DNA of 63,171 nucleotides, taken from the NCBI GenBank assembly GCA_963625295.1, contig CAVFTC010000001.1, positions 1 to 63,171 on the forward strand. Reading direction: 5' to 3'. Both the position numbers and the translations under genes were made by a program. The notes beneath the pieces are model-generated. The model had not been told where the DNA came from and searched no databases. It saw nothing but the letters and a program-made list of their open reading frames with translations. The DNA comes from Bacteroides faecis. Its GTDB lineage: Bacteria > Bacillota > Clostridia > Oscillospirales > Acutalibacteraceae. Shown here in pieces: positions 1-63,171 of this stretch; positions within the stretch are counted from its first letter, which is position 1, and every line of letters begins with the position of its first letter.

Positions 1-113
1 AGGTTGTACAAAAATTTTGTAGGCTTGCTGACGCAAGTCAAGGAATTTTTGTGCAGCATGACGGAAACAGATTCAAGCAAGGCGTGCGCCTTAATTGTGC
101 GGTATTGCCTTAA
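1..113. mobile_element. Partial copy of the ~168-bp MITE-like repeat, about 55 nt missing at the window start; same orientation as the 19247-19414 copy
   Basis: Aligns base-for-base with the distal part of 19247-19414 (AGGTTGTACAAAAATTTTG...GCAGCATGACGGAAAC...TTGTGCGGTATTGCCTTAA). Ends in the terminal TTGCCTTAA. Confidence 0.85.
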
Positions 114-1032
114 TTATCTCCCTTACATAATTTTCCGTGCTAATCAATTCATCAATTATCATGCGCTGATATTTGGTGAATTTTTTTCTGTCGCACGAGC
201 GTGACCAGAGGCTCATCGGAACGCCGAGCCTGTTCATATGGTACTTTGCCGTTTGCGGATAAGCAAGGCCTTCAATAAATGAAGAAAGCGTGAGGAAGCC
301 CTGAACTCTTTCGGCTTTTTCCGGCTCATTTTCATAATTTTCGCATACCCATGCATACAAATCGGGATGGAAATTGCCCATAACGCCCGAAAAGCCTGCC
401 GCACCGTGTCTGAGTGTGTAGAGGAAGGTCTGTGAGTTGGCGTTAAAGAGCTTGATGCTCGTTCCCTTGAGCTGTTCGAGTCTTGCGTCGAGCATATCGG
501 GGTCACAACAGGTATCCTTGATAAAGGCAAATCTGCCCGTTGAAATGCACCAGTCAAGAATTTTCGGAGTGAGGATTCTCTTGTAAGGATAGGGGCACTC
601 GTAAATGCCGATTGCGATATCCTCGGGAAGCCTTGAAAGAAGATATTCGGCGTTCTTAATCCAAACATCGTCGCCGTCGTTATGAAGGTCAAGCCTGTTA
701 CTGACCCACACAATGGCATCAACGCCCGTTTCAGCCATAGCTGTCATTTCCTTGATCTGGGCGTCCATATCGTCTGAATTGTGACCCGAAGCGACAACCG
801 AGACATTCTTTCCACTCTCCCTGACCGTTTCAACAACGGTTCTTGCGATTTTGACCTTTTCGTCGAGCGAAAGATAAATCATCTCGCTTGATTGACAAAC
901 GGCAAAGATGCCTGTACAGCCGTTGTCGATGTACCAGCTTGTGATGTTCTTAACCGCATCATAATCAACCGTGTTGTCGTCATGAAACGGCGTTATCATC
1001 GTCGGGTATGTTCCTCTGTTGATATTCTTCAT
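91..1032 (-). CDS. DapA/N-acetylneuraminate-lyase family class I aldolase
   Basis: 313-aa ORF with DapA-family hallmarks: TPF near the N-terminus and the Schiff-base lysine context AFIKDT. The last six codons plus stop (KAIPHN*) are encoded by the repeat at 1-113. Confidence 0.85.
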   Translation of the reverse strand: MKNINRGTYPTMITPFHDDNTVDYDAVKNITSWYIDNGCTGIFAVCQSSEMIYLSLDEKVKIARTVVETVRESGKNVSVVASGHNSDDMDAQIKEMTAMAETGVDAIVWVSNRLDLHNDGDDVWIKNAEYLLSRLPEDIAIGIYECPYPYKRILTPKILDWCISTGRFAFIKDTCCDPDMLDARLEQLKGTSIKLFNANSQTFLYTLRHGAAGFSGVMGNFHPDLYAWVCENYENEPEKAERVQGFLTLSSFIEGLAYPQTAKYHMNRLGVPMSLWSRSCDRKKFTKYQRMIIDELISTENYVREIIKAIPHN

Positions 1033-1181
1033 TGCGTAACCTCCGTCTTTTTCTGTCTATCTGCAATTGTGTTTTTAGGCAATACAATCCGCACTGTTGC
1101 CTTTATTACATTGATTATAAAGCATAAAATGCAAAAAATCAATTCAAAATTCGCTAACTGACAAAAAAGTGAAATATTTTG

Positions 1182-1211
1182 TTGAAATTGTTCGATGAAG
1201 TATGATATAAT
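1182..1211 (+). promoter_or_regulatory. Sigma-70-type promoter upstream of nrdR
   Basis: TTGAAA, 18 nt, TGaTATAAT (extended -10), about 37 nt upstream of the nrdR ATG. Confidence 0.5.
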
Positions 1212-1247
1212 ACATATAATCATTTAGAGTATTGGATGTGATCTTCA

Positions 1248-1709
1248 ATGAAGTGTCCGTTTTGCGGCTACTCCGAAAGCAAGGTTATCGATTCCCGACC
1301 CACCGACGAGGGCGAAAGAATTCGCAGAAGGCGGGAATGTATGAATTGCGCCAAAAGATTTACCACCTATGAAATAATCGAAAGCGTTCCCATAATCGTT
1401 GTAAAAAAAGATAAATCGAGAGAGGCTTTTGACCGCAACAAGCTTTTCAACGGCTTGCTCCGTGCATGTGAGAAGCGCCCGGTTTCAATTGAAACAATCG
1501 AAAAAATCGTTGATGAGATTGAAACAACGCTTCAGAATTCACTTGACCGTGAGGTTACTTCGATCCACATCGGTGAGCTTGCCATGGATAAGCTAAAGGA
1601 TACGGACGAGGTTGCGTATGTTCGCTTTGCCTCCGTTTACAGACAGTTTAAGGATATAAACACCTTTATGGATGAGCTTGCAAAGCTCCTCGGCGAAAAA
1701 AATAAGTAA
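1248..1709 (+). CDS. nrdR: Transcriptional repressor NrdR
   Basis: MKCPFCG...CxxC zinc ribbon followed by an ATP-cone; 153 aa, typical NrdR length and sequence. Confidence 0.95.
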
Positions 1710-1725
1710 GCGAGATGACCGATTT

Positions 1726-2697
1726 ATGAAAAAGAAAAAGAATACAGCTCTCAAGGTAGGCTTGGGCGTTACGGCTGCCGTTTTGGCGGTCGCCGATTAT
1801 GCCTGCGACTATGCGATCAAGCGTCCCGATCCGACAAAGAAGAAAAAGCCGGAAACCCGTGAGATGTACATAAAGCGTGCCGAAATCAGGCGACAAAACA
1901 ATCAAAAGCTTTACGACCTTGACCCCGAGGATCTTACAATAAAGAGCATTTCGGGACTTGATATGAAGGCATGGTATCTTCCTGCCGAGAAGGAAACGAA
2001 GCGTTTTGTCATCTGCGTTCACGGTCACAAGTGCAACGGTCCCGATGAATTCAGCCATATGATGCCGTTCTACCACTATGACCTCGGCTACAATTATCTT
2101 CTCCCCGACCTCACAGGTCACGGCAGAAGCGAGGGCGAATATATCGGCTTTGGTTCATTTGACGCAAAGAATATTCTTCTCTGGGTAGATTATCTCATCA
2201 ATCGCTTCGGCGACGATATCGAAATAATTCTCCACGGAATTTCAATGGGTGCGGCAACCGTGCTCAACTGCAACGAAATGTCTCCGCCGGATCAGGTCAA
2301 GATAATCATCGAGGACTGCGGCTTTACGAGTACGGAGGCTGTAATGAACAACACGCTCAAGGATATGATAGGCTTCAAGTTTATGCCTATCGTTAAGCTC
2401 GGCAGCCTCGTCAGCAAGGTCAAGGCAGGATATTTCTTCTCGGAGAGCGATCCGCTTAAAAACATGAACAAGGCAAAGAATCCCGTTCTGTTCATTCACG
2501 GTGAAGAGGATACATATGTCCCGTTTGAATACGGCAAGCAGCTTTACGACGCTTGCCCAACGCCGAAGGATTATCTCTGGGTGCCAAACACCGTTCACGC
2601 CTTCAGCTACTATAACGCCAAGAACGAATACGAGCAGAAGGTCAAGGATTTCATTGCAAAATACATGGATAAAAAAGAAGAAGCTGTAACAGCATAA
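1726..2697 (+). CDS. Alpha/beta hydrolase with N-terminal membrane anchor
   Basis: MKKKKNTALKVGLGVTAAVLAV TM segment, nucleophile elbow GISMG, and HG..D catalytic context. I prefer the ATG at 1726 over the track start at 1672, which overlaps nrdR. Confidence 0.8.
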   Translation: MKKKKNTALKVGLGVTAAVLAVADYACDYAIKRPDPTKKKKPETREMYIKRAEIRRQNNQKLYDLDPEDLTIKSISGLDMKAWYLPAEKETKRFVICVHGHKCNGPDEFSHMMPFYHYDLGYNYLLPDLTGHGRSEGEYIGFGSFDAKNILLWVDYLINRFGDDIEIILHGISMGAATVLNCNEMSPPDQVKIIIEDCGFTSTEAVMNNTLKDMIGFKFMPIVKLGSLVSKVKAGYFFSESDPLKNMNKAKNPVLFIHGEEDTYVPFEYGKQLYDACPTPKDYLWVPNTVHAFSYYNAKNEYEQKVKDFIAKYMDKKEEAVTA

Positions 2698-2707
2698 TAA
2701 CATAGAC

Positions 2708-2734
2708 AAGGGCACAATCGTGCCCTTTGCTTTT
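2708..2734 (+). terminator. Rho-independent terminator
   Basis: AAGGGCAC-aatc-GTGCCCTT followed by a T-rich tail. Confidence 0.7.
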
Positions 2735-2744
2735 GGAGGCAAGC

Positions 2745-4019
2745 ATGGAATATAAAGATTTATCAAAGGAAAAGCTATTGGAAATAAAGAAAGAGCTTGA
2801 AGCCGAGTATGAGGCATTTAAGGCAATGGGACTTAAGCTTGATATGTCACGAGGCAAGCCGAACAAGGCTCAGCTCGACCTGACAAACGATATGCTTGAT
2901 ACGGTCAACTCGTCAAGCGATATGTCCGCCTCTGACGGCATGGAGACAAGGAACTACGGCGGACTTACGGGTATTCCGGAATGCCGCAAGCTCATGGCGG
3001 AGATCGTTGATGTTGACGAAAAGAATGTTATTCTCGGCGGTGTTGCAAGCCTTACGCTTATGTACGACTATATTTCTCAGTGCATGATTTTCGGCTGCGG
3101 CGGAAACGAGCCTTGGATAAAGCAGGGAGAAATCAAATTTCTCTGCCCCTGCCCCGGCTATGACAGGCATTTCGGAATTCTTGAGCATTTCGGCATCAAG
3201 ATGATAAACATTAAAATGAACGATGACGGTCCGGACATGGACAGCATCGAGGAATACATCAAGGATGAAAAGGTTAAAGGACTTTTCTGCGTTCCCAAGT
3301 ATTCAAATCCCGACGGAATAACATTTTCCGATGAGGTCGTTCGTCGTTTCGCCGCTCTCAAGCCTGCGGCAAAGGATTTCAGAGTAATCTGGGACAACGC
3401 CTACATTGTTCATGACCTCAACGACACACCCGACAAGCTGCTCAACATCTTTGACGAAGCAAAAAAATGCGGCAGTGAGGATATGTTCATCGAGGTTATC
3501 TCAACCTCAAAAATAAGCTTTGCCGGCGGCGGAATTTCCGCTGTTATCGCTTCGGACGCAAATATTGCCGAGATCAAGAAGCGAATGAGCATTCAAATCA
3601 TTTCAAACGATAAAATAAATCAGCTCAGACACGCAAGATATTTCAAAAATCTTGACGGCATAAAGGCACATATGAAAAAGCAGGCGACGATACTAAAGCC
3701 GAAATTCGATACGGTTACGGACGGCTTTGAAAAAGCATTTGACGGCACTGGCATTGCAAGCTGGAAAAAGCCTAACGGCGGATATTTCATCAGCCTGTTT
3801 GTCATGAAGGGCTGCGCAAAGCGTGTCGGAGAGCTTTGCAAGGAAGCCGGACTTACTCTGACAACAGTCGGTGCAACCTATCCCTACGGCATTGACCCCG
3901 ACGACAGCAACATCAGAATCGCGCCGTCATATCCCGATGTTGACGAGCTTCAAAAGGCAGTCGAGCTGCTTTGCATATGCGTCAAGCTTGCCGCCGTAGA
4001 AAAAATAACGGAAGAGTGA
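2745..4019 (+). CDS. PLP-dependent aminotransferase (class I/II fold)
   Basis: About 424 aa; SRGKP...LD motif region and the STSK lysine context typical of fold-type I aminotransferases. GGAGG RBS 5 nt upstream of the ATG at 2745. Confidence 0.8.
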   Translation: MEYKDLSKEKLLEIKKELEAEYEAFKAMGLKLDMSRGKPNKAQLDLTNDMLDTVNSSSDMSASDGMETRNYGGLTGIPECRKLMAEIVDVDEKNVILGGVASLTLMYDYISQCMIFGCGGNEPWIKQGEIKFLCPCPGYDRHFGILEHFGIKMINIKMNDDGPDMDSIEEYIKDEKVKGLFCVPKYSNPDGITFSDEVVRRFAALKPAAKDFRVIWDNAYIVHDLNDTPDKLLNIFDEAKKCGSEDMFIEVISTSKISFAGGGISAVIASDANIAEIKKRMSIQIISNDKINQLRHARYFKNLDGIKAHMKKQATILKPKFDTVTDGFEKAFDGTGIASWKKPNGGYFISLFVMKGCAKRVGELCKEAGLTLTTVGATYPYGIDPDDSNIRIAPSYPDVDELQKAVELLCICVKLAAVEKITEE

Positions 4020-4023
4020 TCCT

Positions 4024-5724
4024 ATGAACAAGCCCTTGTATGAAGTCAGAGAGTTTCACAATTTCAGAGAGCTGCTCAATCAAAGCGAGGAGCTTTACGG
4101 AAACAGCCCTGCATTCAAGATAAAAAACCAAATAGGTCAGATCCTCGACATAAGCTACACACGCTTCAAGGCTGATGTTGAGGCTCTCGGCACGGCATTG
4201 CTTGACCTCGGTCTTGAGGGCGAAAAAATAGCCGTTGCCGGGGCGAACAGCTATAAATGGTGTACAAGCTATCTTGCGGTTGGCTGCGGCGTAGGCGTTG
4301 TTGTTCCGACCGACAAGGAGCTCCCGTTTGACGACATTCTCAGCATACTGACCGTATCCGAAGCAAAGGCTGTCATCTTCGACAAAAAATTTGGAGAAAA
4401 GCTTCTTGATCATCGTGAAAAGCTGCCGAAAAATCTCATACTCATCTCAATGGAACAGAAAAAAGATTGTGACGGGATACTTTCCTACGACCTCATTTTA
4501 AACAACGGCTACCACCTTATCGGCAAAGGCAATTCGGATTACCTCGACCGTGAGGTTGCAGGCAACAAAATGACCGTTCTGCTCTTTACCTCGGGCACAA
4601 CGGGAATGTCAAAGGCAGTTATGCTCAGCGCAGATAATATCTGCTCCGATGTCAGAGCTATAATGGGATTTGTCAAGATCAACGAGGGTGAACGGATTCT
4701 TTCGCTGCTCCCTATACACCACACTTATGAATGTACGGTCACCTTCCTGTGCTGTCTTTACGGCGGTGTAACTATCTGCTTCTGCGACGGGCTTAGATAT
4801 ATCACAAAAAATCTTGAGGAATATAAGCCGAATATCTTGATCGTCGTTCCTCTCGTTCTTGAAAAATTTTACAAGCGAATAATGAAAGCAATCGACAAGG
4901 AACGGGGCGGTTCGGCAAAGGTTGCGCTTGCGAGCGCAATTACAAAGGCGGTCGGCGTTACAAAAATGGATGTCTCCAATATTTTCTTCGGGAAGATAAA
5001 AAAAGCCTTCGGCGGCTCGATAAGGCTCATCATTTCCGGAGCGGCGGGAATTGATCCGGAAATCATAAAAAATATGAACCGCTTCGGCATTCAGACCTTT
5101 CAGGGCTACGGCCTGACGGAATGCTCCCCTATCGTCATCTGCAACAGCGACAAGGATAACAAATACGACTCGATCGGTAAGCCTATCCCCTCTGTCGAAG
5201 CAAAGATTGTCAATCCCGATGAAAACGGAATCGGCGAAATCTGCATAAAAGGACCAATGGTCATGCTCGGCTACTATAAAGACCCTGACGCAACAAGGGC
5301 AACCTTTGACAGGAACGGCTGGTTTCATACCGGCGACCTCGGCAGAACCGACAAGGACGGTCATTATTATATCTGCGGCCGCTGCAAGAGCGTTATTGTT
5401 ACAACGAACGGTAAAAATGTTTATCCGGAGGAGCTTGAAAGTATGCTTCTCAGGGAAAAAGCGATCAAAGAGTGCATAGTAACCGGCCGAGAGGACGAGC
5501 GAGGCAACACTATTGTTTATGCCAGAATCTTTCCCGACCTCAAGGCGATCGGCGCAATGTACGGCAACAGGAGCATTACCGACAAAGAAATCAGCAAATC
5601 TGTTTCCGAAGCCGTCAAAAGCGTTAATTCACAGGTTGTCAGCTATAAATCGATCAAAAGATACGAAATCATCGATAAGGAGTTTGAAAAAACGACCACA
5701 TCGAAAATCAAACGGAATCAGTAA
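4024..5724 (+). CDS. AMP-dependent (long-chain-type) fatty-acid--CoA ligase
   Basis: 566 aa; AMP-binding signature LLFTSGTTGMSKAVMLS, and GYGLTE and TGDLG motifs. Confidence 0.9.
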   Translation: MNKPLYEVREFHNFRELLNQSEELYGNSPAFKIKNQIGQILDISYTRFKADVEALGTALLDLGLEGEKIAVAGANSYKWCTSYLAVGCGVGVVVPTDKELPFDDILSILTVSEAKAVIFDKKFGEKLLDHREKLPKNLILISMEQKKDCDGILSYDLILNNGYHLIGKGNSDYLDREVAGNKMTVLLFTSGTTGMSKAVMLSADNICSDVRAIMGFVKINEGERILSLLPIHHTYECTVTFLCCLYGGVTICFCDGLRYITKNLEEYKPNILIVVPLVLEKFYKRIMKAIDKERGGSAKVALASAITKAVGVTKMDVSNIFFGKIKKAFGGSIRLIISGAAGIDPEIIKNMNRFGIQTFQGYGLTECSPIVICNSDKDNKYDSIGKPIPSVEAKIVNPDENGIGEICIKGPMVMLGYYKDPDATRATFDRNGWFHTGDLGRTDKDGHYYICGRCKSVIVTTNGKNVYPEELESMLLREKAIKECIVTGREDERGNTIVYARIFPDLKAIGAMYGNRSITDKEISKSVSEAVKSVNSQVVSYKSIKRYEIIDKEFEKTTTSKIKRNQ

Positions 5725-5735
5725 TAAACAAAGTC

Positions 5736-5769
5736 CCCTCCTCATATCCTTTTGTGAGGAGGGATTTTT
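5736..5769 (+). terminator. Rho-independent terminator whose 3' arm also contains the SD of the next gene
   Basis: CCCTCCTCA...TGAGGAGGG followed by TTTTT, immediately before the ATG at 5770. Confidence 0.6.
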
Positions 5770-6180
5770 ATGTCCGAAAACAAACGAAGAAAGCCGACGG
5801 CAAGTGCAACAAATCTTACGGGAGTTGTTGTGTCGATACTTTTCGGTTCGCTTTTAAATATTATAATTTATGCCGCATTGTGCGCCGCTGCGTCGTTTGT
5901 TTGTCTCAAAGCCGACATCGGAACTGAATTCAACAAATATTTTATCTTTCTCATCGCCGGCATATCGGGCTTTTTCGGCGGCTTCAAGGCTGTCCGCACC
6001 GTCGGACGAAACGGGCTTTTGCTCGGTGCGGTCAGTGCGTTTCCGGCCTTCCTGCTCATTTTTCTTGTTTCTTCAATACTCAGCCGCACGGGTATTGCAT
6101 ACACCGGTTGGATAGCCGCTGCTGTCATGACTTTATTTTCCTCAGTCGGAGGAATAATCGGCGTAAACAGGCGCAGATGA
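5770..6180 (+). CDS. Small polytopic membrane protein (TIGR04086-like)
   Basis: 136 aa with four hydrophobic segments and a Gly-rich C-terminal helix. Confidence 0.6.
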   Translation: MSENKRRKPTASATNLTGVVVSILFGSLLNIIIYAALCAAASFVCLKADIGTEFNKYFIFLIAGISGFFGGFKAVRTVGRNGLLLGAVSAFPAFLLIFLVSSILSRTGIAYTGWIAAAVMTLFSSVGGIIGVNRRR

Positions 6181-6287
6181 ATATTTACAAAAACAATAAT
6201 TTCTGATATGATTGATGTACAAATTGCACATTAAGGGGCACGCATTGCTCACCACGCAAAATCGTCCCGAAGCAGGAGTTAAAAAGT

Positions 6288-7922
6288 ATGGATTTTATAA
6301 CAAAACAGGTTTCTTCACTTCAAAGAGTTTTTCTCGACGGAAAATGCAGCTTAAGCAAAATAAATCGGCTCTCCGCCTTAAAAGGCGAACGAATCTCATA
6401 TCAAATTGCGTACAAAAGCAGCGAGAGGTTTTTCGCAAAAATCGAACTTGACTCCCCTCTTTCGGAGTATTCCGTGATAAGAACGGTCATGAATGTTCCG
6501 TCCGAGCTGCCGGTATATAAAAGCGACTGCGGCCTATACGAAAGAACCGAGGCAGGTCTTTTTCCTGATGTGCTCCTACCTGTCGAAAATGATTGTGTGC
6601 TGATTAAGCCGAACAATTACTATTCTCTTTGGGTCACGGTCGAGCTGCCGAAGGATATTAACGCAGGCGAATATAATATCGCCGTCAGACTTTTGAAAGA
6701 CGGCGAGGAAGTAAGCGTCAATTCGCTTGACATTCATGTTATAAACGCTGTTTTGCCCGAGCAAAGGCTTATTTATACGCAGTGGTTTCATTGCGACGGA
6801 ATTGCAAATTATTATAGGACTCCCGTTTTCAGCGAAAATTTTTGGCAGCTTACTGAAAGCTTTATTAAAGCTGCCGTGCATACGGGCGTTAACATGCTGC
6901 TCACTCCGATTTTTACCCCTCCGCTCGATACTCAGATCGGCGGCGAACGGCTAACGATTCAGCTGACGGATGTGAAGCTTGAAAACGGCTGCTACAGCTT
7001 TGGATTTGAAAAGCTTATTCGCTGGGTAAGGCTTGCGCAAAAATGCGGAATAAAATACTTTGAAATGTCTCATCTCTTTTCTCAATGGGGAGCTGAATTT
7101 GCGCCGAAGATCATCGCCGATATCAACGGCACTCCGAAAAAGCTTTTCGGTTGGGACACCCCGGCAGCTTCGCCTGAATACGCCGAATTTTTGCACGCAT
7201 TTCTGCCCGAGCTGATTAAAGTTCTGCACTCTCTCGGAATCGAGAGGAATACCTTTTTTCACATATCGGACGAGCCTGACGACGAACAAATCAAGTCTTA
7301 TTCAAGGGCAAAGGAGCTTGTTGCACCGCTGCTTGAAAATTTCCCGATTATAGACGCTCTTTCGGATTACAGCTTTTATGAAAGCGGAATTATTTCCAAT
7401 CCGATCCCCTGCACGAACAGCATTGAAGCCTTCATCGAAAAAGGCTTTGAGCGTCCGTGGACATACTATTGCTGCGGTCAGGGCGAAAAGCTGAGCAATC
7501 GCTTTTTCGGAATGCCGCTCTCGGCAACAAGAATTATCGGCATTCAGCTTTTCAAATACGGAATTGAAGGCTTTTTGCAATGGGGCTTCAACTTTTATAA
7601 TTCTCGCTTTTCAATACGAAGCATAGACCCGTTTGCCGTCACCGACGCCGACTCGGCTTTCCCCTCGGGTGACGCATTCTCGGTTTATCCGGGCGAAAAC
7701 GGCGCATTGGAATCCGTTCGCAGCGAGGTTTTCTTTGAAGCATTGCAGGATATGCGAGCGGCAACGCTCCTCGCCGAAGCAATCGGAAAGGACAAGACTG
7801 TTGCCCTGATTGAAGAAAATTTCGGAAATATATCCTTCGAGGAATATCCGAGAGGCGTTGAAAATATGTTAATTTTGCGAGAATTTATCAACAATGCCTT
7901 GTACAATCTACACAAGCAGTAA
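6288..7922 (+). CDS. DUF4091-type glycoside-hydrolase-like protein
   Basis: 544 aa. The family assignment is from memory of DUF4091 proteins (TIM-barrel-like central region, C-terminal FLQWGFNFY region). Confidence 0.6.
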   Translation: MDFITKQVSSLQRVFLDGKCSLSKINRLSALKGERISYQIAYKSSERFFAKIELDSPLSEYSVIRTVMNVPSELPVYKSDCGLYERTEAGLFPDVLLPVENDCVLIKPNNYYSLWVTVELPKDINAGEYNIAVRLLKDGEEVSVNSLDIHVINAVLPEQRLIYTQWFHCDGIANYYRTPVFSENFWQLTESFIKAAVHTGVNMLLTPIFTPPLDTQIGGERLTIQLTDVKLENGCYSFGFEKLIRWVRLAQKCGIKYFEMSHLFSQWGAEFAPKIIADINGTPKKLFGWDTPAASPEYAEFLHAFLPELIKVLHSLGIERNTFFHISDEPDDEQIKSYSRAKELVAPLLENFPIIDALSDYSFYESGIISNPIPCTNSIEAFIEKGFERPWTYYCCGQGEKLSNRFFGMPLSATRIIGIQLFKYGIEGFLQWGFNFYNSRFSIRSIDPFAVTDADSAFPSGDAFSVYPGENGALESVRSEVFFEALQDMRAATLLAEAIGKDKTVALIEENFGNISFEEYPRGVENMLILREFINNALYNLHKQ

Positions 7923-7931
7923 CAAATAAAT

Positions 7932-7977
7932 CAATACCGCACATTTTGAACAAATCAATTTGTGCGGTATTGCCTTA
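7932..7977. repeat. MITE-end-derived hairpin (CAATACCGCACA / TGTGCGGTATTG) between convergent genes
   Basis: 12-bp perfect inverted repeat carrying the family terminus ...GTGCGGTATTGCCTTA. Confidence 0.8.
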
Positions 7978-7981
7978 TAAC

Positions 7982-8686
7982 TTATTCTGTCAATGCAGCG
8001 TCCTTTGAAAGCGTGAAATTAAACCTAATCGCCAGCGATTCAAAAAGCATCTGAATGGATTCGTTTGCGAGCGGAACAATATCCATGCTCAAGACCTTGG
8101 CTATTACCTCGTCCTGCTCCTCCTTCGGAACATTATATGCGCTCAGGCTCATTCTGAGGAAGCGCTCAAGCTTCTTTTCAAGTGAAAAATATTTGTCGCA
8201 CGGGCGGGACATATATGCTCTCATAATTCCGGCAGTGCCGATGTCGATCTCATAGAAATCGCTGACTGAATATTCAGGCAAATAAGAGCCAAAAATATCA
8301 TAAAGCTTAGAGGAGGTTTTCTGATAGATATACTCCGCAATGTGAGGCTGAGAATATGCCTCTACATAAATCTCCCTAAGGTGTTCGTCAAGCTCGGTAA
8401 CCGTTAACTGAAGCGCAGTTTCAACCGCATACAGCATAGCTCCGGAGATCTCGTTGTCGAAAAGGCTTTCGGTGATTTTGAACTGATTGTCAAACATGAA
8501 CTTAGCCAGTTCAAGAATTACACCGTCTTTTGTTTTAAAAATGTTGTAAAATGTGCTGCTCGTAACGCCTGCAAGTGAAAGAATTTCTTCATTCGTTGAC
8601 TTCCTGAAGCCGTTCTCGATAAAGAGCTTTACACAAACCGATAAAATTTTTCTTTTTGAATTTTCAGAACTGCGTGTTCTTGCCAT
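7982..8686 (-). CDS. TetR/AcrR family transcriptional regulator
   Basis: N-terminal HTH (KRKILSVCVKLFIENGFRKSTNEEILSLAGVTSSTFYNIFKTKD). The ATG at 8686 has an AAAGGAAGAG RBS. Confidence 0.85.
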   Translation of the reverse strand: MARTRSSENSKRKILSVCVKLFIENGFRKSTNEEILSLAGVTSSTFYNIFKTKDGVILELAKFMFDNQFKITESLFDNEISGAMLYAVETALQLTVTELDEHLREIYVEAYSQPHIAEYIYQKTSSKLYDIFGSYLPEYSVSDFYEIDIGTAGIMRAYMSRPCDKYFSLEKKLERFLRMSLSAYNVPKEEQDEVIAKVLSMDIVPLANESIQMLFESLAIRFNFTLSKDAALTE

Positions 8687-8801
8687 AACTCTCTTCCTTT
8701 CGGTGGATTGTACTCCAATGCTAACAAATTCCAACAAAAAAGTCAAGAGTTTTTTAAAATTTTACTGAAAAATATCTCATTTTTCGCTGTATTGGCCTGA
8801 A

Positions 8802-9470
8802 TTATGGCAAATCGTCAAACATTCCGAAGCCTGCAACCTCGCTCGTCGGCAAAGAAAAAACAATTGCCTGTGCTTCCGTATTTGCGCCTGCCTTTTCGAG
8901 AATTGAGCGCATGATATCTGATTTTTGCTCTTTTTTTGCAACTATGAGAATGACCTCTTTTTCGCTTGCGATAGAAACATTGTAGAACTTTTCCTCGTTT
9001 TTGCCTCCCTCGCCTTTTCCATGAAGGACGGTTCCTCCTGTCGCTCCCGCCGCTCTTGCGGCATTCATCACCATGTCCATTCTGCCTTCGTTCGCAATGG
9101 CGACTATCAACTCATATGACGGGTTGAATTCCGGCTTGCTGCCGATCGACTGAGTGCTTGCGTCAAGCTTTTCCATCGTCCTTTTTCCTCCTATGCTCTT
9201 TATCGGAACCGAAACGACAATTCCGTGACCCGGCACGCCGATAAACATATTTTTCTTCTGTTCTTTTATAAATCTTTTCAGCTTGTCGTTATCCGCAACG
9301 GAAAAAACGACGCGCTTTTCGTTGCTTTCAAGCCCGAGCAGGTCAAGCATGCTTCTGACCGCCGTTCCCCTGCCCCTGAGAATAACATTTATGGGAAGCT
9401 CAAGCTCATGACATATTTTTTTCAAAACGCCGATATTATCGGGATTGCATATTGAAATCACAAAATTCAT
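8802..9470 (-). CDS. Double P-II-like (nitrogen regulatory protein fold) protein
   Basis: 222 aa, overlapping by 4 nt with the upstream DUF1538 gene. This is the usual DUF1538 / P-II-like pairing. Confidence 0.6.
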   Translation of the reverse strand: MNFVISICNPDNIGVLKKICHELELPINVILRGRGTAVRSMLDLLGLESNEKRVVFSVADNDKLKRFIKEQKKNMFIGVPGHGIVVSVPIKSIGGKRTMEKLDASTQSIGSKPEFNPSYELIVAIANEGRMDMVMNAARAAGATGGTVLHGKGEGGKNEEKFYNVSIASEKEVILIVAKKEQKSDIMRSILEKAGANTEAQAIVFSLPTSEVAGFGMFDDLP

Positions 9471-11020
9471 ATTGCGTTATCCTCCCAAAGCTCCACTATA
9501 TCGTAATCGCCGAATTCCGTTGCCGTTCGCTTCTCCGACCGTTTGTCCCTCAAGGTATAGAAAAGTCCGAACGACTGAATAGTAATCAGCGGCATCATGG
9601 CTACCATGGCGACTGCGCCGAATGCGTCCTTGAGCACATCGCCGCCGAGAGCGATGCTTGCACCGATAAAAAATTGAAGCATAAATGTCGCCGTCATCGG
9701 TCCGGAAGCAACTCCGCCGGAGTCAAATGCGATAGCTGTATAAATATCCGGCACGAAGAACGAAAGCAGCAGTGCCAAGGCGTAGCCCGGAATAAGAAAC
9801 CAAAGAATTGAAATTCCCGTCATAACCCTGAGCATTGCGATTCCCATAGCGGCGGCGATCGCAGCAGAAAGGCTGAGCTTAATGGCCTTTCCCGAAATTG
9901 CACCTGCGCTGACCTCCTCAATTTGATTTTCGAGCACAGCCACGGCAGGCTCGGCTGAAATTATAAACCATCCGAAAACCATAGCCAGCGGTATCATTAT
10001 GTATTTTGTCCAGCCCTCGGCAAGCACAGCTCCAAGCACCGAGCCGAGCGAAGAAAATCCAACATTGACTCCTGTCAGGAAAAGCACAAGTCCTACATAT
10101 GTGTAAACAAGTCCGACGCAGATTTTTGCAAAGCTGCGCTTAGAAATTTTCAGAATCAAAATCTGCAGCAGCAGAAATATTCCTATTATCGGCAAAAGCG
10201 AAACCGCAACCTCGCCCATATATTTCGGCAGCTCCGTCAAATATACCCTGCCTATCTCGCCGGTGCTGCCAAACGAAAGCACGCTGACATCGGCAACGGC
10301 GTCTGCGCCGGGATAGAAAAATCCGAGCACTAAAACCGCAAGGATAGGACCTATCGAGCTTAGCGCAACAAGACCGAAGCTGTCTGCCTCCGCCTTATCG
10401 TCGCTTCGGATATTGGAAACGCCGACGCCCAACGCAAGAATGAACGGGACGGTCATCGGACCGGTCGTAACTCCGCCGGAGTCAAAGGCGATGCTTAAAA
10501 ATTTATCGTCCGTAAATGCCGCCAGAATAAAAACAACGGCATAAAACGCAATCAAAAGCCACCGAAGCTTTATACCTGTCAGGATTCTGACCATGCAAAC
10601 CGCAAGGAAAAATCCGACTCCGACGCCGACCGTTATCAGCAATACGGAATTGTTGATGTGCGGAACAGTTTCGGCGAGAACCTGCAAATCAGGCTCGGCG
10701 ATCGTTACGGCAAAGCCGAACGCAAAGCTGACAAGCACGATCAGCGGCAGCTTTTTTGTTTTAGTCAGCGCCGTTCCGATTTTGTTTCCTATTTTGATCA
10801 TCGATGTATCCGCTCCGAGCGAAAAAAGACCGATACCTATAACCACCATCAGCGTGCCTATAAAAAAATTCAGCATCAGGTCTGTTTCAATAGGCGCAAT
10901 GCTGAAGCATAACAATGTAACGATAGCAACTATGGGGATAACCGAGCGAGTCGCTTCCTTGATCTTTTCCGTTACGGCGGATCGGTTCTTGAGTATAATT
11001 TCCTTTTTCAAAAGCCTCAC
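9467..11020 (-). CDS. DUF1538 family polytopic membrane protein (two internal repeats)
   Basis: 517 aa. The repeated motif FDSGGVTTGPMTVPF / FDSGGVASGPMTATF is characteristic of DUF1538. Confidence 0.75.
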   Translation of the reverse strand: MRLLKKEIILKNRSAVTEKIKEATRSVIPIVAIVTLLCFSIAPIETDLMLNFFIGTLMVVIGIGLFSLGADTSMIKIGNKIGTALTKTKKLPLIVLVSFAFGFAVTIAEPDLQVLAETVPHINNSVLLITVGVGVGFFLAVCMVRILTGIKLRWLLIAFYAVVFILAAFTDDKFLSIAFDSGGVTTGPMTVPFILALGVGVSNIRSDDKAEADSFGLVALSSIGPILAVLVLGFFYPGADAVADVSVLSFGSTGEIGRVYLTELPKYMGEVAVSLLPIIGIFLLLQILILKISKRSFAKICVGLVYTYVGLVLFLTGVNVGFSSLGSVLGAVLAEGWTKYIMIPLAMVFGWFIISAEPAVAVLENQIEEVSAGAISGKAIKLSLSAAIAAAMGIAMLRVMTGISILWFLIPGYALALLLSFFVPDIYTAIAFDSGGVASGPMTATFMLQFFIGASIALGGDVLKDAFGAVAMVAMMPLITIQSFGLFYTLRDKRSEKRTATEFGDYDIVELWEDNAI

Positions 11021-11129
11021 CTATACAATCTTTATGACAATGTGTATGACATTACCTTATACAAATATAATACTTAATTTTTATGATTTATGCAAGCAAA
11101 ACGGCGAAAAGTTCAATATTTATTTACAT

Positions 11130-11158
11130 TTGACTTTTTTTACATTAGGTTTTATAAT
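11130..11158 (+). promoter_or_regulatory. Sigma-70-type promoter
   Basis: TTGACT, 17 nt, TATAAT, 35 nt upstream of the ATG at 11194. Confidence 0.6.
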
Positions 11159-11193
11159 AAGTATAAATTATTACAACCCGAAAGGATATTTTT

Positions 11194-12501
11194 ATGAAAG
11201 TTGTTATAGCAGGAGCAGGTCACGGAGGTCTTGTCGCAGCGGCGGAGCTTGCCAAGACGGGTTATGATGTCAGCGTTTATGAGACAAAGCACCGAAAAGA
11301 GCTTGGACACGACTGGGAGGATCGTTTCACATTTGATTTGCTTTTAGAAGCAGTCGGAAAGGACGAGCTTCCGGACGGAAGCTGGCGCTACAGGGGCGAT
11401 TGCGCCTTTGTATCGCCGAACTATAAGACGAATATTGTTATCAACTATACCGACGAAAACCGTCAAAAAATCATGTGGCGCAAGCCGCTGATAGATATGC
11501 TGACGGATAATGCCGAAAAATGCGGTGCAAAGCTTATTTTCGACACAGAGGTCACCGCTCCGATCGTCAGAGGCGGCCGTGTTGTTGGCATAAAAACCTC
11601 AAGCGGCGATATCGAAGCTGATCTTGTCATTGACTCGGCAGGTGTTTTTTCACCCGTCCGCAGCAAGCTGCCCGAAAGCTTCGAAATCGAGAAAAAGCCG
11701 AAGCGAGGCGATGTTTTCTATGCATACAGAGCCTATTTCAACAAGACTGACAATGAGCTTCCCAATGTTCCATTTGAGGTTTATCTCTGCCACGCAAGAG
11801 AGCAGGGTCTTTCATGGTGCTGCACAAATGACGACAGCGTCGATATACTCATCGGCAGAATCGATCCACTTAACGAAGAGATGCTTCAAAAGCATATTGA
11901 AAATTTCCGTAAAACGCACCCGTACATCGGCCATGAAATTTTACACGGCGGCAATTACGGAATAATCCCCGTTCGCCGTCCGCTTGCGTTGATGGTTGCC
12001 AACGGATATGCCGCAGTGGGTGACAGCGCATTCATGACAACTCCGATGAACGGAATGGGAATCGACCTTTCGCTGCAAGCAGGCAAGCTGCTTGCCGATA
12101 CCGTAATAAAAAGCGGCGGCGACGCTTCGATCGAAAATCTTTGGAAATACAACCGTGATTTTCATTCGCTTTACGGTGCGGAAACGGCAAAGAACGAGGG
12201 ATTAAAAAACGCTCTGCTGAATCTTCCCGGAGAGGGCGTTGACTTCCTTTTTGAAAGTGCTGTTATTGAAGCCTCGGACCTTGCCGGAGCAGGAAAAGAC
12301 ACCGATATAATCAATCTTCTCGGCAAATTTGTAAGAGGAATGAAAAATCCGTCGCACTTCATGACTGTTATCGACGGAATTGCTCAGGGAACGGTTATGT
12401 CCAAGCTGTTGAAATACGCTCCCGGAGAGTTTAACAGAGATAAAATAATGAAATGGCAAAAGGAAATTCAGCGGCATGTAATCAAGATCGAAAGAAAATA
12501 A
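11194..12501 (+). CDS. NAD(P)/FAD-dependent oxidoreductase (geranylgeranyl-reductase-like)
   Basis: N-terminal Rossmann motif VVIAGAGHGGLVAAAELAK...YE; 435 aa. Confidence 0.8.
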   Translation: MKVVIAGAGHGGLVAAAELAKTGYDVSVYETKHRKELGHDWEDRFTFDLLLEAVGKDELPDGSWRYRGDCAFVSPNYKTNIVINYTDENRQKIMWRKPLIDMLTDNAEKCGAKLIFDTEVTAPIVRGGRVVGIKTSSGDIEADLVIDSAGVFSPVRSKLPESFEIEKKPKRGDVFYAYRAYFNKTDNELPNVPFEVYLCHAREQGLSWCCTNDDSVDILIGRIDPLNEEMLQKHIENFRKTHPYIGHEILHGGNYGIIPVRRPLALMVANGYAAVGDSAFMTTPMNGMGIDLSLQAGKLLADTVIKSGGDASIENLWKYNRDFHSLYGAETAKNEGLKNALLNLPGEGVDFLFESAVIEASDLAGAGKDTDIINLLGKFVRGMKNPSHFMTVIDGIAQGTVMSKLLKYAPGEFNRDKIMKWQKEIQRHVIKIERK

Positions 12502-12514
12502 GGGAGGAAACAAA

Positions 12515-13426
12515 ATGGCAAAGGGGTTAAACAACATATTTTTTCCGTTCCCGACCTGGATAAAAGCGCTTCGGGGACGCTATACGCATAAGGATATCGG
12601 CGGATTCTGCAATAGCAATTGGATGGCGGAAATTGACGGAGAAAAATTTATAAACGAGTTCTCAATTCCCGGCTCTCACGATTCCTGCGCACTGTACGAA
12701 CCCCTCAGAGAGCTTGCACAGTGCCAATCTCATACAATTACAGATCAGCTCAACATGGGCGTTCGCTATCTCGATATCCGAGCCAATGTTGTCAAAGGCG
12801 ACCTTGCCATATCCCACGGACCGATTTTTCAAGGTATAACCTTTGACAAGGTTATCAGCCAATGCTGCGATTTTCTCGGCAAAAATCCGAGCGAGACGAT
12901 TATAATTTCGCTCAAGCACGAGCTTGTTTCAAGGGATAAAAAGAATGAGTTTAACTCGATATTTTTTAAAAAGCTCGAAGCCCACAAGGAAATATGGTTC
13001 ATCGAAAACCGCCTGCCGAAACTCTCCGAGGTCAGAGGAAAATTGATCCTCCTTAGCCGTGTAAAGGGGCTCGGAATCGGAATCGACGCTTCGGAAAATT
13101 GGATTCACAACGGCGTTTCAATGATCGAACACAGCGACTTTTACCTGCATATTCAAGATAAATTCAAGCTCGAAAGCATTGAAGAAGCGTGGGATTTTGC
13201 AACGGCGCATATCCGTGAAATCCGCAAGGAAATTGACGGAAAGATGACCCTCAGCATAAATTTTCACAGTGGAGTTCTGGGGTATCCTCATGTTCCGAGA
13301 GTTGCAGAATATGTTAATTCAGAATTTTTGAAGCTTTTCCGCAACAAAAAATCGCACCTCGGCATTGCCGTTTTCGACTTCATTACGCCGGAAATTTGCA
13401 GTACGGTTATTGACACAAACAAATAA
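12515..13426 (+). CDS. Phosphatidylinositol-specific phospholipase C X-domain protein
   Basis: IPGSHDS and YLDIR motifs of the PI-PLC X domain; no obvious signal peptide. Confidence 0.75.
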   Translation: MAKGLNNIFFPFPTWIKALRGRYTHKDIGGFCNSNWMAEIDGEKFINEFSIPGSHDSCALYEPLRELAQCQSHTITDQLNMGVRYLDIRANVVKGDLAISHGPIFQGITFDKVISQCCDFLGKNPSETIIISLKHELVSRDKKNEFNSIFFKKLEAHKEIWFIENRLPKLSEVRGKLILLSRVKGLGIGIDASENWIHNGVSMIEHSDFYLHIQDKFKLESIEEAWDFATAHIREIRKEIDGKMTLSINFHSGVLGYPHVPRVAEYVNSEFLKLFRNKKSHLGIAVFDFITPEICSTVIDTNK

Positions 13427-13433
13427 ATACAAA

Positions 13434-13470
13434 GTGACCGTCCTCGTTTGAGAGCGGTCACTGCCTTTAT
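13434..13470 (+). terminator. Probable terminator hairpin
   Basis: GTGACCG...CGGTCAC followed by a T-rich tract, directly abutting the MITE copy. Confidence 0.5.
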
Positions 13471-13638
13471 TTAAGGCAACACCGCACAAATCGAGGCGCA
13501 CGCCTTGCTTGAATATGTTTCCGTCATGCTGCACAAAAATTCCTTGACTTGCGTCAGCAAGCCTACAAAATTTTTGTACAACCTGACGAAAAATCTTACT
13601 GCGCAATTCGCACACCTCAATTGTGCGGTATTGCCTTA
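13471..13638. mobile_element. Full-length ~168-bp MITE-like element with terminal inverted repeats
   Basis: TTAAGGCAACACCGCACAAATCGAGGCGCAC... at one end. The reverse complement of the other end is TAAGGCAATACCGCACAATTGAGGTGTGCG. Homologous copies lie at 19247, 60523, 1 and 63131. Confidence 0.85.
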
Positions 13639-13644
13639 GTTTTT

Positions 13645-14700
13645 TCAGAACTTAAAATCGGAATATTTGACTGTCGTTGATGCCGAGCCACCGGCATTTT
13701 TTATTGTTACAACATACTTTGTATCGGTAAGAGTAACCGAGAAGTCAAACGAAACCGTCAGACTTTCGAGATTTCCGCTCGAGGCATTTACAACAGCAAC
13801 ACATTTTACATTCGACGAGCTTTCGTTTACGGACTTAACAGATGCGCCGTCGGTGTTGTTGATTGCCGAATAAAGATTTTCCGCACACTTGTGGTCATAT
13901 GCGGATTTATCGCCCGTTCCGACAAGTATTCCGCTTCGGTCAACGGGAGAGCTGTTCTTTTTGTTAGCCGAATCGGCTGAGCTTGAGCCGTTGTTGAGAA
14001 CAAGCGTGTATGTATATTTTCCGCCGCTGAGCGTATAGCTTGCGCTTTTAACATCTGCGTCCTTAAGCGCAGCGGTTGACATAAACTCGCTTTTGCCTTT
14101 TGCGTTTGAAAATGTCTTGTCGCCTACGCCGAGGAAATCTGAAACAGCGTCCTTGACAACGCTCATTTTTCCGAACGCACCTGCGTCAAGGCTGTTGAGC
14201 TTCGTGTTTCTCGACTTTGAATAGCCGGCCTTTGAGCTTATAGCCTTATTGACTGCGGCATTATAATTACCGATAATCTGCGCAGTCGTGAGCTTCGCCG
14301 GAGCAGTCGTAGTTTTCTTTGTTGTGGTGGTTACATTTTTGGTGGTGGTCGTAGCCTTCTTCGTGGTTGTAGCCTTTTGTGTCGTCGTTGTTTTCTTTGT
14401 AGTATTTTTTTCGGCCGCAGTTGTCTTGGCCGGTTCTGCTTTGGCTGTGGTGCTTTCACCGGTAGCGGCTTCGGTCGTTGCTTCCTGCGACTGAGCTTCG
14501 GTTGTATTTTCCGTTTCAGGCTCGGTTGTCGTAACAATTTCCTTTTCCTCTTTGCCGCCGTCGTTTTTTGTCGAAGTAAGAATTGACGGGATAAACTTGC
14601 CGATGCGTTCGTTAAAGCCCTTGCCTACATACACGAACGATCCGCACATCATTGCAACGCAAAGCACAACGGTAACGCAAATAACAATCGTTTTCTTCAT
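13645..14700 (-). CDS. Membrane-anchored or secreted protein with a Thr/Lys-rich linker
   Basis: MKKTIVICVTVVLCVAMMCGSFVYV anchor, about 100 aa of T/K/A/E low complexity, then a globular C-terminal domain. I prefer the start at 14700. Confidence 0.65.
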   Translation of the reverse strand: MKKTIVICVTVVLCVAMMCGSFVYVGKGFNERIGKFIPSILTSTKNDGGKEEKEIVTTTEPETENTTEAQSQEATTEAATGESTTAKAEPAKTTAAEKNTTKKTTTTQKATTTKKATTTTKNVTTTTKKTTTAPAKLTTAQIIGNYNAAVNKAISSKAGYSKSRNTKLNSLDAGAFGKMSVVKDAVSDFLGVGDKTFSNAKGKSEFMSTAALKDADVKSASYTLSGGKYTYTLVLNNGSSSADSANKKNSSPVDRSGILVGTGDKSAYDHKCAENLYSAINNTDGASVKSVNESSSNVKCVAVVNASSGNLESLTVSFDFSVTLTDTKYVVTIKNAGGSASTTVKYSDFKF

Positions 14701-14862
14701 TTTTAACACATCCTTTTCTTTTTTCTCTCTCCTGAGCTGCCGTCGGGTAAATTGTCGGACATCTCCCACTTTCATTATAAGATATTTATCTTTATTTAGC
14801 AACTGTTTTCTTGAATCGGGATATGAAATGTGATATAATTCTTCCGAAATGAGGTGCGTTAA

Positions 14863-16491
14863 ATGATAACCCGAGAAGAATGGAAAAATATAAGAGGCTC
14901 AAAGAAGCAGCCCGATCATATTATGCTTTCGATAAACGGCGACCCGACCGAAGCTATGACGGTCACTTGGCGAACCTGCGTCGAAACAGAAAACGGTTAC
15001 GCTCTTTTCAGAAAAAAAGGTGAAAGCGATTGGCAAAGAGCCGAAGCCGAAACCGAACGCTTTGATTCCGACATGGACAGCAGCAACATTTTTTGGGCGC
15101 ATATGACCGCCCTTGAGCCTGAAACGGAATATGAATATACCTGCGGCAGCGACGAATACAGGAGCGAAATTTACAGCTTCAAAACGGCTGAAAAGAATCT
15201 TGAAAGCTTTGAATTTCTCTGCCTGACGGATATTCAGCACGGAGAAGCAGAGCCGCCTGCGGATTACTCCGAATTGAACGGCATCATAAAAGAAATTTTG
15301 AAACAGCACCCTGAGGTGCGCTTCATTCTTACGGCAGGCGACAATACCAATTGCGGTCAAACGGATATCCAATGGACAGGCTTGCTTGACGGACTGAAAG
15401 GAATCATTGAGCATATTCCCTTTATGATGGCTCTCGGTAACCATGACGACATGGGCTTTGAAAACTACTTTGAATATAAGAACAAATATTATTCGGAGAA
15501 GGCGGAATATTTCAGCAAACAGTTCAAAGGTTCTTATCCGTACAACGGTCCGAAGGACTGGAAAACAGCTAATTACAGCTTCAATTACGGCAACTCCATG
15601 TTCTGCGTTATCGGCACAAGCGGCCCTGAATTTGTGAACGAATGGCTAATTGAGCAGGCCGACAGCTGCGATAAAACATGGAAATTCGGCTCTCAGCATT
15701 TTCCTGTCTGCTATCAAGGCTCGACTCTTGCGTGTGAGGATACATACCCGATGATGCGTGAGGGAATGGAAAAATTCGATGTTATTTTCAGCGGACATGA
15801 GCACTGCTTTTCCCGAAGCTATCCGAGGCGGGGCGATAATCTCTACGACAAGCCCTCGCAGGGTACGGTTTTTTACAACATGGGCAGCGGACACAGAAAT
15901 CCGTGTATGCTTCTTGCGACGCCGAAGCTTTGGAACTGCGCATATTATCCCCACGAGGAAAAGGAGTCAATGTACACGATCGTCGCTGTCAACGGTAAAA
16001 AGCTGACTCTCACCTCCTACCTTGAGGGCGACAAGGCGGTTGACAGCTGCGTAATAGACAAGGAAAACGACGCAATATACCCGATTGCGCTCGCTCCCGT
16101 ATTCAGCAAAGCCCGAATGATGTTCAAGGGCGCAGATTTGGGAATATGTGCCATAAGCCAGCCCTGCGAAAAAATTGACGGTGTATGGTTTGTCTCCGCC
16201 GGAGTCCTTTTCAGATACATCGGCTTTGATGTTGAATTAAAAGAAGGCTCAATAACCATAGAGGCGTACGGGCACAAGGCGACCTTTACGGAAAACAGCT
16301 CAACCGTCACAACGGAAAACGGCAGCTTTCAAATGCCTGACGAGGTCAAGCGTATGAATCGAGGACAGCTTTATGTTCCCGCCGAGGGAATTTGCAAAGT
16401 ATTCGGCATGAGATGCGAAATCTTTGACCGAAACAATATCCTTTCCTTTGAGCACGAAAGCGAATTCAGCCCTATCCCCTGCCAGCCTTAA
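14863..16491 (+). CDS. Purple-acid-phosphatase-like metallophosphoesterase with a C-terminal copper-amine-oxidase-like stalk domain
   Basis: GDN, GNHD and GHEH metallophosphoesterase motifs. The C-terminal ~110 aa resemble the Cu-amine-oxidase N-terminal-like domain common in clostridial surface proteins. Confidence 0.75.
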   Translation: MITREEWKNIRGSKKQPDHIMLSINGDPTEAMTVTWRTCVETENGYALFRKKGESDWQRAEAETERFDSDMDSSNIFWAHMTALEPETEYEYTCGSDEYRSEIYSFKTAEKNLESFEFLCLTDIQHGEAEPPADYSELNGIIKEILKQHPEVRFILTAGDNTNCGQTDIQWTGLLDGLKGIIEHIPFMMALGNHDDMGFENYFEYKNKYYSEKAEYFSKQFKGSYPYNGPKDWKTANYSFNYGNSMFCVIGTSGPEFVNEWLIEQADSCDKTWKFGSQHFPVCYQGSTLACEDTYPMMREGMEKFDVIFSGHEHCFSRSYPRRGDNLYDKPSQGTVFYNMGSGHRNPCMLLATPKLWNCAYYPHEEKESMYTIVAVNGKKLTLTSYLEGDKAVDSCVIDKENDAIYPIALAPVFSKARMMFKGADLGICAISQPCEKIDGVWFVSAGVLFRYIGFDVELKEGSITIEAYGHKATFTENSSTVTTENGSFQMPDEVKRMNRGQLYVPAEGICKVFGMRCEIFDRNNILSFEHESEFSPIPCQP

Positions 16492-16533
16492 CAATACAAT
16501 TTCAATAAATGTAAAAATATCAATGCATATGCC

Positions 16534-16563
16534 TTGACATAACACAAATGAATGTGATAAAAT
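16534..16563 (+). promoter_or_regulatory. Sigma-70-type promoter for the small ORF
   Basis: TTGACA, 18 nt, TGaTAAAAT. Confidence 0.55.
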
Positions 16564-16622
16564 ACTTACAAGATAGCAGGTCAGTACTGTTACCGAGTAT
16601 TCTATGAAAGGAGTTTGACATT

Positions 16623-16769
16623 ATGAATTTCGATTTCAGCGCAATTCTTGATAAGATCGACATTGATGCAATCATGAACAAGATTGTAGATCTCATCGTT
16701 CAGATCAACATTTCAGATGTACTCAACAAGATTATTGATCTGGTTATGAAGTTTGTTAACCCGGCATGA
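16623..16769 (+). CDS. Unannotated 48-aa acidic amphipathic small protein
   Basis: ATG preceded by AAAGGAG. It has its own promoter and a downstream hairpin plus T-run. Sequence: MNFDFSAILDKIDIDAIMNKIVDLIVQINISDVLNKIIDLVMKFVNPA. Below the 60-aa cutoff of the ORF track. Confidence 0.55.
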   Translation: MNFDFSAILDKIDIDAIMNKIVDLIVQINISDVLNKIIDLVMKFVNPA

Positions 16770-16886
16770 TCATTCTGTTCGAACTACAATTTTCTGAAAT
16801 AACAAACAGCAGTGGCGGCGAAAGCTGTCACTGTTGTTTTTTGAGTCAAAACGGCAACGGCATTTGCATAATTTGCCCAAAAACGC

Positions 16887-16915
16887 TTGACTTTGGTAAA
16901 TATTTGTAGTATACT
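16887..16915 (+). promoter_or_regulatory. Sigma-70-type promoter upstream of the mgtC pair
   Basis: TTGACT, 17 nt, TATACT. Followed by an 8-bp hairpin (CGGACGTG...CACGTCCG) in the leader. Confidence 0.55.
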
Positions 16916-16986
16916 TATACATCATATTAAGCGACGGACGTGGAACAAATTTCACGTCCGTACATAATTATATAATAATAAAGAAT

Positions 16987-17013
16987 AAAGGCGATACCGC
17001 ACAAATTGCCTAA
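16987..17013. repeat. Solo, degenerate MITE terminus
   Basis: AAGGCGATACCGCACAAATTGCCTAA matches the family terminus. Confidence 0.6.
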
Positions 17014-17031
17014 ACACCGGAGGTAAAACAA

Positions 17032-17766
17032 ATGGATTCGCTTCTTCCCATTTTTGATCCGATACGGGGCGTAACAATGCCTGCGCTGCTGCTGAAAATA
17101 CTTTTATCCGTATTTTTCGGCGGCCTTATCGGTCTTGAACGAGGTCACAAGCACAGAGCCGCCGGCAGCCGTACATATATGATAGTCTGCATGGGCGCAG
17201 CGCTTACAATGATCCTGAGCCAGTATGAAAGCGAGCTTTTAAGCACAAACTGGAGAGCATTTTCGGAAGCCATCGGAATCAAAACCGATGTTTCAAGATT
17301 CGGTGCTCAGGTCATTAACGGCATCGGCTTTCTCGGCGCAGGAACAATTATTTTAACCGGCCGCCAAGAAATCAAGGGCTTGACGACAGCCGCCGGTCTT
17401 TGGGCTTCTGCATGTATGGGACTTGCGATTGGCTCCGGCTTTTACGAGTGCGCAATTCTCGGCTTCATTCTCATTCTTTTTACGACCGTTCTTCTCGACA
17501 GAGTCAGCTCATGGATAGTTTCAAACGCAAGAAACATGGATCTTTACATTGAATTTGAAAAGATGGAGGATCTCGGAACGATCATCGCTACATTTAAAGA
17601 GATGAATATCCAGATTTTCGATGTAGATATTCAGCGTGAAAAGCAATCAAACGGCGTAACGATCGGCGTTGTAATTTCCGCTCGCCTTCCAAAAAAAGAA
17701 ACCCATTCCAATGTCATGTCGGTAATTTCCAAATTTGATTTTGTTACCGTCGTTGACGAAATATAA
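17032..17766 (+). CDS. mgtC: MgtC/SapB family protein
   Basis: GLERG.KHRAAG.RTY motif, four to five TM segments and a C-terminal soluble domain. Confidence 0.85.
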   Translation: MDSLLPIFDPIRGVTMPALLLKILLSVFFGGLIGLERGHKHRAAGSRTYMIVCMGAALTMILSQYESELLSTNWRAFSEAIGIKTDVSRFGAQVINGIGFLGAGTIILTGRQEIKGLTTAAGLWASACMGLAIGSGFYECAILGFILILFTTVLLDRVSSWIVSNARNMDLYIEFEKMEDLGTIIATFKEMNIQIFDVDIQREKQSNGVTIGVVISARLPKKETHSNVMSVISKFDFVTVVDEI

Positions 17767-17783
17767 AGAAGGAGGTAGATACG

Positions 17784-18464
17784 ATGCTTCATTTCCTTGA
17801 TCCGCTCAGAGAAATAACAACGGTAGCCGTACTCGTTCGGCTGCTTTCCGCAATGCTTTGCGGCGGTGCGATCGGCATTGAACGAGAGCACAAGCGACGC
17901 ACGGCAGGCTTTAGAACACATATTCTTATCTGCCTCGGCGCAGCCATGACGACAATGGTCAGCCAGTTCCTTTTTCGTGAAATGCATATGTATACTGATA
18001 TCGGCCGTCTCGGCGCACAGGTAATTGCCGGAATCGGTTTCATCGGCGCAGGTACGATCATTGTTACAAAACGCCGTCAGGTCAAGGGTCTTACGACCGC
18101 CGCAGGTCTTTGGACATGCGCAATAATCGGCCTTGCCGTCGGCGCAGGCTACTATGAAGCCGCCGTTTTGGCAACGGTAATAATTCTTCTTGCGGAAATA
18201 TTTTTCTCACGCTTTGAATATTGGGTGCTCGACAACGCAAGAAACATCAATATTTATGTTGAATATTCAGGCACGGATAATCTTGATTCCGTTATCCGCA
18301 CGCTTAAAACATATCGGGTCATTATCCTTGACCTTGAAATTACAAAGTCAGGTCAAAACTCGTGTGCCATCTTCCAGCTTCAGCTCCCTAAAAAGCTCTC
18401 GCACGATAAGCTCATGACCGTCGTTTCCACCTCGGAGGGAATTATATCCGTCGAGGAGCTGTAA
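17784..18464 (+). CDS. mgtC: MgtC/SapB family protein (tandem paralog)
   Basis: GIEREHKRRTAGFRTH motif and the same architecture as the preceding gene. Confidence 0.85.
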   Translation: MLHFLDPLREITTVAVLVRLLSAMLCGGAIGIEREHKRRTAGFRTHILICLGAAMTTMVSQFLFREMHMYTDIGRLGAQVIAGIGFIGAGTIIVTKRRQVKGLTTAAGLWTCAIIGLAVGAGYYEAAVLATVIILLAEIFFSRFEYWVLDNARNINIYVEYSGTDNLDSVIRTLKTYRVIILDLEITKSGQNSCAIFQLQLPKKLSHDKLMTVVSTSEGIISVEEL

Positions 18465-18470
18465 AAAATA

Positions 18471-18511
18471 TAGGCAATACCGTTCTATCGAGATGTACGG
18501 TATTGCCTTAA
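18471..18511. repeat. Mini MITE derivative (both termini, GGCAATACCG / CGGTATTGCC hairpin)
   Basis: TAGGCAATACCG...CGGTATTGCCTTAA, located between convergent gene ends. Confidence 0.75.
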
Positions 18512-18547
18512 TCTTTATATAACATACTATCACCGAAAATTCGGCGG

Positions 18548-19219
18548 TTATTCGTTTTTTACCGGCACAAACATCATGCCGAAGCTTATTGATAAAAGAA
18601 CGCAGCAAATCCAGATTGCCCTGTCGCCGACAAGCTTTGTTACAAAGCTTCCGATTCCTGCGCCGACGGCGAACACGAGAATAACGGAAAAATAAGTCAA
18701 CGCTTTCTTGAGAGCCTCCCGGTTATGCGTATGATAATATGCACACAAAGCCTCGGTGCCGCTGCGCATATTGCCAATACACATTGTGCTTGCATATGCA
18801 TGACCTCTGACCTTATGGAATGTCTGAACCTGAAGAGCGCAAACATATGAAACAAGAGCATTTGCGATAAAATCAACCTTATGCGGAAGAAATCCGACAG
18901 CAAAAAGCAAAATGATTTCGGAGAAAAGAATTATCTGCCTCCAATGTATTTTTTCATAATGCTTGAGATGCATATGCACGACTTCAGCGATTGCAATTCC
19001 GAATATAAACGAAACAACGGGAATCAGATACTTAAAAACTCTGCCTGTATCGCCGTCAAAAATCGCTGAGCTCATAAGAACTATATTTCCGGTTTGAGCA
19101 TTGGCGAATACGCCGCCCCGTGAAATATATGTATACGCATCCTGAAATCCGCCCGACAGTATAATGAACAGCGCCGTGCGGAAACGGTCGGACATCTGCC
19201 CGTGAAAATGTTTAATCAC
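18548..19219 (-). CDS. YoaK/DUF1275 family membrane protein
   Basis: 223 aa, polytopic; conserved FANAQTGN and MCIGNMRSG-type motifs of DUF1275. Confidence 0.75.
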   Translation of the reverse strand: MIKHFHGQMSDRFRTALFIILSGGFQDAYTYISRGGVFANAQTGNIVLMSSAIFDGDTGRVFKYLIPVVSFIFGIAIAEVVHMHLKHYEKIHWRQIILFSEIILLFAVGFLPHKVDFIANALVSYVCALQVQTFHKVRGHAYASTMCIGNMRSGTEALCAYYHTHNREALKKALTYFSVILVFAVGAGIGSFVTKLVGDRAIWICCVLLSISFGMMFVPVKNE

Positions 19220-19246
19220 TCTTGCTCACTTTCCTTTGTGATTCCT

Positions 19247-19414
19247 TTAAGGCAATACCGCATAATTGCGGTGAACGGATTGCGCAGTAAGATTTTTCAT
19301 CAGGTTGTACAAAAATTTTGAAGGCTTGCTGCCGCAAGTCAAAGAATTTTTGTGCAGCATGACGGAAACATATTCAAGTAAGGCGTGCACCTCAATTTTG
19401 CGGTGTTGCCTTAA
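19247..19414. mobile_element. Full-length ~168-bp MITE-like element, inverted relative to the 13471 copy
   Basis: Bounded by TTAAGGCA...TGCCTTAA. About nine in ten positions match the reverse complement of 13471-13638 by eye. Confidence 0.85.
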
Positions 19415-19452
19415 AAAAAGGCAGTGATTCCTAATCAGAAACCGCTGCCTTT
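19413..19452 (-). terminator. Probable terminator of the lipoprotein gene
   Basis: On the minus strand: GGCAGCGG...CACTGCC followed by TTTTTTT. Confidence 0.5.
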
Positions 19453-19500
19453 ATTATTCGTTCTGTGCCGAATCCGGCAACAATATTTTATGACGATGCC

Positions 19501-19875
19501 TTAACCTATTACGGTAACCTTGTATGCCTTGATAGTTTTCGGGCTGTCCTTTGCAAGCTTGCCGTCATAAGAAATTTCAAGCGTTGCACCCACGGTGAGA
19601 TCGTCACGAGAAAGCTCCTTGCCGTCTGCGTCGTAGATTTTATCCTTGCCGCCGACAAACTTTATGTACAAGCCGTCCTTGTCATAAAGCTTCTCGTAAA
19701 CGCCGCCGAGGTTCTGAACCTCAACGATAAAGCTCTTGTCGTCATCTGAATTTTTTATGCTGTAATTGGCAATTATCGTGCTCGCATTTTCCACATCGGC
19801 GGTTGAAGCACCGCACGAGCAAAGAAGGAATAATCCCGTTAATGCGATCAACATAACCGAAACGATTTTTTTCAT
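19501..19875 (-). CDS. Small lipoprotein
   Basis: Signal peptide with lipobox (LLCSC). 124 aa from the ATG at 19875. Confidence 0.7.
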   Translation of the reverse strand: MKKIVSVMLIALTGLFLLCSCGASTADVENASTIIANYSIKNSDDDKSFIVEVQNLGGVYEKLYDKDGLYIKFVGGKDKIYDADGKELSRDDLTVGATLEISYDGKLAKDSPKTIKAYKVTVIG

Positions 19876-19886
19876 TATATCGCCTC

Positions 19887-21197
19887 TTATCTCCATGACA
19901 TATAGACGGTCTTGCCGTTCTCGGCAACCGCATATTTTGCGCTCTTGGTCGATGACTCATATTCGGAAAGAGAAAGACCTGTAAACTTAATGCTTCTGGA
20001 TCTCTTCGGTGAGTTATGGTCAATCGTGGTTGTGTTTTCAAGTCCGCCGATAAATGCATTTGCCTGCTCTGCGGTCTGGAAATTGATAGTATATTCCGCC
20101 TTGAGCTTTGCGGTTTCATCGGGGTTGATAACATAGCTTCCTGCGCTGAGAGTTCCCGGAGTGAAGCCGGTGAGCCACCATGTTGTTGTCGGCGATCTCT
20201 GGAAAAGAAGATTGTACTTATTCTGATCGCTCGTATCCTGTCTGTAAACCTTAACGCTCATGTTGAGCTTCTCGGCATCTGTTACGCAGTCATAATATGT
20301 GCTGCTTGTTTTGCCGATGTCACGGTTATAAAGACCAAGCTCCGCACCAATAAGAACCAAGCCGTACTGGCCCTTCCAGTACTGCATCATCCATTCCTTG
20401 TTGTTGTAGTTAAACTTAACACGAATTGTATCGTATGAAATTGCACCTGCGCCGGAAACATTATCGTAAGTCTCCTCGAAGCCGAAATTTCTCTGCCATG
20501 CGTCCTCTGCCGTGTAGAATACCTGATCCGTCATGCTGTATTTGAAGCCGAAAAGACCCGTATCCTTGCCGTCGGGACTGACGACAGTCCAGCTGTCCGT
20601 TTCCTCGTCATACTTGAACTTAACGGATTCCGAGAAACGCTTGAGGCTGGCATTGAGATCCGTAACAAACTTTTTCGCATCAAACTTGGTTGTGTTCTTG
20701 TTGCTGCTGTTGCCGCTGTTACCGCTGTTGCCGCCGCTGTTTGAATTGCTTCCGCTGTTTGAGCCGCCGCTGTTAGATCCACCGCCGCTGTTACCGCCGC
20801 TGCTTGAACCTCCATTGCTTGAACCGCCGCTCGAACCGCCACTGATGGAACCGCCGCTGCTTGAGCCGCCGCTAACATAACCGGAATTCATATCAAGCGT
20901 TTCAATCGTGTTGCCGTTGTTGTCAACAACATCAATCTGATTTGCAGTCTGATCATATTTCCATGTCTGGCCGCAATCGTTGCAGACATATGTGCCGTCA
21001 CCGTTATCCTTGATATTGGTTGACTGACAAACAGGGCAGCAAAGCTGATTTCCCGTATCGTCAACAACCGGCGTTACCGACGAATTGTTTTTCTTGGTTT
21101 GCCCGATAAAATTACATCCGGGCAATATAGTAAGAATCGCAAGCGTAAGAACACAAACGATTGCGATCACCCTCAACCCTCTTTCTTTACCTTTCAT
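19887..21197 (-). CDS. Membrane-anchored zinc-ribbon / Gly-Ser-linker / DUF4474-like protein
   Basis: N-terminal TM, CPVC...CNDC ribbon, about 60 aa of G/S/N low complexity, and a C-terminal domain with the WQRNFGF motif that I associate with DUF4474. Confidence 0.6.
   Translation of the reverse strand: MKGKERGLRVIAIVCVLTLAILTILPGCNFIGQTKKNNSSVTPVVDDTGNQLCCPVCQSTNIKDNGDGTYVCNDCGQTWKYDQTANQIDVVDNNGNTIETLDMNSGYVSGGSSSGGSISGGSSGGSSNGGSSSGGNSGGGSNSGGSNSGSNSNSGGNSGNSGNSSNKNTTKFDAKKFVTDLNASLKRFSESVKFKYDEETDSWTVVSPDGKDTGLFGFKYSMTDQVFYTAEDAWQRNFGFEETYDNVSGAGAISYDTIRVKFNYNNKEWMMQYWKGQYGLVLIGAELGLYNRDIGKTSSTYYDCVTDAEKLNMSVKVYRQDTSDQNKYNLLFQRSPTTTWWLTGFTPGTLSAGSYVINPDETAKLKAEYTINFQTAEQANAFIGGLENTTTIDHNSPKRSRSIKFTGLSLSEYESSTKSAKYAVAENGKTVYMSWR
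20700..20880. repeat. Coding low-complexity nucleotide repeat (GCCGCC/GCTGTT-type) encoding the Gly/Ser/Asn linker
   Basis: Iterated CCGCCGCTG / TTGCCGCTG units. They create long spurious ORFs on both strands (20531-20880). Confidence 0.7.
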
Positions 21198-21299
21198 CTC
21201 TTCCTTTGTACCTCCGTAATTTTTTTGTAATCATCGATTACTTTGCCATTATATCATATCCGCCCAAAAAAAGCAACCGCATATTTTATCTTCAAAATA

Positions 21300-21328
21300 T
21301 TGACTAAAAAGTAAAAAAAGTATATAAT
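21300..21328 (+). promoter_or_regulatory. Sigma-70-type promoter
   Basis: TTGACT, 17 nt, TATAAT, about 97 nt upstream of the ATG at 21426. Confidence 0.6.
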
Positions 21329-21425
21329 ATACCAATAAAGTAGTCGCCGAGCAAGATGAAACACGATTTTCGGCGGTTATCGAGAGTCAAAATGACTAAA
21401 CTGCAATAATGTTAGGAGTTTTTTT

Positions 21426-22556
21426 ATGAAGGAGATCAAGTCCTCCACCTTAAATGAAATAATCAGCTCTTTCCCGTTTAAAGGCGAATTGACCAACATA
21501 GAACAGACCGACACCGGTCTTATCAATTCCACCTTTGTGCTGACCTTTTCCGATGGTAATCAGGATTATCAGTATATTCTGCAAAAAATCAACACCAATG
21601 TTTTTAAAAAACCGGACGAGCTGATGTCAAACATTATGAATGTTACGGGCTTTCTCCGCAACAAGATAAACCAAATGGGTGGAAACGCCGCAAGAGAAAC
21701 TCTCTCCTTTCTTTACACAAAGGAAAACACTCCCTATTATCTTGACAAGGATGGCGGCTGCTGGAGAAGCTATACATATATCGGCAAATGCTACACCTGC
21801 GACAAAATAGACTCCGAGACTAAGGCGTTCCGCTCCGGCAAGGCCTTCGGAAAATTTCAGAAAATGCTCTCGGACTATCCTGCGGCAAGTCTTTTTGAAA
21901 CCATACCTCATTTTCACGACACGCCATCAAGATTTAACGATCTGAAAAAATCGGTTGAGGACAATCTTTCCGGCAGGCTTGAAAGCGTTAAGGACGAGCT
22001 TTCCTTTGCTCTTGATCGTGAAAAGGACGCTTCAAAGCTCGTCGATCTTGCCGCCGAGGGTAAAATTCCGATGAGAGTTACCCATAACGACACGAAGATC
22101 AACAATGTTCTTTTTGACAGCATCACGAACGAAGCGATTTGCGTCATTGATCTCGACACGATTATGCCGGGTCTTTCCCTCTACGATTTCGGCGACAGCA
22201 TCCGCTCGGGAGCGGTCACATCGGACGAAAATGAAAAGGATCTCAGCAAATACGGTCTTGATGTTGAGCTTTTCAAGAGCTATACGGAGGGCTTCCTTTC
22301 CGAGGCCGGCCATGCGCTCAACGAGGAGGAAATCAAAAATCTTGCTTTCTCCGCCAAGCTCATGACGCTTGAATGCGGCGTAAGATTTCTTACCGATTAT
22401 CTCAACGGAGATACATATTTCAAAACAGATTACCCCGAGCACAATCTTGTCAGATGCAGAACCCAGTTCAAGCTTGTTGAGGATATTGAAAACCACATCG
22501 ACGAGCTTAACGGCTGCGTAGACGAGATATACAGGAGGAGTTTGATTGAAGGCTGA
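21426..22556 (+). CDS. nahK: N-acetylhexosamine 1-kinase-like phosphotransferase (APH fold)
   Basis: Close colinear resemblance to bifidobacterial NahK: HFHDTP.RF, RVTHNDTK.NN, IDLDTIMPG, FDFGDSIR, YPEHNLVR.RTQ.KLV. Confidence 0.8.
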   Translation: MKEIKSSTLNEIISSFPFKGELTNIEQTDTGLINSTFVLTFSDGNQDYQYILQKINTNVFKKPDELMSNIMNVTGFLRNKINQMGGNAARETLSFLYTKENTPYYLDKDGGCWRSYTYIGKCYTCDKIDSETKAFRSGKAFGKFQKMLSDYPAASLFETIPHFHDTPSRFNDLKKSVEDNLSGRLESVKDELSFALDREKDASKLVDLAAEGKIPMRVTHNDTKINNVLFDSITNEAICVIDLDTIMPGLSLYDFGDSIRSGAVTSDENEKDLSKYGLDVELFKSYTEGFLSEAGHALNEEEIKNLAFSAKLMTLECGVRFLTDYLNGDTYFKTDYPEHNLVRCRTQFKLVEDIENHIDELNGCVDEIYRRSLIEG

Positions 22557-23406
22557 GAAAAAAGGCGTTATTGCCGTTTCGATAATCATAATAATCGTTG
22601 TCGCTGCGGCTTTGATCCTTATTCCCCTTTTAAGCAATAATTCTGTTTCGGGATATATGAGGGAGGACATTAAAAATGTTGACAATGTTTCTCTTATTTC
22701 CCGATGCAGTGAAATTGACGGCAAAAAAGCTTCCGTTGCAGGTGTTAAGGAAAGCGTCAGACTCGGTGCAAATGCCGTAATAGCCGATCTCTGCTTCCGC
22801 AGCGACGGAACTCCGGTGATATCCGAAAGCTATGCAGGCGCAGACAGTGCGGAAACCGTCGAAGAGCTTTTCAAGGCCATGAACGAGGATAAATTCAGTA
22901 AAATTACGGTTTATCTGAACATCGTTCAGCTTTCCGATATTTCAAAGCTCAACACACTGGCGGTTGATTACAATATGCTTGACAGGCTTTTTCTGATCGG
23001 CATCGATTCCGACCGTTACGAGCTTATAAGCTCGGACGATACGATAATCCCCTTTCTTCTTGACTATACCTTCAGCTCGCAGGAGCTTTCGTCAATAAAG
23101 GACGGCAGCTTCAAAAAGCCCGACATTCTCGAAGAAAAAGGCGCAGTCGGACTTGTTCTCGACGCTTCTCAAATTTCGCCTGAGCTTGTTGAGGTTCTCA
23201 ACGATTACGGAATAATTTTTGTTGTCGAAAATATTGAAAGCAACGCCGAAATGTGTCAAACAATACTTGACGGCGCAAATAATATCATTGTCAACGACAT
23301 TGAAAAATCAAAAGAAATTTTGGATAAATGGATCGAGCAAATGCAGGAGCGTTTCAAAGCCTCGGTCGATAAATCAATAAAAGAGCTTTCCGAGAAAGCA
23401 GACTAA
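22546..23406 (+). CDS. Membrane-anchored glycerophosphodiester-phosphodiesterase-like protein
   Basis: TTG start with an AGGAGGAG RBS; N-terminal TM. The weak GDPD-like region (ADLCFRSDGTPVIS) lacks clear catalytic His motifs. Confidence 0.5.
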   Translation: MKAEKKGVIAVSIIIIIVVAAALILIPLLSNNSVSGYMREDIKNVDNVSLISRCSEIDGKKASVAGVKESVRLGANAVIADLCFRSDGTPVISESYAGADSAETVEELFKAMNEDKFSKITVYLNIVQLSDISKLNTLAVDYNMLDRLFLIGIDSDRYELISSDDTIIPFLLDYTFSSQELSSIKDGSFKKPDILEEKGAVGLVLDASQISPELVEVLNDYGIIFVVENIESNAEMCQTILDGANNIIVNDIEKSKEILDKWIEQMQERFKASVDKSIKELSEKAD

Positions 23407-23430
23407 AATAACACAACAGGAGTGGTAATT

Positions 23431-24114
23431 ATGGCAAAAATACTTATTGCAGATGACGAAAGCAAGCTTCGCAGACTTGTCTGTGACTTCCTCAAGCGTT
23501 CGGGACATACGCCGGTCGAAGCAAGCACGGGTCGTCAGGTTCTTGATATTTTTAATTCAGACGAAAAAATCGACCTCTATCTTCTCGACATAATGCTTCC
23601 GGAGGTTGACGGTTGGGAGCTTTGCCGTCAGATACGCAAAACCTCCTCGGTTCCCATCATTCTGCTTACGGCAAGGGTTGCCGAGCACGATCAGATCATG
23701 GGCTTTGAGGCTGGCGCTGACGATTATGTTACGAAGCCCTTCAGCCTTGCCGTTCTCATGAAGAGAATTGATGTTATTCTCAAGCGTTCGGCTTCCGGCA
23801 AGGTCAGAACGGACAAGGATGTAATCTCCCTTGACGGACTGATTCTCAACAACGACGCTCACCGTGTAACTATTGACGGTCAGCAGATAGACCTCACCCT
23901 CAAGGAGTACTATATCCTCGAAAAGCTTGTTTCAAGCCGAGGAAGAGTTTACACAAGAGAACAGCTTCTTGACGATATTTGGGGCTATGACTATGTCGGC
24001 GACACAAGAAATGTTGACTCCCATGTTGCACGCTTGCGCGGTAAGCTCGGCGTTTGGGGCGCAAATCATCTCAAAACAATATACGGCATAGGCTACAAAA
24101 TTGAGGTGAACTGA
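23431..24114 (+). CDS. OmpR-family response regulator
   Basis: Receiver domain (ILIADDE...DLYLLDIMLP) plus a winged-helix output domain (RVYTREQLL...NVDSHVARLR.K). Confidence 0.9.
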   Translation: MAKILIADDESKLRRLVCDFLKRSGHTPVEASTGRQVLDIFNSDEKIDLYLLDIMLPEVDGWELCRQIRKTSSVPIILLTARVAEHDQIMGFEAGADDYVTKPFSLAVLMKRIDVILKRSASGKVRTDKDVISLDGLILNNDAHRVTIDGQQIDLTLKEYYILEKLVSSRGRVYTREQLLDDIWGYDYVGDTRNVDSHVARLRGKLGVWGANHLKTIYGIGYKIEVN

Positions 24115-24115
24115 T

Positions 24116-25687
24116 TTGAGCTCGCCGAAGAACGCTGAGGGCAAAACGCTTGTCCGTAACATGAAGGCTCAGGTTTTTCTTCAATTTGTGCTGATACTGA
24201 TGGTAGTTCTCTGCGTTATTCTTTTGACCTCGACCTCGCTTTATACCAACATCATCTCCGGAATGATGCTTTCAAATCTGCGTGACGCTGTTGAGGAAGC
24301 AAAAACGGTCGATGTATCAAAAAACGAAAATGTAATCAAAACCGTTGAAGGAATTGAACGGAAGCGGTCGGTTTTCATCGAGGTTTACGGCAAAAATCCC
24401 GAGGATAAGGACGGAGAATACAATCAGATCGTATACACAAAATATTCCTACGACAGCTTTTACGACCGCAATTCCGGAAACAAATACACCAAAAAACCGA
24501 CTTCGTTCGTCGGCTTCAACAGCGGAATTTTTGAAGCCGACAGAACCTATGCGGACGGCAGTGTTGTCGGTAAGCTGAAAAATCCCGGCAATTCCTATGA
24601 ATTCTATGTTCTTGCTGCTCCCGGTCTGACGGGCGCATACCGTATTGTCGCCGCCGTATCCTATTCATTGATTGAGCAGCAGGCAAGAACGGTCAGCATA
24701 ACGATGGGGCTTATAATTCTTCTTGTTTTCATTGCTGTCAGCATCGTCGTTTATTTCTATGTGACCCAGATCACAAGGCCTATCAAAAAAATTACCGAAA
24801 TAACGCAGCGAATGGCGGTTGAAGACGATCCGAATCTGAGGATTCCCTCCGGCGGAAGAAGCGTGAACACGGAGGTTGACGCTTCCATTGCAAGCATCAA
24901 CGCCATGTATTCCTCATGGATGATAACCAAGGAAAAGCTTGCCGAAAGGTCGGAATTCCTGCTTGAACAGCTTCACGAAAAGGAGCTTGAGAAAAAATAC
25001 AGAGAGGAATTCATCGCCGGCATTTCTCACGAGCTGAAAACACCGATAGCAATCGTTCAGGGCTATGCCGAGGGAGCAAAGTATTCGCTTGACGATAAGG
25101 AAACCATCAACGAATATTGCGACACGATCATTGACGAATGTACAAGAATGAATGATCTTGTCGTCAACATGATGAGCCTTTCAAATATTCAGCAGAACTC
25201 TGATTCGCTGAACTTTGAAGATTTTTCGATTACGAATTTCATTGCCGACACTCTTTCATCGCTTTCGATAGTTTTCCAGAAGCACGGAATTGAGGTCGAA
25301 AATCTCGTTAAAGATCAGATAATCGGAAAGGCTGATTTATCGAAGCTGCCGTTTGTTCTCAACAATCTGATTTCAAACGCAATCTCCTACATCGGCGGCG
25401 ACCCGAAAATCATTCGTGTCCGCTACGAGGACGCAGGAGTTTCCTACAGAATCTTCGTTTTCAATTCGGGCAACAATATCCCCGATGATGTAATGGAAAA
25501 ACTTTGGTTCAGCTTCTACCGTCACGATGCGGCAAGAATGAGAAATGAAGGCCATTTCGGTCTTGGACTTTCAATCGTCAAGGGAATTCAGGACGCTCAC
25601 TCAGAGCAGTGCGGCGTAAACAATGCCGAGGGCGGCGTTGAATTCTGGTTTGATATCGGAAAGGGTTCGTTTGACGACGAAGAATAA
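24116..25687 (+). CDS. Sensor histidine kinase
   Basis: Two TM segments, a HAMP-like region, the H-box FIAGISHELKTP, and N and G boxes. The start is uncertain: TTG at 24116 or ATG at 24161. Confidence 0.85.
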   Translation: MSSPKNAEGKTLVRNMKAQVFLQFVLILMVVLCVILLTSTSLYTNIISGMMLSNLRDAVEEAKTVDVSKNENVIKTVEGIERKRSVFIEVYGKNPEDKDGEYNQIVYTKYSYDSFYDRNSGNKYTKKPTSFVGFNSGIFEADRTYADGSVVGKLKNPGNSYEFYVLAAPGLTGAYRIVAAVSYSLIEQQARTVSITMGLIILLVFIAVSIVVYFYVTQITRPIKKITEITQRMAVEDDPNLRIPSGGRSVNTEVDASIASINAMYSSWMITKEKLAERSEFLLEQLHEKELEKKYREEFIAGISHELKTPIAIVQGYAEGAKYSLDDKETINEYCDTIIDECTRMNDLVVNMMSLSNIQQNSDSLNFEDFSITNFIADTLSSLSIVFQKHGIEVENLVKDQIIGKADLSKLPFVLNNLISNAISYIGGDPKIIRVRYEDAGVSYRIFVFNSGNNIPDDVMEKLWFSFYRHDAARMRNEGHFGLGLSIVKGIQDAHSEQCGVNNAEGGVEFWFDIGKGSFDDEE

Positions 25688-25735
25688 AAAATTACAGACT
25701 GTATCGACATCATTGGTTGATACAGTCTGTTTTTT
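25686..25735. terminator. Bidirectional terminator between convergent genes
   Basis: 12-bp perfect stem ACAGACTGTATC...GATACAGTCTGT flanked by an A-run and a T-run. Confidence 0.8.
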
Positions 25736-25762
25736 ATTGTTTGCAGTTAACGAGCAGCAACA

Positions 25763-26947
25763 TTACTTTGCGAAATGTTCAATGATTCTCTTTGCCGCTT
25801 CCTTTGTGTCGTCGGGATCGCCGAAGGCGGAAAGTCTGAGAAAGCCCTCACCGCATGAACCGAAGCCCACGCCGGGAGTGCCGACGATTTGAAGCTCGTT
25901 AAGCAGATAATCAAAGAACTCCCAGCTGCCCATTGCATTCGGGCACTTCATCCAAACATACGGGGAGTTTTTACCTCCGACATACCAAAAGCCGCATTGG
26001 TCAAGAGCATTCATAATAACCTTTGCGTTTTTCTTGTAGACTGAGATGCTTTCATGAATCTGCTTCTGTCCCTCCGGAGTAAACACAGCCGACGCACCCT
26101 TTTGCAGAATGTATGAAACACCGTTTGTCCGTGTCTCACGGTTTCTCGACCAAAGGGCATTGAGGTTTACACCCATGCGCTCAAGTGCCGACGGAACGAT
26201 CGTGTAGCCGGCTCTTGTGCCGGTGAAGCCGGCGGTTTTTGAGAATGAGCAAATCTCTATGGCGCAGGTTTTCGCACCCTCAACCTCATAAATACTGTGA
26301 GGGACATCGTCCTCCTCGATAAATATTTCATATGCGGCGTCGTAAAGAATAACGGCGTCCTTTTTGTTTGCGTAATCGACCCACTTTTTAAGCTTATCAC
26401 GGGTATATGCCGAGCCGGTCGGATTGTTCGGAGAGCAAATATAAATTATATCGGCGTCAATGCTTTCGTCCGGAAGCGGGAGAAAGCCGTCTCCCTCGCC
26501 TGCCGGCAAATGAATAACCCTTCTGCCGTAAAGCAGGTTTGTGTCAACATACTCGGGGTACGCAGGCTCGATGACAAGAACGGTATTTTCACGGTCAAAC
26601 ATCTCAAGCAAATCGCCGAGATCGTCGCAAGCACCGCTTGAAATAAAGACCTCGTCGGTCGTCATATCAACATTCCAGCCCGAATAATACTTCGCTATCG
26701 CCTCACGAAGGAACATTGCGCCGTGCTCCGGCATGTAGCCGTGAAAGGTTTCTATCCTCGACTGGTCGTCAACCGCCTCGTGCAGGGTTTCTATGACCTT
26801 TTGGCAAAGAGGATAGGAAACATCGCCGACTCCGAGCTTCAAAACCCTTTCTCCCGGATGAGCGGCAAGATATTCGTCCGTCTTTCTGTAAATCGTGTTA
26901 AAAAGATATGTATCCTTAAGCTCCGTGTAGTGCATATTCGGTTTCAT
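25763..26947 (-). CDS. dapL: LL-diaminopimelate aminotransferase
   Basis: 394 aa; YLF..I, LGVGD and SFSKTAGFTG.R motifs of DapL. Translationally coupled to dapF. Confidence 0.85.
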   Translation of the reverse strand: MKPNMHYTELKDTYLFNTIYRKTDEYLAAHPGERVLKLGVGDVSYPLCQKVIETLHEAVDDQSRIETFHGYMPEHGAMFLREAIAKYYSGWNVDMTTDEVFISSGACDDLGDLLEMFDRENTVLVIEPAYPEYVDTNLLYGRRVIHLPAGEGDGFLPLPDESIDADIIYICSPNNPTGSAYTRDKLKKWVDYANKKDAVILYDAAYEIFIEEDDVPHSIYEVEGAKTCAIEICSFSKTAGFTGTRAGYTIVPSALERMGVNLNALWSRNRETRTNGVSYILQKGASAVFTPEGQKQIHESISVYKKNAKVIMNALDQCGFWYVGGKNSPYVWMKCPNAMGSWEFFDYLLNELQIVGTPGVGFGSCGEGFLRLSAFGDPDDTKEAAKRIIEHFAK

Positions 26948-27741
26948 TTTACTTTTACCTCGCCTTCAAAAGATATTGCTGCAGGACCTGTCATTGTTAC
27001 CGTGTTGTCCTCTGCAATGTTGATTATAAGAGTTCCGCCGTCAAGCTCTACGGCAATGTCGGTATTGTAGCGACAAAGCCCGATTGAAATCGCCGCCATG
27101 ACCGATGCGCACGAGCCTGTACCGCACGCCATTGTTACGCCGCTGCCTCGCTCCCAAACTCTCATTCTCAGCTTGTTGTCGGCAAGCGTTTGAACAAACT
27201 CGACATTCACTCCGTTGGGGAATCTATCGCAACGCTCCATCGCAGGTCCTATTTCCGTAATCTCCGCCTTGGAAATATCATCAACAAAAATCACGGCATG
27301 AGGATTGCCCACGGAAACGGGAATGTACTCAAGGTCGTTTCCGCAAATTTCAATTCTGCTGGCAAGCCCCGGAGCAGCTTTGCCCATATTGACGGAAACG
27401 GACTCAACTTCGCCCTTTTTGACATCCAAATCAAGCGTCTTGATTCCCGAAAGCGTTTCGACGGTTATTTTTTCCTTTTTGGTTAAGCCCTTATCATATA
27501 CATATTTTCCGACGCATCTGATGCCGTTGCCGCACATCATCGCCTCGCTGCCGTCGGCATTGAAAATTCTCATCTTGAAGTCGGCAATTTTTGACGGCAA
27601 GATCCAAATTATTCCGTCCGAACCGATGCCGAAATGACGGTCGGACAGCTTTATTGAAAGCTTATCCGGATTTTTAGGCTCTCTTTTTGAATAAACATAA
27701 ATATAGTCGTTTCCGAGTCCCTGCATTTTTGTAAATTTCAT
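26944..27741 (-). CDS. dapF: Diaminopimelate epimerase
   Basis: MKFTKMQGLGNDYIYV N-terminus and both catalytic Cys contexts (MCGNG, ACGTG). Confidence 0.95.
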   Translation of the reverse strand: MKFTKMQGLGNDYIYVYSKREPKNPDKLSIKLSDRHFGIGSDGIIWILPSKIADFKMRIFNADGSEAMMCGNGIRCVGKYVYDKGLTKKEKITVETLSGIKTLDLDVKKGEVESVSVNMGKAAPGLASRIEICGNDLEYIPVSVGNPHAVIFVDDISKAEITEIGPAMERCDRFPNGVNVEFVQTLADNKLRMRVWERGSGVTMACGTGSCASVMAAISIGLCRYNTDIAVELDGGTLIINIAEDNTVTMTGPAAISFEGEVKVK

Positions 27742-27901
27742 TGTCGAAGCCTCCTATAAAGAAAAAATGCCTTTGAGAGTGCAAAAACCCCTCAAAGACA
27801 CCATTGCCTTAATCCTTTTTCTATGATATTTTAACCTCGGTTTGCTTATTTGTCAAGTGTTTTATTTATCTTACATAACGAACGAAATAAAGGAAAACAT
27901 A

Positions 27902-27930
27902 TTGACGAATAATATCAGTTCTGTTATAAT
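27902..27930 (+). promoter_or_regulatory. Sigma-70-type promoter
   Basis: TTGACG, 17 nt, TATAAT upstream of the 28008 gene. A divergent TTGACA-17-TAAAAT for dapF is present on the minus strand around 27830-27860. Confidence 0.6.
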
Positions 27931-28007
27931 TTTTATGTGCAAAACAAACAGCACAAAAGCTGATTAACCTTCGGTTCTGTCCGTGGTTATCCAAATGGAG
28001 GTACAAT

Positions 28008-28265
28008 ATGAAAACTCGCGTCGCAGTCATGGCAATCATACTGGAATCAAAGGAAAACGCAGAGCAGCTCAACGCCGTGCTTCACGATTACCGTGAATAT
28101 ATCCTCGGCAGAATGGGTCTGCCCTACCCCAAGCATGAGATAAACATTATCAGCGTTGCGCTTGACGCTCCGCAGGATATAATCAACTCTCTTGCCGGAA
28201 AAATCGGAAGAATAGACGGAGTAAATGTTAAAACGGCATACTCGAACAACGAATACACCGTATAA
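28008..28265 (+). CDS. TM1266-family putative iron-only hydrogenase system regulator (ACT-like)
   Basis: 85 aa, colinear with Thermotoga TM1266-type proteins (...LH.Y...I.GR.G.PY......I..V.L.......I..L.GK.G.I.GV.VK). Confidence 0.75.
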   Translation: MKTRVAVMAIILESKENAEQLNAVLHDYREYILGRMGLPYPKHEINIISVALDAPQDIINSLAGKIGRIDGVNVKTAYSNNEYTV

Positions 28266-28272
28266 AAGCTCA

Positions 28273-28310
28273 AAAGACTGTGGCAGATAAATTCCGTCAC
28301 AGTCTTTTTA
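28273..28310. terminator. Bidirectional terminator
   Basis: AGACTGTG...CACAGTCT flanked by A- and T-runs, between convergent genes. Confidence 0.7.
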
Positions 28311-28322
28311 TATTGAAATTGA

Positions 28323-29783
28323 TTACTCCGTATAGGCTACAGAATCGTCGTAGAGCTTTTCTATCTCTTTGCTCGGCTTCTCTGTGCAGAGCGTAACGGC
28401 AACTGCAGCAATCATACTTGCGGCAAAGCCGGGAATGATCTCGTAAATGCCGATATCGGAGAAGAGTACAAGCCAGCAGATATCAACAACTGCACCGACA
28501 ACAATTCCGGCAACAGCACCGCTGAAATTAAAGCGCTTCCAGAAAAGGCTGAGCATAATGGCAGGTCCGAAGGCTGCGCCGAAAACGCCCCACGCATTGG
28601 AAACAAGCGACATGATTGTGCCCGAGCCGGGATTCGATGCAATAACGAGTGCAAAAATCGCAATGGCAAGAACAACGATTCTGCCCGACCAAAGCATCTC
28701 CTTATCGCTCGCCTTATTCTTTCTGATAACAGGCTGATAAACATCGCTGGAAAATGCCGACGCCGCTGCAAGAAGCTGGCTGTCCGCCGTGCTCATTGAA
28801 GCCGCAAGAACGGCAGAAAGAAGAACGCCCGAAATAACGCCGGGGAATATCTTACGAACCATGGTAATGAAAACAAGTGAGCCTTCGTTGATCTCCTCGT
28901 CAAAGCCGAAAGCAAGACGGCCGATAATACCGATGAGAGCGGCAAAAACAACGATTATCAATGTCCATGAGATACCGATTTTTGCCGACTTTTTAAGCTC
29001 CTTCTGGCTCTTGAGCGACATAAATCTGATTATGATATGAGGCATACCGAAGTATCCGAGTCCCCAACCGAGGCCGGAGGCAATATCCTTCCAGCTGGAA
29101 AACGCATTCCAAAAGCCCGGTGTTTCCTGAGTGATAACGGCTGTATCGGAAAGAGTAAGAACCGATGCGGCAGCGATCGGAGCGATGAGCATTGCGCCGA
29201 GAATGAGCATACCCTGGAAGAAATCCGTCCAGCAAACGGCATCAAATCCGCCGAGGAAGGTATAGCCGACAATAATAACTGCGGCAAGATACATTGCGCT
29301 CTGCTCGCTCATACCCGTAACAGTATGGAAAAGAGTTCCGCAAGCCTTAACGCTCGATGCAGCATAAACCGTATAAGCTACAAGGAAAACTATAGCGCAG
29401 ATGACCTGCAAAGCCTTTGATTTTGAAAGAAATCTGTTTGTAAGGTACTGCGGAATGGTGATCGAATCGTTTGCGACAATCGAAAAACGGCGAAGTCTCG
29501 GTGCTTCGACAATCCAGCTTATCGTATAGCCGATCGCAAGTCCGACGGGAATCCATACCTGTCCGAGTCCGAGAGCGTAAATCGAAGTCGGCAGACCCAT
29601 GAGCACCCATGCGCTCATATCCGATGCGCCGGCCGAGAGAGCCGTTACCCAAGCGCCCATTTGACGGCCGCCGAGGAAATAAGTTTTTTCTGATCCGTCC
29701 TTACTCTTGAAGAAGAAATAGAAGCCTATTCCCAGCATGAACAAGAGATAGATGGCGAAAACCACAACTTCTGAAATTTTCAT
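28323..29783 (-). CDS. putP: Sodium/proline symporter (SSS family)
   Basis: 486 aa; YFLGGR.MG.WV.ALSAGASDMS.W N-terminal signature; about 13 TM segments. Confidence 0.9.
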   Translation of the reverse strand: MKISEVVVFAIYLLFMLGIGFYFFFKSKDGSEKTYFLGGRQMGAWVTALSAGASDMSAWVLMGLPTSIYALGLGQVWIPVGLAIGYTISWIVEAPRLRRFSIVANDSITIPQYLTNRFLSKSKALQVICAIVFLVAYTVYAASSVKACGTLFHTVTGMSEQSAMYLAAVIIVGYTFLGGFDAVCWTDFFQGMLILGAMLIAPIAAASVLTLSDTAVITQETPGFWNAFSSWKDIASGLGWGLGYFGMPHIIIRFMSLKSQKELKKSAKIGISWTLIIVVFAALIGIIGRLAFGFDEEINEGSLVFITMVRKIFPGVISGVLLSAVLAASMSTADSQLLAAASAFSSDVYQPVIRKNKASDKEMLWSGRIVVLAIAIFALVIASNPGSGTIMSLVSNAWGVFGAAFGPAIMLSLFWKRFNFSGAVAGIVVGAVVDICWLVLFSDIGIYEIIPGFAASMIAAVAVTLCTEKPSKEIEKLYDDSVAYTE

Positions 29784-29920
29784 AACAAAACCCCTTCATA
29801 GAAATTATTTAATGATTATACCATACAGAGTGCAAAAAGTAAACTGATTTTTACATATTTCGCTGTTTTTCACCTTTTTTGCCCTTTTGCACACAGCTGT
29901 CTTTATACAAAACTACTATA

Positions 29921-29948
29921 TTGACATTTGCAATAAAAGTGCTATAAT
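29921..29948 (+). promoter_or_regulatory. Promoter of tRNA-Leu
   Basis: TTGACA, 16 nt, TGcTATAAT (extended -10), 13 nt upstream of the tRNA 5' end. Confidence 0.65.
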
Positions 29949-29961
29949 ATCTGCGATATTT

Positions 29962-30046
29962 GCGGATATGGCGGAATTGGCAGACGCGTTGGATTTAGGA
30001 TCCAATATCTTCTGATGTGCAGGTTCAAGTCCTGTTATCCGCACCA
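29962..30046 (+). tRNA. tRNA-Leu (anticodon UAG), type II with long variable arm and encoded CCA
   Basis: Acceptor GCGGATA/TATCCGC, anticodon arm TTGGA-TTTAGGA-TCCAA, T-loop TTCAAGT, discriminator A, then CCA. Confidence 0.9.
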
Positions 30047-30111
30047 TAAAAGCAACCAAGGACAAATGTTTTCGGTTGCTTAATTTAACTGAACATTTTT
30101 ATATTAAAGTA

Positions 30112-31491
30112 ATGAAAGGCGGCAATTTTGTGAAAATTATTGTTGTCGGAATCGGCAAGGTCGGTTATACCGTCGCTGAACAGCTTTCAAACGAAAAGCA
30201 CGATGTAACCATTGTCGATACAAATGAAAAAGTGCTGAATTCAACGCTGAACAGCCTTGATGTTATCGCAGTCAGCGGTAACGGTGCTTCCCGTCAGGTT
30301 TTGAGCGAGGCCGGTGTTGATGAAAGCGATCTCGTTATCGCTCTGACGGGCAGCGACGAAATCAACCTGCTTTGCTGTCTGCTTGCGACAAAGCTCGGAG
30401 CAAACGGAACAATCGCCCGTGTCAGAAACCGTGAATACAACGAAGATATACGACTTATAAAGGACAGCCTCGGTCTTTCGATGGTAATAAATCCCGAAAA
30501 AGAGGCGGCGGAGGAAATCCTTCGCATTCTCAAATACCCGTCGGCAAAGAACATTGATACCTTTGCAAAGGGCAAAATAAATATTGTCAGCTTTACGGCG
30601 ACAAAAAACTGCACCCTTTGCGGCAAGGCGGTCAAGGATTCTTTCTCAGGTCTGAAGGCAAGAGCACTCGGCTGCGCCGTTGAACGCGGAAACGAAATTT
30701 TCATCCCGTTCGGTGATTCCGTTATCGAGGAAAACGATGTTGTTGCGGTGCTTGTAGCCCCCGACGAAACTCCGACATTTTTCAGAGAGATCGGTCTTCC
30801 GGTTAACTCGGTAAAAAAGACGATGATAATCGGCGGAGGAAAAATTGCGCTTTACCTCGCAACGGAAATGTGTCGGCTTAACATGGACACAACAATAATC
30901 GAGAGCAATCCTCAAACAGCGGAAAATCTCAGCTATATTCTTCCGAAAGCAAATGTTATCTGCGGCGACGGAACAAATCGCACGCTTTTAATGGAGGAGG
31001 GCTTGCGTGACGCAAGCGCAATATGCTGCCTCACCGGCTTTGACGAGGAAAACCTTATTCTTTCGCTTTTTGCGAAAAATGTTGTGCCGAACATCAAAAC
31101 GATAACCAAAATCAACAGAACAGGCTTCAATGAGGTTGTGCGTTCGCTTGACATAGGCAGCGTTGTCTATCCCAAGTTCATTACCTCGAGCCAAATTCTT
31201 CAGCATGTTCGTGCCAAGAAGAATAATATCGGCAGCAATGTAGAAACCCTCTACAAAATAATAGACAACAAGGTTGAAGCGTTGGAATTTCATGTCAGCG
31301 AGGAAAGCGAGCTTATCAACACTTCTCTTGAGGAGCTTCAGCTTCGCAGCAATGTTATCATCGGCTCAATCAGCAGAAAGGGCAATGTTTTTATTCCCCG
31401 AGGCAAGGATTCGCTCCAGGTCGGCGATTCCGTTGTTGTCGTAACCACGATTCAGGGTCTTTCCGATCTTGACGATATCAAGAAGGACTGA
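30112..31491 (+). CDS. trkA: Trk potassium uptake system NAD-binding subunit TrkA
   Basis: Two RCK/TrkA-N domains (IIVVGIGKVG and MIIGGGKIA). The start could be the ATG at 30112 or the GTG at 30130. Confidence 0.9.
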   Translation: MKGGNFVKIIVVGIGKVGYTVAEQLSNEKHDVTIVDTNEKVLNSTLNSLDVIAVSGNGASRQVLSEAGVDESDLVIALTGSDEINLLCCLLATKLGANGTIARVRNREYNEDIRLIKDSLGLSMVINPEKEAAEEILRILKYPSAKNIDTFAKGKINIVSFTATKNCTLCGKAVKDSFSGLKARALGCAVERGNEIFIPFGDSVIEENDVVAVLVAPDETPTFFREIGLPVNSVKKTMIIGGGKIALYLATEMCRLNMDTTIIESNPQTAENLSYILPKANVICGDGTNRTLLMEEGLRDASAICCLTGFDEENLILSLFAKNVVPNIKTITKINRTGFNEVVRSLDIGSVVYPKFITSSQILQHVRAKKNNIGSNVETLYKIIDNKVEALEFHVSEESELINTSLEELQLRSNVIIGSISRKGNVFIPRGKDSLQVGDSVVVVTTIQGLSDLDDIKKD

Positions 31492-31495
31492 CGCC

Positions 31496-32959
31496 ATGAA
31501 CAAGAAAATGATAACCTATATTTTAGGTATTTTGCTTATAACCGAAGGAGCATTGCTCCTGCTGCCCATGCTTGTCGGCATTTACTACAAGGAGGATTTT
31601 CGTTCCTTCCTGTATTCGATAGCTGCGGCGGTGATCACGGGCTTCATTATGACCCGATTCAAGCCCAAGGATAAAACAATCGTTGCAGGCGACGGCTTTG
31701 CTATCGTTTCACTGGGATGGATTCTTATCAGTCTTTTCGGTGCTCTCCCCTTTTTCCTGAGCGGAGAAATTCCGAGCTATCTTGACGCCGTGTTTGAGGT
31801 CGTTTCCGGCTTCACGACAACAGGCTCAAGCATTCTGACCGATGTTGAAGCGCTGAGCAAGCAAATGATTTTCTGGCGAAGCTTCACCCACTGGGTCGGC
31901 GGCATGGGTGCGCTTGCCTTCATTATGGCGATTCTTCCTCTTGCCAAAGGCGGCGGAAACCTGCACCTAATGAAAGCGGAAAGCCCCGGACCGGATGTTG
32001 AAAAGCTTGTTCCGAAAGCAAAAAGCACAGCAAGAATTCTTTACGGAATTTATGTCATAATGACAATCGTGCTGATATTGCTGCTTCGCTGCGGCGGACT
32101 TTCGTTCTTTGAAAGCGCAACGCTGAGCTTCGGCACGGCAGGCACAGGCGGCTTCGCAATCGTCAATTCAAGCATCGCCGATTACAGCCTTTATACTCAA
32201 ATAATCATCGGCGTTTTCATGATGCTTTTCGGAATCAACTTCAACTTCTATTTTCTGCTATTCTGCGGAAAATTCAAATCTGCATTTAAAAATCTTGAGG
32301 TTCGCTCATATCTCGGCATCATGGGCACGGCAATACTTTTGATTGCATTCAATATCCGTCATATGTTCGGCTCGTTCCTTGAGGCGCTGCACCAGTCGGC
32401 GTTCCAGGTCAGCTCCGTAATGACGACTACGGGATATGCAACGACAGACTTCGACAAATGGCCGGAGTTCAGCAGAATGATAATGCTGATAGTTATGTGC
32501 GTCGGTGCTTGCGCCGGAAGCACAGGCGGCGGCTTCAAGGTTTCAAGGGTTGTTATACTTGCCAAATCAGCAAGGCGTGAGTTAAAAAAGCTTGCCCACC
32601 CGAGAAGCGTAAGCGTAATAACCATGGACGGCAAGCGTGTCAGCGACGAGGTTGTAACCGGAACAAACCTTTTCTTCTTTGTTTACATTGTCATTTTTGT
32701 TGCGTCCCTGCTTATCGTATCGCTGGATACTCAGGATATGGTCACGAATATTTCGGGCGTTATCGCAACGCTCAACAACATAGGTCCCGGACTCGGAAAG
32801 GTCGGTCCGCTCGGAAACTTCTCCGTCTACAGCTGGTATTCAAAGGTCGTATTTATCCTCGATATGCTGCTCGGCAGACTTGAGATTTTCCCGTTCCTAA
32901 TGCTTTTCACTCCAAAGCTTAAAAGGAGCAAAAAAATTAAGGCAATACCGCACAATTGA
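31496..32959 (+). CDS. trkH: Trk potassium uptake membrane subunit TrkH
   Basis: TrkH-type pore repeats (TTTG, GTGGF, TTTGYAT, GSTGGG). The last codons IKAIPHN* are encoded by the mini-MITE at 32937-32972. Confidence 0.9.
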   Translation: MNKKMITYILGILLITEGALLLLPMLVGIYYKEDFRSFLYSIAAAVITGFIMTRFKPKDKTIVAGDGFAIVSLGWILISLFGALPFFLSGEIPSYLDAVFEVVSGFTTTGSSILTDVEALSKQMIFWRSFTHWVGGMGALAFIMAILPLAKGGGNLHLMKAESPGPDVEKLVPKAKSTARILYGIYVIMTIVLILLLRCGGLSFFESATLSFGTAGTGGFAIVNSSIADYSLYTQIIIGVFMMLFGINFNFYFLLFCGKFKSAFKNLEVRSYLGIMGTAILLIAFNIRHMFGSFLEALHQSAFQVSSVMTTTGYATTDFDKWPEFSRMIMLIVMCVGACAGSTGGGFKVSRVVILAKSARRELKKLAHPRSVSVITMDGKRVSDEVVTGTNLFFFVYIVIFVASLLIVSLDTQDMVTNISGVIATLNNIGPGLGKVGPLGNFSVYSWYSKVVFILDMLLGRLEIFPFLMLFTPKLKRSKKIKAIPHN

Positions 32960-32972
32960 GGTGTTGCCTTAA
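32937..32972. repeat. 36-bp mini MITE derivative (both termini retained)
   Basis: TTAAGGCAATACCGCACAATTGAGGTGTTGCCTTAA. It supplies the trkH stop codon. Confidence 0.8.
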
Positions 32973-32986
32973 ATAACGCAAAAATA

Positions 32987-33015
32987 GAGCATGGCTTCGG
33001 TCATGTTCTTTTTTT
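32987..33015 (+). terminator. Terminator of trkAH
   Basis: GAGCATG-gcttcggt-CATGTTC followed by TTTTTTT. Confidence 0.6.
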
Positions 33016-33479
33016 CATTTGTACAAATCACAAAGAATGGGCATGATGCCGTTGTCGAGAATATCGACCATCGCATATTTTCCGACCGAAACAGAGCCGG
33101 GATTTATATACCAAATTCCGTCCTCGTATGTTGTGTCAGGGACATGCGTATGACCGTATAATGCAATAGAAGCGGAACAGTTATTCGCCTTTTGCTTCAG
33201 CCCGGCAAGCGAATATTTCACGCTTTCATAGTGCCCGTGAGCTGCGTAAACAATCCTTCCGCCGAATTTTTCGAGCAGAAAGGTCGGCAGCGATGAATTG
33301 TAATCGCAGTTGCCGCAGACGGAATAAAGCTTGATTTCAGGGTGAAGCTGCTTGAGAAACTCAACATCCCTTTCGCCGTCACCGAGAAAGATAACGGCGT
33401 CGGCCTCCGGATGAAGCTCAACAGCCTTGAGAAGCAGATTTTTTCTGCCGTGCGAATCCGATAAAACAAGCAAACGCAT
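33015..33479 (-). CDS. YfcE/MJ0936-family metallophosphoesterase
   Basis: MRLLVLSDSHG, GDGE, GNCD, HGH and GHTH motifs. Confidence 0.85.
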   Translation of the reverse strand: MRLLVLSDSHGRKNLLLKAVELHPEADAVIFLGDGERDVEFLKQLHPEIKLYSVCGNCDYNSSLPTFLLEKFGGRIVYAAHGHYESVKYSLAGLKQKANNCSASIALYGHTHVPDTTYEDGIWYINPGSVSVGKYAMVDILDNGIMPILCDLYK

Positions 33480-33524
33480 ACATACAACACCTTTCAAATA
33501 TAATTTAACGGAGTGTGAGGATAA

Positions 33525-33743
33525 ATGTCAAACAACAATTTTTCGGAATTCTTCTCTGCGCCGGTCAACAAGGCGGATGCAGAAAAAAAAGCAGAGAAGT
33601 TGATAAACGGGCTAAGGGCGGAGGAAAAAGACGAGCTTAATGAAATTCTCTCTGACCGGGATAAAATAAATGCGGTTCTTTCCTCCCCTGCCGCTCAAAA
33701 AATAATGCAGAAGCTAAACGGCAAAAAAGATGGACATCAATGA
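33525..33743 (+). CDS. Hypothetical small protein (first of three coupled small ORFs)
   Basis: 72 aa, charged and helical; overlaps the next ORF by 14 nt. Confidence 0.45.
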   Translation: MSNNNFSEFFSAPVNKADAEKKAEKLINGLRAEEKDELNEILSDRDKINAVLSSPAAQKIMQKLNGKKDGHQ

Positions 33744-34071
33744 AATTCTCTCGTCTCTCACTCCCGACGACATAGAAGGGCTGAAAGCAACCGCCGAAGC
33801 GGTTTTCGGCAAAGGCGAGGATCACGCCGAAAAGCAACAGCCGCTGACAGGAACGGATATATTTTCCTCAATTGACCCCAAAATGATTGGCAGACTGACA
33901 AAAATCATGGGCGCAATGAACGGAGAATCCGGCCGCAGATGCAAGCTGATTGAAGCTCTGAAGCCGAATCTTTCGCCCGAGAGGCAGAAAAAAGCCGACC
34001 AGGCAATACAAATACTTAAGCTGCTGGAAATTTTACCGTTAATAAACAATCTAACCAATCGGGATGATTAG
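33730..34071 (+). CDS. Hypothetical small protein (second of three)
   Basis: 113 aa; its stop lies 2 nt before the next ATG. Confidence 0.5.
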   Translation: MDINEILSSLTPDDIEGLKATAEAVFGKGEDHAEKQQPLTGTDIFSSIDPKMIGRLTKIMGAMNGESGRRCKLIEALKPNLSPERQKKADQAIQILKLLEILPLINNLTNRDD

Positions 34072-34073
34072 CT

Positions 34074-34376
34074 ATGCCTCAACAGGATTTCAATACCGCC
34101 GAGCGTCAGGCAATAATGAGAGCAAAGGAGATGTACCGTCGGGCAACAATGTCCCAAAACGGCGGAGAGCCTTTCTTTCAAAAGCAGCCCGCATCGCCGC
34201 AGCTCAACCGCTGTCCGCCGCCTCCGAAGCCCGAGCCTAAACGAAAAAATGAAAGCCGTTCGCCCGGAGCATTTTTTGACGGGGACATGAAGATAATAAT
34301 CGCAATGATGCTCCTGCTTTCCGGAGACGGAGGAGACACGCTGCTGCTGCTTGCGCTGATGTATATAATGCTTTGA
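34074..34376 (+). CDS. Hypothetical small protein with Pro-rich middle and hydrophobic C-terminal tail (third of three)
   Basis: 100 aa; the C-terminus IIIAMMLLLSGDGGDTLLLLALMYIML looks like a membrane anchor. Confidence 0.5.
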   Translation: MPQQDFNTAERQAIMRAKEMYRRATMSQNGGEPFFQKQPASPQLNRCPPPPKPEPKRKNESRSPGAFFDGDMKIIIAMMLLLSGDGGDTLLLLALMYIML

Positions 34377-34432
34377 CCTTGACAAATAATCTCAAATGGA
34401 TTATCATGTTTTCAACAAGGAGGTACAAAGCA

Positions 34433-34690
34433 ATGACATATGAGTATAAAACCAAGGGGACTTGTTCCTCACGCATTACATTTGACCTCGACGGCGACAC
34501 GATAAAAAATGTCAAGTTTATTGGCGGCTGCAGCGGAAACCTTAAAGGAATTTCCGCAATCGTCGAGGGAATGAAGGCCGACGAGGTTGAGAAAAGACTC
34601 AGCGGCATCACCTGCGGCTATAAAAACACATCATGTCCCGACCAGCTTGCCAAGGCAATCGCCGAGGCCTGCGCAAAGAAAAACGGATAA
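34433..34690 (+). CDS. TSCPD-domain (TIGR03905-type, four-Cys) protein
   Basis: 85 aa from the ATG at 34433 (AGGAGG RBS). It has the GTCSS...GGCSGN...CG.K.TSCPDQ pattern. Confidence 0.8.
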   Translation: MTYEYKTKGTCSSRITFDLDGDTIKNVKFIGGCSGNLKGISAIVEGMKADEVEKRLSGITCGYKNTSCPDQLAKAIAEACAKKNG

Positions 34691-34720
34691 GGCGAGCGTT
34701 GCTAAAGCTATACAGCATTC

Positions 34721-34765
34721 AAAATGGCGGAAATCACCGGTTGATTTCCGCCATTTTCTGTTTTT
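34721..34765. terminator. Bidirectional terminator
   Basis: 14-bp stem AATGGCGGAAATCA...TGATTTCCGCCATT with a T-rich tail, between convergent genes. Confidence 0.8.
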
Positions 34766-34766
34766 A

Positions 34767-35849
34767 TCAGTCAAGCTTTACCTTGTATGTCCAGCCCATG
34801 TCGTCCTCAACATGACCTGTCTGCATACCGTAGAGCGTATCGTAAAGCTTCTGAGCGATCGGACCTACATTGCCGTCGGCAACCTTGTAATCCTCGCCCA
34901 TGTAATAAAGTGTGCCGATCGGAGAGATAACTGCGGCAGTACCGCTGGCAAATACCTCCTTGAGAGTGCCTGCCTTGGAGGCTGCGCATACATCGTCGAT
35001 TGAAAGGCGTCTCTCCGATACCTTTACTCCCCACTTCTTGAGAAGCTCGATGACGGACTTTCTTGTAATACCGGGAAGAATCGTACCCATAAGCGGAGCA
35101 GTGATGACCTCGTCGCCGATTACGAAGAAGGCGTTTGAAGTGCCGATCTCCTCAACATACTTATGCTCAACAGCGTCAAGCCAAAGAACATCCTTGCAGT
35201 CATGCTCCATAGCCTTTGCCGAAGCCTTCATGCCACCTGCATAGTTGCCGCCGCACTTTGCAAAGCCTGTACCGCCGACAGCCGCACGGATGAATTCATC
35301 CTCAACATAAATCCTTGTCGTGTGAAGTCCGCCGTCGTTTGCGGCATAGTAAGAACCGACGGGGCAAAGAATGATGATAAAGCGATAATGCTTTGCCGGA
35401 AGAACGCTGAACGAAACCTCGTCGCCGAAGATAAACGGTCTGATATAAAGAGCGGTTGCCGGCTCGGTGGGTATCCAATCCTTATCAACGGTAATAAGCT
35501 GGTTGATGGCGTCAAAGAAAATATCCTTTTCCATATGCGGAATACACATACGGTCATTGGTTCTGTTCATACGCTCAAAGTTCTCCTCGGGTCTGAAAAG
35601 CTGAACATCGCCCGACGGAGTTTTATATGCCTTCATGCCCTCGAACATCATCTGGGCATAGTGGAGCACGCATGAAGCGGGTTCAATGGCGATCGGCTCA
35701 TGCGGAACAATTCTTCCGTCATGCCAGCCCTGTCCCTCATCGTAGTCGATCATAAACATATGATCCGTGAAATATTTACCGAAGCCGAGCTTCTTCTGAT
35801 CCGGCTTCTCCTTCGGATGTGTTGTTCTTGTTACTGGAAATGTATACAT
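34767..35849 (-). CDS. ilvE: Branched-chain amino acid aminotransferase
   Basis: About 360 aa from the ATG at 35849 (AAAGGAG RBS). Type IV aminotransferase motifs: FGKYFTDHMF, EGMKAY, GGTG.AK.GGNYA. Confidence 0.9.
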   Translation of the reverse strand: MYTFPVTRTTHPKEKPDQKKLGFGKYFTDHMFMIDYDEGQGWHDGRIVPHEPIAIEPASCVLHYAQMMFEGMKAYKTPSGDVQLFRPEENFERMNRTNDRMCIPHMEKDIFFDAINQLITVDKDWIPTEPATALYIRPFIFGDEVSFSVLPAKHYRFIIILCPVGSYYAANDGGLHTTRIYVEDEFIRAAVGGTGFAKCGGNYAGGMKASAKAMEHDCKDVLWLDAVEHKYVEEIGTSNAFFVIGDEVITAPLMGTILPGITRKSVIELLKKWGVKVSERRLSIDDVCAASKAGTLKEVFASGTAAVISPIGTLYYMGEDYKVADGNVGPIAQKLYDTLYGMQTGHVEDDMGWTYKVKLD

Positions 35850-35881
35850 TTCTGTCGCTCCTTTCAAAGCATTCATTTTGT

Positions 35882-35917
35882 CAATGCCGCACATCTCAAT
35901 TGTGCGGATTTGCCTTA
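35882..35917. repeat. Solo MITE terminus (contains the internal CCGCACA/TGTGCGG hairpin)
   Basis: The reverse complement reads TAAGGCAAATCCGCACAATTGAGATGTGCGGCATTG. Its terminal TAA is the stop codon of the C-N hydrolase gene. Confidence 0.75.
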
Positions 35918-36721
35918 TAATTCATAGAGATCGGGTTTTCTGTCGTTGAAAACATTGATCGAGCTTCTTATATCCTTTATTATTCCGAAATCGCAGTCAG
36001 CTGTGATGACCTCCTGCGCCTCGCCTGCCGCAGCGAGCACCTCGCCCCACGGGTCGATTATCTGCGAATGACCGCCGAAAACTGCGTCCGGTGTTTTTCC
36101 GCAGGAGTTGCAGCAGACAACAAACATCTGATTTTCAATCGCTCTTGCTCTTGTGAGTGTAACGATGTGTTCCTTTCTCGCAAGAGGCCACTGCGACACC
36201 ATAAACAGCATGTCAATGCCCCTTAGGGCAAGGCTTCTGACAAGCTCGCAGAAGCGGATATCGTAGCAGATTACGACGCCGCACTTATGTCCGTCAAGCT
36301 CGAAGGTCACAAGCTTTTCGCCGAAGCTAAAATATTTGTGCTCGTCCATCGGGGTGAAAAGGTGCGTCTTGTCATATTCGGCAACGACATCGCCCTTACG
36401 GTTGAAAACAAACGCCGTGTTGTAAATCCCGCCGTTCTTTTCGTTGGCGATACTGCCGGCAACGATGTTTACATTAAGCTCCCTTGCCAACGCCGAAAAG
36501 GTCTTTTTCAGCCTCTCGCCGTCTTTGTCACAATAGCTCGAAAGATTTTCCTTGGGATAATATCCCGTCGTCCATGTTTCGGGAAGAACGATAACATCGG
36601 ATTTTTCTTTCGCTGCCGTCTCCCTTATCAGTCTGACAGCCTCGTTGTAGTTATATTCAACATCGCCGAGCTTCATATCAAGCTGAATGCAGGAAGCCTT
36701 CATTGTATTATTCATAATCAT
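35915..36721 (-). CDS. Carbon-nitrogen hydrolase (nitrilase/omega-amidase superfamily)
   Basis: Catalytic E-K-C contexts: VLPE, the Lys in YDKTHLF and the Cys in GVVICYDIRF. Alternative starts are 36739, 36715 or 36703. Confidence 0.8.
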   Translation of the reverse strand: MIMNNTMKASCIQLDMKLGDVEYNYNEAVRLIRETAAKEKSDVIVLPETWTTGYYPKENLSSYCDKDGERLKKTFSALARELNVNIVAGSIANEKNGGIYNTAFVFNRKGDVVAEYDKTHLFTPMDEHKYFSFGEKLVTFELDGHKCGVVICYDIRFCELVRSLALRGIDMLFMVSQWPLARKEHIVTLTRARAIENQMFVVCCNSCGKTPDAVFGGHSQIIDPWGEVLAAAGEAQEVITADCDFGIIKDIRSSINVFNDRKPDLYEL

Positions 36722-37247
36722 AACCTGCCTTGACAGCACCCTTGTTCACATCAAGGAGATCAAGGTGACGGGCGGAAACAACCTTCTTGAGTGCGTCATC
36801 GGTATAATCAATCGAAAACTGCGGCACTTCCTTGAGAATCTTGCCCGTGATTATCATATTCGCAAGGGTCGGCGTTCCGTTATCGTTCGCCATTTTTGTT
36901 GCAGGAATATAATATACATCAACATCTGTTCTGTCAATCTTTTTGTCGATCATTGTTGAATCAACAAAAATCTTTCCGCCGCTGACAACATCGTTTTCGT
37001 ATTTTTCAAGTGACGGAAGATTCATTGCAACAAGCACATCCGGCTTGTCAACGATTGGAGAGCCGATCGGCTCGTCGCTGATAATCACGGAGCAGTTGGC
37101 AGTGCCGCCTCTCATTTCCGGTCCGTAGGACGGAAGCCAGCTGACCTGCTTGCCCTCGATAAGTCCCTTATATGCAAGGAATTTGCCTGCAAACAGAATT
37201 CCCTGTCCGCCGAAGCCTGCGAATAACATTCTGCAAGTGCTGCTCAT
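36708..37247 (-). CDS. 2-oxoacid:ferredoxin oxidoreductase, gamma subunit
   Basis: 179 aa; the GFGGQGI motif typical of POR/KOR/VOR gamma subunits. Confidence 0.85.
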
Positions 37248-37999
37248 TTTTCTTCCTCCTTTGCATAGATATCCTTGTAAACGCCGAGAGGATAGTAAGG
37301 AATCATGTTCTCCTCTGCCCAGTCAAGAGCCTTCTGCGGAGTCATTCCCCAGTTTGTAGGGCAGGTTGAAATAACCTCAACGAGAGAAAAGCCCTTGCCC
37401 TCAAGCTGATTCTTGAATGCCTTTTTGATAGCCTTTTTAGCGTTCTTGACATTTTTTACATTGTTGACAGCAACTCTCTCAAGATATGCCGCACCGTCAA
37501 CATTTGAAAGAAGCTCGCAAACCTTAACGGGATAGCCGACGGTGTTGACATCTCTGCCGTAGGGTGAGGTCTGGGTGACCTGACCGGGAAGCGTTGTCGG
37601 AGCCATCTGACCGCCCGTCATACCGTAAATAGCATTGTTAACGAAAATAACGGTGATATTCTCCCGTCTTGCAGCGGCATGAACCGTCTCGGCAGTACCG
37701 ATAGCGGCAAGGTCGCCGTCGCCCTGATATGTGAATACAACCTTTGACGGGTCGCTTCTCTTAACGCCTGTTGCAACGGCAGGAGCACGGCCGTGAGCCG
37801 CCTGAACAAAATCACATGTGAAATAGTTATATGCCATAACAGAGCAGCCGACCGATGCGACGCCGATCGTATCACCCTCGATTCCAAGCTCATCAATTAC
37901 CTCTGCAACCAGACGGTGAATAATACCGTGAGTACAGCCGGGACAATAGTGAAGCGTTGCGTCCGTCAATGATTTCGGTTTTTCAAATACAACTGACAT
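37244..37999 (-). CDS. 2-oxoacid:ferredoxin oxidoreductase, beta (TPP-binding) subunit
   Basis: CPGCTHG, GDGD....G and [10 protein letters not shown] motifs. The start at 37999 overlaps the alpha stop (TAATG). Confidence 0.85.
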
Positions 38000-39057
38000 T
38001 ATTCTGCACCTCCGTTTGACATGATAGCCGAAAGAACATCCTCCGGCGTCGGGATCATTCCGCCGACACGGTTGCAAAGCTCAACCGGTCTTTTGCAATC
38101 GATCGCAAGCTTCACATCGTCGATCATCTGACCCATGTTCATTTCAACAGTTATAAATCTCTTGCACTTCTCGGCAGCAGCCTTGAGCGGCTTTGTCGGG
38201 AACGGCCAGAGCGTGATCGGTCTTATCATGCCGACCTTGACGCCTCTCTTGCGTGCCTCATTGACTGCGTTCTTTGCCACACGGGCGGTGATACCGAACG
38301 CAACAACGCAAACCTCGGCGTCCTCCATGAGATATTCCTCGTACATCGTTTCGTTTTCTTCGATCGTCTTATATTTCTGATATCTCTCGAAATTCTTTAT
38401 TTCAAGCTCCTCGGGCTTGAGGTAAAGCGAATTGACTATGTTATGCTCTCTCTCACACTTTGTGCCGGTGAGTGCCCACGGCTTTTCAACCGGAGTTACC
38501 TCGGCAACATCGAGGGAAACCGGCTCCATCATCTGACCCATTGTGCCGTCGGCAAGGATCATTGCAACCATTCTGTATTTATCCGCAAGCTCAAAGCCCT
38601 TGACGGTGAGGCTTGCCATTTCCTGAACGGAAGCCGGTGCAAGTACGATATTGTGGTAATCGCCGTGTCCGCCACCCTTTGTTGACTGCCAGTAATCCGA
38701 CTGTGAGGGCTGAATTCCGCCGAGTCCGGGGCCGCCACGCTGAACATTGACCACGAGTGCGGGAAGGTCGCAGCCGGCGAGATATGAAATACCCTCGCTT
38801 TTAAGCGAAACTCCGGGGCTGGAGGAGGAGGTCATGACTCTCTTGCCTGTTGACGAAACGCCGATAACCATGTTGATTGCAGCGATCTCGCTCTCCGCCT
38901 GCAGGAATGTTCCGCCGATCTTCGGCATACGCTTTGACATGTAAGCCGCAACCTCTGTCTGCGGAGTTATGGGATAACCGAAGTAATGTCGGCAGCCTGC
39001 TCTGATAGCAGCCTCGGCAATTGCTTCGTTGCCTTTCATAAGTACTTTATCTGACAT
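37999..39057 (-). CDS. vorB: 2-oxoacid:ferredoxin oxidoreductase, alpha subunit (VorB-like)
   Basis: [36 protein letters not shown]-terminus typical of VorB/KorA-type alpha subunits. The longer track ORF runs into the ferredoxin gene. Confidence 0.8.
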
Positions 39058-39062
39058 TTTCT

Positions 39063-39269
39063 TCACCTCTCTACCGTAATAACACAATCGGGGCACATTG
39101 TAGCGCAGAAGGCGCATCCGATACACTTTTCCTGTTCCGTCACAACTGCGGGATGATGTCCCTTGTTGTTCAAAGTCGTCTCTGACAAATGAACTATTCC
39201 CTTGGGACAAGCGTTCACGCAAAGTCCGCAGCCCTTGCAAAGGTCTGTTTTGAATGTTACTTTAGCCAT
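39063..39269 (-). CDS. 2x[4Fe-4S] ferredoxin (delta subunit)
   Basis: Two CxxCxxCxxxCP motifs in 68 aa. Confidence 0.9.
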   Translation of the reverse strand: MAKVTFKTDLCKGCGLCVNACPKGIVHLSETTLNNKGHHPAVVTEQEKCIGCAFCATMCPDCVITVER

Positions 39270-39281
39270 TTGACATTCCTC

Positions 39282-39938
39282 CTAATTTATTTTCGCCTGT
39301 AGGGTAAGCGGAAGCATATTGCTCACTCGCCCGTACAGCTCTTTATAAAGCGTCTTTTTTACGGTAGTCATCGCAACGGGAAGCCCCGTAAGCTTTGAAA
39401 CCTCATCGGCATATTTGAGCGAATCAAGAACATCCTGAGCGGTCGTCTCCTCGCCGAGATTTGAGTTGTTTATTATAGCCGTAAATTTCATTGAACCGGC
39501 TTTTTCGATTTCATTCATGACCTCAAGGGTGCTGTAAGCGTCCCTTGTCAGCGGTCTGTACATGTTTATTACAAGAAACATCTCATAGTCGTTTTCCCGT
39601 ACTATGCTTTCGGAATAGCGGCCGAGAGCGTATGCGCCTCTGTCGTCGCCGCCGATATCCATAACAGCGTATTCCGTGCGGTCGTCAATGACAGAATATA
39701 TATCCTGCGGCAGCGAGGGAAGATCAACATTTGAGCTTGCAAAGTCCGAGCAGATAAGTCTTATCCCGGCGGCTTTAAGCTCCTTTTCGCTGTCCTTGGT
39801 TCTGAAATACGGGTTGACGATATCCAAATCCGCAACAGCCACCTCAAGACCCTGCTGTCTGAGCTTAAAAGCGTAATTGACCGCTATATTCGTTTTTCCG
39901 CTGCCGTAATGACCGGCAAAAAGCGTTATGCGCTTCAT
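39282..39938 (-). CDS. MinD/ParA/CooC-like P-loop ATPase
   Basis: Deviant Walker A GHYGSGKTN; 218 aa; first gene of the oxidoreductase operon. Confidence 0.7.
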   Translation of the reverse strand: MKRITLFAGHYGSGKTNIAVNYAFKLRQQGLEVAVADLDIVNPYFRTKDSEKELKAAGIRLICSDFASSNVDLPSLPQDIYSVIDDRTEYAVMDIGGDDRGAYALGRYSESIVRENDYEMFLVINMYRPLTRDAYSTLEVMNEIEKAGSMKFTAIINNSNLGEETTAQDVLDSLKYADEVSKLTGLPVAMTTVKKTLYKELYGRVSNMLPLTLQAKIN

Positions 39939-39953
39939 TATTTCACCCCAATA

Positions 39954-39988
39954 TAGATTTTAGACTTTAGATTGTAGATATTAGATAT
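39954..39988. repeat. Five tandem heptads TAGATNN
   Basis: TAGATTT TAGACTT TAGATTG TAGATAT TAGATAT, 16 nt upstream of the P-loop gene start and overlapping its putative -10. Confidence 0.8.
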
Positions 39989-40000
39989 TCCGATAATCAA
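39971..40000 (-). promoter_or_regulatory. Candidate promoter of the P-loop/VOR operon
   Basis: On the minus strand: TTGATT, 18 nt, TACAAT. Confidence 0.4.
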
Positions 40001-40020
40001 ATCTTTAATATCTAATCGGT

Positions 40021-40330
40021 GTGCCAAACCTTAGGATAAATTGTTCAGCGTGCGTCGAGTTCAAGGCGACAGGCTGACGCAACTATGTGTATTGCTAAGT
40101 CTGTCAACGCAGAAATCGGCGTACCAAACCTTAGGATAAATTGTTCAAGGTGCGTCGAGTTCAAGGCAACAGGCTAACGCAATACTATGTGTATTGCTAA
40201 GTCTGTCAACGCAGAAATCGGCGTGCCAAACCTTAGGATAAATTGTTCAGGGTGCGTCGAGTTCAAGGCGACAGGCTGACGCAATACTATGTGTATTGCT
40301 AAGTCTGTCAACGCAGAAATCGGCGTGCCA
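40021..40330. repeat. Three head-to-tail ~101-bp direct repeats plus a 6-nt partial fourth unit
   Basis: Units at 40021-40120, 40121-40222 and 40223-40324. Unit 1 vs unit 3 differ by 1 substitution and a 2-nt indel; unit 2 vs unit 3 differ by 4 substitutions. Each unit holds a ~17-bp imperfect hairpin. Confidence 0.95.
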
Positions 40331-40338
40331 TGGACAAT

Positions 40339-42609
40339 TTACAGCTGATTACGGATGATTTTGCCGCTTATAGTCTTTGGAAGCTCGTCCTTGAACACAA
40401 CGATTCTCGGGTACTTGTAAGGAGCGGTGTGCTTCTTAACATAGTTCTGAATTTCTTTTTTAAGCTCCTCGGTCGGCTCTGTGCCCTTGGTAAGGACAAT
40501 GGAAGCCTTGACGACCTGTCCTCTTACCTCGTCGGGAGCAGCGGAAACGCCGCACTCAAGAACATAAGGAAGCTCCATGATAACATTTTCGATCTCGAAC
40601 GGTCCGATACGGTAGCCGGACGATTTGATAACATCGTCGATACGGCCGACATACCAGAAATATCCGTCCTCATCACGCCATGCGATATCGCCCGTGTGAT
40701 AAACGCCGTCGTGCCAAACCTCGTCTGTACGATCCTGATTTCTGTAGTAGCCGAGGAATATACCGCACGGTACTTTCTCGGAAGTGTTGACGCAGATTTC
40801 ACCGGTTTCACCGATATCCGCTTCCGTTCCGTCGGGACGAAGAATCTTGATGTCGTAAAGCGGCGTCGGCTTGCCCATTGAGCCGGGCTTCGGAGTCATT
40901 CCGGTGAGCGTTGCTATTCCAAGAGTCATCTCCGTTTGACCGAAGCCCTCCATAAGCTCAAGTCCGGTAGCATTATAGAACTGGCGGAATACCTCCGGGT
41001 TAAGTGCCTCACCGGCTGTTGTTGCGTGACGGATAGAGGAAAGATCGTACTTTGCGAGATCCTCCTTTATCATCATTCTGTACATCGTCGGAGGTGCGCA
41101 GAATGTTGTGATGTTATATTGCTTGAACATCGGAAGAATATCCGACGCATCGAAGCGGTCGAAGTTATATACAAATACTGCGCCCTCGCAGAGCCACTGT
41201 CCGTAGAGCTTGCCCCAAAGAGCCTTGCCCCAGCCGGTGTCGGAGATTGTAAGGTGAAGTCCGTCCTTGCTTACGCAGTGCCAATATTTAGCGGTGATAT
41301 AGTGTCCGAGCGGATATTTGTAGGAATGGGTTGCGATTTTCGGATAGCCCGTTGTGCCGGAGGTGAAGAACATAAGCATCGGATCGTTTCCGCACGGTGC
41401 GTCCTCTTCCCTTCTGTATCTTCTGGAGAACAGGCTGTATTCGCTGTCGAAGCTGTGCCAGCCCTCACGCTCGCCGCCGACAATGATTTTGTTGACGAGA
41501 GTATGCGTCTTTGCGTCGGCGATGTCAACCTGATGAGCGGTGTCGCCGTCGGCTGTGCAAAGAATTGTCGTTACTCCTGCCGCCTCAAATCTGTACTCAA
41601 AGTCATGGTCAACAAGAAGATTCGTTGCCGGAATTGCGATTGCGCCGATCTTATGAAGCGCAAGGATTGCAAACCAGAACTGATAATGACGCTTGAGAAC
41701 AAGCATTACCCTGTCGCCCTTCTTTATGCCGAGCGACTTGAAGTAGTTGGCCGCCTGTGCCGAGTGCTCCTTGACATCCTTAAATGTGAAGATGCGTTCC
41801 GTCTTATCGCGGTCAACATGAACGAGTGCACGCTTGTCAGGGGATTTTTTTGCAATTTTATCAACGATATCAAAAGCGAAGTTGAATTCATCCTCATGAT
41901 TAAAATCAATGGAAACAAGATTTCCGTTTTCGTCCTCTGTTGCGTCAATAAACTTCTCGCAAACATAGCTGCCCTTTGCCTTTACGCCCTTGACAGCTCT
42001 TTCGTGAACGATATTCGTTACCGTATCATCACTTGCCATGACCATCGCAAGGAAGAGACAATCCCTGCCGTCGATGGCAACCATTCCGTGAGGCGTTGAG
42101 GAGTTATAATAAATGCTGTCGCCCTCGTTAAGAATCTCCTCATGATTTCCGACTCTTACTCTCAGTGAACCGCTGATAACGATATCGAACTCCTGACCAC
42201 CGTGAGTTACGGTGCTTATCGGTTTATTTTCAAGCTCCGCGTCATACTCGTATCTAACCCAGTACGGCTCGGAAAGCTTTTTTCTGAAATTCGGTGCAAG
42301 GTTTTTGATTTCGATTCCGTTCTCGCTGGCGGTGATCTGACCCTTGCCCAGTCTTGTAACGGTATAGGATGAAAGCACGGCGCTGTGACCTTCAAGAAGA
42401 TCCGTAATGCCAATGTCAAAAGCAAGTGCACACTTGTGAATAAAAGTGAAAGGAAGGTCAACCGTTCCGCTCTCATAGAGCCTGTAGGTTTCAACAGAGA
42501 CTTCAGACTTCTCCGCCATTTCCTCAACGGTAAAGCCGCATATGTCTCTCATTTCCTGGATACGCTCAGCAACCTCATAAAGCTTGTTTGATTCGTTTTG
42601 ATTTGACAT
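40339..42609 (-). CDS. XRE-HTH + cupin domain fused to an AMP-forming medium-chain acyl-CoA synthetase
   Basis: N-terminal ~190 aa: HTH (ICGFTVEEMAEKSEVSVETYRLYESG) and cupin (GQEFDIVISGSL...YYNSSTPHGM). Remainder: ACSM/MacS-like ligase (MFFTSGTTGYPK, YGQTE, YHTGD, SGKIIR). Confidence 0.85.
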   Translation of the reverse strand: MSNQNESNKLYEVAERIQEMRDICGFTVEEMAEKSEVSVETYRLYESGTVDLPFTFIHKCALAFDIGITDLLEGHSAVLSSYTVTRLGKGQITASENGIEIKNLAPNFRKKLSEPYWVRYEYDAELENKPISTVTHGGQEFDIVISGSLRVRVGNHEEILNEGDSIYYNSSTPHGMVAIDGRDCLFLAMVMASDDTVTNIVHERAVKGVKAKGSYVCEKFIDATEDENGNLVSIDFNHEDEFNFAFDIVDKIAKKSPDKRALVHVDRDKTERIFTFKDVKEHSAQAANYFKSLGIKKGDRVMLVLKRHYQFWFAILALHKIGAIAIPATNLLVDHDFEYRFEAAGVTTILCTADGDTAHQVDIADAKTHTLVNKIIVGGEREGWHSFDSEYSLFSRRYRREEDAPCGNDPMLMFFTSGTTGYPKIATHSYKYPLGHYITAKYWHCVSKDGLHLTISDTGWGKALWGKLYGQWLCEGAVFVYNFDRFDASDILPMFKQYNITTFCAPPTMYRMMIKEDLAKYDLSSIRHATTAGEALNPEVFRQFYNATGLELMEGFGQTEMTLGIATLTGMTPKPGSMGKPTPLYDIKILRPDGTEADIGETGEICVNTSEKVPCGIFLGYYRNQDRTDEVWHDGVYHTGDIAWRDEDGYFWYVGRIDDVIKSSGYRIGPFEIENVIMELPYVLECGVSAAPDEVRGQVVKASIVLTKGTEPTEELKKEIQNYVKKHTAPYKYPRIVVFKDELPKTISGKIIRNQL

Positions 42610-42651
42610 GATTTTTACCTCCGTAACATACCGGGAACCGATTTCGGATAA

Positions 42652-42947
42652 AACAAAAAATCCGTCCCAAAGTCATTAGAACTTTGAGACGGATTTGAAT
42701 ATCCGCGGTACCACTCAAATTGCGATCTGCTATTGCTTCTCGCCTCTCTGCAGGATCTGACAATCCCTCAACACTGACGTAGTTGTCACGGGAGAAACTA
42801 CTGTAGTTTTCATCTCTCCGGCTCGGAAGTGATGGGCTTTACATTTACCTCGCTATCGGCTCGCACCAAACGCCGACTCTCTGAAAGGACATAAACGCAA
42901 CCGTCTTCGTCACAGCCTTTGTTTCAACAGGTTATTTGTACCTGTTG
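42652..42947 (-). promoter_or_regulatory. T-box riboswitch leader, putative Ile (AUC) specifier
   Basis: Minus strand shows a K-turn (TGACGAAG / CTTCCGAGCC), AGAGAG bulge, distal loop GGTGCGA, T-box AATTTGAGTGGTACCGCGG (42703-42721) and the terminator TCCGTCTCAAAG...CTTTGGGACGGA + TTTTTT. Confidence 0.85.
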
Positions 42948-42953
42948 CGGTAC

Positions 42954-42982
42954 ATTATAAGATACTTTTCACAATTTTTCAA
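42954..42982 (-). promoter_or_regulatory. Promoter of the T-box(Ile) leader
   Basis: On the minus strand: TTGAAA, 17 nt, TATAAT. Confidence 0.7.
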
Positions 42983-42991
42983 GGGATATTT

Positions 42992-43009
42992 TGTAATATA
43001 AGTATTACA
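42992..43009. promoter_or_regulatory. Palindromic operator candidate TGTAATA-N4-TATTACA
   Basis: Perfect 7-bp inverted repeat 9 nt upstream of the -35. An identical motif with identical spacing lies at 47278-47295. Confidence 0.6.
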
Positions 43010-43019
43010 TTGTGTAATG

Positions 43020-45518
43020 TTACGCAGTTACAACAGAATTTGCCTTTTGCAGTCCGTATTTCTTGATTGCGTCCTCACGCATCTTGTATTTAAGAATCTT
43101 ACCGGCAACATTCATCGGGAACTCGGACACAAAGTCAATGTACTTCGGCACTTTATGCTTCGCCATATGAGAAAGAACATAGTCCTTCATCTCCTGCTCG
43201 GTCATGGTTTCGCCCTCCTTGAGGATAATGCAAGCCATTATCTCCTCGCCGAGTCCCTCGTCGGGAACGCCGATTACCTGAACATCCTTGACCTTCGGGT
43301 GGGTGTAAATGAACTCCTCAATCTCCTTGGGATAGATATTCTCGCCGCCACGGATAATCATATCCTTAAGTCTGCCTGTGATTCTGTAGTTGCCCTCCGG
43401 AGTGCGGCACGCAAGGTCGCCGGTATGAAGCCAGCCGTCCTTGTCGATTGCGCTTGCCGTAGCCTTCGGCATTTTATAGTAACCCTTCATGATGTTGTAT
43501 CCACGGGCAACGAACTCACCGGTCACATTGTCCGGGCATTCAAGACCCGTATCGGGGTCAACGATTTTACATTCGATTTTCGGAAGCGGATGACCGACAG
43601 TAGCCACACGATCCTCCAGCGGGTCGTCAGTGCTGCTCATCGTACAGCCCGGAGATGATTCCGTCTGACCGTAAACGATTGTGATTTCGGTCATATGCAT
43701 TTTTTCGACAACCTCACGCATCTTTGAGATCGGACACGGCGAGCCTGCCATGATACCCGTTCTCATGTATGAAAAATCGGTCTTTTCAAAGTCGGGGTGC
43801 TGTAGCATTGCGATAAACATCGTCGGAACGCCGTGGAAAGCCGTTATACGCTCGGAATTTATACACGCAAGCGATGATTTCGGCGAGAAATACGGTAATG
43901 GGAGAGCCGTTCCGCCGTGGGTCATGATGGCAGTCATGGCAAGAACCATGCCGAAGCAATGGAACATCGGAACATGGATCATCATTCTGTCCGCCGTTGA
44001 AAGATCCATTCTGTCGCCGATACACTTACCGTTGTTTACGACATTGTAGTGGGTAAGCATAACGCCCTTCGGGAAGCCTGTTGTACCGGAGGTGTACTGC
44101 ATATTGCATACATCGTCCCTCCTGACAAGAGAAGCCATTCTGTAGACCTCCTCGACAGGAACCTCGCTCGACTTGTCAACCGCCTGCTCCCATGTCATAC
44201 AGCCCTGCTGCTCATAGCCGACCGTAATAATATTTCTCAAAAACGGCAATCTCTTTGCGTGGAGCTTTTCGCCGCTCTTGGTGCTTTCCAGCTCAGGGCA
44301 AAGCTCAGCCATGATCTCGTCATAGTGTGAGTCTCTGTAGCCCTTTATCATAATCAGCGTATGAGTATCCGACTGTCTGAGCAGATATTCCGCCTCGTGA
44401 ATTTTATATGCCGTGTTCATTGTAACAAGAACAGCGCCGATTTTGGTGGTCGCCCAAAACGAAATATACCACTGCGGAACATTGGTTGCCCAAACGGCAA
44501 CATGAGAGCCGGCTTTTACGCCCATTGCAATAAGCGCTCTCGCAAAGGTATCAACATCGTCACGGAACTGCGCATATGTTCTCGTATAGTCAAGCGTTGT
44601 ATATTTGAATGCAAGCTGATCGGGAAACTCCTCAACCATTCTGTCAAGAACCTGCGGGAATGTCTCCTCGATAAGCTCCTCTTTTTTCCAGATGAATTTG
44701 CCTGTATGGGTCTTGTTGTAGTAGTATTTCTTCTTGCTTGTCTCGTCCGCAACAGTCTCCATAAAGCTCTCATAATGAGTCAAAATGATTTCAAGATCGT
44801 CTATCGACTCGAACCACTCGGGATTCCATTCAACGCAAACAAAGCCGTTGTAATTTATCGAGCCGAGAGCATTCATCATGTCCTTGATAGGCATTGCGCC
44901 CTCGCCGATGAGAGTGTGCTCGCCTGCCTTCACGGCGTCGGTCAGATGGACAAGCTTGACATATGCGCCAAGGTTGGTAATGGTCTTTTCCGAATCCTCG
45001 CCGCCGACGAAGTATGTTTCATACATATTCCAATCTGCGCCGATAAAGTCGCTTGCAAAATAGTTCATCAAATCGCAGAGCCTTGTCGTGTCGGCAAAAA
45101 TGCCCGTCGTTTCGACAAGGACGATAACATTGTGCTTTTCGCCCTCTGCGATAGCCTTGCCGATGAACTCAAGCGCCTTTTCGTAAGCGTCTTCGCCACC
45201 CTCAACATAGAGCTTGACATAGGGAATGTTTATGTTGCTTGCAACGGTGATAGCCGAGTTCATTTTTTCAATATTTTCGTCGGAATTATCTGCGGCGTTG
45301 CAGTTTGAATTTATGCAAACTATGCTCTTTTTCGAGTTGATGAGCTTTCTTTTGGTTGCCGAAGCCATGTCAGGATTAAACGGTGAGGTTCTGCCTGAAA
45401 ACATTGCGTCACGAAAATCGTGGATCTCAACTCCGCCGTATTTCAGCTCATCCGCCATATTGAGAAAGTCATCAAAGCTTTTATTCTTATGAAATCTTGT
45501 AGAAAAAGCTAATTTCAC
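43020..45518 (-). CDS. Xylose-isomerase-like TIM-barrel domain fused to an AMP-dependent acyl-CoA ligase
   Basis: N-terminal ~270 aa resemble AP-endonuclease-2 / sugar-phosphate-isomerase TIM barrels. The C-terminal ~560 aa are a FadD-type ligase (MQYTSGTTGFPKGVMLTH, YGQTE, LHTGD, AGKILK). GTG start with a GGAGGG RBS, 2 nt after the upstream stop. Confidence 0.8.
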   Translation of the reverse strand: MKLAFSTRFHKNKSFDDFLNMADELKYGGVEIHDFRDAMFSGRTSPFNPDMASATKRKLINSKKSIVCINSNCNAADNSDENIEKMNSAITVASNINIPYVKLYVEGGEDAYEKALEFIGKAIAEGEKHNVIVLVETTGIFADTTRLCDLMNYFASDFIGADWNMYETYFVGGEDSEKTITNLGAYVKLVHLTDAVKAGEHTLIGEGAMPIKDMMNALGSINYNGFVCVEWNPEWFESIDDLEIILTHYESFMETVADETSKKKYYYNKTHTGKFIWKKEELIEETFPQVLDRMVEEFPDQLAFKYTTLDYTRTYAQFRDDVDTFARALIAMGVKAGSHVAVWATNVPQWYISFWATTKIGAVLVTMNTAYKIHEAEYLLRQSDTHTLIMIKGYRDSHYDEIMAELCPELESTKSGEKLHAKRLPFLRNIITVGYEQQGCMTWEQAVDKSSEVPVEEVYRMASLVRRDDVCNMQYTSGTTGFPKGVMLTHYNVVNNGKCIGDRMDLSTADRMMIHVPMFHCFGMVLAMTAIMTHGGTALPLPYFSPKSSLACINSERITAFHGVPTMFIAMLQHPDFEKTDFSYMRTGIMAGSPCPISKMREVVEKMHMTEITIVYGQTESSPGCTMSSTDDPLEDRVATVGHPLPKIECKIVDPDTGLECPDNVTGEFVARGYNIMKGYYKMPKATASAIDKDGWLHTGDLACRTPEGNYRITGRLKDMIIRGGENIYPKEIEEFIYTHPKVKDVQVIGVPDEGLGEEIMACIILKEGETMTEQEMKDYVLSHMAKHKVPKYIDFVSEFPMNVAGKILKYKMREDAIKKYGLQKANSVVTA

Positions 45519-45520
45519 AA

Positions 45521-46936
45521 TTAACCCTCCTCGTATGCTATCTTGTTCAGTGCGCTGACATATGCACGGATGCTTGCGCCGATAATATCTGTCGAAATGC
45601 CTGTTCCGGAATAGAGCTTTCCGGTCGAGCTTCTGAGCTTAACGAGCGCATGACCCATGGCCTCACGACCCTCGGTAACGGCTTGAATCTGGAAATCGTC
45701 CAGCTCGTAGTGATGTCCGATAATCTGCTCGATTGCAAGAAACGCCGCATCAATCGGACCGTCTCCGACGCTCACACCGCTGACCACCGTGCCATCCTTG
45801 ACAAGCTTGATGTTAGCGGTTGCGGTAATAATGTTACCGCTGTTGATAACATAGCTTTCAATCGAATAGCTTGAGGGAACCTGCAATGCGGAGGAGGCTA
45901 TAATTACTTCAAGCTCCTTTGTGCCGACAAAGTCCTTCTTAACGGCAACACGCTTGAACGCCTCATAAACATTTGAATTATCCTCGGGAGAAAGGTCGTA
46001 GCCGATTTTTTTAACCGCCTTTATAACGGTTGCTATCGTGTCGTTTTTATCAAGAGTGAGGCTCTCGCCGTCCTCGTTTACACCTGTTTCAAACGGCGTA
46101 TTCTCACTCTTGGAGGTGTTGAGCATTCTTTTTATTTGACCCGTAACACGCTGAAGCTCTGTCGTCCTTATCTTGCTTGAGGCCTTTATAGAATCACCTC
46201 TGAGGGTGAATATCTTCATGATTTTTTCAACCGTCGGGAAGTTGAAATTGTCTGCCGTAACCTTGATCTGCGACGCTCCGGCTTCGATTGCGGCGAATGC
46301 GGAGGCGGAGGCCATGTTCATTGAGTCAACGACCTCAACGCCGACCGTAGCATTCTTGGCGGACGGAACATTCTCAAAAATATCCGAGATAAAGCCGCCG
46401 AATTCGGACGGGAACATCGTACCCTCGGAGTCGCAAACAGTGACCCTCGTTGCGCCTGCCTTTATCGCTTCTTCTATCGCCTGATACAGGAACGGTCTTT
46501 CGGCTCTCACTGCGTCCTCAGCCGAGAATTCAATGCTGTCGGTGTACTTTTTGCACTCGGTGATAAGCTCTGTTACCATGCTCATCACCACCGGCGGCTT
46601 TTTGCCGCACTTGAACTCCATCTGAACCGCAGACATCGGGAGAGAAACCTTAAGAGAAAACTTCTTTGCACCCTTTGCGCAGTTATAAGCCGTTTCAACG
46701 CCCGCCGCATCATAACCAACATCAACGGCGATTTCCGAATGCTTCATAAGCGAAGCGATCGTTTTTATAAGAAGAACATCGGTTGATGTGTTCTTTATTT
46801 TCGGCATCTCGATGATATCGCAGTGCAGCTTGTCCATCTGCTTTGCGATCTCGATCTTCTCCTTAAAGCTTAAGGAATGGCTGGCTGACGACTCGCTTTC
46901 TCTGAGCGTCACATCGGATAAAATTACTTTTCTCAT
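45521..46936 (-). CDS. 2-isopropylmalate-synthase homolog (HMGL-like TIM barrel + LeuA regulatory domain) with degenerate catalytic motifs
   Basis: 471 aa from the ATG at 46936 (AAAGGAG RBS). Colinear with LeuA, but DTTLRDGEQ is SDVTLRESES, HTHxD is VEVVD and GIGERAGN is ADNFNFPT. The C-terminal LeuA-dimer-like domain is intact. Confidence 0.8.
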   Translation of the reverse strand: MRKVILSDVTLRESESSASHSLSFKEKIEIAKQMDKLHCDIIEMPKIKNTSTDVLLIKTIASLMKHSEIAVDVGYDAAGVETAYNCAKGAKKFSLKVSLPMSAVQMEFKCGKKPPVVMSMVTELITECKKYTDSIEFSAEDAVRAERPFLYQAIEEAIKAGATRVTVCDSEGTMFPSEFGGFISDIFENVPSAKNATVGVEVVDSMNMASASAFAAIEAGASQIKVTADNFNFPTVEKIMKIFTLRGDSIKASSKIRTTELQRVTGQIKRMLNTSKSENTPFETGVNEDGESLTLDKNDTIATVIKAVKKIGYDLSPEDNSNVYEAFKRVAVKKDFVGTKELEVIIASSALQVPSSYSIESYVINSGNIITATANIKLVKDGTVVSGVSVGDGPIDAAFLAIEQIIGHHYELDDFQIQAVTEGREAMGHALVKLRSSTGKLYSGTGISTDIIGASIRAYVSALNKIAYEEG

Positions 46937-46959
46937 AACGATTCTCCTTTTGAAGTTAT

Positions 46960-47233
46960 AAAAAAACAAAGTCCCGGAAGTATTCAAACTTCCGGGACGA
47001 TAAAACATGTTTACCGCGGTACCACCCGCATTGCCTAAACGGCCTCTTCGGATTCTGACAAATCCTAAGCTGTGATAACGGTGCTTGCCGTAGCTCCTTA
47101 TACAGTAAAGACGGTTGGGGAGCTCTGCTCGGATACGAGACAGCAATTAAATTTCCATATCGGCTCACACCTACCGCCGACTCTCTGAAATCAGAAATAA
47201 AACGCTTAATATCTTCAACGCATTTCAAATATT
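46960..47233 (-). promoter_or_regulatory. T-box riboswitch leader, putative Leu (CUC) specifier
   Basis: Minus strand shows a K-turn (GCGTTGAAGATA / TATCCGAGCA), AGAGAG bulge, distal loop GGTGTGA, T-box GCGGGTGGTACCGCGG (47014-47029) and the terminator GTCCCGGAAG...CTTCCGGGAC + TTTGTTTTTTT. Confidence 0.85.
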
Positions 47234-47239
47234 GCAGTT

Positions 47240-47268
47240 ATTATAGTAAACTTTTTTTAATTTGTAAA
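47240..47268 (-). promoter_or_regulatory. Promoter of the T-box(Leu) leader
   Basis: On the minus strand: TTTACA, 17 nt, TATAAT. Confidence 0.7.
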
Positions 47269-47277
47269 CAGACAAAA

Positions 47278-47295
47278 TGTAATATTTGTATTACA
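47278..47295. promoter_or_regulatory. Palindromic operator candidate TGTAATA-N4-TATTACA (second copy)
   Basis: Perfect 7-bp inverted repeat 9 nt upstream of the -35, with the same geometry as 42992-43009. Confidence 0.6.
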
Positions 47296-47303
47296 AAATG
47301 TAA

Positions 47304-48125
47304 TTACTTCAAAAGCTCCGCATTGAGCGTTTTTCCGTAAGCTGTTGCGGCATTGACAAGACCCTCATCGGGAATCGTCTGCATAATGGGCTTGCCGGTG
47401 CTGAGAATTCTGCAATAGATCTCCGCTGATTTCTCGATTGTATGCATAAGACCGAAGGCTGCGTCAAATGTGTTGCCCGATACAAAAAGTCCGTGGTGCG
47501 CCCATACGATGGCGTCGTATTTCTTTTGAAGCTCGCAGGTCTTGTGAGCTATCTCCGCTCCGCCGGGAATCATCCATTCAACAACGCCGACGCCGTTCGG
47601 GAAAATGATCGGGCACTCCGTCATGCTCTCCCAGAGAACTCTTGAGAAAGCCTCGGAGGTAAGCGGAAGAACAAATGTGAGAGCGATAATGTTAACGGGA
47701 TGGGCATGGTAGATAACTCTGCAAGCGCCGTCCGTTGCCGCAACACGAACGCTGTGGTTCATGAAATGGGTCGGGAACTCGCTTGTCGGGCCGCCGCCGT
47801 TAACAAGACCCCATACGATTCTGTAGCCGTCGCCTGCGTCGTTGATTTCAAGAATGCACATATTTGCCGCCGGATCTCTGATAACATTCTGGAAGAACTT
47901 ACCCGTACCCGTTACCATGAAATACTCATTTTTAAGGTTGTCCGCCTGAACGCCGAGATCAACCCACGGCCTGTCATATGTAAAGTAAGGCTTGCAAGCC
48001 TCTACCTCTTCGGCTGTCATACGGTAGGAAAGGTTTCCGCCGTTGCCCTCATGCCAGCCCTGCTCATAGCCGTCGTTGCAGGTAAGAGCAAACTTTTTGA
48101 TTACATCAAGATCCAAAATACTCAT
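47304..48125 (-). CDS. rhaD: Rhamnulose-1-phosphate aldolase (class II aldolase)
   Basis: 273 aa, colinear with E. coli RhaD: GW.E.NGGNL, VTG.GKFF.NV..DPAAN, PTSE.P.HF, HAHP.N.IALT, HGLF..G. Confidence 0.85.
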   Translation of the reverse strand: MSILDLDVIKKFALTCNDGYEQGWHEGNGGNLSYRMTAEEVEACKPYFTYDRPWVDLGVQADNLKNEYFMVTGTGKFFQNVIRDPAANMCILEINDAGDGYRIVWGLVNGGGPTSEFPTHFMNHSVRVAATDGACRVIYHAHPVNIIALTFVLPLTSEAFSRVLWESMTECPIIFPNGVGVVEWMIPGGAEIAHKTCELQKKYDAIVWAHHGLFVSGNTFDAAFGLMHTIEKSAEIYCRILSTGKPIMQTIPDEGLVNAATAYGKTLNAELLK

Positions 48126-48195
48126 TTTAAAAACTCCTATATTTAAAATTCAAATTATGTTACCACTTTAAGCCGCTGTTGTCAATCATGAGTTC

Positions 48196-48296
48196 TTAAG
48201 GCAACACCGCACAAATCGAGGCGCACGCCTTGTTCGGTAACCGCTGATTAAACCATAGCACAATTCGCACACCTCAATTGTGCGGTATTGCCTTAA
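48196..48296. mobile_element. Internally deleted (~101-bp) MITE derivative retaining both termini
   Basis: TTAAGGCAACACCGCACAAATCGAGGCGCACGCCTTG...ATTCGCACACCTCAATTGTGCGGTATTGCCTTAA. It encodes the araB C-terminal KAIPHN*. Confidence 0.85.
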
Positions 48297-49941
48297 TCTC
48301 TTTAAGACGCTTCATGACATTGTTCTCTCCCCTTCCGAAATAATCGTGGAGGGTTTTATACTCGGCAAAAAGCTTATCGTAAAGCTCAACATTCTCGGGA
48401 ATCGGATAATAGACCTTATCCTTGACCTTGCCGAGAGCTGCCGCACCGTCATAAAGGCTGTCATAGCCGCCCTTCTCCGCTCCTGCGGCACATGCGCCGT
48501 AAATCGCACTGCCGAGCGCACCGCCCTGTTCGCAGTCGGCGATCTTGATAGGCATATTGATAACATCGGCATAGATCTGCATCGTCATCGGATCCTTCTG
48601 ACTGATACCGCCTGCGGCATAGAAGGAGTTGACATCGACGCCGTTCTCTTTGAACACATCAATAATCATTCTTGTTCCGTAGGCCGTTGCTTCAATCAAG
48701 GCTCTGTAAATATCCTCGGGCTTTGTTCTGAGCGTCATTCCGAGTATCATACCCGAAAGATCCGCATCGACAAGCACAGAACGAACACCGTTCCACCAAT
48801 CAAGCGCAACAAGTCCGCTCTCGCCGGGCTTTTTCTGTTCACACTTTTGACGGAGGAATTTATGTATATTTACTCCCTGCTTCTCCGCCTCGTCATAGTA
48901 GCTCTTCGGCAGACAGTTGTCTATGAACCAGCTGAAGTGGTCGCCGACGCAGCACTGACCGGCTTCGTAAGCATAAAGTCCGGGAAGAATACCGTCGGCT
49001 ACAACGCCGCTGATGCCCGGTACGGGAATTTCCTCCTCGCTCAGAAGCATATGACAGGTTGAAGTACCCATGATAGCCAGCATCTCGCCCGGCTTCGTGA
49101 TGCCTACGGCAGGAACGAAAACATGAGCGTCAATGATAGGAACGGCAACAGCCGTGCCCTCCTTGAGTCCTGTCAGCTCGGCAAACTCAGCCGTGACCTC
49201 GCCCGCCTTTGAGCCGAGAGGAAGAATATCTCTTGAGAATTTCTCGTCAATAACATGCTCCATTCTTGGGTCAAGAGCTTTGAAAAACTCGTCCGACGGG
49301 TATCCGTTTTTCTTGTTCCACATGCCCTTGTAGCCGGCGCAGCAGGAATTGCGGATCTCATGACCGCACATCTGCCAGACGACCCAGTCGGCTGCTTCAA
49401 TAAAACGGTCGGCCTCGTCATAAATCTCGGGGGCTTCGTCAAGAATCTGCCAAAGCTTAGGAATCGCCCACTCGGAGGAAATCTTTCCGCCGTAGAGCTT
49501 GAGCCAGTCCTGATTCATCTTTTCGGCAATCTCATTGAGCTTTGTTGCCTGAGCCTGCGCGGCATGGTGCTTCCAGAGCTTAACATAAGCGTGCGGCTCG
49601 TCTTTAAACTTATCAATAAAGCAAAGCGGCGTGCCGTCCTTCTTGACGGGCATAACCGTGCAGGCGGTGAAATCAAGTCCAAGACCGATGATATCCTCCG
49701 CATTTACTCCGCTCTTTTTTATAACATCGGGAATCGTTGTTTTGAGCACATCAAGATAATCCTGCGGATCTTGAAGCGCCCAGTCGGCTCCGAGCTTTTT
49801 GCCGCTCGGAAGCGTCTCGTCCATTACGGCATGAGGATAATCGAGAACCGAGGTTGCAAGCTCCTCGCCTGTTTTCACATCAACGAGCAGCGTTCTGCCC
49901 GAAAGAGTACCGAAATCCACGCCGATTGCGTATTTAGCCAT
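48274..49941 (-). CDS. araB: Ribulokinase (FGGY family)
   Basis: 555 aa, closely colinear with Bacillus AraB: [39 protein letters not shown]. Confidence 0.9.
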
Positions 49942-49962
49942 ATTAAACCTCCGTTTTTTTCG

Positions 49963-50502
49963 TCATGCCAAAAGTGCGGCAACGATATTTGAATAAACTC
50001 CGGCAGGGTCATCAAGAAATTTTTCCTTAACGGCAAGAGCCTGCTCATAGTCGGCAACAAAGAGCTTCACGCTCATTATTTCGTCCTCGGCATCAAGCAC
50101 GGAAATTGACACATTGCAGCCCTTTTCGACCCTGTCGATCTGAATTTTATTTTCACGCTCGCGTCTGAGCCTCGTTTGAAGTCGGACGGCAGCGTTAAAA
50201 GCCTTTTCCCTCACCGTATAGGGAATATCATGCTCCAGCGTTTCGGAGTTTTTTCTGCCCTTATCGGTGATAAATATATTGTTATCTCTGATGAAAACAT
50301 TGCCGTTATCGGCAAGCTCACCGAGCGCCTGACTCATCTCGAAATAATTTGCAAGCTCCTCGCCGCAAATCACCTCGTTAAGCTGCTCCTTCGTCAGCGG
50401 CGCATCAAGGCGGCAGAGAAGATAACCGATAAGAATTTTTATCTCGTTCTTCGTCCTCAGTCCACCAAGCTCAATGCCTTCGCTAAAGGAATCGTATTCC
50501 AT
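49963..50502 (-). CDS. DUF4364 family protein
   Basis: 179 aa; the N-terminal LRTKNEIKILIGYLL region is typical of clostridial DUF4364 proteins (assignment from memory). Confidence 0.6.
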   Translation of the reverse strand: MEYDSFSEGIELGGLRTKNEIKILIGYLLCRLDAPLTKEQLNEVICGEELANYFEMSQALGELADNGNVFIRDNNIFITDKGRKNSETLEHDIPYTVREKAFNAAVRLQTRLRRERENKIQIDRVEKGCNVSISVLDAEDEIMSVKLFVADYEQALAVKEKFLDDPAGVYSNIVAALLA

Positions 50503-50513
50503 GGGAGCACCTC

Positions 50514-51326
50514 CTATTCTATCGGGATTTCGACAGGCTTTCTGTGCCTGAAGATCAGCACGCTGTCAAAGCCGCACTTCTTCGCAAGAAGCATTCCCTG
50601 CTCAATACCCGCACCCATATGCTCAACAAAGTGCGAATCCGAGCCGACGGTCACATACTTTCCGCCAAGCTCCTTAAAGCGGCGAACATAGCTCTCATCC
50701 GGCAGCGTTTTGCCGATGGGCTGTCTAAGCCCCGAGGTATTGATCTCGAGCGGCTTATCCTTTTCAATAAGCAATGAAAAAATCTCGTCAATATCTTTTT
50801 GATATCTCGCCATATCAACCTCAATATGATTTTCACCGACGATATAGCGCAAGGGATATGTAAGGTGAGCAAAGGTGTCAAATTTGCCCCACTCGGCGAG
50901 CATTTTCATCTCACGAAAATAATCGTCAAGAAGCGGATAAACACCGTCGGCGCAATAGCTCAGCTCACAAAAATCCGGCGTTTTTCTGAGGTTGTGAATT
51001 GAACCGATCACAATATCGTAGTCCTTGGAGGCAATAAGAGCCTCGCTCTCGGCAAGGTCATATGTCGGCTCGCCCATCTCAACTCCAACGCAAACCTCGA
51101 TTCTGTCCCTGTACTGCTCCTTAGCCCTTGAAACATCGGCAAAGGACTCATCCGCCGTTTTGTCAAAATGATTTTGCCGAAAAATATCCATTTCGACATG
51201 ATCCGTAAACGCAACGATTTTAATACCCTTTTCAATGGAGCTTTCGATCATCTCGTCAACGGAATAGTGACCGTCGAATGAATGAATCGTATGCGCATGC
51301 ATATCAACTATATTTTTTAAAGCCAT
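50514..51326 (-). CDS. PHP-family histidinol-phosphatase-like hydrolase
   Basis: VDMHAHT.HS.DG and FTDH metal-binding motifs; 270 aa. Confidence 0.8.
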   Translation of the reverse strand: MALKNIVDMHAHTIHSFDGHYSVDEMIESSIEKGIKIVAFTDHVEMDIFRQNHFDKTADESFADVSRAKEQYRDRIEVCVGVEMGEPTYDLAESEALIASKDYDIVIGSIHNLRKTPDFCELSYCADGVYPLLDDYFREMKMLAEWGKFDTFAHLTYPLRYIVGENHIEVDMARYQKDIDEIFSLLIEKDKPLEINTSGLRQPIGKTLPDESYVRRFKELGGKYVTVGSDSHFVEHMGAGIEQGMLLAKKCGFDSVLIFRHRKPVEIPIE

Positions 51327-51392
51327 TTGCGACCATAACCTTTCAAATGAACACGATCAATGTATTTTCCTGATAAATTTTATCACAACGGG

Positions 51393-51893
51393 CTATAGGC
51401 TGTCAACCGTAATTGCCCATTCTTTCACAAGCTCGTCAACGCTTTTTGCCGCATTGGCAGGGCTGGTGGACGGCAGACGCACGGCGTTGACCCCGATTGT
51501 GGGAAAAATGTACTTTTTGTAAAGCCTATCTGCGGTTGCGCCGTTGGTGAAAATATGCTCAATGCTGCTGTTTTCCATAATAAAGCCGATATCGTTCGGC
51601 ACGGCGTTTTTTATCGAGCTGTCTGCCGAGCCGTGAATATCGCACGAAGCGATAACATCCCAAAGTGCAACATGATTATTCAAAAGCATAGCTTTCTTTT
51701 CTTCGATCGTAACAGGAGCTTCAACGCCGAGAAGCTTGGACATAACCGCCCAGAATCTGTTTCTCGGATGACCGTAAAAGAACATCTGCTCCCTGCTTTT
51801 GACCGACGGAAAGCTGCCTAAAATCAAAATCTTACTTTCCCCGTCCCATACAGGGTCAAACGGGTGCTCAACATGCACCGACGCTTTGTCCAT
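51393..51893 (-). CDS. DNA-deoxyinosine (hypoxanthine) glycosylase, UDG superfamily
   Basis: ILILGSFPS..S, FYGHPRN.FW and PSTSPANA motifs. Confidence 0.8.
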   Translation of the reverse strand: MDKASVHVEHPFDPVWDGESKILILGSFPSVKSREQMFFYGHPRNRFWAVMSKLLGVEAPVTIEEKKAMLLNNHVALWDVIASCDIHGSADSSIKNAVPNDIGFIMENSSIEHIFTNGATADRLYKKYIFPTIGVNAVRLPSTSPANAAKSVDELVKEWAITVDSL

Positions 51894-51979
51894 CTTACCA
51901 CCTCACAGACATTTTCTGCGGTTACATAAAAACACCCCGAAAGGCATTTGAGCTTTTCGGAGTGCTGATTGTGATTGAA

Positions 51980-54028
51980 TTATTCCTCAACAGGTGCTTC
52001 TGCAGCTTCCTCTGCCGGAGCTTCCTCTGCAGCTTCCTCAACCGGAGCTTCTTCGGTTGCTTCTTCGTTAGCCTCATCAGCCTTCGGAAGAAGGGCACGG
52101 ATCGAAAGGCTTACACGGCTCTTGTCAAAGTCGATAGCTGTGATCTTGCACTTAACCTTCTCGCCGATCTGAAGAACATCGGACGGCTTGCCGATTCTCT
52201 GATCAGCAATCTGAGAAATGTGGATAAGTCCGTCAATGCCCGGGATAACGGTTGCGAATGCACCGAAGGTGGTAAGACCTACGATCTCGGAATCAATAAC
52301 GGTATCAACCGGATAGTCACGACGAAGGATCTCCCAAGGATTGTCCTCAGCCTTCTTGTAGCCGAGAGAAATTTTCTTGTTTTCCTTATCAAGGCTCTTG
52401 ATATAAACCTCGATCTCCTGACCGATGGCAAGAACCTCAGAGGGATGCTTGATTCTCTTCCACGACATCTCGGAAATATGTACCATTCCGTCTACGCCGC
52501 CGATATCAACGAATGCGCCGTAATTTGTGAGGGACTTAACCACACCGTGATAAACCTGTCCCTCCTCGGCCTGTGCCCAGAAGGCTTCCTCAGCAGCCTT
52601 GCGAGCCTCTCTGATAACAGCCTTGATAGAACCGATAGCCTTCTTGCGGCCACGCTCGGACTTAACCTCAATAATCTTGAGGTCAACCTTTGTCTTGAGA
52701 AGCTCATCAAGAGAATCTCCTCTTGAAGCGGTGGCAAGCGATGCCGGAACAAATACTCTGACGCCGCTTACAACGACGATAACGCCGCCCTTGACAACAT
52801 CTGTAACCGTACCGGAAACGACCTCGTCGTTCTCCTTGGCAGCTTCGATCTTATCCCAAGCGCCCTGAGCGTCATATCTCTTCTTGGAAAGCATAACAGT
52901 GCCTTCCTGATCGTTTGTTTTCATGATTATGAGCTTGATCTCGTCACCGATCTTCAGCTCCTTCATCGGATCTGCTGTCGGATCTGCGCTGTACTCATCG
53001 GCAGGAACATAGCCTGTCTGCTTTCTGCCGATATCGACCTGGATCTCACTCGGTGAAATACCTGTGACCACACCGACAACCTTCTGCTCGGTGCTCATAT
53101 TGTTAAGAGACTCTTCGAGCGCCTCCATAAAATCAAGATCTTCAGCGGAAGCTTTTGCCACCTCCTCTGCATTTTCAATCGGGTTTGCGTTTACATTTTC
53201 TGACATTGTTGAAAGTACCTCCTTTATGATTGCCGCCGGAGTTGATGCTCCTGCGGTTACACCCACCTTTCGACATCCCGTAAAGCTGATATTTTTCAGC
53301 TCATCCGCCGTTTCGATAAGATAGGTCGGACAGCAGTTTTCACACACAGCCTTCAACTTCACTGTATTGGAGCTTTGCCGTCCTCCTACTATGATCATTG
53401 CGTCACATTCCTTGGCCAAATTGATGGCTTCGTCCTGCCGCTCATTAGTAGCATTACATATTGTATCAAAAATTAAAGCACTTGTACAGTCTTTTTTTAA
53501 TTTTTTTAAACATTTTTCCCATTCTACCGTATTAAAAGTGGTTTGGGCAACAACTATTATTCTTTTTTCACAATTTAGTTCCGATTTTTCAAGCTCCTCA
53601 AGATTTTTGAACACGATGACCTCGCCCTTGCAGTAGCTTTTAATTCCCTGAACCTCGGGGTGATTTGCGTCTCCTGCAATGAGAACCACGGAATTTTCGT
53701 CCGAATTGTCGGTTACAATCTTATGTATTTTTTTCACAAAAGGACATGCGGCGTCCCAGTATTCGTAGCCCCTTGCCTTTAATTCGTCGATTACCTGCTT
53801 CTCAACGCCGTGAGTTCTGAGCACGAGCTTTGTGTTCTGCGGAATCTCGTCTATCGAGTTCGCTATCACAACGCCCTTGCTTTTGAGATCGTCGATGACC
53901 TGCGGATTATGTATTATCGGACCGAGGGTGCATACGCTTTCGCCGCTTTTCACCATCTGATAAAGCCGATCGACCGCACGGTTCACCCCGAAGCAGAAGC
54001 CGGCGGTTTTTGCAAGCTTAATCTGCAT
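51980..54028 (-). CDS. ispH: Bifunctional IspH (HMBPP reductase) / ribosomal protein S1-repeat protein
   Basis: N-terminal IspH (AGFCFGVNRAV) followed by four S1 domains and an acidic tail. This is a known clostridial fusion. Confidence 0.9.
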   Translation of the reverse strand: MQIKLAKTAGFCFGVNRAVDRLYQMVKSGESVCTLGPIIHNPQVIDDLKSKGVVIANSIDEIPQNTKLVLRTHGVEKQVIDELKARGYEYWDAACPFVKKIHKIVTDNSDENSVVLIAGDANHPEVQGIKSYCKGEVIVFKNLEELEKSELNCEKRIIVVAQTTFNTVEWEKCLKKLKKDCTSALIFDTICNATNERQDEAINLAKECDAMIIVGGRQSSNTVKLKAVCENCCPTYLIETADELKNISFTGCRKVGVTAGASTPAAIIKEVLSTMSENVNANPIENAEEVAKASAEDLDFMEALEESLNNMSTEQKVVGVVTGISPSEIQVDIGRKQTGYVPADEYSADPTADPMKELKIGDEIKLIIMKTNDQEGTVMLSKKRYDAQGAWDKIEAAKENDEVVSGTVTDVVKGGVIVVVSGVRVFVPASLATASRGDSLDELLKTKVDLKIIEVKSERGRKKAIGSIKAVIREARKAAEEAFWAQAEEGQVYHGVVKSLTNYGAFVDIGGVDGMVHISEMSWKRIKHPSEVLAIGQEIEVYIKSLDKENKKISLGYKKAEDNPWEILRRDYPVDTVIDSEIVGLTTFGAFATVIPGIDGLIHISQIADQRIGKPSDVLQIGEKVKCKITAIDFDKSRVSLSIRALLPKADEANEEATEEAPVEEAAEEAPAEEAAEAPVEE

Positions 54029-54662
54029 GGCCTAACCTCCAAAGCTCCTTTATTCTGTCCATTATGAGTGCCGAGCCGTAGCGAAGATCCTTCATCTTGT
54101 CGATATCGTCGTGGAAATTAAGCTCCTCATATTTTATCGGCTCGCCGTACCGAACGGTCAGCCTTGTTCCCTTTTTAGCCTCGTCGCTTGTATAGATTGA
54201 AACGGGAACAACATCGCATTTGCACTTTTTCGCAACATAGCAAACTCCGCCCTTGGCTTCGTGAGGCTTAAAATCATGCGAGCGTGTGCCCTCGGGAAAA
54301 ATGCCGAGTGCTCCACCATTCTCAACAACCTTGACGGCATGGTTCATCGCCGGGAAGTCGAACTTGCTTCTGTCAACGGGAAAAGCATTGAGGTTAGCAA
54401 GAAACCAGCCGACAATATCCTTTTCAAAAAGCTCCTCCTTGGCAATGAAATGGAACTTCAACTTGCAGCCGACGCCGATTATGATGGGATCCATCGCCGT
54501 GATGTGGTTTGCGGCAAGGATAATGCCCCTGTCGGTCGGAATATTCTCCACGCCGACATAGGTTATTTTGTATTTTGAACTTACGATTATCTTTGCAAGA
54601 GGTCTTATTATCTTGTAAAGGAAATGACTTTTGTGTGATTCATAGTTGTATTTGTATGCCAT
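54018..54662 (-). CDS. plsC: 1-acyl-sn-glycerol-3-phosphate acyltransferase
   Basis: NHITAMD (HX4D) and FPEGTRS motifs. Confidence 0.85.
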   Translation of the reverse strand: MAYKYNYESHKSHFLYKIIRPLAKIIVSSKYKITYVGVENIPTDRGIILAANHITAMDPIIIGVGCKLKFHFIAKEELFEKDIVGWFLANLNAFPVDRSKFDFPAMNHAVKVVENGGALGIFPEGTRSHDFKPHEAKGGVCYVAKKCKCDVVPVSIYTSDEAKKGTRLTVRYGEPIKYEELNFHDDIDKMKDLRYGSALIMDRIKELWRLGHAD

Positions 54663-54683
54663 AGTGAATTTTCCTTTATGTCA

Positions 54684-55352
54684 TCATTTCAAATGATCCT
54701 TGATAATTCCGAGGAGATATTCTGCGCCGTTTTCAAGGTCATAACCGCCGTTATCGACATAGATAGCATCGTCCGCCTGCTTGAGCGGCGCAACCTCTCT
54801 GTGGCTGTCCTGATAGTCACGCTTTTTTATATCCTCTAAAATATCATTATAATCCGCTTTTTCGCCTTTTTCAAGCATTTCCTTATACCGTCTGTTCGCT
54901 CTCTCCTCAACGGAGGTCGTGAGAAAAATTTTAACATCCGCATTCGGCAAAACGACCGTGCCGATATCTCTGCCGTCCATTATGCAGTTGTTCTCGGCGG
55001 CAATGCTTCTCTGCAAATCAAAGAGAAATTCCCTGACCCTCGGAATAGCCGAAACATTTGACGCACCCATTGAAGCCTCCGGCGTTCTGATAGCGTCCGA
55101 AACATCCTCGCCATTGAGGAAAACATGCTGAGAGCTGTCAACAAATTTAAGCTCGACCTTAATGTCAGGCAAGGTAGCAACGACCTTTTCGGCATCCTTT
55201 GTGTCAATGCCCTTTCTTATCGAGTAAAGTCCGACCGTTCTGTAAAGTGCGCCCGTGTCAACATAGATGTAGCCGAGCTTCTTTGCAATAACCTTGGCCG
55301 TGCTGCTTTTTCCTGCGCCGGCAGGACCGTCAATAGCTATGTTTATCGCCAT
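54684..55352 (-). CDS. cmk: Cytidylate kinase
   Basis: IAIDGPAGAGKS P-loop and the DTGALYR motif. The ATG at 55352 has a GGAGG RBS. Confidence 0.95.
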   Translation of the reverse strand: MAINIAIDGPAGAGKSSTAKVIAKKLGYIYVDTGALYRTVGLYSIRKGIDTKDAEKVVATLPDIKVELKFVDSSQHVFLNGEDVSDAIRTPEASMGASNVSAIPRVREFLFDLQRSIAAENNCIMDGRDIGTVVLPNADVKIFLTTSVEERANRRYKEMLEKGEKADYNDILEDIKKRDYQDSHREVAPLKQADDAIYVDNGGYDLENGAEYLLGIIKDHLK

Positions 55353-55365
55353 AAAAATACCTCCG

Positions 55366-56601
55366 TTATACATTTTCACCGGCTAAGCGTCCGGTTGAAA
55401 AAGCAATTTGTAAATTAAATCCGCCCGTGTATGCGTCAACATCAATTACCTCGCCGGCAAAGTAAAGCCCCGGCAAAAGCTTCGACTGCATGGTTTTCGG
55501 GTCAATTTCCGAAATCTTCACACCGCCCGAGGTTACTATCGCCTCGTCTATCGGTCGGAAGCTCTTTATCGTAACTCTGAAATCCTTGAGCAGCTCAACG
55601 AGCCTGCGTCTTTGCTCCTTGGTTATCTGATTGACCTTTTCGTTCGCCCTGATTCCGCTAAGCTTCACAACAACGGGAATCAGCTTTCTCGGCAGAAGCG
55701 CACCGAGCGAATTGATAAAATCCTTGTTAGTATTCCCGGAAAAGTCTCTGAGAATTCGTGCGTCAAGCTGCTCGTGAGTGAGCGCAGGCTTGAGGTCGAT
55801 CGAAACGATATACCTGCCCGGCTCCATGTCACGGAGCATTGAGCTTGCCGAGAGAACCATGGGACCCGAAATTCCGAAATGAGTGAAAAGCATCTCGCCG
55901 AACTCGTCATATACGATTTTGTTTTTCTTCTTCGTATCAATAACCTTCATTGTGACATTTCTCAGCGAAAGTCCCATGAGGTCGGTACAAAAGCCCTCAT
56001 GCGCATTGAGCGGCACAAGCGACGGCTTCGGCTCGATTATCGTATGGCCTGCCTGCCTTGCAAGCTCGTAGCCGTCACCCGTCGAGCCTGTCAGCGGATA
56101 GGATTTGCCGCCCGTTGCGATAATTATTTTATCTGCGTTAATTTCCTCGCCGTCAAAGGTGCGAACGCCCTTGAGCACACCGTCCTTTATAATAAGCTCC
56201 TTTGCTCTGCCGTGAACTATCCGTGCTCCGTCGTCCGTTCCGTAATGAACAAGCGCATCGACAATATCCATCGCCTTATCCGAGCAGGGAAAGACCCTGT
56301 TGCCCCTTTCGCATTTGAGAGGAACGCCCATATCCTCGATAAGCTCTATCGTGTCCTGCGGCATAAAATTTGAAAATGCGCTGTAAAGAAATCGGCCGTT
56401 GGTCGGAACATTGGCAATCAGCTGAGAAAGCTCCTTGCAGTTGTTTGTAACATTGCAGCGACCCTTACCCGTTATTGCGACCTTTCTCGCCGGCTTATCG
56501 TTGCGCTCAAGGATCGTAACATCCTTGCCTCTGCCCGATATCGTGCCTGCCGCCATAAGTCCCGCCGCTCCTGCGCCGATAATTAAAATCTTTTCTGACA
56601 T
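55366..56601 (-). CDS. HI0933/BaiN-like NAD(P)/FAD-dependent oxidoreductase
   Basis: IIGAGAAGLMAA Rossmann motif, ITGKGRCN, and C-terminal GGFNLQ.AF.TG. Confidence 0.85.
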   Translation of the reverse strand: MSEKILIIGAGAAGLMAAGTISGRGKDVTILERNDKPARKVAITGKGRCNVTNNCKELSQLIANVPTNGRFLYSAFSNFMPQDTIELIEDMGVPLKCERGNRVFPCSDKAMDIVDALVHYGTDDGARIVHGRAKELIIKDGVLKGVRTFDGEEINADKIIIATGGKSYPLTGSTGDGYELARQAGHTIIEPKPSLVPLNAHEGFCTDLMGLSLRNVTMKVIDTKKKNKIVYDEFGEMLFTHFGISGPMVLSASSMLRDMEPGRYIVSIDLKPALTHEQLDARILRDFSGNTNKDFINSLGALLPRKLIPVVVKLSGIRANEKVNQITKEQRRRLVELLKDFRVTIKSFRPIDEAIVTSGGVKISEIDPKTMQSKLLPGLYFAGEVIDVDAYTGGFNLQIAFSTGRLAGENV

Positions 56602-56725
56602 TATATTCTCCTATGATATAAAAAACATGAATAAATCCAAACATAGATATTTTATAATAAATTTATGAAAAATGCAAGATAATTGATTGACTTTAATATG
56701 AACAATCAGTTATACTCTTACCGTA

Positions 56726-56757
56726 AAAGCAATATCGCACAATTGAGATGCTGCACA
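56726..56757. repeat. Degenerate solo MITE terminus
   Basis: AAAGCAATATCGCACAATTGAGATGCTGCAC resembles the family terminus. It creates the spurious ATG at 56748. Confidence 0.5.
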
Positions 56758-56780
56758 ATATTACTTTGGAGGTTATATAC

Positions 56781-59081
56781 TTGAAAAAAGGTTCACAATA
56801 TTTATGGTACAGCCACCCTGCGACGGCGTGGGTAGAGGCTTTACCTATCGGAAACGGCAGCCTCGGCGCAATGGTGTTCGGCGGCGTGGAAACGGAAGCT
56901 CTCGGTCTTAATCTCGACACGCTTTGGTCAGGTTCATGCCACGGCTATAAGGTCGAGAACAAGGTTGAGCACTTCAAGAAGGGTCGTCAGCTCATCCTTG
57001 AGGATAAAAAGCTTGAGGCAAGGGATTATATCGAAAAAAATCTCGGCGGAGATCCGTCGGAATGGTATCTTCAGCTCGGAAAGCTCATGATCACATCAAT
57101 GAAGAACATGTGCCCGAGGGATTATATCCGTGACCTGGACCTTGAAACCGGAATTGCAACGATCAGCTACAATTCGAGCGACACAAGCTACGCCCGTGAG
57201 AGCTTCATCAGCTTCCCCGACAAGGTGCTTGTTTACAGAATGACCGCAGACGGCAAGAACAAGCTCGACTTCAAGGCGATGGTCAACTGTGAGCTTCGCA
57301 ATGAGGTCACTGCCGACGGCAATACATATTTCCTTGACGGCATAGCTCCGACGCATATCGAGGAAAGCAGCAACGGTCCCGTCTGCACCTACGAGGACGG
57401 CGATAGACAGGGCATCAGCTTCCGCTGCGCTTTCAGAATAGACACCGACGGCAAGGTAAAGGCAAACAAGAACCACCTTCATGTTACGGACGCCGCATAT
57501 GCGACAATCTACCTGACGGCGGAAAACAATTTTGAAAGCTGGAACAAGTCGGTCGCACATTCGCAGAAGGACTATAAAGGCATCTGCGTTTCCCGTCTTG
57601 AAAATGCGGCAGCCAAGGGCTTTGAAGCTGTCAAGGCTGATCATATAAACGATTTCAGTCGGTACTTTAACCGTGTTTCGATCGACCTCGGCGAGAGCAA
57701 AAAGGATAATGTTCCGACGGATCGCCGAATTCATGATTTTCTTCACAGCAAAAAGAACGACAACAATCTTTATTGCCTTTTGTTCAACTATGGTCGCTAT
57801 CTCACAATTTCCGCTTCCCGTGAAGGCTCACAGGCTATGACGCTTCAGGGCATATGGACATTTGAGATGTGCTCCCCGTGGCGTTCAAATTATACGGTCA
57901 ACATCAACACGGAGATGAACTACTGGCCGACGATGATGTGCTCAATGCCGGAAATGAACATGCCGCTGATTAAATTCATCGGTGAAATTGCCGAATCAGG
58001 CAAAGAAACAGCAAAGCAGTTCTACGGCATTGACGGCACCTGCTGTCATCACAATGTTGACCTTTGGAGGATCACCACTCCCTCGGGCGGCAATCCGGTT
58101 TGGTCGTTCTGGTCGCTGGCAGGCGCATGGTTCTGCCGCCATCTTTACGAATATTACGAGTACACGCTTGACAAGTCCTACCTCAAGGAAACGGCAGTTC
58201 CCATCATGGAGGAAAACGCACGCTTCTGCCTTGATATGCTCATTGACGACGGCAACGGATATCTCATCTTCTGCCCCTCAACCTCACCCGAAAACGAATA
58301 CAAGGTCGGCTTAAAGGATACATCCGTCAGCAAAACAACATACATGACAATGGAAATAGTCACAGACCTTTTCACAAATCTTCGCTCGGCATATGATATC
58401 CTCGGCGTTGAGAATGACATAAGCCGCAGGATCGGTGAGGCTCTCCCCCGTCTTCTCCCTCTCAAGCAGGGCAAGGACGGCGGACTCATGGAATGGTACT
58501 ATGACGAAAAGGGCTTCGACAAGCATCACCGCCATGTTTCACATCTTTATGCTCTTCACCCGGCAAATCTCATTGATGTTGAGCGCACACCTGAGCTTGC
58601 CTCCTATGCTAAAAAGACTCTCGAAAACAGGGGCGACGGCGGCACGGGCTGGAGCTTAGGCTGGAAAATCAACTTCTGGGCAAGACTGCGTGACAAGGAC
58701 AAGGTCATCAAGCTCATCAACAATCAGCTCAGGTATATTCCGCCGAAATACAAGCCCGGCAGAGGCGGCACATTCCCGAATATGTTCGACGCTCATCCTC
58801 CGTTCCAGATCGACGGAAACTTCGGTGCAACGGCAGGTATCGCTCAGGCACTCATGCAGAGCTTCGGCAACCGCATTATCATTCTCCCCGCTCTCCCTGA
58901 CGAATGGGCAAACGGCCACATTCACGGCTTAACGGCAAAGGGCGGAGTCAAGGTCGATATTGACTGGGCGAACGGCAAGCTCACAAAGCTTACGCTTGAC
59001 GGCAAGGGTGAATTTGAGGTCGTTTACAACGGCACTTCAAAGCTTGTCACTCTCGACGGTAAAAAGGAAGTTGATTTCTGA
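56781..59081 (+). CDS. GH95 alpha-L-fucosidase-type glycoside hydrolase
   Basis: LWY..PA..W.EALP.GNG.LGAM.FGG...E...LN..TLWSG N-terminal signature. I prefer the TTG at 56781 (GGAGG RBS 8 nt upstream) over the ATG at 56748. Confidence 0.85.
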   Translation: MKKGSQYLWYSHPATAWVEALPIGNGSLGAMVFGGVETEALGLNLDTLWSGSCHGYKVENKVEHFKKGRQLILEDKKLEARDYIEKNLGGDPSEWYLQLGKLMITSMKNMCPRDYIRDLDLETGIATISYNSSDTSYARESFISFPDKVLVYRMTADGKNKLDFKAMVNCELRNEVTADGNTYFLDGIAPTHIEESSNGPVCTYEDGDRQGISFRCAFRIDTDGKVKANKNHLHVTDAAYATIYLTAENNFESWNKSVAHSQKDYKGICVSRLENAAAKGFEAVKADHINDFSRYFNRVSIDLGESKKDNVPTDRRIHDFLHSKKNDNNLYCLLFNYGRYLTISASREGSQAMTLQGIWTFEMCSPWRSNYTVNINTEMNYWPTMMCSMPEMNMPLIKFIGEIAESGKETAKQFYGIDGTCCHHNVDLWRITTPSGGNPVWSFWSLAGAWFCRHLYEYYEYTLDKSYLKETAVPIMEENARFCLDMLIDDGNGYLIFCPSTSPENEYKVGLKDTSVSKTTYMTMEIVTDLFTNLRSAYDILGVENDISRRIGEALPRLLPLKQGKDGGLMEWYYDEKGFDKHHRHVSHLYALHPANLIDVERTPELASYAKKTLENRGDGGTGWSLGWKINFWARLRDKDKVIKLINNQLRYIPPKYKPGRGGTFPNMFDAHPPFQIDGNFGATAGIAQALMQSFGNRIIILPALPDEWANGHIHGLTAKGGVKVDIDWANGKLTKLTLDGKGEFEVVYNGTSKLVTLDGKKEVDF

Positions 59082-59650
59082 TGCTTGCAGATCTCTACGA
59101 TTTTGACAAAACCGTTTTCAACGGCGAATCGGGCAGCGAATTCTGGCATTTTTGTCTGAAGCGCCACCCCTCGATTATAAGATTTCTCCCGAAGCAGGCT
59201 GTCGGATTTTTCGGCCGCTATGTTTTTCGCATAATGAGTCAGGAGCGTTCAAAGGAGCTGTTCTATTCTTATCTCAAGGCGATTGACGCCGAAAAGGAAG
59301 CCGAGCTTTTTTGGCAGGAAAACGCCGTTAAAATGAACGGATGGTTCAAGCCGATAGAGCACGATGTTCAAACGGTTGTCTGCTCTGCCTCCCCTGTTTT
59401 TCAGATCAAGCCCATTTGCGACAGACTCGGAGTAAATCTTCTCGTAGCAACAAAAATGGATTCCGCCACAGGGCTTATCGACGGTAAAAACTGCAAGGGC
59501 GAAGAAAAAGTTCGCCGCTTAAAAAGAGAAGCCGCCGATTACGAATTCCGTGATACCTACACGGATAATCTTGTTTCAGACAAGCCGATTCTTGACCTTG
59601 CGACAAGGGATAAATATCATGTTGAGAACGGAAGTCTGACGAAAATTTAG
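59081..59650 (+). CDS. HAD-IB family hydrolase
   Basis: DFDKT (DxDxT) motif. The start overlaps the GH95 stop (TGATG). Confidence 0.75.
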   Translation: MLADLYDFDKTVFNGESGSEFWHFCLKRHPSIIRFLPKQAVGFFGRYVFRIMSQERSKELFYSYLKAIDAEKEAELFWQENAVKMNGWFKPIEHDVQTVVCSASPVFQIKPICDRLGVNLLVATKMDSATGLIDGKNCKGEEKVRRLKREAADYEFRDTYTDNLVSDKPILDLATRDKYHVENGSLTKI

Positions 59651-59804
59651 ACATTTTGTAATAAAAATCAAAAAAATTTGTCACAGTTTTGTTTTTTGCT
59701 TGAAAAAAATTTTCATCAATGGTAAAATTCAGTAAACGGCCGAGGAAATATCAATCGCAAGCTTGCATTTTTCTTCGGGTCGTTAATTGAAATGAGGTGT
59801 GCCT

Positions 59805-60545
59805 ATGGTAAAAAAAGAAAACAAAGCTTTGAAATACGCATCACTGATCTTCGGTATAGTCACGATTGCATATCTTTGGCTGTACGACAGGCTTCTTGAG
59901 CCTAATCCGCTTTACGGCGACCGTGCGTCAACGGCGAGCAATGTTGGCAGAGATCATTGGATTGCTTTTATATTCTGGGGTATGCTCATAGCAGCCTCGA
60001 TCGTACTCAACCTCAACTATTCGCTCGAAAAATTCAATGTTGACCGCAGATTTCCGAAAGCACTGTCGGTAGTAGGGCTGTTCGCCATGTTCGGAGTCGT
60101 GATGTGCAAAAACGAAAAGCTGAAAAGATTCACGCTTACGCTCAATTACGAAACCTACACCGCTCCGTCCTACACAAGCGACTATGCGGATCAAACGCTC
60201 GATACGCAGACCAATCTTATCAACTTCTTCTTATCCAAGAAAAGCCTGCATTCTGCGTTTGCGGTTTTATTCGGCCTTTGCATTGCAACGGCGGTCATAT
60301 ATTTCCTTGTCTATAAAGCAAGGACAAACAGGAAATTTTTCAATCTCACGATCGCTTTTTTCATTTGGATATGCATTGCTGCGATTTATCTCAAGGTTAG
60401 GCTCGGCGGAACGGCGGAAATTGTCGTTCTCACCGTTACGATGATCCCCATGCTGATAGTCAATCACACAAGGATCATGGAGTTGCCCGAGGAACGGGTC
60501 GAATGCATTGAAAAAGAAGAGGCCAAGGCAACGCCGCACAATTAA
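59805..60545 (+). CDS. Polytopic membrane protein, unknown function
   Basis: About six hydrophobic segments. The terminal AKATPHN* is encoded by the MITE at 60523-60690. Confidence 0.6.
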   Translation: MVKKENKALKYASLIFGIVTIAYLWLYDRLLEPNPLYGDRASTASNVGRDHWIAFIFWGMLIAASIVLNLNYSLEKFNVDRRFPKALSVVGLFAMFGVVMCKNEKLKRFTLTLNYETYTAPSYTSDYADQTLDTQTNLINFFLSKKSLHSAFAVLFGLCIATAVIYFLVYKARTNRKFFNLTIAFFIWICIAAIYLKVRLGGTAEIVVLTVTMIPMLIVNHTRIMELPEERVECIEKEEAKATPHN

Positions 60546-60690
60546 GGCGCACGCTTTGCTTGAAGCTATTTCCGTCATGCTGCACAAAAATTCCTTGACT
60601 TGCGACAGCAAGCGTGCAAAATTTTTTTACAACCTGGCAAAAAATCTTACTGCGCAATCCGCACACCTAAATTGTGCGGTATCGCCTTAA
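60523..60690. mobile_element. Full-length ~168-bp MITE-like element, same orientation as the 13471 copy
   Basis: CCAAGGCAACGCCGCACAATTAAGGCGCAC...CACACCTAAATTGTGCGGTATCGCCTTAA, with the central core conserved. Confidence 0.85.
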
Positions 60691-60780
60691 AATCCATATT
60701 GTTATAAATAATTCAGGAAAGGCATTAAGTTATAAAGGATAACCGTTATGACAATGCCTTTCTTTTTTGGAGGTATCACA

Positions 60781-63081
60781 ATGAAATTCAGCACAAAATT
60801 CATCTCCGCAACAAAGGATTTCTGCGAATTTTTGCATTTTGTTCCCGCTCCCTATCTCAGAAAGAGCTTTGTTGTGGATTTTGTTCCCGAAAAGGCAGAA
60901 ATGCTCGTAACGGGTCTTGGCTTCTATGAGTTTTGGCTCAACGGCGAACGCCTTACAAAGGGCTGCCTTGCGCCTTACATCTCGAACCCCGACGACCTTA
61001 TTTATTACGACCGCTACGACCTTTCTGACAAGCTCAAAAAAGGCAAAAATGTTATTGCATTCGCTCTTGGCAACGGTATGCAAAACCCAATCGGCGGCGA
61101 GGTATGGGACTTCCAGCTTGCACGCTGGAGAAGTGCACCGAAGCTTGCTTTATGCTTTGAATGCTCCGGCGAGGGCAAGGAAATATTCTTTGAAGCCGAT
61201 GAAAGCTTCAAGGTTCACGCTTCGCCGACTTATTTCGACGATCTCCGCTGTGGCGAACGCTATGACGCAAGAAATGAGATCGACGGCTGGAATCTTCCCG
61301 ATTTTGACGACAGCGATTGGGACGAAGCCATTCCCGTTGCCGCTCCGTCCGGCGAGTGTCTTGAGGGAAGCCATACGCTTATAAAGAAAATCCGTGAGAT
61401 TAAGCCCGTTAAACTTTACAAGGGTCATATCTCGGCTTTTGCGAACCCGAGAGAAAATCTTCCGAAGCATATTCTTCCCGAAGAAGAATACTGCAACGAT
61501 GGATACATATACGATTTCGGCGAAAATATCACCGGTATTGTTCGCCTTAAAATTAAGGGTCGCAAGGGACAAAAAATCGTTATGTCCTGCGGCGAAAGTC
61601 TCTTTGACGGCGGACTTGATATGCACAATATCTGCGAATTTCAGCCCATAGGCATGACTCAGGTTCAGGTCTATATCTGCAAGGGCGAGGGCGAGGAGAT
61701 TTGGGAACCGATGTTCTGCTACCACGGCTTCCAATACTGCTTTGTGACCGGCATTGACGACGAGCAGGCGACCGAGGAGCTGCTCACATATGTCGTTATG
61801 CATGCTGATGTTCCGCAGCTCGGCGGCTTCACCTGCTCCGATGAGCTTGTCAACAAGCTCCAGGAGGCCACGCTCAGAAGCGACCTTGCAAATATGTTCT
61901 ATTTCCCGACCGACTGTCCGCACCGTGAGAAAAACGGCTGGACGGGCGACGCTCACCTTTCCGCTGAGCAGTTCATGATGAATATCGGCGCAGAAAATAC
62001 ACTGCGTGAGTGGCTGCACAGCGTCAGAAAATCACAGGACGAAAGAGGTGCGCTTCCGGGAATCGTGCCGACCGCCGGCTGGGGCTTTGAGTGGGGCAAC
62101 GGTCCTGCTTGGGATGCAGTTTTAACGGAGCTGCCGTACAGAATGTGGCAGTACAAAGGAAACAAAACGGTTCTTGAGGAGAACGCAACGGCGATCTTCC
62201 GCTATGTTTCGTATCTCTCGACAAGGCTCGACGAAAAGGGTCTTATCCATATCGGTCTGGGCGATTGGCTTCCCGTTGACAATGTTACGCCCTGTCCGCT
62301 CGAAGTCACTGACACCCTCGTTTCGATGGATATTTGCAAAAAAGCTGCCGAAATATTCAGAGTATGCGACATGCCGCTTCGTGCCGAGTTTGCGCAAAAG
62401 CTCCACGATAACCTTCGTGCAAGCTTCCGTGAGCATCTGATTGACAGCGAGCTTCTTGTTTACGGCAATCATCAGACCACACAGGCTGCGGCTCTTTACT
62501 ACGGAGCATTTGATGAGGACGAAAAAGAAAAAGCGTTCGCCCATCTTCTCCGTCTTATTCATGACGCAAACGACAGCATGACCGTCGGCATCATCGGAGC
62601 AAGAACGATGTTCCATGTCCTCTCCGAGTTTGGCTATGAGGAGCTTGCGCTTCATATGATCGCAAAGCCCGATTATCCGTCATTCGCAAGCTGGATAACG
62701 GAATACAATGCCAACACCCTCTTTGAGGTCATCACCCACGATCCGCCGAACGGCTTCTCACACAACCATCATTTCTTCGGCGACATCTCGGCGTGGTTTA
62801 TCAAAAATCTTGCAGGTATCATTCCAAATGCCGATGTTTGCGACCCGAACTGTATCGTCATCTCCCCCGCCTTTGTCAGCTCGTTGAGCTATGCGGAGGG
62901 TTGGTACACAGCACCGGCAGGCAAAATATCCGTCCGCTGGGAGCGTGTCGGCGATGAAATCAAGCTGAATGTAAGCGTACCCGACGGAGTAAAGGGTAAA
63001 ATAAAGCTCCGCCACGGTGCACGGCTTGCAAGCGGCGAAGCAGAAATTGATCTCCGAAGCGGAGAATTCATCATCAAATAA
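60781..63081 (+). CDS. GH78 alpha-L-rhamnosidase
   Basis: About 766 aa; the YLRK.F...........GLG.YE.WLNG.R region and FPTDCP.REK.GWTGD catalytic-domain motif. The ATG at 60781 has a GGAGG RBS. Confidence 0.85.
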   Translation: MKFSTKFISATKDFCEFLHFVPAPYLRKSFVVDFVPEKAEMLVTGLGFYEFWLNGERLTKGCLAPYISNPDDLIYYDRYDLSDKLKKGKNVIAFALGNGMQNPIGGEVWDFQLARWRSAPKLALCFECSGEGKEIFFEADESFKVHASPTYFDDLRCGERYDARNEIDGWNLPDFDDSDWDEAIPVAAPSGECLEGSHTLIKKIREIKPVKLYKGHISAFANPRENLPKHILPEEEYCNDGYIYDFGENITGIVRLKIKGRKGQKIVMSCGESLFDGGLDMHNICEFQPIGMTQVQVYICKGEGEEIWEPMFCYHGFQYCFVTGIDDEQATEELLTYVVMHADVPQLGGFTCSDELVNKLQEATLRSDLANMFYFPTDCPHREKNGWTGDAHLSAEQFMMNIGAENTLREWLHSVRKSQDERGALPGIVPTAGWGFEWGNGPAWDAVLTELPYRMWQYKGNKTVLEENATAIFRYVSYLSTRLDEKGLIHIGLGDWLPVDNVTPCPLEVTDTLVSMDICKKAAEIFRVCDMPLRAEFAQKLHDNLRASFREHLIDSELLVYGNHQTTQAAALYYGAFDEDEKEKAFAHLLRLIHDANDSMTVGIIGARTMFHVLSEFGYEELALHMIAKPDYPSFASWITEYNANTLFEVITHDPPNGFSHNHHFFGDISAWFIKNLAGIIPNADVCDPNCIVISPAFVSSLSYAEGWYTAPAGKISVRWERVGDEIKLNVSVPDGVKGKIKLRHGARLASGEAEIDLRSGEFIIK

Positions 63082-63090
63082 AAAATATAT

Positions 63091-63132
63091 AAATCCCCGG
63101 AAGCACAAATCAATGTGTTTTCGGGGATTTTT
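63091..63132 (+). terminator. Rho-independent terminator
   Basis: AAATCCCCG...CGGGGATTT followed by T residues, abutting the MITE start. Confidence 0.7.
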
Positions 63133-63171
63133 AAGGCAATACCGCACAATTGAGGTGTGCGGATTGCGTAG
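63131..63171. mobile_element. First 41 nt of a MITE copy, truncated by the window end
   Basis: TTAAGGCAATACCGCACAATTGAGGTGTGCGGATTGCGTAG matches the start of 19247-19414. Confidence 0.8.

What the first reader, a model, noticed from the sequence alone, without database searches (positions are those of the whole stretch)
13471..13638. Dense family of ~168-bp TIR-bounded MITE-like elements (reference copy)
This copy defines the element. Its termini are TTAAGGCAACACCGCACAAATCGAGGCGCAC... and ...GTGCGAATTGCGCAG-type sequence ending CAATTGTGCGGTATTGCCTTA, giving an imperfect inverted repeat of about 28 bp. Its central core is conserved: GTTTCCGTCATGCTGCACAAAAATTCCTTGACTTGCG.

Related sequences occur at 12 loci in 63 kb:
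- full-length: 13471, 19247, 60523
- edge-truncated: 1, 63131
- internally deleted: 48196
- mini or solo ends: 7932, 16987, 18471, 32937, 35882, 56726

No transposase is present in the window. The TTAAGG...CCTTAA ends are compatible with TA or TTAA target duplication, as in IS630/mariner-derived bacterial MITEs such as RUP or Correia-like elements. Because TTAA is present in nearly every copy, I cannot separate the target-site duplication from the TIR.

Nearly all copies sit at gene 3' ends or between convergent genes. The core also carries TTGACT-16 nt-CAAAAT, a possible outward promoter.
Basis: partly seen in the sequence, partly recalled or inferred. Interest (0 to 1): 0.62.

Follow-up and report, generated by a model that had tools for sequence, protein, structure and literature searches.

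The report
Hairpin MITE family of gut Clostridia
A 168-180-base mobile DNA repeat litters the genomes of Ruminococcus-like gut and rumen bacteria in hundreds of copies, inserts at TTAA, and is built as one long hairpin that is conserved on one strand only. It is an undescribed member of a known kind of element, a miniature transposon. The enzyme that moves it and the purpose of the hairpin are both unknown.

Summary
The 19-nt terminus has 15 matches in the window against 0.01 expected, and all 12 listed loci hold full, internally deleted, mini or remnant copies. Both window ends fall inside copies.

It behaves as a non-autonomous mobile element:
- It has terminal inverted repeats (GGCAAYACCGCACAA...).
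- It is flanked by TTAA. When the flank deviates on both sides, the two sides are direct repeats, which favours a 4-bp target duplication over TA.
- Eight sister species carry a single TTAA at the empty 48196 site.
- A ~97%-identical strain lacks two of the window's copies.
- An isolate genome and a metagenome each hold about 200-500 copy-equivalents.
- None of 50 window ORFs is a transposase.

The whole element is one ~80-bp hairpin with strong covariation. The family spans Oscillospirales and phage contigs.

The fold's strand does not track gene direction or GC skew. The proposed promoter and the IS630/TA origin are not supported.

The family matches nothing in Rfam 15 or the papers searched. 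Its closest analogue is bcr1 of Bacillus cereus. The parent transposase was not found.

The parts
13471..13638 (-). GGCAAC...ATTGCC is flanked by TTAA on the left and TTAG on the right.
   Evidence: As RNA the - strand folds at -96.8 kcal/mol and the + strand at -58.2. Boundaries come from unrelated flanks in metagenome contigs. The copy is absent from a ~97%-identical strain and from syntenic loci L122 and L123.
19247..19414 (+). Full-length 168-nt copy with the F strand on +. It lies between two genes on the - strand, directly after a terminator-like hairpin of the upstream gene.
   Evidence: It is present in metagenome strain X1, where contigs break inside it.
60523..60690 (-). Full-length 168-nt copy with the F strand on -. 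The left flank is CCAA and the right flank TTAA. It lies between two genes on the + strand.
1..113 (+). Copy cut by the start of the window, with the F strand on +. The stop codon of the DHDPS-family gene (91-1032, - strand) lies just inside its terminus.
   Evidence: (92% identical to 19302-19414).
63131..63171 (+). Copy cut by the end of the window; only the first 41 nt of the F-strand 5' end are present.
48196..48296 (-). Copy with both termini intact but its interior replaced by about 25 unrelated nt. It is flanked by TTAA on both sides.
   Evidence: The orthologous site is empty, with a single TTAA, in L193-L197, L199, L201 and L202. In L198 it holds a differently decayed copy.
32937..32972 (.). 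Mini element: TTAA-GGCAATACCGCACAATTGAGGTGTTGCC-TTAA, an 11-bp hairpin. It lies between convergent genes.
   Evidence: This exact mini form is itself multicopy in metagenome X1 (depth 232 against about 12), with many different flanks.
18469..18511 (.). Mini element: TATA-GGCAATACCGT...ACGGTATTGCC-TTAA. It lies between convergent genes.
16986..17014 (.). Mini element: TAAA-GGCGATACCGCACAAATTGCC-TAAA. The non-canonical flank is a direct repeat. It sits in the 5' untranslated region of the first mgtC-family gene.
   Evidence: A contig of the X1 strain skips 16980-17011 between TAAA repeats.
7930..7978 (.). Mini element with a degenerate left end (ATCAATACCGCACA...TGTGCGGTATTGCC-TTAT). It lies between convergent genes.
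35876..35918 (.). Degenerate mini element (GTCAATGCCGCACA...TGTGCGGATTTGCC-TTAT).
   Evidence: It is absent at the orthologous site of six sister species.
56729..56767 (.). Remnant of one end (GCAATATCGCACAATTGAG...) in the 5' region of the GH95 gene. This is the weakest of the 12 loci.
   Evidence: In the X1 strain these 39 nt are replaced by 8 other nt.

Best explanation
**What it is.** This is an uncatalogued family of non-autonomous mobile elements (MITEs). It is found in Oscillospirales: Acutalibacteraceae, Ruminococcaceae and Oscillospiraceae of gut and rumen.

**What is shown.**
- The element proper is GGCAAYACCGCACAA...TTGTGCGGTRTTGCC. It comes as 160 or 172 nt, that is 168 or 180 nt with its flanks.
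- It inserts into TTAA and ends up flanked by TTAA on both sides.
- It has multiplied to hundreds of copies per genome.
- It decays in place by internal deletion into 30-100-nt 'minis'. At least one mini form has itself been copied.
- Its whole body is one ~80-bp imperfect hairpin with a small apical stem-loop. The 180-nt subfamily adds a 3'-arm side hairpin.
- Pairing is kept by compensatory changes. It tolerates G·U (or G·T) on one strand only.

**What is inferred.**
- Some single-stranded form of that strand, ssDNA or RNA, is under selection. The most plausible setting is the multiplication of the element itself, because the favoured strand ignores the direction of host genes and of replication.
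- A transposase encoded elsewhere in the genome binds the 15-19-bp termini and makes a 4-bp staggered cut at TTAA (DDE type). This step has not been demonstrated.
- The window's 168-nt subfamily is a recent burst in this species. Its copies share a near-identical core, and sister species have few copies.
For: **Repeat and termini.**. There are 56 full-length copies in other genomes, all with the same termini.

**Target site.**
- TTAA is present at 92-94% at each of the 4 flank positions, and nothing beyond them is conserved.
- Flanks that deviate on both sides are direct repeats in 7 copies, against one doubtful inverted case.
- The empty 48196 site carries a single TTAA in 8 sister species. 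L198 holds a differently decayed copy at that site.

**Presence and absence.**
- Copies 13471 and 16986 are missing in a ~97%-identical strain.
- Copy 13471 is missing in syntenic L122 and L123.

**Copy number.**
- Metagenome X1: depth 3000-5600 over the element against 9-13 over its flanks.
- An isolate-sized run that holds the Ruminococcus flavefaciens FD-1 locus: 35,000-86,000 against about 150-170.
- The 32937 mini form is itself multicopy.

**Non-autonomous.** None of 50 window ORFs is a transposase.

**Hairpin.**
- z = -13.8 for the folding energy of the better strand.
- That same strand folds better in 56 of 56 copies, by 22 kcal/mol on average.
- On 37 copies, 56 pairs are 95.2% paired, against 79.7% in shuffles and 35-47% when the partners are slid.
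- 37 of those pairs show changes on both sides: 304 such cells against 103, reached by 0 of 500 shuffles.
- G·U 207 against A·C 30, where base composition alone predicts 1.3:1. In single-sequence folds the counts are G·U 420 against A·C 28.

**Spread.**
- 33 IMG/VR contigs.
- 5 faecal phage records.
Against: - No autonomous element with these termini was found. There was no pair of termini 0.3-3 kb apart around a transposase. No recurrent transposase family lies near copies in about 3 Mb of loci.
- A TTAA on each side and a single TTAA at empty sites are also what insertion 3' of a TTAA by a single-strand (HUH/Y1) transposase would leave, if the element carries its own 3' TTAA. Only the seven direct-repeat variants argue for a true duplication.
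- The two strain-level 'empty' alleles are not clean pre-insertion sites. Their joints lie between short direct repeats (TGCCTT, TAAA), 2-7 nt off the element ends. They look like slippage deletions of a hairpin rather than excisions or ancestral sites.
- A double-strand cut-and-paste mechanism does not by itself explain selection on one strand.
- Nor does it explain the orientation-dependent flank. The 5 nt before the 5' TTAA of the well-folding strand are T-rich (p = 8e-7), while the other flank is neutral.
- No strand-resolved RNA data could be obtained.
Confidence: 0.7

Rival explanations
1. The element is moved as single-stranded DNA by an HUH/Y1 (IS200/IS605- or RAYT-type) transposase, like REPINs or palindrome-associated elements. 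The well-folding strand is the substrate hairpin. The element inserts 3' of a TTAA and carries its own 3' TTAA, so nothing is duplicated.
For: - The hairpin is strand-specific, tolerates G·T, and is kept by covariation.
- The conserved part is the foot of the stem, while the interior only needs to pair.
- Empty sites with a single TTAA fit this model equally well.
- One-sided flank variants are common: 31 of the 146 candidate end pairs found by a permissive pattern, some of which are chance matches.
- The flank composition depends on orientation.
- An IS200-like Y1 transposase gene (Pfam Y1_Tnp, E = 1.9e-41) lies about 230 nt from a copy in R. flavefaciens FD-1. Next to it is a hairpin, GCCATACCG...CGGTATGGC, that resembles the terminus core.
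Against: - Seven copies carry identical non-canonical 4-mers on both sides, which this model predicts only by coincidence.
- IS200/IS605 elements have no terminal inverted repeats. This is established knowledge of the family, not tested here.
- The strand shows no bias relative to GC skew, 40 against 45, whereas such elements are biased to the lagging-strand template.
- The 3 Mb of loci hold only one Y1 gene and one fragment, neither consistently adjacent to copies.
- No GTAG or CGTC end tag is present.
Confidence: 0.15
2. The hairpin is kept because of what it does as RNA for the host: terminator, 3'-end stabiliser or RNase III site in the transcripts of neighbouring genes. On this reading the family is a domesticated regulatory module rather than mainly a selfish element.
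For: - Covariation with G·U pairs is the classical signature of RNA structure.
- Copies are intergenic, often directly after stop codons.
- Metatranscriptome contigs contain the element embedded in longer transcripts.
- Precedents exist: bcr1 is transcribed and keeps its RNA structure by compensatory changes (PMC3184786). From my own knowledge, not checked here, Correia and ERIC elements affect mRNA processing.
Against: - The well-folding strand is not co-oriented with the genes that read into it: 29 sense against 34 antisense. In tandem contexts it is 11 against 19, and at tight 3' ends 13 against 24.
- It is not terminator-like. Only 15 of 75 copies have a T-run after it.
- Copies are lost or decay freely between strains and species.
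- Minis lacking the interior still multiply.
Confidence: 0.1
3. This is the first reader's version: a MITE derived from IS630/Tc1-mariner that duplicates TA, with termini beginning AGGCAA, like RUP or Correia elements.
For: The central TA is always present, and the empty-site sequence at 48196 fits a TA duplication as well as a TTAA one.
Against: - The outer T and A of TTAA are conserved as strongly as the central TA.
- Direct-repeat flank variants such as ATAG/ATAG, TAAA/TAAA, TTAG/TTAG and TTAT/TTAT would need paired coincidences under a 2-bp model.
- No IS630-like gene was seen.
Confidence: 0.08
4. The element spreads through an RNA intermediate, as a bacterial SINE-like retro-element. The hairpin RNA of the favoured strand would be cut out at its base, for example by RNase III, then reverse-transcribed and integrated at TTAA.
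For: Only indirect evidence: selection on one strand irrespective of genomic orientation, and target duplications, which are compatible with target-primed insertion.
Against: - No reverse transcriptase recurs near copies.
- A fixed 4-bp TTAA duplication and exact inverted termini are typical of DNA transposons.
- No such system is known in bacteria.
Confidence: 0.03

Closest known systems
bcr1 repeat of the Bacillus cereus group (Group A bcr repeats)
   Same: Both are ~155-180-bp non-coding dispersed repeats of a Firmicute. Both are flanked by short direct repeats and distributed differently between close strains. Both have a secondary structure kept by compensatory base changes. Neither has an identified transposase (review PMC3184786).
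   Different: [quoted passage not shown] Here the flank is 4-bp TTAA and the fold is one rod-like hairpin spanning the whole element. The hosts are anaerobic gut Clostridia and the family spans several families of bacteria.
Correia/NEMIS (Neisseria), ERIC (enterobacteria) and RUP (Streptococcus pneumoniae) MITE-like repeats
   Same: All are 100-170-bp, TIR-bounded, intergenic and highly repeated. All can fold into long hairpins. The review PMC3184786 lists them; the details given here are from my own knowledge.
   Different: Those elements are reported with TA duplications (own knowledge, not checked here). Here the evidence favours 4 bp. The sequences are unrelated. I know of no report of strand-specific covariation along the whole length for those families.
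REP / REPIN elements with RAYT (Y1) transposases
   Same: Both are hairpin-forming repeats in hundreds of copies. In both, the stem is conserved and maintained by compensatory change, pointing to a single-stranded substrate.
   Different: REPs are 20-40-nt palindromes with a GTAG or CGTC end tag (PMC3733652, title and abstract) and leave no target duplication (own knowledge). Here there is no such tag, a TTAA lies on both sides with direct-repeat variants, and no flanked RAYT gene was found.
IS families with 4-bp target duplications (IS5 group with YTAR targets; IS1380, the bacterial relative of TTAA-specific piggyBac)
   Same: Both have a 4-bp duplication at a TTAA-like (YTAR-like) target and short terminal inverted repeats.
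   Different: This is a lead from memory only. No member with GGCAAYACCGCACAA ends was found or could be looked up, because ISfinder is not available here.
Integron attC sites
   Same: Both are imperfect palindromes of 60-140 nt in which structure rather than sequence is conserved, and one folded DNA strand is the substrate. This is a functional analogy for selection on a single strand (own knowledge).
   Different: There are no cassette arrays, no common orientation and no integrase. Copies are scattered singly in both orientations.

Membership tests
MITE (miniature inverted-repeat transposable element) | Small (under about 500 bp) with no coding capacity | tested here: met
   Copies are 168-181 nt and minis 30-110 nt. 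Only spurious reading frames cross them.
MITE (miniature inverted-repeat transposable element) | Terminal inverted repeats | tested here: met
   GGCAAYACCGCACAA / TTGTGCGGTRTTGCC is present in all 56 full-length copies.
MITE (miniature inverted-repeat transposable element) | Target-site duplication, with empty sites carrying one copy of the target | tested here: met
   TTAA is on both sides at 92-94% per position. Seven non-canonical flanks are direct repeats. Eight sister species carry a single TTAA at the empty 48196 site. Caveat: an element-borne 3' TTAA is not formally excluded.
MITE (miniature inverted-repeat transposable element) | Many dispersed copies, with presence or absence differing between strains or species | tested here: met
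   There are 12 loci in 63 kb and about 200-500 copy-equivalents in an isolate and in a metagenome. Polymorphic sites are shown.
MITE (miniature inverted-repeat transposable element) | A cognate autonomous IS with the same termini supplies the transposase | tested here: inconclusive
   None was found in the window or in about 3 Mb of loci. Whole carrier genomes could not be scanned.
IS630/Tc1-mariner-derived MITE (RUP- or Correia-like) | Duplication of the TA dinucleotide only | tested here: not met
   The outer T and A are as conserved as the central TA. Four-nt direct-repeat variants include ATAG/ATAG, TAAA/TAAA, TTAG/TTAG and TTAT/TTAT.
IS630/Tc1-mariner-derived MITE (RUP- or Correia-like) | Termini matching an IS630-family element of the same host | not testable with these tools
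   ISfinder is not available. No such element occurs in the sequence held.
REP/REPIN with RAYT | Short palindromic unit with a GTAG or CGTC tag at one end | tested here: not met
   The ends read TTAAGGCAA. CGTC occurs only inside the arms.
REP/REPIN with RAYT | A Y1 (RAYT) gene flanked by the repeats | tested here: inconclusive
   One IS200-like Y1_Tnp gene lies next to a copy in R. flavefaciens FD-1. It is present in about 7 copies there, which fits an ordinary IS200. None was found elsewhere.
REP/REPIN with RAYT | No target duplication | tested here: not met
   Non-canonical flanks are direct repeats.
Any Rfam 15 RNA family | Match to a curated covariance model | tested here: not met
   Nothing reached the gathering threshold. 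At E up to 10 only eukaryotic miRNA-precursor and snoRNA models matched, far below their thresholds; the best was 28 bits against 117. These reflect the hairpin shape only.
Intrinsic (Rho-independent) terminator | G+C-rich hairpin directly followed by a U-run on the transcribed strand | tested here: not met
   At least 5 T in the 8 nt after the element occurs in 15 of 75 copies on the well-folding strand and 5 of 75 on the other. There is no orientation bias towards upstream genes.

The most novel reading that the evidence does not exclude
The family would be a mobile gene for a structured single-stranded nucleic acid. One strand of the ~170-nt rod-like hairpin is the active form, with conserved internal loops (GCAGG/UCAAGG, UUUUCGUCA/UGACGGAAA carrying a fixed U·G) and a GNNA-capped side hairpin.

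It could act in either of two ways. It could be the substrate of a not-yet-described TTAA-specific, strand-selective transposition pathway. Or it could be an RNA acting in trans, for example as a processed dsRNA, a guide or a decoy. Either would explain three things that a plain cut-and-paste MITE does not:
- selection acts on one strand regardless of genomic orientation;
- the flank is asymmetric with respect to that strand;
- the termini are identical across several bacterial families.
Probability: 0.2. Interest if true: 0.8.

Novelty: new member of a known kind. Interest (0 to 1): 0.5.

Why it matters
**Practical.**
- The repeat occurs about once per 5 kb in this window and in hundreds of copies per genome. 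It breaks short-read assemblies of abundant gut and rumen Clostridia: the window itself starts and ends in a copy, and many hits lie at contig ends.
- A model of the family would help assembly, binning and strain typing, because insertions differ between ~97%-identical strains.
- It also sits in phage contigs, so it may help link phages to hosts.

**Biological.**
- It is a clean, data-rich case of a bacterial MITE whose whole body is under structural selection on one strand only.
- It has a TTAA target and no known transposase.
- It is present in cultivable organisms where it can be tested: R. flavefaciens FD-1, R. callidus, Acutalibacter and Agathobaculum.
- Finding its transposase could reveal a TTAA-specific bacterial enzyme.

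Tried and rejected
- **Rfam.** Nothing matched at the gathering threshold or at E up to 10 apart from spurious miRNA-precursor hits.
- **Hammerhead-like reading of CUGACGA...GUC.** Rejected by inspection. There is no GAAA or stem III, and the motifs simply pair with each other in the long hairpin.
- **Parent IS.**
  - All pairs of termini more than 260 bp apart enclose ordinary genes or are chance pairs.
  - All-against-all clustering of ORFs from the loci gave ABC transporters, response regulators, MATE pumps and phage serine recombinases, but no transposase. This held both for ORFs of 150 aa or more and for those of 90-260 aa.
- **Exact-protein look-up of the neighbouring gene.** Not on record.
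- **Metagenome relatives of the purple acid phosphatase gene.** The closest is only 81% identical, so they were useful only for one diverged empty site.
- **Empty sites among fetched loci by joined-flank BLAST.** Only the window against L122 and L123 was found.
- **Orientation of the well-folding strand.** It shows no significant association with flanking genes or with GC skew.
- **Strand-resolved expression.**
  - Metatranscriptomes are held only as undirected contigs.
  - The 2026 raw RNA runs offered contain no reads.
  - No RNA run was found for R. flavefaciens FD-1.
- **Literature.** No paper holds the terminus sequence. Searches combining MITE with Ruminococcus or Ruminococcaceae gave nothing specific.
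- **L198 mini at 21487 as a clean empty-site pair.** Its flanks are too diverged to use.
Full report
**1. The observation**

Its 19-nt terminus, allowing up to 3 mismatches, occurs 15 times in the window. The expectation is 0.01. The 37-nt core occurs 4 times with 0-1 mismatch.

All twelve listed loci contain related sequence:
- three full copies, at 13471, 19247 (inverted) and 60523;
- two copies cut by the window ends, 1-113 and 63131-63171;
- one copy with a replaced interior, 48196-48296;
- six minis or remnants.

The window begins and ends inside copies. Many matches in other assemblies also lie at contig ends. This repeat therefore breaks assemblies.

Fifty window ORFs were scanned against Pfam. 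All are ordinary chromosomal genes, with no transposase or integrase among them.

**2. Where else the family occurs**

- *The exact 25-nt core.* It was found at only three places among 185,579 species-representative genomes. All three are full-length copies, one of them in Ruminococcus sp. CAG:488.
Nearly all are Oscillospirales from human, mouse, horse, rabbit and ruminant guts. Cultured strains among them include R. flavefaciens FD-1, R. callidus, Acutalibacter, Neglectibacter and Agathobaculum butyriciproducens.
- *Phage sequence.* The terminus is in 33 IMG/VR contigs, and the element is in 5 faecal phage records.
- *Full-length copies.* A profile search of these loci gave 56 full-length copies in two length classes, 168 and 180 nt, all with the same termini.
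- *Copy number.* In a metagenome with a ~97%-identical strain, depth over the element is 3000-5600 against 9-13 on its flanks. In an isolate-sized run that holds the FD-1 locus at 100% identity, it is 35,000-86,000 against about 150-170. Both correspond to roughly 200-500 copy-equivalents.

The window's organism is a relative of Ruminococcus sp. CAG:488 and CAG:563. A marker protein is 95-97% identical to theirs. The labels of related assemblies place it among the Acutalibacteraceae.

**3. Evidence for mobility and for the target site**

The four bases outside GGCAA...TTGCC are T, T, A, A at 92-94% each. Beyond them there is only A+T richness.

TTAA is its own reverse complement, so the canonical flank cannot distinguish a duplication from an extension of the inverted repeat. 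The deviant copies can. When both flanks deviate they are identical in direct orientation:
- CTAA/CTAA in L001;
- TAAA/TAAA in L056 and at window 16986;
- ATAG/ATAG in L094;
- TTAG/TTAG in L172 and L176;
- TTAT/TTAT in L172.

Only one case is inverted, and its left end is degenerate.

The cleanest empty site is that of the 48196 copy. Eight sister species read ...TTTTTAAGCTCC... there, with a single TTAA. The window has TTAA-element-TTAA. L198 carries a differently decayed copy at the same place. That is one old insertion followed by independent decay in two lineages.

Other evidence for presence and absence:
- The 35876 mini is also absent from six sister species.
- Copy 13471 is absent from two syntenic metagenome loci at about 76% identity.
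- In a ~97%-identical strain a contig joins 13461 to 13632, and another joins 16979 to 17012.

The last two joints lie between short direct repeats (TGCCTT, TAAA) slightly off the element ends. I read them as slippage deletions of a hairpin, not as ancestral sites.

The 36-nt mini at 32937 is itself multicopy with many different flanks. Termini plus a short stem are therefore enough for copying.

**4.

The element matches its own reverse complement along its whole length. I call the better-folding strand F.

F folds better in 56 of 56 copies from many genomes, by 22 kcal/mol on average. In the F folds there are 3249 Watson-Crick pairs, 420 G·U pairs and only 28 A·C single mismatches.

An alignment of 37 copies of the 180-nt class gives a consensus of 56 pairs in six helices. 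The side hairpin is capped by GNNA-type loops. On this alignment:
- 95.2% of cells are paired, against 79.7% in column shuffles and 35-47% when partners are slid by 1-3 columns;
- 37 pairs show changes on both sides;
- there are 304 such cells against 103 in shuffles, a value reached by 0 of 500 shuffles.

G·U outnumbers A·C by 207 to 30, and 34 pairs have more G·U against 5 with more A·C. With the four G·U-dominant pairs removed, the count is still 117 to 29. Base composition alone predicts 1.3:1.

A palindrome maintained on double-stranded DNA, or drifting neutrally, would show G·U and A·C equally. Some single-stranded form of F is therefore under selection.

Conserved unpaired or wobble features argue for recognition by a protein. 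They include CCTTGA, TTTCCGTCA opposite TGACGAAAA with a fixed mismatch, and CTGACGAAAAATCT.

**5. What the F strand does not follow**

- *Direction of neighbouring genes.* Genes reading into the element are 29 sense against 34 antisense. In tandem contexts the split is 11 against 19, and at tight 3' ends 13 against 24. None of these is significant.
- *Replication strand.* Judged by GC skew, the split is 40 against 45.
- *Terminator shape.* The element is not terminator-like.

These results argue against a host-level RNA role as the main constraint. They point to the element's own propagation.

One asymmetry remains unexplained. The five bases before the 5' TTAA of F are T-rich (T minus A = +1.4, p = 8e-7). 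The other flank is neutral (paired p = 2e-4).

**6. Mechanism**

- *Shown:* a non-autonomous, TTAA-inserting, recently and repeatedly amplified element whose body is a hairpin selected on one strand.
- *Inferred, most likely:* mobilisation in trans by a transposase that binds the 15-19-bp termini and makes a 4-bp staggered cut.
- *Main rival:* a Y1/HUH single-strand transposase. It would explain the strand-specific hairpin and equally predicts one TTAA at empty sites. It does not explain the direct-repeat flank variants, the inverted termini or the absence of replication-strand bias.

One lead was recorded but not established. In R. flavefaciens FD-1 an IS200-like Y1 gene lies about 230 nt from a copy, and a neighbouring hairpin resembles the terminus core. 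That IS is present in about 7 copies, and no such gene recurs near other copies.

No parent IS was found anywhere in the sequence held.

**7. Comparison with known families**

Nothing in Rfam 15 matches. No paper in the searchable library contains the terminus sequence or describes such a repeat in these bacteria.

The closest described analogue is bcr1 of the B. cereus group. It is about 155 bp, has 5-bp direct repeats, is strain-variable and transcribed, and keeps its structure by compensatory changes (PMC3184786). It is unrelated in sequence and has a different fold and duplication.

Correia, ERIC and RUP elements are analogues in size and hairpin potential. REP/REPIN membership fails on the end tag and on the duplication.

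**8. Verdict**

This is a real, very abundant and apparently undescribed MITE family: a new member of a known kind. It has two features worth following up. One is whole-length, strand-specific structural selection that ignores genomic orientation. The other is a TTAA target with no known transposase.

Noticed in passing
window 1-113 and 63131-63171: The window starts and ends inside copies of the repeat, so it is probably a whole contig whose assembly stopped at this repeat. Many hits in other assemblies are likewise at contig ends.
   Followed up: partly
window 42682-42922 and 46990-47227 (- strand): Two T-box leaders (Rfam 103 and 95 bits). They do not precede tRNA synthetases. One precedes an HTH-cupin-AMP-binding protein (40339-42609). 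The other precedes a LeuA-like gene (45521-46951) followed by a xylose-isomerase-like TIM barrel fused to an AMP-binding enzyme (43020-45518).
   Followed up: partly
window 40014-40330: A tandem repeat of a 102-nt unit, 3.1 copies at 94% identity, lies directly 3' of the AMP-binding gene that ends at 40339. Its nature is unknown.
   Followed up: no
window 20704-20885: A 12-18-nt periodic repeat (CCGCTGTT-like on the + strand) lies inside the DUF4474 / zinc-ribbon protein gene 19887-21197 (- strand). It probably encodes a low-complexity linker.
   Followed up: no
L113:203-679 (- strand), hairpin at L113:815-840: In R. flavefaciens FD-1 an IS200-like Y1 transposase gene (Pfam Y1_Tnp, E = 1.9e-41) lies about 230 nt from a full-length copy. 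That IS is present in about 7 copies and ends near 811. Just outside it is a perfect 12-bp hairpin, AACGCCATACCG...CGGTATGGCGTT, whose core resembles the element terminus.
   Followed up: partly
L179:1667-1690, L081:5485-5507, L178:2-30: Half elements, consisting of one terminus followed by unrelated DNA right after ...CACAA(AG), lie within 20-640 nt of large serine recombinase genes in phage or prophage contigs. Integrative elements may use copies as attachment sites.
   Followed up: partly
75 full-length copies in loci L001-L192 and the window: The flank is asymmetric with respect to the well-folding strand. The 5 nt upstream of its 5' TTAA are T-rich (p = 8e-7) while the downstream flank is neutral. 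This is unexplained. It hints at strand-specific insertion or at orientation-dependent selection.
   Followed up: partly
L001, L046, L017, L078, L112, L194, L198: Several 'cleanbin' assemblies carry contigs that clearly belong to CAG-488-like or Ruminococcus-like Clostridia, by synteny and 96-97% protein identity. Yet they are labelled Eggerthellaceae, Selenomonadaceae, Bacteroidaceae or Coriobacteriaceae. These are likely mis-binned or mislabelled.
   Followed up: no
window 17032-18464: Two adjacent MgtC-family genes (tandem paralogues) have a mini element in the 5' untranslated region of the first and another directly after the second.
   Followed up: no
window 13433-13470 and 19417-19458: Both full copies 13471 and 19247 abut terminator-like hairpins that end in the same ...CACTGCCTTT(T/A)T sequence. 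The 19417-19458 hairpin (AAAGGCAGCGG...CACTGCCTTT) looks like a decayed mini element.
   Followed up: no

Follow-up and report, generated by a model that had tools for sequence, protein, structure and literature searches.

In T-box leaders, the Stem I specifier reads the anticodon of a tRNA and the UGGN bulge reads its uncharged 3' end, deciding between an antiterminator and a terminator. The known T-boxes (RF00230) precede ilv-leu operons as well as aminoacyl-tRNA synthetase and amino-acid transporter genes, and ferredoxin, CoA and ketoisovalerate go unmentioned in two T-box surveys (PMC2494555, PMC3766115). A second system for comparison is the route of rumen anaerobes studied by Allison and co-workers in the 1960s-70s, which takes isovalerate, 2-methylbutyrate and isobutyrate to Leu, Ile and Val by acyl-CoA activation, ferredoxin-dependent carboxylation and transamination. 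The carboxylation of isovalerate to leucine and of isobutyrate to valine is classical (Allison 1966 and 1971, cited by PMC7356843). In the literature searched, we found neither a gene set or regulation for this reductive-carboxylation route nor a description of a T-box ligase/VOR/IlvE module.

The cluster reported here lies in a stretch of 63,171 nucleotides (the window). It is probably a salvage regulon that converts external branched short-chain fatty acids into Leu, Ile and Val. Its leaders share the RNA architecture and logic of known T-boxes, and in both cases the cargo would make more of the matching amino acid available. However, the cargo differs from that of known T-boxes in comprising AMP-forming acyl-CoA ligases and a ferredoxin-dependent 2-oxoacid oxidoreductase, and in the cluster family three paralogous switches (Leu, Ile, Val) would split one salvage pathway. 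The three steps proposed for the cluster are those of the rumen route; the rumen work was physiological, whereas the cluster offers candidate genes for each step. A sequence-only reading had already listed these genes on the minus strand, and every one of them was found there, with minor corrections to the starts of the IPMS-like and hydrolase genes. The Leu T-box operon contains the following features:

47290-47304, no strand assigned: candidate operator, perfect palindrome ATTACAAAATGTAAT, just 5' of the -35 box of the Leu T-box promoter
47240-47268, minus strand: promoter-like site TTTACA-17-TATAAT, near-consensus (11/12 matches)
46990-47227, minus strand: Leu T-box leader, specifier CUC (Rfam RF00230, 94.9 bits)
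46971-46998, minus strand: Leu T-box intrinsic terminator, 11-bp stem and T run
45521-46936, minus strand: IPMS-like pseudoenzyme (pIPMS), 471 aa, degenerate HMGL-like barrel and conserved LeuA regulatory domain (LeuA_dimer)
43020-45518, minus strand: LIG1, 832 aa, xylose-isomerase-like TIM barrel (AP_endonuc_2) and AMP-forming acyl-CoA ligase

The Ile T-box operon follows downstream:

43004-43018, no strand assigned: candidate operator, perfect palindrome ATTACATTGTGTAAT, 5' of the Ile T-box promoter
42954-42982, minus strand: promoter-like site TTGAAA-17-TATAAT, near-consensus (11/12 matches)
42682-42922, minus strand: Ile T-box leader, specifier AUC (Rfam RF00230, 103.2 bits)
42658-42696, minus strand: Ile T-box intrinsic terminator
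40339-42609, minus strand: LIG2, 756 aa, HTH_3, Cupin_2 and AMP-forming acyl-CoA ligase
40014-40330, minus strand: tandem array, 102-bp units, 3.1 copies, 94% matches (Tandem Repeats Finder)
39282-39938, minus strand: CbiA/ParA-like P-loop protein, 218 aa
39063-39269, minus strand: ferredoxin with two [4Fe-4S] clusters, 68 aa, resembling a 2-oxoacid oxidoreductase delta subunit
37999-39057, minus strand: 2-oxoacid:ferredoxin oxidoreductase (VOR) alpha, 352 aa (NF005507, 545 bits, cut-off 399)
37244-37999, minus strand: oxidoreductase beta, thiamine pyrophosphate-binding, 251 aa
36708-37247, minus strand: oxidoreductase gamma, 179 aa
35915-36703, minus strand: CN hydrolase of Nit2/omega-amidase type, 262 aa (true start 36703)
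34767-35894, minus strand: IlvE, class IV type II branched-chain aminotransferase (NF009897, 465 bits, cut-off 307)
34721-34757, minus strand: operon-end hairpin terminator

The two leaders had been called as Leu and Ile T-boxes from the sequence alone, and the RF00230 search agreed, with both scoring above the gathering score of 93. Each leader has its own promoter and its own terminator, and in both the terminator shares sequence with the antiterminator's 3' arm. Covariation was present in Stem I of the Leu leader. Both specifier codons were taken from the RF00230 model alignment. The pattern ATTACA-N3-TGTAAT matched twice in the window against 0.13 matches expected, both times upstream of a T-box promoter, and the palindrome occupied the same position in four related loci (L003, L016, L029 and L031). 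Neither a Val T-box nor a Val-type ligase occurs in the window.

To place the window among its relatives, we compared 84 related loci from uncultured Oscillospirales, mostly of gut and rumen samples, and surveyed specifiers in 140 Stem I hits from 81 sources. Among the carriers of the cluster is Neobittarella massiliensis (L046). The pairing of specifier and ligase was strict. A Leu T-box preceded the pIPMS and TIM::LIG1 pair in 76/76 cases, and an Ile T-box preceded HTH-cupin::LIG2 in all 47 of 47, always with AUC. Sister clades had a third ligase, controlled by a Val T-box: this second HTH-cupin::LIG2 paralog was preceded by such a leader in 15/15 cases (GUC 11, GUA 4). Leu specifiers at 77 loci were CUC (55), CUG (21) and CUA (1). 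The amino acid thus stayed unchanged through synonymous specifier changes, confirming that the codon register was correctly read.

Whether ligase and VOR/ilvE genes are neighbours beyond a single genome had been left as a point on which the sequence-only reading could fail; the linkage held in at least three gene orders and dozens of species-level genomes. Ferredoxin, VOR and IlvE genes remained ligase-linked through all three orders, usually in one shared T-box operon. The first order is the layout of the window. The second is divergent: one strand carries IlvE, VOR, ferredoxin, CbiA-like, LIG2b, T-box Val, LIG2a and T-box Ile, and the strand facing it carries T-box Leu, pIPMS and LIG1. In the third, all genes form one Leu-T-box operon, in which LIG1 is found together with IlvE and VOR (L057, L058 and L060). 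The CbiA-like gene always preceded ferredoxin and VOR (46/46 loci with VOR alpha). In most relatives the ligase shares its T-box control with the CbiA-like, ferredoxin, VOR and IlvE genes. A gap of 12-19 bp separates the ligase gene from the CbiA-like gene in relatives, which places VOR and IlvE on the transcript of the ligase. In the window a 400-bp repeat array lies between LIG2 and the VOR genes. The array had been described as three copies of 101 bp; the tandem repeat is present, but its period is 102 bp with 3.1 copies. Two of its three units contain TTGACA-16-TAGTAT, and the copy number differs between related strains and species.

LIG2 was most similar in the PDB to MacsMa (3ETC; 646 bits, E = 3e-193), an enzyme of Methanosarcina acetivorans whose preferred substrate is 2-methylbutyrate (PMC10455477). 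Its best NCBIfam model was MbcS, but at 432 bits against an equivalog cut-off of 850. MbcS of Staphylococcus aureus likewise prefers 2-methylbutyrate; it also activates isobutyrate and is poor on isovalerate (PMC10026030). These two branched short-chain acyl-CoA synthetases are the nearest characterised relatives of LIG2. Over the full length of its ligase domain LIG2 can be aligned with MacsMa, and it retains the pocket motif, including the equivalent of Trp259, the acyl-pocket tryptophan. We therefore propose from these sequence matches that LIG2 may be a 2-methylbutyrate-CoA ligase, possibly acting on isobutyrate as well. The poor handling of isovalerate by MbcS would fit a separate ligase family serving Leu. 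Only one ligase-domain column split Ile-type from Val-type LIG2 paralogs, position 461 (Gly versus Ala), four residues before the Trp259 equivalent. Unlike MacsMa and MbcS, LIG2 carries about 230 additional N-terminal residues with an XRE-type HTH and a cupin, and its gene stands behind a T-box and adjoins VOR and IlvE.

BirA-type bifunctional ligase/repressors also combine an adenylate-forming ligase with an N-terminal helix-turn-helix. LIG2 shows the same kind of fusion, although the two are not known to be related in sequence. The palindromes 5' of both T-box promoters suggest that LIG2 may bind DNA.

The shown role of MbcS is the supply of lipid primers (PMC10026030), and its model is the best NCBIfam match of LIG2. 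It could thus be argued that the cluster serves branched-chain membrane lipids: the ligases would play the part of MbcS in Staphylococcus aureus and salvage external branched acids as acyl-CoA primers, while IlvE and VOR would produce these acyl-CoAs by oxidation of branched-chain amino acids and replace a Bkd complex. The usual way to make branched acyl-CoAs by oxidation is IlvE with a 2-oxoacid oxidoreductase, and ligase induction under amino-acid scarcity would suit primer supply. However, VOR and IlvE of the relatives share the T-box operon of the ligase, and their induction for the breakdown of an amino acid that is already missing from its tRNA would worsen the starvation. Three tRNA-specific switches, one per ligase, are predicted by amino-acid supply instead, and the cluster is without fatty-acid synthesis genes. 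We regard the lipid primer explanation as unlikely.

The VOR alpha start was set by comparison with the related locus L001; NCBIfam names this alpha subunit type VorB. IlvE also passed TIGR01123 (376 bits, cut-off 250). VOR and IlvE stand behind one T-box only. The CN hydrolase is an accessory gene carried by only some relatives. VOR is reversible and its direction is not given by sequence, leaving room for a fermentation of branched-chain amino acids (the oxidative Stickland branch), in which IlvE and VOR would yield acyl-CoAs and the AMP-binding enzymes would act in or alongside acid release. Proteolytic Clostridia indeed produce branched acids by means of such oxidoreductases. However, a T-box that switches on at uncharged cognate tRNA is the opposite of what degradation needs, and the matching of specifier and ligase would have no role. 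Both LIG1 and LIG2 have the AMP-binding (AMP-forming) domain architecture, and the AMP-forming ligase class runs in the activation direction. Phosphotransacylase/kinase pairs or ADP-forming synthetases serve energy-conserving fermentation, and neither was found here. Fermentation is therefore a very improbable explanation.

In the Leu operon, the IPMS-like protein had been read as a pseudoenzyme, and the loss of catalytic residues across the family bears this out. The catalytic His-x-His was missing in 84/84 family members; no member has His at either position, the residues there vary freely (E/S/Q/A and S/A/V/K), and the catalytic Asp position is E, Q, T or K. pIPMS shares with LeuA the three-part fold of barrel, linker and regulatory domain, the last strongly conserved across the family. 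Its AlphaFold model matched M. tuberculosis LeuA at full length, with the leucine-bound form 3FIG among the matches, and the 3EWB barrel with a TM of 0.93. Its position behind a Leu T-box is also that of some real leuA genes (PMC2494555). In contrast to LeuA, pIPMS has lost the GERAGN segment as well as the Asp and His-x-His metal ligands, it scores below every LeuA equivalog cut-off, and its gene invariably shows translational coupling with that of a ligase. The gene begins at ATG 46936; the 541-aa ORF that extends into the T-box was rejected. NCBI labels of the family are 'hypothetical protein' or 'regulatory domain-containing protein'.

LIG1 starts 2 nt past the pIPMS stop codon. Its best model was PRK12583 (691 bits, cut-off 832), and its PDB matches were generic FadD-type ligases. 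Because LIG1 is without a characterised close relative, it is purely from genomic context that we propose it as an isovalerate-CoA ligase. The same lack of relatives would also suit a different reaction in the Leu operon, in which an active IPMS-like barrel and the TIM domain carry out a novel reaction on a 2-oxoacid or CoA ester related to leucine and the substrate of LIG1 is not isovalerate. The TIM domain has the fold of a sugar epimerase/isomerase-type barrel and in the window keeps a putative Glu-Asp-His-Glu metal set, and the pIPMS barrel residues E136, D141, R144 and D169 are invariant. Against this stand the lost catalytic positions of pIPMS and the TIM domain of 20/75 family members, in which Lys occupies the place of the first of the putative metal ligands. 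Moreover, the TIM domain and the pIPMS barrel evolve much faster than the ligase domain, and LIG1 shares one Leu-T-box operon with IlvE and VOR in the third gene order. This reading appears improbable to us.

The checks proposed with the sequence-only reading that can be run on sequence data were all favourable; the ligase substrates, the anabolic direction of VOR and the induction are inferred. By the established T-box mechanism, uncharged tRNA-Leu or tRNA-Ile would favour the antiterminator of the matching leader and allow read-through. The Leu operon would then yield LIG1, converting isovalerate to isovaleryl-CoA, together with the translationally coupled and apparently catalytically dead IPMS paralog, a putative leucine sensor acting on LIG1. 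The Ile operon would yield LIG2, a MacsMa/MbcS-type enzyme activating 2-methylbutyrate and perhaps isobutyrate, with its HTH-cupin as a putative DNA-binding and ligand-sensing module, and further the CbiA-like ATPase, ferredoxin, VOR-type oxidoreductase and IlvE. With reduced ferredoxin, VOR would reductively carboxylate each acyl-CoA to the 2-oxoacid, which IlvE would transaminate to Leu, Ile or Val. The CbiA-like protein may be a VOR maturation factor, and the Nit2-like hydrolase may exert a pull on transamination. The cluster would thus provide gene candidates for every step of a route known since the 1960s only by labelling.

The gene content that the sequence-only reading had listed for the cluster was recovered by gene calling and by Pfam and NCBIfam searches. 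The features, in the order of transcription, were as follows.

Features of the cluster and its leaders (forward-strand coordinates)
47227..46990, minus strand: T-box leader with specifier CUC (Leu), RF00230, 94.9 bits
46998..46971, minus strand: intrinsic terminator of the Leu T-box, a stem-loop and T run sharing sequence with the antiterminator 3' arm
Start ATG at 46936, minus strand: IPMS-like protein, 471 aa, its real start, with a good ribosome-binding site upstream
Minus strand: LIG1, fusion of an AP_endonuc_2 TIM barrel with an AMP-binding ligase, 832 aa
42922..42682, minus strand: T-box leader with specifier AUC (Ile), RF00230, 103.2 bits
42696..42658, minus strand: intrinsic terminator of the Ile T-box, a stem-loop and T run sharing sequence with the antiterminator 3' arm
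Minus strand: LIG2, HTH_3 and Cupin_2 domains with an AMP-binding ligase, 756 aa
40014-40330: tandem repeat of 102 bp, 3.1 copies, separating the LIG2 and CbiA-like genes
39282-39938, minus strand: CbiA/ParA-like P-loop protein, 218 aa, Walker A GHYGSGKT
Minus strand: ferredoxin with two [4Fe-4S] clusters, Pfam Fer4
Minus strand: VOR alpha, beta (thiamine pyrophosphate-binding) and gamma, Pfam POR_N with PFOR_II, TPP_enzyme_C and POR, respectively
Real start at 36703, minus strand: CN hydrolase, CN_hydrolase domain, Pfam E = 3.8e-56
Minus strand: IlvE, which passed two NCBIfam equivalog models
34757..34721, minus strand: terminator at the end of the cluster

For the 2-oxoacid:ferredoxin oxidoreductase (VOR), the alpha subunit scored 545 bits on NF005507 (VorB; cut-off 399), and the beta and gamma subunits were under their NCBIfam equivalog cut-offs. 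IlvE reached 465.4 bits on NF009897 (cut-off 307) and 375.6 bits on TIGR01123 (cut-off 250). The neighbours, a class II aldolase, an FGGY kinase and a metallophosphoesterase, were unrelated to the cluster. Elsewhere in the window, a 682-aa protein (51980-54028, minus strand) consisted of a LytB/IspH domain fused to four S1 RNA-binding domains, and its gene was also present in a 96%-identical strain (L001). At 20699-20873, short tandem repeats (periods 9 to 42 nt) overlap one another within a 436-aa minus-strand ORF (19887..21197), suggesting a repetitive, low-complexity stretch of protein.

Both leaders had been proposed to be T-boxes for Leu and Ile, and the RF00230 search confirmed this, aligning each over model positions 1-219 at a score higher than the gathering score of 93. 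In the model alignment the specifier codon of each leader was followed by a purine and then by the 3' strand of the basal helix, and the conserved T-box sequence GGUGGUACCGCG was common to both. The promoters were near consensus, with 11 of 12 matches each (TTTACA-17-TATAAT for the Leu leader and TTGAAA-17-TATAAT for the Ile leader). A tRNA-Leu gene with anticodon UAG was found at 29962-30046 (plus strand), about 5 kb away from the cluster on its ilvE side; the best partner of the window's Leu specifier CUC would instead be a tRNA-Leu with anticodon GAG.

Full-length homologs of the TIM::ligase fusion LIG1 were common among uncultured Clostridia (Oscillospirales), with identity down to 69%. 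An exact-sequence look-up of the HTH-cupin::ligase fusion LIG2 gave no match, and homologs at 96% identity or less were used. Three neighbourhoods fetched via the TIM::ligase homologs carried the same genes in varying order, and one of them also had a second HTH-cupin::ligase behind a T-box with specifier GUA (Val). An IPMS-like protein alignment served as query against a species-representative collection (one genome per species); the scan returned at least 412 stretches coding for a relative, and 80 loci were kept. The nearest were from Ruminococcus sp. CAG:563 and CAG:488, while the farther ones belonged to Faecousia, other Oscillospiraceae, ruminant-metagenome Ruminococcus assemblies and the cultured Neobittarella massiliensis, whose strain Marseille-P4047 (L046) carries a Leu T-box with the IPMS-like gene and LIG1.

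A Stem I covariance model, built on eight leaders and showing compensatory changes in 13 of 20 pairs, detected 140 T-boxes from 81 sources. Read by alignment column, their specifiers were CUC (55), CUG (21), CUA (1), AUC (47), GUC (11), GUA (4) and ACC (1), and leaders with CAAGC instead of GAGC were all Val GUC. The 139 cluster-associated matches had Leu, Ile or Val codons only; the 140th, with ACC (Thr), was in locus L084 and had no cluster gene downstream. The synonymous swaps among CUC, CUG and CUA and between GUC and GUA keep the amino acid, which confirmed the codon register. Behind 76 Leu leaders the next gene was the IPMS-like one, and behind all 47 Ile and all 15 Val leaders it was an HTH-cupin::ligase. 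The sole exception to this pairing was locus L074, where a Stem I with an ambiguous specifier register (5250-5400) stands immediately ahead of the CbiA-like gene, without an intervening ligase; it may be the remnant of a deletion.

The linkage of the ligase genes to VOR and ilvE was not peculiar to this genome. The sequence-only reading had named adjacency here alone as an outcome that would count against it; this was not the outcome, and the module was conserved in related loci in three layouts: the window order; a divergent arrangement in Faecousia and other Oscillospiraceae; and a single Leu-T-box operon in rumen Ruminococcus. In the divergent arrangement, one strand reads IlvE, optional hydrolase, VOR, ferredoxin, CbiA-like gene, LIG2b (the Val-T-box paralog), T-box Val, LIG2a (the Ile-T-box paralog) and T-box Ile, facing T-box Leu, the IPMS-like gene and LIG1 on the opposite strand. 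The single operon comprises the IPMS-like gene, LIG1, IlvE, CbiA-like gene, ferredoxin, VOR and an HTH-cupin ligase. VOR alpha was found in 46 of 84 loci, many of the remainder ending at a contig edge, and in each of those 46 it was accompanied by the CbiA-like gene, which preceded the ferredoxin and VOR genes. In the relatives, 12-19 bp separate the ligase gene from the start of the CbiA-like gene, so VOR and IlvE are part of the T-box operon there. In the Faecousia-type loci L047, L055, L063, L069, L073, L075, L081 and L083 (around 6700-9550), a Val T-box with its ligase and VOR comes directly after the Ile T-box and ligase, so that a transcript from the Ile promoter must cross a second attenuator of other specificity. 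The Val T-box had its own promoter in the three Val leaders examined (L004, L055 and L063). L004 also contains a 6S RNA (20530-20725, minus strand, 82 bits) with no relation to the cluster.

We consider it probable that the cluster is a starvation-induced route for salvaging branched acids into branched-chain amino acids. Uncharged tRNA would stabilise the T-box antiterminator, the matching ligase would activate its branched acid, VOR would carboxylate the acyl-CoA with reduced ferredoxin (the predicted direction), and IlvE would aminate the resulting 2-oxoacid. If the genes served lipid primer supply instead, T-box induction of VOR and IlvE and the three-way specifier matching would be poorly accounted for, and we regard this role as unlikely. 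Amino-acid fermentation fits the same two features just as poorly, and we give it hardly any credence.

The relationships of LIG2 are in line with salvage. Its ligase domain matched PDB 3ETC end to end (E = 3e-193, 646 bits, query residues 4-518 of 520), which is MacsMa of Methanosarcina acetivorans, an enzyme with 2-methylbutyrate as favoured substrate (PMC10455477). The best NCBIfam model was MbcS at 432 bits, under its equivalog cut-off of 850. MbcS activates 2-methylbutyrate and isobutyrate and isovalerate only poorly (PMC10026030), a substrate range that fits the Ile and Val T-boxes on the LIG2 family and a separate ligase family behind the Leu T-box. From this homology and the upstream Ile or Val T-box, we infer that LIG2 prefers 2-methylbutyrate or isobutyrate. 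The Ile-type and Val-type paralogs formed two groups, with 80-83% identity inside and 70% across, and the only ligase-domain column that split them was position 461, Gly in the Ile-type and Ala in the Val-type, within the motif TGW[G/A]KxxW. With the 3ETC numbering calibrated on Gly459-Tyr460-Lys461, the second Trp of this motif corresponds to MacsMa Trp259, reported by the MacsMa group to be critical for acyl substrate binding. Judged from these residues, Ala at 461 may reasonably be taken to give the Val-type a smaller pocket for the smaller acid.

For LIG1, NCBIfam and PDB searches gave no characterised close relative, and its assignment to isovalerate is drawn from the Leu T-box and the operon context. 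Its TIM domain (AP_endonuc_2, Pfam E = 1.6e-16) was modelled by AlphaFold as a xylose-isomerase-like barrel (pLDDT 92), with a Foldseek TM of 0.81 to UlaE. The nearest structures were sugar epimerases at 10-18% identity, and the PDB sequence search gave one weak match only. Among 75 members, the putative metal ligands were conserved only in part: Glu at 136 in 53 (Lys in 20, Ser in 2), Asp157 in all 75, His191 in 73, and Glu at 230 in 65 (Asp in 6); this Glu-Asp-His-Glu set was assigned by analogy rather than superposition. The TIM domain also evolves much faster than the ligase domain. A new chemistry of another kind in the Leu operon would be a different account of these genes, to which we attach a low probability. 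On the salvage reading that we prefer, isovalerate activation would be the task of LIG1.

The first gene behind the Leu T-box had been described as an IPMS-like pseudoenzyme, and this description was upheld. The protein has the HMGL-like barrel and LeuA_dimer domain of LeuA (Pfam E = 4.4e-37 and 1.1e-29), and its AlphaFold model (pLDDT 83) matched the barrel of 3EWB with a TM of 0.93 and also the full-length LeuA of M. tuberculosis, its leucine-bound form included. Compared with the real synthases 3EWB and 3RMJ, it has RESES for RDGEQ and E-V-V for H-x-H, and GERAGN is deleted. Throughout the 84 family members the catalytic Asp was replaced by E, Q, T or K, and the His-x-His positions held no His (E/S/Q/A and S/A/V/K). 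The best NCBIfam LeuA score was 292.8 bits, below the equivalog cut-off of 532. Conservation in the same members was 85-91% over the regulatory domain (columns 391-471) versus 52-67% over the barrel. Databases name these proteins 'hypothetical protein' or 'alpha-isopropylmalate synthase regulatory domain-containing protein', and JGI uses '2-isopropylmalate synthase'. In 83 of the 84 pairs, the distance from the stop codon of the IPMS-like gene to the start of LIG1 was between -4 and +6 nt, implying coupled translation. We infer that the IPMS-like protein is a leucine-sensing partner of LIG1.

Two perfect ATTACA-N3-TGTAAT palindromes (43004-43018 and 47290-47304), the only ones in the window against a chance expectation of 0.13, each directly preceded the -35 box of one T-box promoter, with a further ATTACA half-site following. 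They also occurred in the close relatives L003, L016, L029 and L031 and were not found in Faecousia-type loci, so that an operator of this kind would be clade-specific. The palindromes are a candidate operator for the HTH-cupin domain of LIG2; its cupin retains His136, Glu140 and His174, and the HTH-cupin region had no match in the PDB sequence search. Tentatively, and with less than even confidence, we propose that the ligases are under a second, end-product layer of control besides the T-boxes, formed by a dead LeuA sensor and an HTH-cupin repressor. The dead LeuA paralog, made in fixed proportion with LIG1, would keep its leucine-binding domain and serve as an allosteric sensor shutting off isovalerate activation, and LIG2, by analogy with BirA, would be a ligase/repressor acting on the palindromes upstream of both T-box promoters. 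If true, control of the salvage pathway would operate on DNA, RNA and protein, three levels in all.

The spacer that follows LIG2 had been read as an array of three 101-bp repeats; a tandem array was indeed present, with 3.1 copies, and its period was corrected to 102 bp. The unit was confined to this spacer and to the window's own clade, as a variable-number tandem repeat whose approximate copy number was one in L001, L012 and L014, two in L007, L011 and L027, three in the window, L006 and L008, and seven in L010 (L010:16607-17313; around 16600-16900 in L007, L008, L011 and L027). Two of the three window units contained a promoter-like TTGACA-16-TAGTAT, and the units also held a hairpin with a 7-bp stem. 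As a structured RNA the unit was rejected, folding no better than shuffled sequence (z = -1.54) and matching no Rfam family. It was also rejected as a sigma-54 promoter, a weak candidate in which each unit starts TGGCACG-N4-TTTC without the -12 GC. The array possibly allows expression of VOR and IlvE independent of the Ile T-box, which would be useful if leucine alone were short. Among the accessory genes, the CbiA-like protein had no PDB sequence match and only weak family matches, and might serve in maturation or assembly of the oxidoreductase. The CN hydrolase, present in just 18 of the 46 VOR-bearing loci, is by sequence probably of the Nit2/omega-amidase type, its nearest named structures being Nit2 and Nit3 (2W1V (Nit2), E = 5e-37; 1F89, E = 8e-31); speculatively, its role might be to clear a by-product of transamination.

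Branched short-chain fatty acids are required or imported by many fibre-degrading anaerobes of the rumen and gut, and labelling in the 1960s showed that these acids become Leu, Ile and Val. T-boxes, too, are well-known regulators. The route from branched acids to amino acids is classical physiology, as cited in a later article (Allison 1966, 1971, via PMC7356843). In our full-text literature search, no genes were found assigned to it, activation step included, and no regulation was described. The same search found no T-box linked to acyl-CoA ligases or VOR, though an earlier description may exist; two T-box surveys (PMC2494555, PMC3766115) do not mention ferredoxin, CoA or ketoisovalerate. The cluster gives gene candidates for all steps of the route, with T-box specifiers as built-in labels predicting which acid each ligase uses. 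Acyl-CoA ligases together with a ferredoxin oxidoreductase would add a new class to the known cargo of T-boxes. New candidates for enzyme-derived sensor domains are found in the dead IPMS paralog and in both of the unusual ligase fusions, and the cluster is a potential marker for cross-feeding on protein-fermentation products.

What the first reader, a model, noticed from the sequence alone, without database searches (positions are those of the whole stretch)
40021..40330. Unexplained triplicated ~101-bp unit with an internal long hairpin, between the acyl-CoA synthetase gene and the VOR operon
Three head-to-tail units of 100, 102 and 102 bp begin 8 nt after the synthetase stop codon and end about 80 nt upstream of the P-loop gene. 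Copies differ by only 1-4 substitutions and one 2-nt indel, so the duplication is recent or under constraint.

Each unit contains an imperfect ~17-bp inverted repeat, GACAGGCTGACGCAATAC-tatgt-GTATTGCTAAGTCTGTC. The two G-to-A changes in unit 2 fall at the terminal pair and at an already mismatched position, so they do not disrupt the stem.

On the minus (transcribed) strand each unit also carries a perfect TTGACA followed 16 nt later by TAGTAT. This is a weak promoter candidate, and it is destroyed in unit 1 by the 2-nt deletion.

The array is not a CRISPR array because there are no spacers. It does not resemble the MITE family elsewhere in the window. Possibilities include a tandem structured RNA or processing site, a protein-binding array, or stacked promoters.
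Basis: seen in the sequence. Interest (0 to 1): 0.62.

Follow-up and report, generated by a model that had tools for sequence, protein, structure and literature searches.

The report
Conserved tandem hairpin repeat from a MITE family
The triplicated 102-bp unit is real: it is a locally amplified copy of the conserved hairpin core of a widespread, uncatalogued family of small palindromic mobile repeats in gut Clostridia. At this one operon junction it is as conserved between species as a riboswitch, so it probably regulates the neighbouring genes, though how is not yet shown.

Summary
In detail: window 40014-40330 holds 3.1 head-to-tail copies of a 102-bp unit. The array starts 8 nt from the acyl-CoA synthetase stop codon and ends about 75 nt before the P-loop/VOR genes.

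- **Not an artefact or orphan.** Four metagenome runs show 3-5x unitig depth on the unit. Related Acutalibacteraceae (Ruminococcus sp. CAG:488-like species) carry 1 to at least 7 units at exactly this junction, including recombinant units.
- **Family membership.** A covariance model built only from other genomes' copies finds all three units (E 1e-12 to 1e-16). They are the apical ~95 nt of a dispersed family of ~165-nt palindromic, MITE-like repeats (inverted ends, TA/TWA flanking duplications). These occur in many Oscillospirales, match no Rfam family, and turned up in no paper I could find.
- **Structure.** The hairpin covaries strongly and folds much better on the + strand, antisense to the operon (G-U versus A-C cells: 137 vs 28 in the family, 86 vs 19 at the locus).
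- **Constraint.** The unit beside the stop codon is 92-98% identical between species where its stem type is the same. Synonymous sites in the adjacent gene are only ~70% identical, and the T-box leader is 93-96%.

Best reading: an exapted, amplified repeat module acting in cis at the operon junction, through hairpins and/or internal promoters of the form TTGACA-16-TAGTAT. The mechanism is inferred, because no strand-resolved RNA data were obtainable.

The parts
40014..40330 (+). Tandem array: 3.1 copies of a 102-bp unit (unit 1 is 100 bp)
   Evidence: Tandem Repeats Finder; unit alignment; unitig depth 3-5x the flanks in four metagenome runs
40039..40132 (+). Unit 1 core. It matches the family covariance model; a 2-nt deletion shortens the apical stem
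   Evidence: cmsearch 53.9 bits, E 1.8e-12, with a model built only from other genomes' copies
40139..40234 (+). Unit 2 core; matches the family covariance model
   Evidence: cmsearch 64.9 bits, E 1.5e-15
40241..40336 (+). Unit 3 core, the terminal unit beside the synthetase stop codon. It is the best family match and the most conserved unit between species
   Evidence: cmsearch 68.2 bits, E 1.8e-16; 92-98% identity across species for same-type units
40239..40341 (+). Extended terminal hairpin. The outer stem TAAATTGTTCA/TGGACAATTTA includes the complement of the synthetase stop codon (40339-40341)
   Evidence: Fold: + strand -52.3 kcal/mol (z -8.7), - strand -34.6 kcal/mol (z -4.2)
40281..40299 (+). 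Apical palindrome GCAATAC-TATGT-GTATTGC of unit 3. Unit 2 has the same at 40179-40197; unit 1 has a shortened version at 40079-40095
   Evidence: This is the conserved apex of the dispersed family (AATACTTTGTGTATT), but here the loop has A where the family has T
40284..40311 (-). Sigma-70-like site TTGACA-16-TAGTAT in unit 3, reading toward the P-loop/VOR genes
   Evidence: Consensus scan, 10 of 12 matches. The same motif occurs at the locus in 17 of 18 related species examined
40182..40209 (-). Sigma-70-like site TTGACA-16-TAGTAT in unit 2
   Evidence: Consensus scan
39971..40000 (-). Promoter-like TTGATT-18-TACAAT in the A+T-rich spacer just upstream of the P-loop gene. Context only; not part of the repeat
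   Evidence: Consensus scan, 9 of 12 matches
40339..42609 (-). Upstream gene: AMP-binding acyl-CoA synthetase with N-terminal HTH_3 and cupin domains. Its stop codon lies in the base of the terminal hairpin
   Evidence: Pfam; ORF list
39282..39938 (-). Downstream gene: P-loop (CbiA/ParA-like) NTPase, first gene of the 2-oxoacid:ferredoxin oxidoreductase cluster
   Evidence: Pfam
42682..42922 (-). T-box leader controlling the synthetase (context). Specifier codon read as AUC (Ile)
   Evidence: Rfam RF00230, 103 bits

Best explanation
**What it is (shown).**
- Each unit is the ~95-nt conserved core hairpin of a dispersed family of ~165-nt palindromic, MITE-like repeats found across Oscillospirales.
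- One copy entered the junction between the synthetase stop codon and the P-loop/VOR genes in the ancestor of a genus-level Acutalibacteraceae clade.
- It lost the outer arms that carry the family's terminal inverted repeats (TIRs).
- It has since expanded and contracted by unequal exchange of a 102-bp segment: 12 nt of left flank plus the element minus its last ~11 nt.
- Species now carry 1 to at least 7 units, and some units are recombinants.
- It is kept under purifying selection as strong as that on the T-box leader.

**How it most likely works (inferred).** I think it acts in cis on expression at this operon junction, in two ways.
1. The terminal unit forms a long hairpin that starts at the synthetase stop codon. 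It would mark or protect the 3' end of that T-box(Ile)-controlled cistron in the read-through transcript.
2. The units carry - strand sigma-70-like promoters (TTGACA/TTGGCA-16-TAGTAT). These could let the shared P-loop/VOR genes be expressed independently of the T-box terminator. Copy number would then tune promoter dosage.

I put about 0.9 on the identity and selection part, and about 0.55 on 'cis-regulatory at the operon junction'. I cannot say which of the two modes dominates.
For: **Identity**
- A covariance model built from 54 dispersed copies in other genera, with no locus sequence included, finds the three units full-length on the + strand. E-values are 1.8e-16, 1.5e-15 and 1.8e-12; the next best window hit has E 0.05.
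- Copies are ~160-167-nt hairpins. Identical TAA or TTA flanks 6 of 8 copies with clean boundaries. One copy is nested inside another with a TA duplication.

**Structure**
- At the locus: 28 pairs, 11 of them with compensatory changes.
- In the family: 89% of cells paired vs 65% in shuffles and 36-52% in slid controls; 409 double-change cells vs 146 in shuffles.

**Amplification**
- Copy number runs from 1 to at least 7 at the same site in about 20 species-level genomes and metagenome contigs, with hybrid units.
- Unitig depth on the unit is 3-5x the flanks.
- The inter-unit linker matches the left flank of the single-copy version in L088.

**Selection**
- Same-type terminal units are 92-98% identical between species. 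The synthetase gene beside them is 68-74% identical at third codon positions, and the T-box leader is 93-96%.
- The element is present in the whole close clade. It is absent at this junction, and anywhere in the stored flanks (up to 6 kb each side), in the other 75 related loci. L007/L008 have the stop codon followed directly by the ribosome-binding site and ATG.

**Promoter mode**
- 10 of 12 consensus matches in units 2 and 3.
- A TTGNNN-16-TAGTAT site on the gene-sense strand occurs in 17 of 18 species loci, usually with a 5-6 of 6 match in the -35 hexamer.
- The loop A that creates the first T of the -10 hexamer is present in nearly every unit at this locus. None of the 54 dispersed copies has it; they read TTTGT, giving AAGTAT.
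- In several species the unit closest to the P-loop gene has a broken lower stem but keeps these hexamers.
- Functional logic: two T-boxes in series (Leu, then Ile) lie upstream of a single VOR cluster.
Against: - **No transcript evidence.** No strand-resolved RNA data could be obtained for the window, so no transcription start, 3' end or processing site has been shown.
- **Strand of the structure.** The structure is clearly better on the + strand, antisense to the operon. The G-U pairs at the base of the outer stem are invariant or nearly so (24/24 and 20/24 units). A - strand mRNA hairpin would not need this.
- **Extent of conservation.** A promoter alone would not explain conservation of the whole 92-nt unit, nor the compensatory changes in the stem.
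- **No terminator.** No U-tract follows the hairpin on either strand.
- **Weak promoter evidence.** The promoter matches are consensus matches only. Unit 1, the one nearest the P-loop gene in the window, lacks the site. The window also has a separate promoter-like site at 40000-39971.
Confidence: 0.55

Rival explanations
1. The functional molecule is a + strand RNA: an antisense or independent structured RNA made of tandem hairpin units. The conserved apex would be recognised by a conserved host protein or RNA. The array would be a multi-site RNA, such as a sponge or an antisense regulator of the operon junction.
For: - The + strand folds far better: the array at -136.7 kcal/mol (z -7.1) vs -106.3 (z -2.5), and the terminal unit at -52.3 vs -34.6.
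- G-U versus A-C cells are 86 vs 19 at the locus and 137 vs 28 in the family.
- At-locus changes follow wobble paths on the + strand. One pair runs U-A to U-G to C-G across L084, L083 and L085/L097; others show G-C to G-U and U-G to C-G.
- The whole unit is conserved, not just short motifs.
Against: - No + strand promoter reaches the scan threshold upstream of or inside the array, and no terminator follows it.
- Every neighbouring gene is on the - strand.
- There is no RNA evidence.
- The strand asymmetry is largely inherited from the parent repeat family, so it need not reflect function at this locus.
- Rfam gives no match.
Confidence: 0.2
2. The element acts as DNA. The hairpin extrudes from the + strand as single-stranded DNA or a cruciform, or the apical palindrome is a double-stranded operator. 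A protein would bind it: a transposase or recombinase of the parent repeat, a nucleoid protein, or the HTH-cupin domain fused to the neighbouring synthetase. The array would be a set of binding sites.
For: - The parent family behaves like mobile DNA: inverted ends, TA/TWA duplications and a nested insertion.
- The apex is a 19-bp near-perfect palindrome overlapping the -10-like hexamer.
- The upstream gene encodes an XRE-type HTH plus cupin domain.
- Orientation of the dispersed copies correlates weakly with gene direction (32 antisense vs 15 co-directional) and with GC skew (46 negative vs 29 positive).
- G-T wobbles also stabilise DNA hairpins.
Against: - A sequence-specific operator would not tolerate the covarying stem types found side by side in one array.
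- No cognate transposase or autonomous element was found in the loci held.
- Host-level conservation of a transposase site at a fixed locus is hard to explain.
- Relatives without the array have the same fused HTH-cupin synthetase arrangement, with no spacer at all.
Confidence: 0.12
3. It has no host function: a decaying remnant of a selfish repeat whose copy number drifts through replication slippage or unequal crossing-over.
For: - Copy number varies freely from 1 to at least 7, with hybrid and truncated units.
- This junction is a hotspot for other small palindromic insertions in relatives.
- The unit derives from a mobile family.
Against: - Same-type terminal units are 92-98% identical across species that are ~70% identical at synonymous sites in the adjacent gene, matching the T-box leader.
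- The element is retained in every member of the clade examined.
- No other copies exist in these genomes that could act as conversion donors.
Confidence: 0.07
4. Assembly artefact: a single unit wrongly expanded during assembly.
For: Short-read assemblies often mis-count tandem repeats. L092 contains an assembly gap inside its array.
Against: - The three units differ from each other at specific positions.
- Unitig depth is 3-5x the flanks in four independent runs.
- Independent assemblies of related species contain 2-7 units.
Confidence: 0.01

Closest known systems
BOX elements of Streptococcus pneumoniae (boxA-(boxB)n-boxC)
   Same: Small non-coding, hairpin-forming intergenic repeats in which one internal module is tandemly amplified to a variable number of copies. 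They lie in transcribed intergenic regions and have been reported to influence neighbouring gene expression (from my own knowledge of the literature).
   Different: No sequence relation was tested or is expected. BOX elements are dispersed in more than 100 copies per genome. Here the amplified module sits at a single locus in its genome, is highly conserved between species, and derives from a family with terminal inverted repeats and TA/TWA duplications.
ERIC / IRU repeats of enterobacteria
   Same: Imperfect palindromes of about 127 bp in transcribed intergenic regions. They are conserved in sequence, have been reported to show RNA-level constraint (compensatory changes, strand-specific pairing), and have orientation-dependent effects on mRNA stability (from my own knowledge).
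   Different: Different phylum and sequence. ERICs are not usually tandemly amplified. In the present family only the apex is conserved, while the outer arms differ between subfamilies.
Correia elements (CREE/NEMIS) of Neisseria
   Same: MITEs of 100-155 bp with inverted ends and a TA duplication. They fold into long hairpins when transcribed, can be cut by RNase III, and can supply promoter hexamers to neighbouring genes (from my own knowledge). That is the same pair of modes proposed here.
   Different: Correia promoters lie at the element ends rather than in the apex. There is no tandem amplification of an internal module and no sequence relation.
REP / BIME / REPIN elements
   Same: Intercistronic palindromes that stabilise the upstream cistron in polycistronic mRNAs. 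When close to a stop codon they have been reported to affect translation termination of the upstream gene (from my own knowledge). The terminal hairpin here begins at the stop codon.
   Different: REPs are 20-40 nt, occur in alternating orientations within BIMEs, have no terminal inverted repeats or target duplications, and are mobilised by RAYT transposases. The units here are 102 bp, all head-to-tail, and in antisense orientation relative to their best-folding strand.
The window's own MITE family (terminal repeat AAGGCAAyACCGCACAATT; e.g. 13471-13645, 60522-60696)
   Same: In Lawsonibacter and other genera, copies of the hairpin family carry this same type of terminal inverted repeat (L113, L118, L131, L156).
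   Different: The window's MITEs have a different interior and score only E 0.1-3 against the family model. The array units lack these terminal repeats.

Membership tests
Dispersed Oscillospirales hairpin-repeat family defined here (apex AAGGCG-stem-GCAGGAATAC-TTTGT-GTATTTCAAG-stem'-CAACGCAG) | Significant full-length match to a covariance model built from copies in other genomes | tested here: met
   68.2, 64.9 and 53.9 bits (E 1.8e-16, 1.5e-15, 1.8e-12), model positions 1-96 of 96, + strand. No locus sequence was used to build the model.
Dispersed Oscillospirales hairpin-repeat family defined here | The same helix architecture (outer stem, AAGGCG/CAACG internal loop, variable inner stem, conserved apical stem and pentaloop), with pairing favoured on the same strand | tested here: met
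   RNAalifold on the locus units gives the same architecture as on the dispersed copies. G-U versus A-C cells: 86 vs 19 at the locus and 137 vs 28 in the family.
MITE (miniature inverted-repeat transposable element) | Short (<300 bp) with no coding capacity | tested here: met
   Most frames are closed by stops. The one frame that stays open over most of a unit continues the synthetase frame only in the window and L092, and is closed in the other species.
MITE | Terminal inverted repeats at the element ends | tested here: not met
   Dispersed relatives have them. The window units lack the outer ~35-nt arms; only the last unit has an 11-bp stem extension. The units are therefore a derivative of a MITE-like element, not MITEs themselves.
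MITE | Target-site duplication flanking the element | tested here: inconclusive
   Dispersed copies: identical TAA or TTA on both sides in 6 of 8 copies with clean boundaries, and a TA duplication at a nested insertion. At the window locus the flanks read TAA...TTA, which is inverted rather than direct, so it is uninformative.
MITE | Many dispersed copies in the same genome | tested here: not met
   Within the 63-kb window the array is the only place that matches. In clade genomes both pattern scans hit only this locus. Other genera have several dispersed copies per genome. The rest of the window's genome was not available.
MITE | A cognate autonomous insertion sequence with the same ends | tested here: inconclusive
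   No full-length element with matching ends was found in the ~0.9 Mb of loci held. Whole genomes were not searched.
CRISPR array | Short direct repeats separated by unique spacers of similar length | tested here: not met
   Units abut head-to-tail with no unique spacers.
Any Rfam 15 RNA family | Match to a curated covariance model | tested here: not met
   Nothing in the array even at E <= 10. Nothing on the dispersed copies at gathering score, and only one chance-level hit (a microRNA-precursor model, E 6.8) on one of them at E <= 10.
Sigma-70-type promoter | -35 and -10 hexamers with 16-18 nt spacing | tested here: met
   TTGACA-16-TAGTAT in units 2 and 3 on the - strand, 10 of 12 matches. 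Five sites were found in the region against 1.3 expected. The motif is conserved at the locus in 17 of 18 species.
Sigma-70-type promoter | A transcription start downstream of the -10 hexamer | not testable with these tools
   No strand-resolved reads map to the window. All runs holding family members are stored as undirected contigs.
Intrinsic (Rho-independent) terminator | G+C-rich hairpin followed by a U-tract | tested here: not met
   No terminator-like site in the array on either strand. The only one in 39700-40600 lies at 39921-39935, inside the P-loop gene.
REP/BIME | 20-40-nt palindromes in alternating orientation, associated with a RAYT transposase | tested here: not met
   Units are 102 bp and all in one orientation. 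RAYT association was not tested.

The most novel reading that the evidence does not exclude
The conserved apex (AAGGCG / GCAGGAAUAC-UUUGU-GUAUUUCAAG / CAACGCAG) may be a recognition module for a conserved Oscillospirales factor, acting on a single-stranded nucleic acid of defined polarity. Elements with quite different terminal repeats share it, and it always folds best on the same strand. If so, this would be a new class of structured non-coding RNA or single-stranded-DNA element that rides on MITEs. The array in this window would be a domesticated multi-copy version that regulates branched-chain amino-acid salvage genes.
Probability: 0.2. Interest if true: 0.75.

Novelty: new variant of a known kind. 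Interest (0 to 1): 0.5.

Why it matters
- **An uncatalogued repeat family.** Small palindromic repeats (REP, ERIC, BOX, Correia) are well studied in Proteobacteria, Neisseria and pneumococci but hardly described in the dominant gut Clostridia. This finding exposes a large, strongly structured, strand-asymmetric family across Oscillospirales. It matches no Rfam family and turned up in no paper I could find.
- **A clear case of exaptation.** A fragment of such a repeat sits inside a T-box-controlled operon for what looks like branched-chain amino-acid synthesis from branched-chain fatty acids. It has been kept under riboswitch-level constraint while its copy number varies between species.
- **A tractable test system.** It offers a way to ask how mobile hairpins are recruited as regulatory parts, and what recognises the conserved apex.
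- **A practical warning.** Such arrays break short-read assemblies. Several relatives' contigs end, or contain gaps, at this spot.

Tried and rejected
- **Coding repeat.** The 102-nt period is a multiple of 3, and the - strand frame continuing from the synthetase is open for long stretches in the window. I rejected this because the frame relation shifts by 1 nt in most relatives, which then have a stop in every unit.
- **Known RNA family.** None in Rfam, even at E <= 10.
- **CRISPR, terminator, riboswitch.** The anatomy does not fit.
- **Phage or plasmid origin.** One hit among 2.9 million viral contigs and none in the plasmid collection.
- **Exact 24-mer scan of genome representatives.** No hits; looser patterns were needed.
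- **RNA evidence (all uninformative):**
  - The two runs labelled 'RNA-Seq' that hold the region are 454 'GENOMIC' libraries of related species at 90-95% identity.
  - Four raw-read RNA runs had no reads on 35.9-45.6 kb.
  - Mouse-gut metatranscriptome contigs contain a family member inside longer contigs, but without strand information and possibly with DNA carry-over.
- **Literature.** Two full-text searches, by topic and by sequence string, found nothing relevant.
- **Autonomous element.** A search for one with the family's ends in the loci held found none.
- **Strand asymmetry as post-insertion mutation bias.** Rejected. The same strand folds better in 106 of 108 copies, while their orientation relative to genes and GC skew is only about 2:1.
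Full report
**Observation**

Tandem Repeats Finder reports one strong array at 40014-40330: period 102, 3.1 copies, 94% matches, score 578. Aligning the three units shows 1-4 substitutions and a 2-nt deletion in unit 1. Two 24-mers from the unit occur only in the array, three times each, with none expected by chance.

All neighbouring genes are on the - strand:
- An AMP-binding acyl-CoA synthetase with N-terminal HTH_3 and cupin domains (40339-42609), preceded by a T-box leader (42682-42922).
- A P-loop CbiA/ParA-like gene (39282-39938).
- Three 2-oxoacid:ferredoxin oxidoreductase subunits and a carbon-nitrogen hydrolase.

The array begins 8 nt from the synthetase stop codon and ends 75-82 nt from the P-loop start.

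**The multi-copy state is real, and the site is shared**

In four metagenome runs whose flanks are nearly identical to the window, the unit's unitig has 3-5 times the word depth of the flanks.

The P-loop protein places the window in Acutalibacteraceae, close to Ruminococcus sp. CAG:488. In that clade the same junction holds the same unit in different numbers:
- One unit in L088, L089 and L005.
- Two in L081, L082 and L084.
- Three or partial sets in L091 and L108.
- At least seven in L092, which has an assembly gap inside its array.

These genomes are separate species, with 82-94% nucleotide identity in the flanking genes. Some units are recombinants, joining the left arm of one stem type to the right arm of another. 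That points to unequal exchange.

The 12-nt linker between units matches the left flank of the single-copy version in L088. The repeated segment is therefore [12 nt of flank + the element minus its last ~11 nt]. Only the last unit keeps the full outer stem. That stem runs from 40239 to 40341 and includes the complement of the stop codon.

Of 80 loci encoding relatives of the P-loop protein, only the five closest carry the element. More distant relatives such as L007/L008 have the synthetase stop codon followed directly by the ribosome-binding site and ATG. The insertion is therefore derived, and the ancestral state is a tight operon.

**Structure**

RNAalifold on 24 locus units predicts one long hairpin of 28 pairs. 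It has an outer stem, an internal loop AAGGCG/CAACGC, a variable inner stem, a small internal loop, and an apical stem GCAATAC/GTATTGC with a pentaloop. Eleven pairs show compensatory double changes, for example ACAGGCT/AGTCTGT versus GTGAGCC/GGCTCAC versus ACAAATT/AATTTGT.

Pairing is much better on the + strand:

| Measure | + strand | - strand |
|---|---|---|
| Whole intergenic stretch, kcal/mol (z) | -136.7 (-7.1) | -106.3 (-2.5) |
| Single unit, kcal/mol | -44 | -31.6 |
| Terminal hairpin, kcal/mol | -52.3 | -34.6 |
| Cells forming standard pairs | 95% | 85% |

G-U cells outnumber A-C cells 86 to 19. The G-U pair at the base of the outer stem is invariant in all 24 units, and its U-G neighbour is kept in 20 of them.

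The unit is not coding. Most frames carry stops, and the open - strand frame seen in the window is lost in most relatives through a 1-nt shift. No Rfam family matches, even at E <= 10.

**The unit belongs to a large dispersed family**

The hits are often several per genome and come from Oscillospiraceae, Ruminococcus, Anaerotruncus, Lawsonibacter, Pseudoflavonifractor, Dysosmobacter and Acutalibacteraceae.

These copies are imperfect palindromes of about 160-167 nt. They share the apex AAGGCG-[7-8-nt stem]-GCAGGAATAC-TTTGT-GTATTTCAAG-[stem']-CAACGCAG. Their outer arms fall into several different types. One type (AAGGCAAyACCGCAyAATT) is the terminal repeat of the window's own MITEs, although those MITEs have a different interior.

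Evidence that the family is mobile DNA:
- Where boundaries are clean, identical TAA or TTA flanks both ends in 6 of 8 copies.
- In L167 one copy sits inside the arm of another with a TA duplication.
- Together these features are MITE-like.

Evidence for membership and structure:
- A covariance model built from 54 dispersed copies (<85% identical to one another, no locus sequence included) finds the three window units full-length on the + strand, at E 1.8e-16, 1.5e-15 and 1.8e-12. The next window hit has E 0.05.
- In the family alignment 89% of cells pair, against 65% in shuffles and 36-52% when partners are slid. There are 409 double-change cells against 146 in shuffles.
- The same strand folds better in 106 of 108 copies (mean -86.5 vs -67.9 kcal/mol). 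G-U versus A-C cells are 137 vs 28.

The forward strand lies antisense to both neighbouring genes twice as often as co-directional (32 vs 15, p 0.02, using crude gene calls), and mostly on the strand with negative GC skew (46 vs 29). This is the same arrangement as in the window. It suggests either selection against placing the strong hairpin in mRNAs or on exposed template DNA, or a strand-biased insertion mechanism.

The family matches no Rfam model and is essentially absent from viral contigs and plasmids. Two full-text searches found nothing.

**Selection at the locus**

Where the unit next to the stop codon is of the same stem type as the window's, it is 92-98% identical to the window's across species. 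In those species the adjacent synthetase gene is 68-74% identical at third codon positions and 97-99% at positions 1 and 2. Between the same species the T-box leader is 93-96% identical and its upstream spacer 84-91%.

The rest of the intergenic region is not even alignable between subclades. No other copies exist in these genomes that could act as conversion donors. The unit is therefore under purifying selection as strong as that on a riboswitch. This argues against the 'junk repeat' reading.

**How it may work**

This part is inferred. No strand-resolved RNA data could be obtained:
- The two 'RNA-Seq' runs that hold the region are 454 genomic-type libraries of related species.
- Four raw-read RNA runs gave no reads.
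- Mouse-gut metatranscriptome contigs contain a family member (L181 3196-3361) inside longer contigs with various flanks. These contigs are undirected and may include DNA.

Two cis-acting modes fit the anatomy.

1. *Hairpins in the read-through operon transcript.* The terminal hairpin starts at the stop codon, and even the weaker - strand version reaches -34.6 kcal/mol (z -4.2). REP, ERIC and Correia elements act this way.
2. *Internal promoters for the P-loop/VOR genes.*
   - TTGACA, TTGGCA or TTGTCA followed 16 nt later by TAGTAT occurs on the gene-sense strand at this locus in 17 of 18 species.
   - The loop A that creates the first T of the -10 hexamer is present in nearly every unit at the locus and in none of the 54 dispersed copies.
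   - In several species the unit closest to the P-loop gene has lost its lower stem but keeps these hexamers.
   - In the window's subclade that proximal unit is replaced by an A+T-rich element with its own promoter-like TTGATT-18-TACAAT site.
   - The logic is plausible. Two T-box leaders in series each control one fused acyl-CoA synthetase. I read their specifier codons as CUC (Leu) and AUC (Ile) from the Rfam alignment. A single VOR cluster lies downstream, so it would benefit from a promoter that bypasses the second T-box terminator.

Against both modes, the + strand pairing bias and the invariant G-U pairs point to a + strand single-stranded form. Conservation also covers the whole unit. 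I therefore keep a + strand structured RNA (0.2) and a DNA-level binding or extrusion element (0.12) as live rivals.

**Comparison with known systems**

The closest analogues are BOX elements (tandem amplification of an internal module), ERIC (conserved, RNA-constrained palindromes in operons), Correia elements (TA-duplicating MITEs that give hairpins and promoters) and REP/BIME (intercistronic stabilisers near stop codons).

The array units are members of the dispersed family defined here (model match met). They are not themselves MITEs: terminal repeats are lacking, target duplication is uninformative, and there are no dispersed copies in this genome. They are not CRISPR, not a terminator and not any Rfam family.

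**Verdict**

This is a real, conserved, polymorphic tandem array derived from a new family of a known kind of element. It is most likely exapted as a cis-regulatory part of a branched-chain amino-acid salvage operon.

- Interest is moderate (0.5). The kind of element is familiar. The family is large and undescribed, its conserved strand-specific apex is unexplained, and the locus gives a clean example of constraint on a repeat-derived sequence.
- The most novel reading not excluded is that the apex is a recognition module of a new class of structured RNA or single-stranded-DNA element (probability about 0.2).

Noticed in passing
window 42682-42922 (-) and 46990-47227 (-), with genes 35915-45518: Two T-box leaders each precede a fused AMP-binding acyl-CoA synthetase. 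I read their specifier codons from the Rfam alignment as AUC (Ile) and CUC (Leu). One synthetase carries HTH_3 plus cupin domains; the other carries a xylose-isomerase-like TIM barrel. Downstream lie a P-loop gene, VOR/POR subunits and a CN hydrolase. The layout looks like tRNA-sensed synthesis of branched-chain amino acids from branched-chain fatty acids by reductive carboxylation.
   Followed up: partly
window 39954-39986: An A+T-rich heptad repeat (TAGATTT, 4.7 copies) lies between the array and the P-loop gene. Its unitig depth is 2-4x the flanks, with loose ends, in metagenome runs, so it is repeated elsewhere in the genome. It appears in inverted orientation in L089 and carries a promoter-like TTGATT-18-TACAAT site (40000-39971, - strand).
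   Followed up: partly
window 75-119, 13471-13645, 19246-19420, 32936-32977, 35880-35924, 48196-48302, 56726-56754, 60522-60696, 63130-63171: A separate MITE family of about 150-175 bp with terminal repeat AAGGCAAyACCGCACAATT. The same terminal-repeat type flanks copies of the hairpin family in Lawsonibacter and other genera (L113, L118, L131, L156), but the window's copies have a different interior.
   Followed up: partly
L094 ~90-420, L095 3090-3360, L199 821-1028: In some Clostridia the family hairpin sits next to a second, oppositely oriented hairpin inside an outer palindrome of about 270 nt, making a composite two-hairpin element.
   Followed up: no
L167 6670-6990 and L163 640-960: One family copy (GGCGCC-type arms) is inserted into the left arm of another (AAGGAAGC-type arms) at a TA that is duplicated. 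This is direct evidence that the family is, or was, mobile.
   Followed up: partly
L002, L004, L020/L084, L098-L101: the same synthetase/P-loop junction: In several relatives the junction also holds other small palindromes, such as GGGTCGATGTGGGCATCGACCC and GCCTTCCCTCAAGGGGAAGCC followed by a T-run. Several contigs end here. The site is an insertion hotspot and an assembly breakpoint.
   Followed up: no
window 20699-20873 and 51983-52063: Short-period (9-42 nt) G+C-rich tandem repeats, probably low-complexity coding repeats. They are unrelated to the finding.
   Followed up: no
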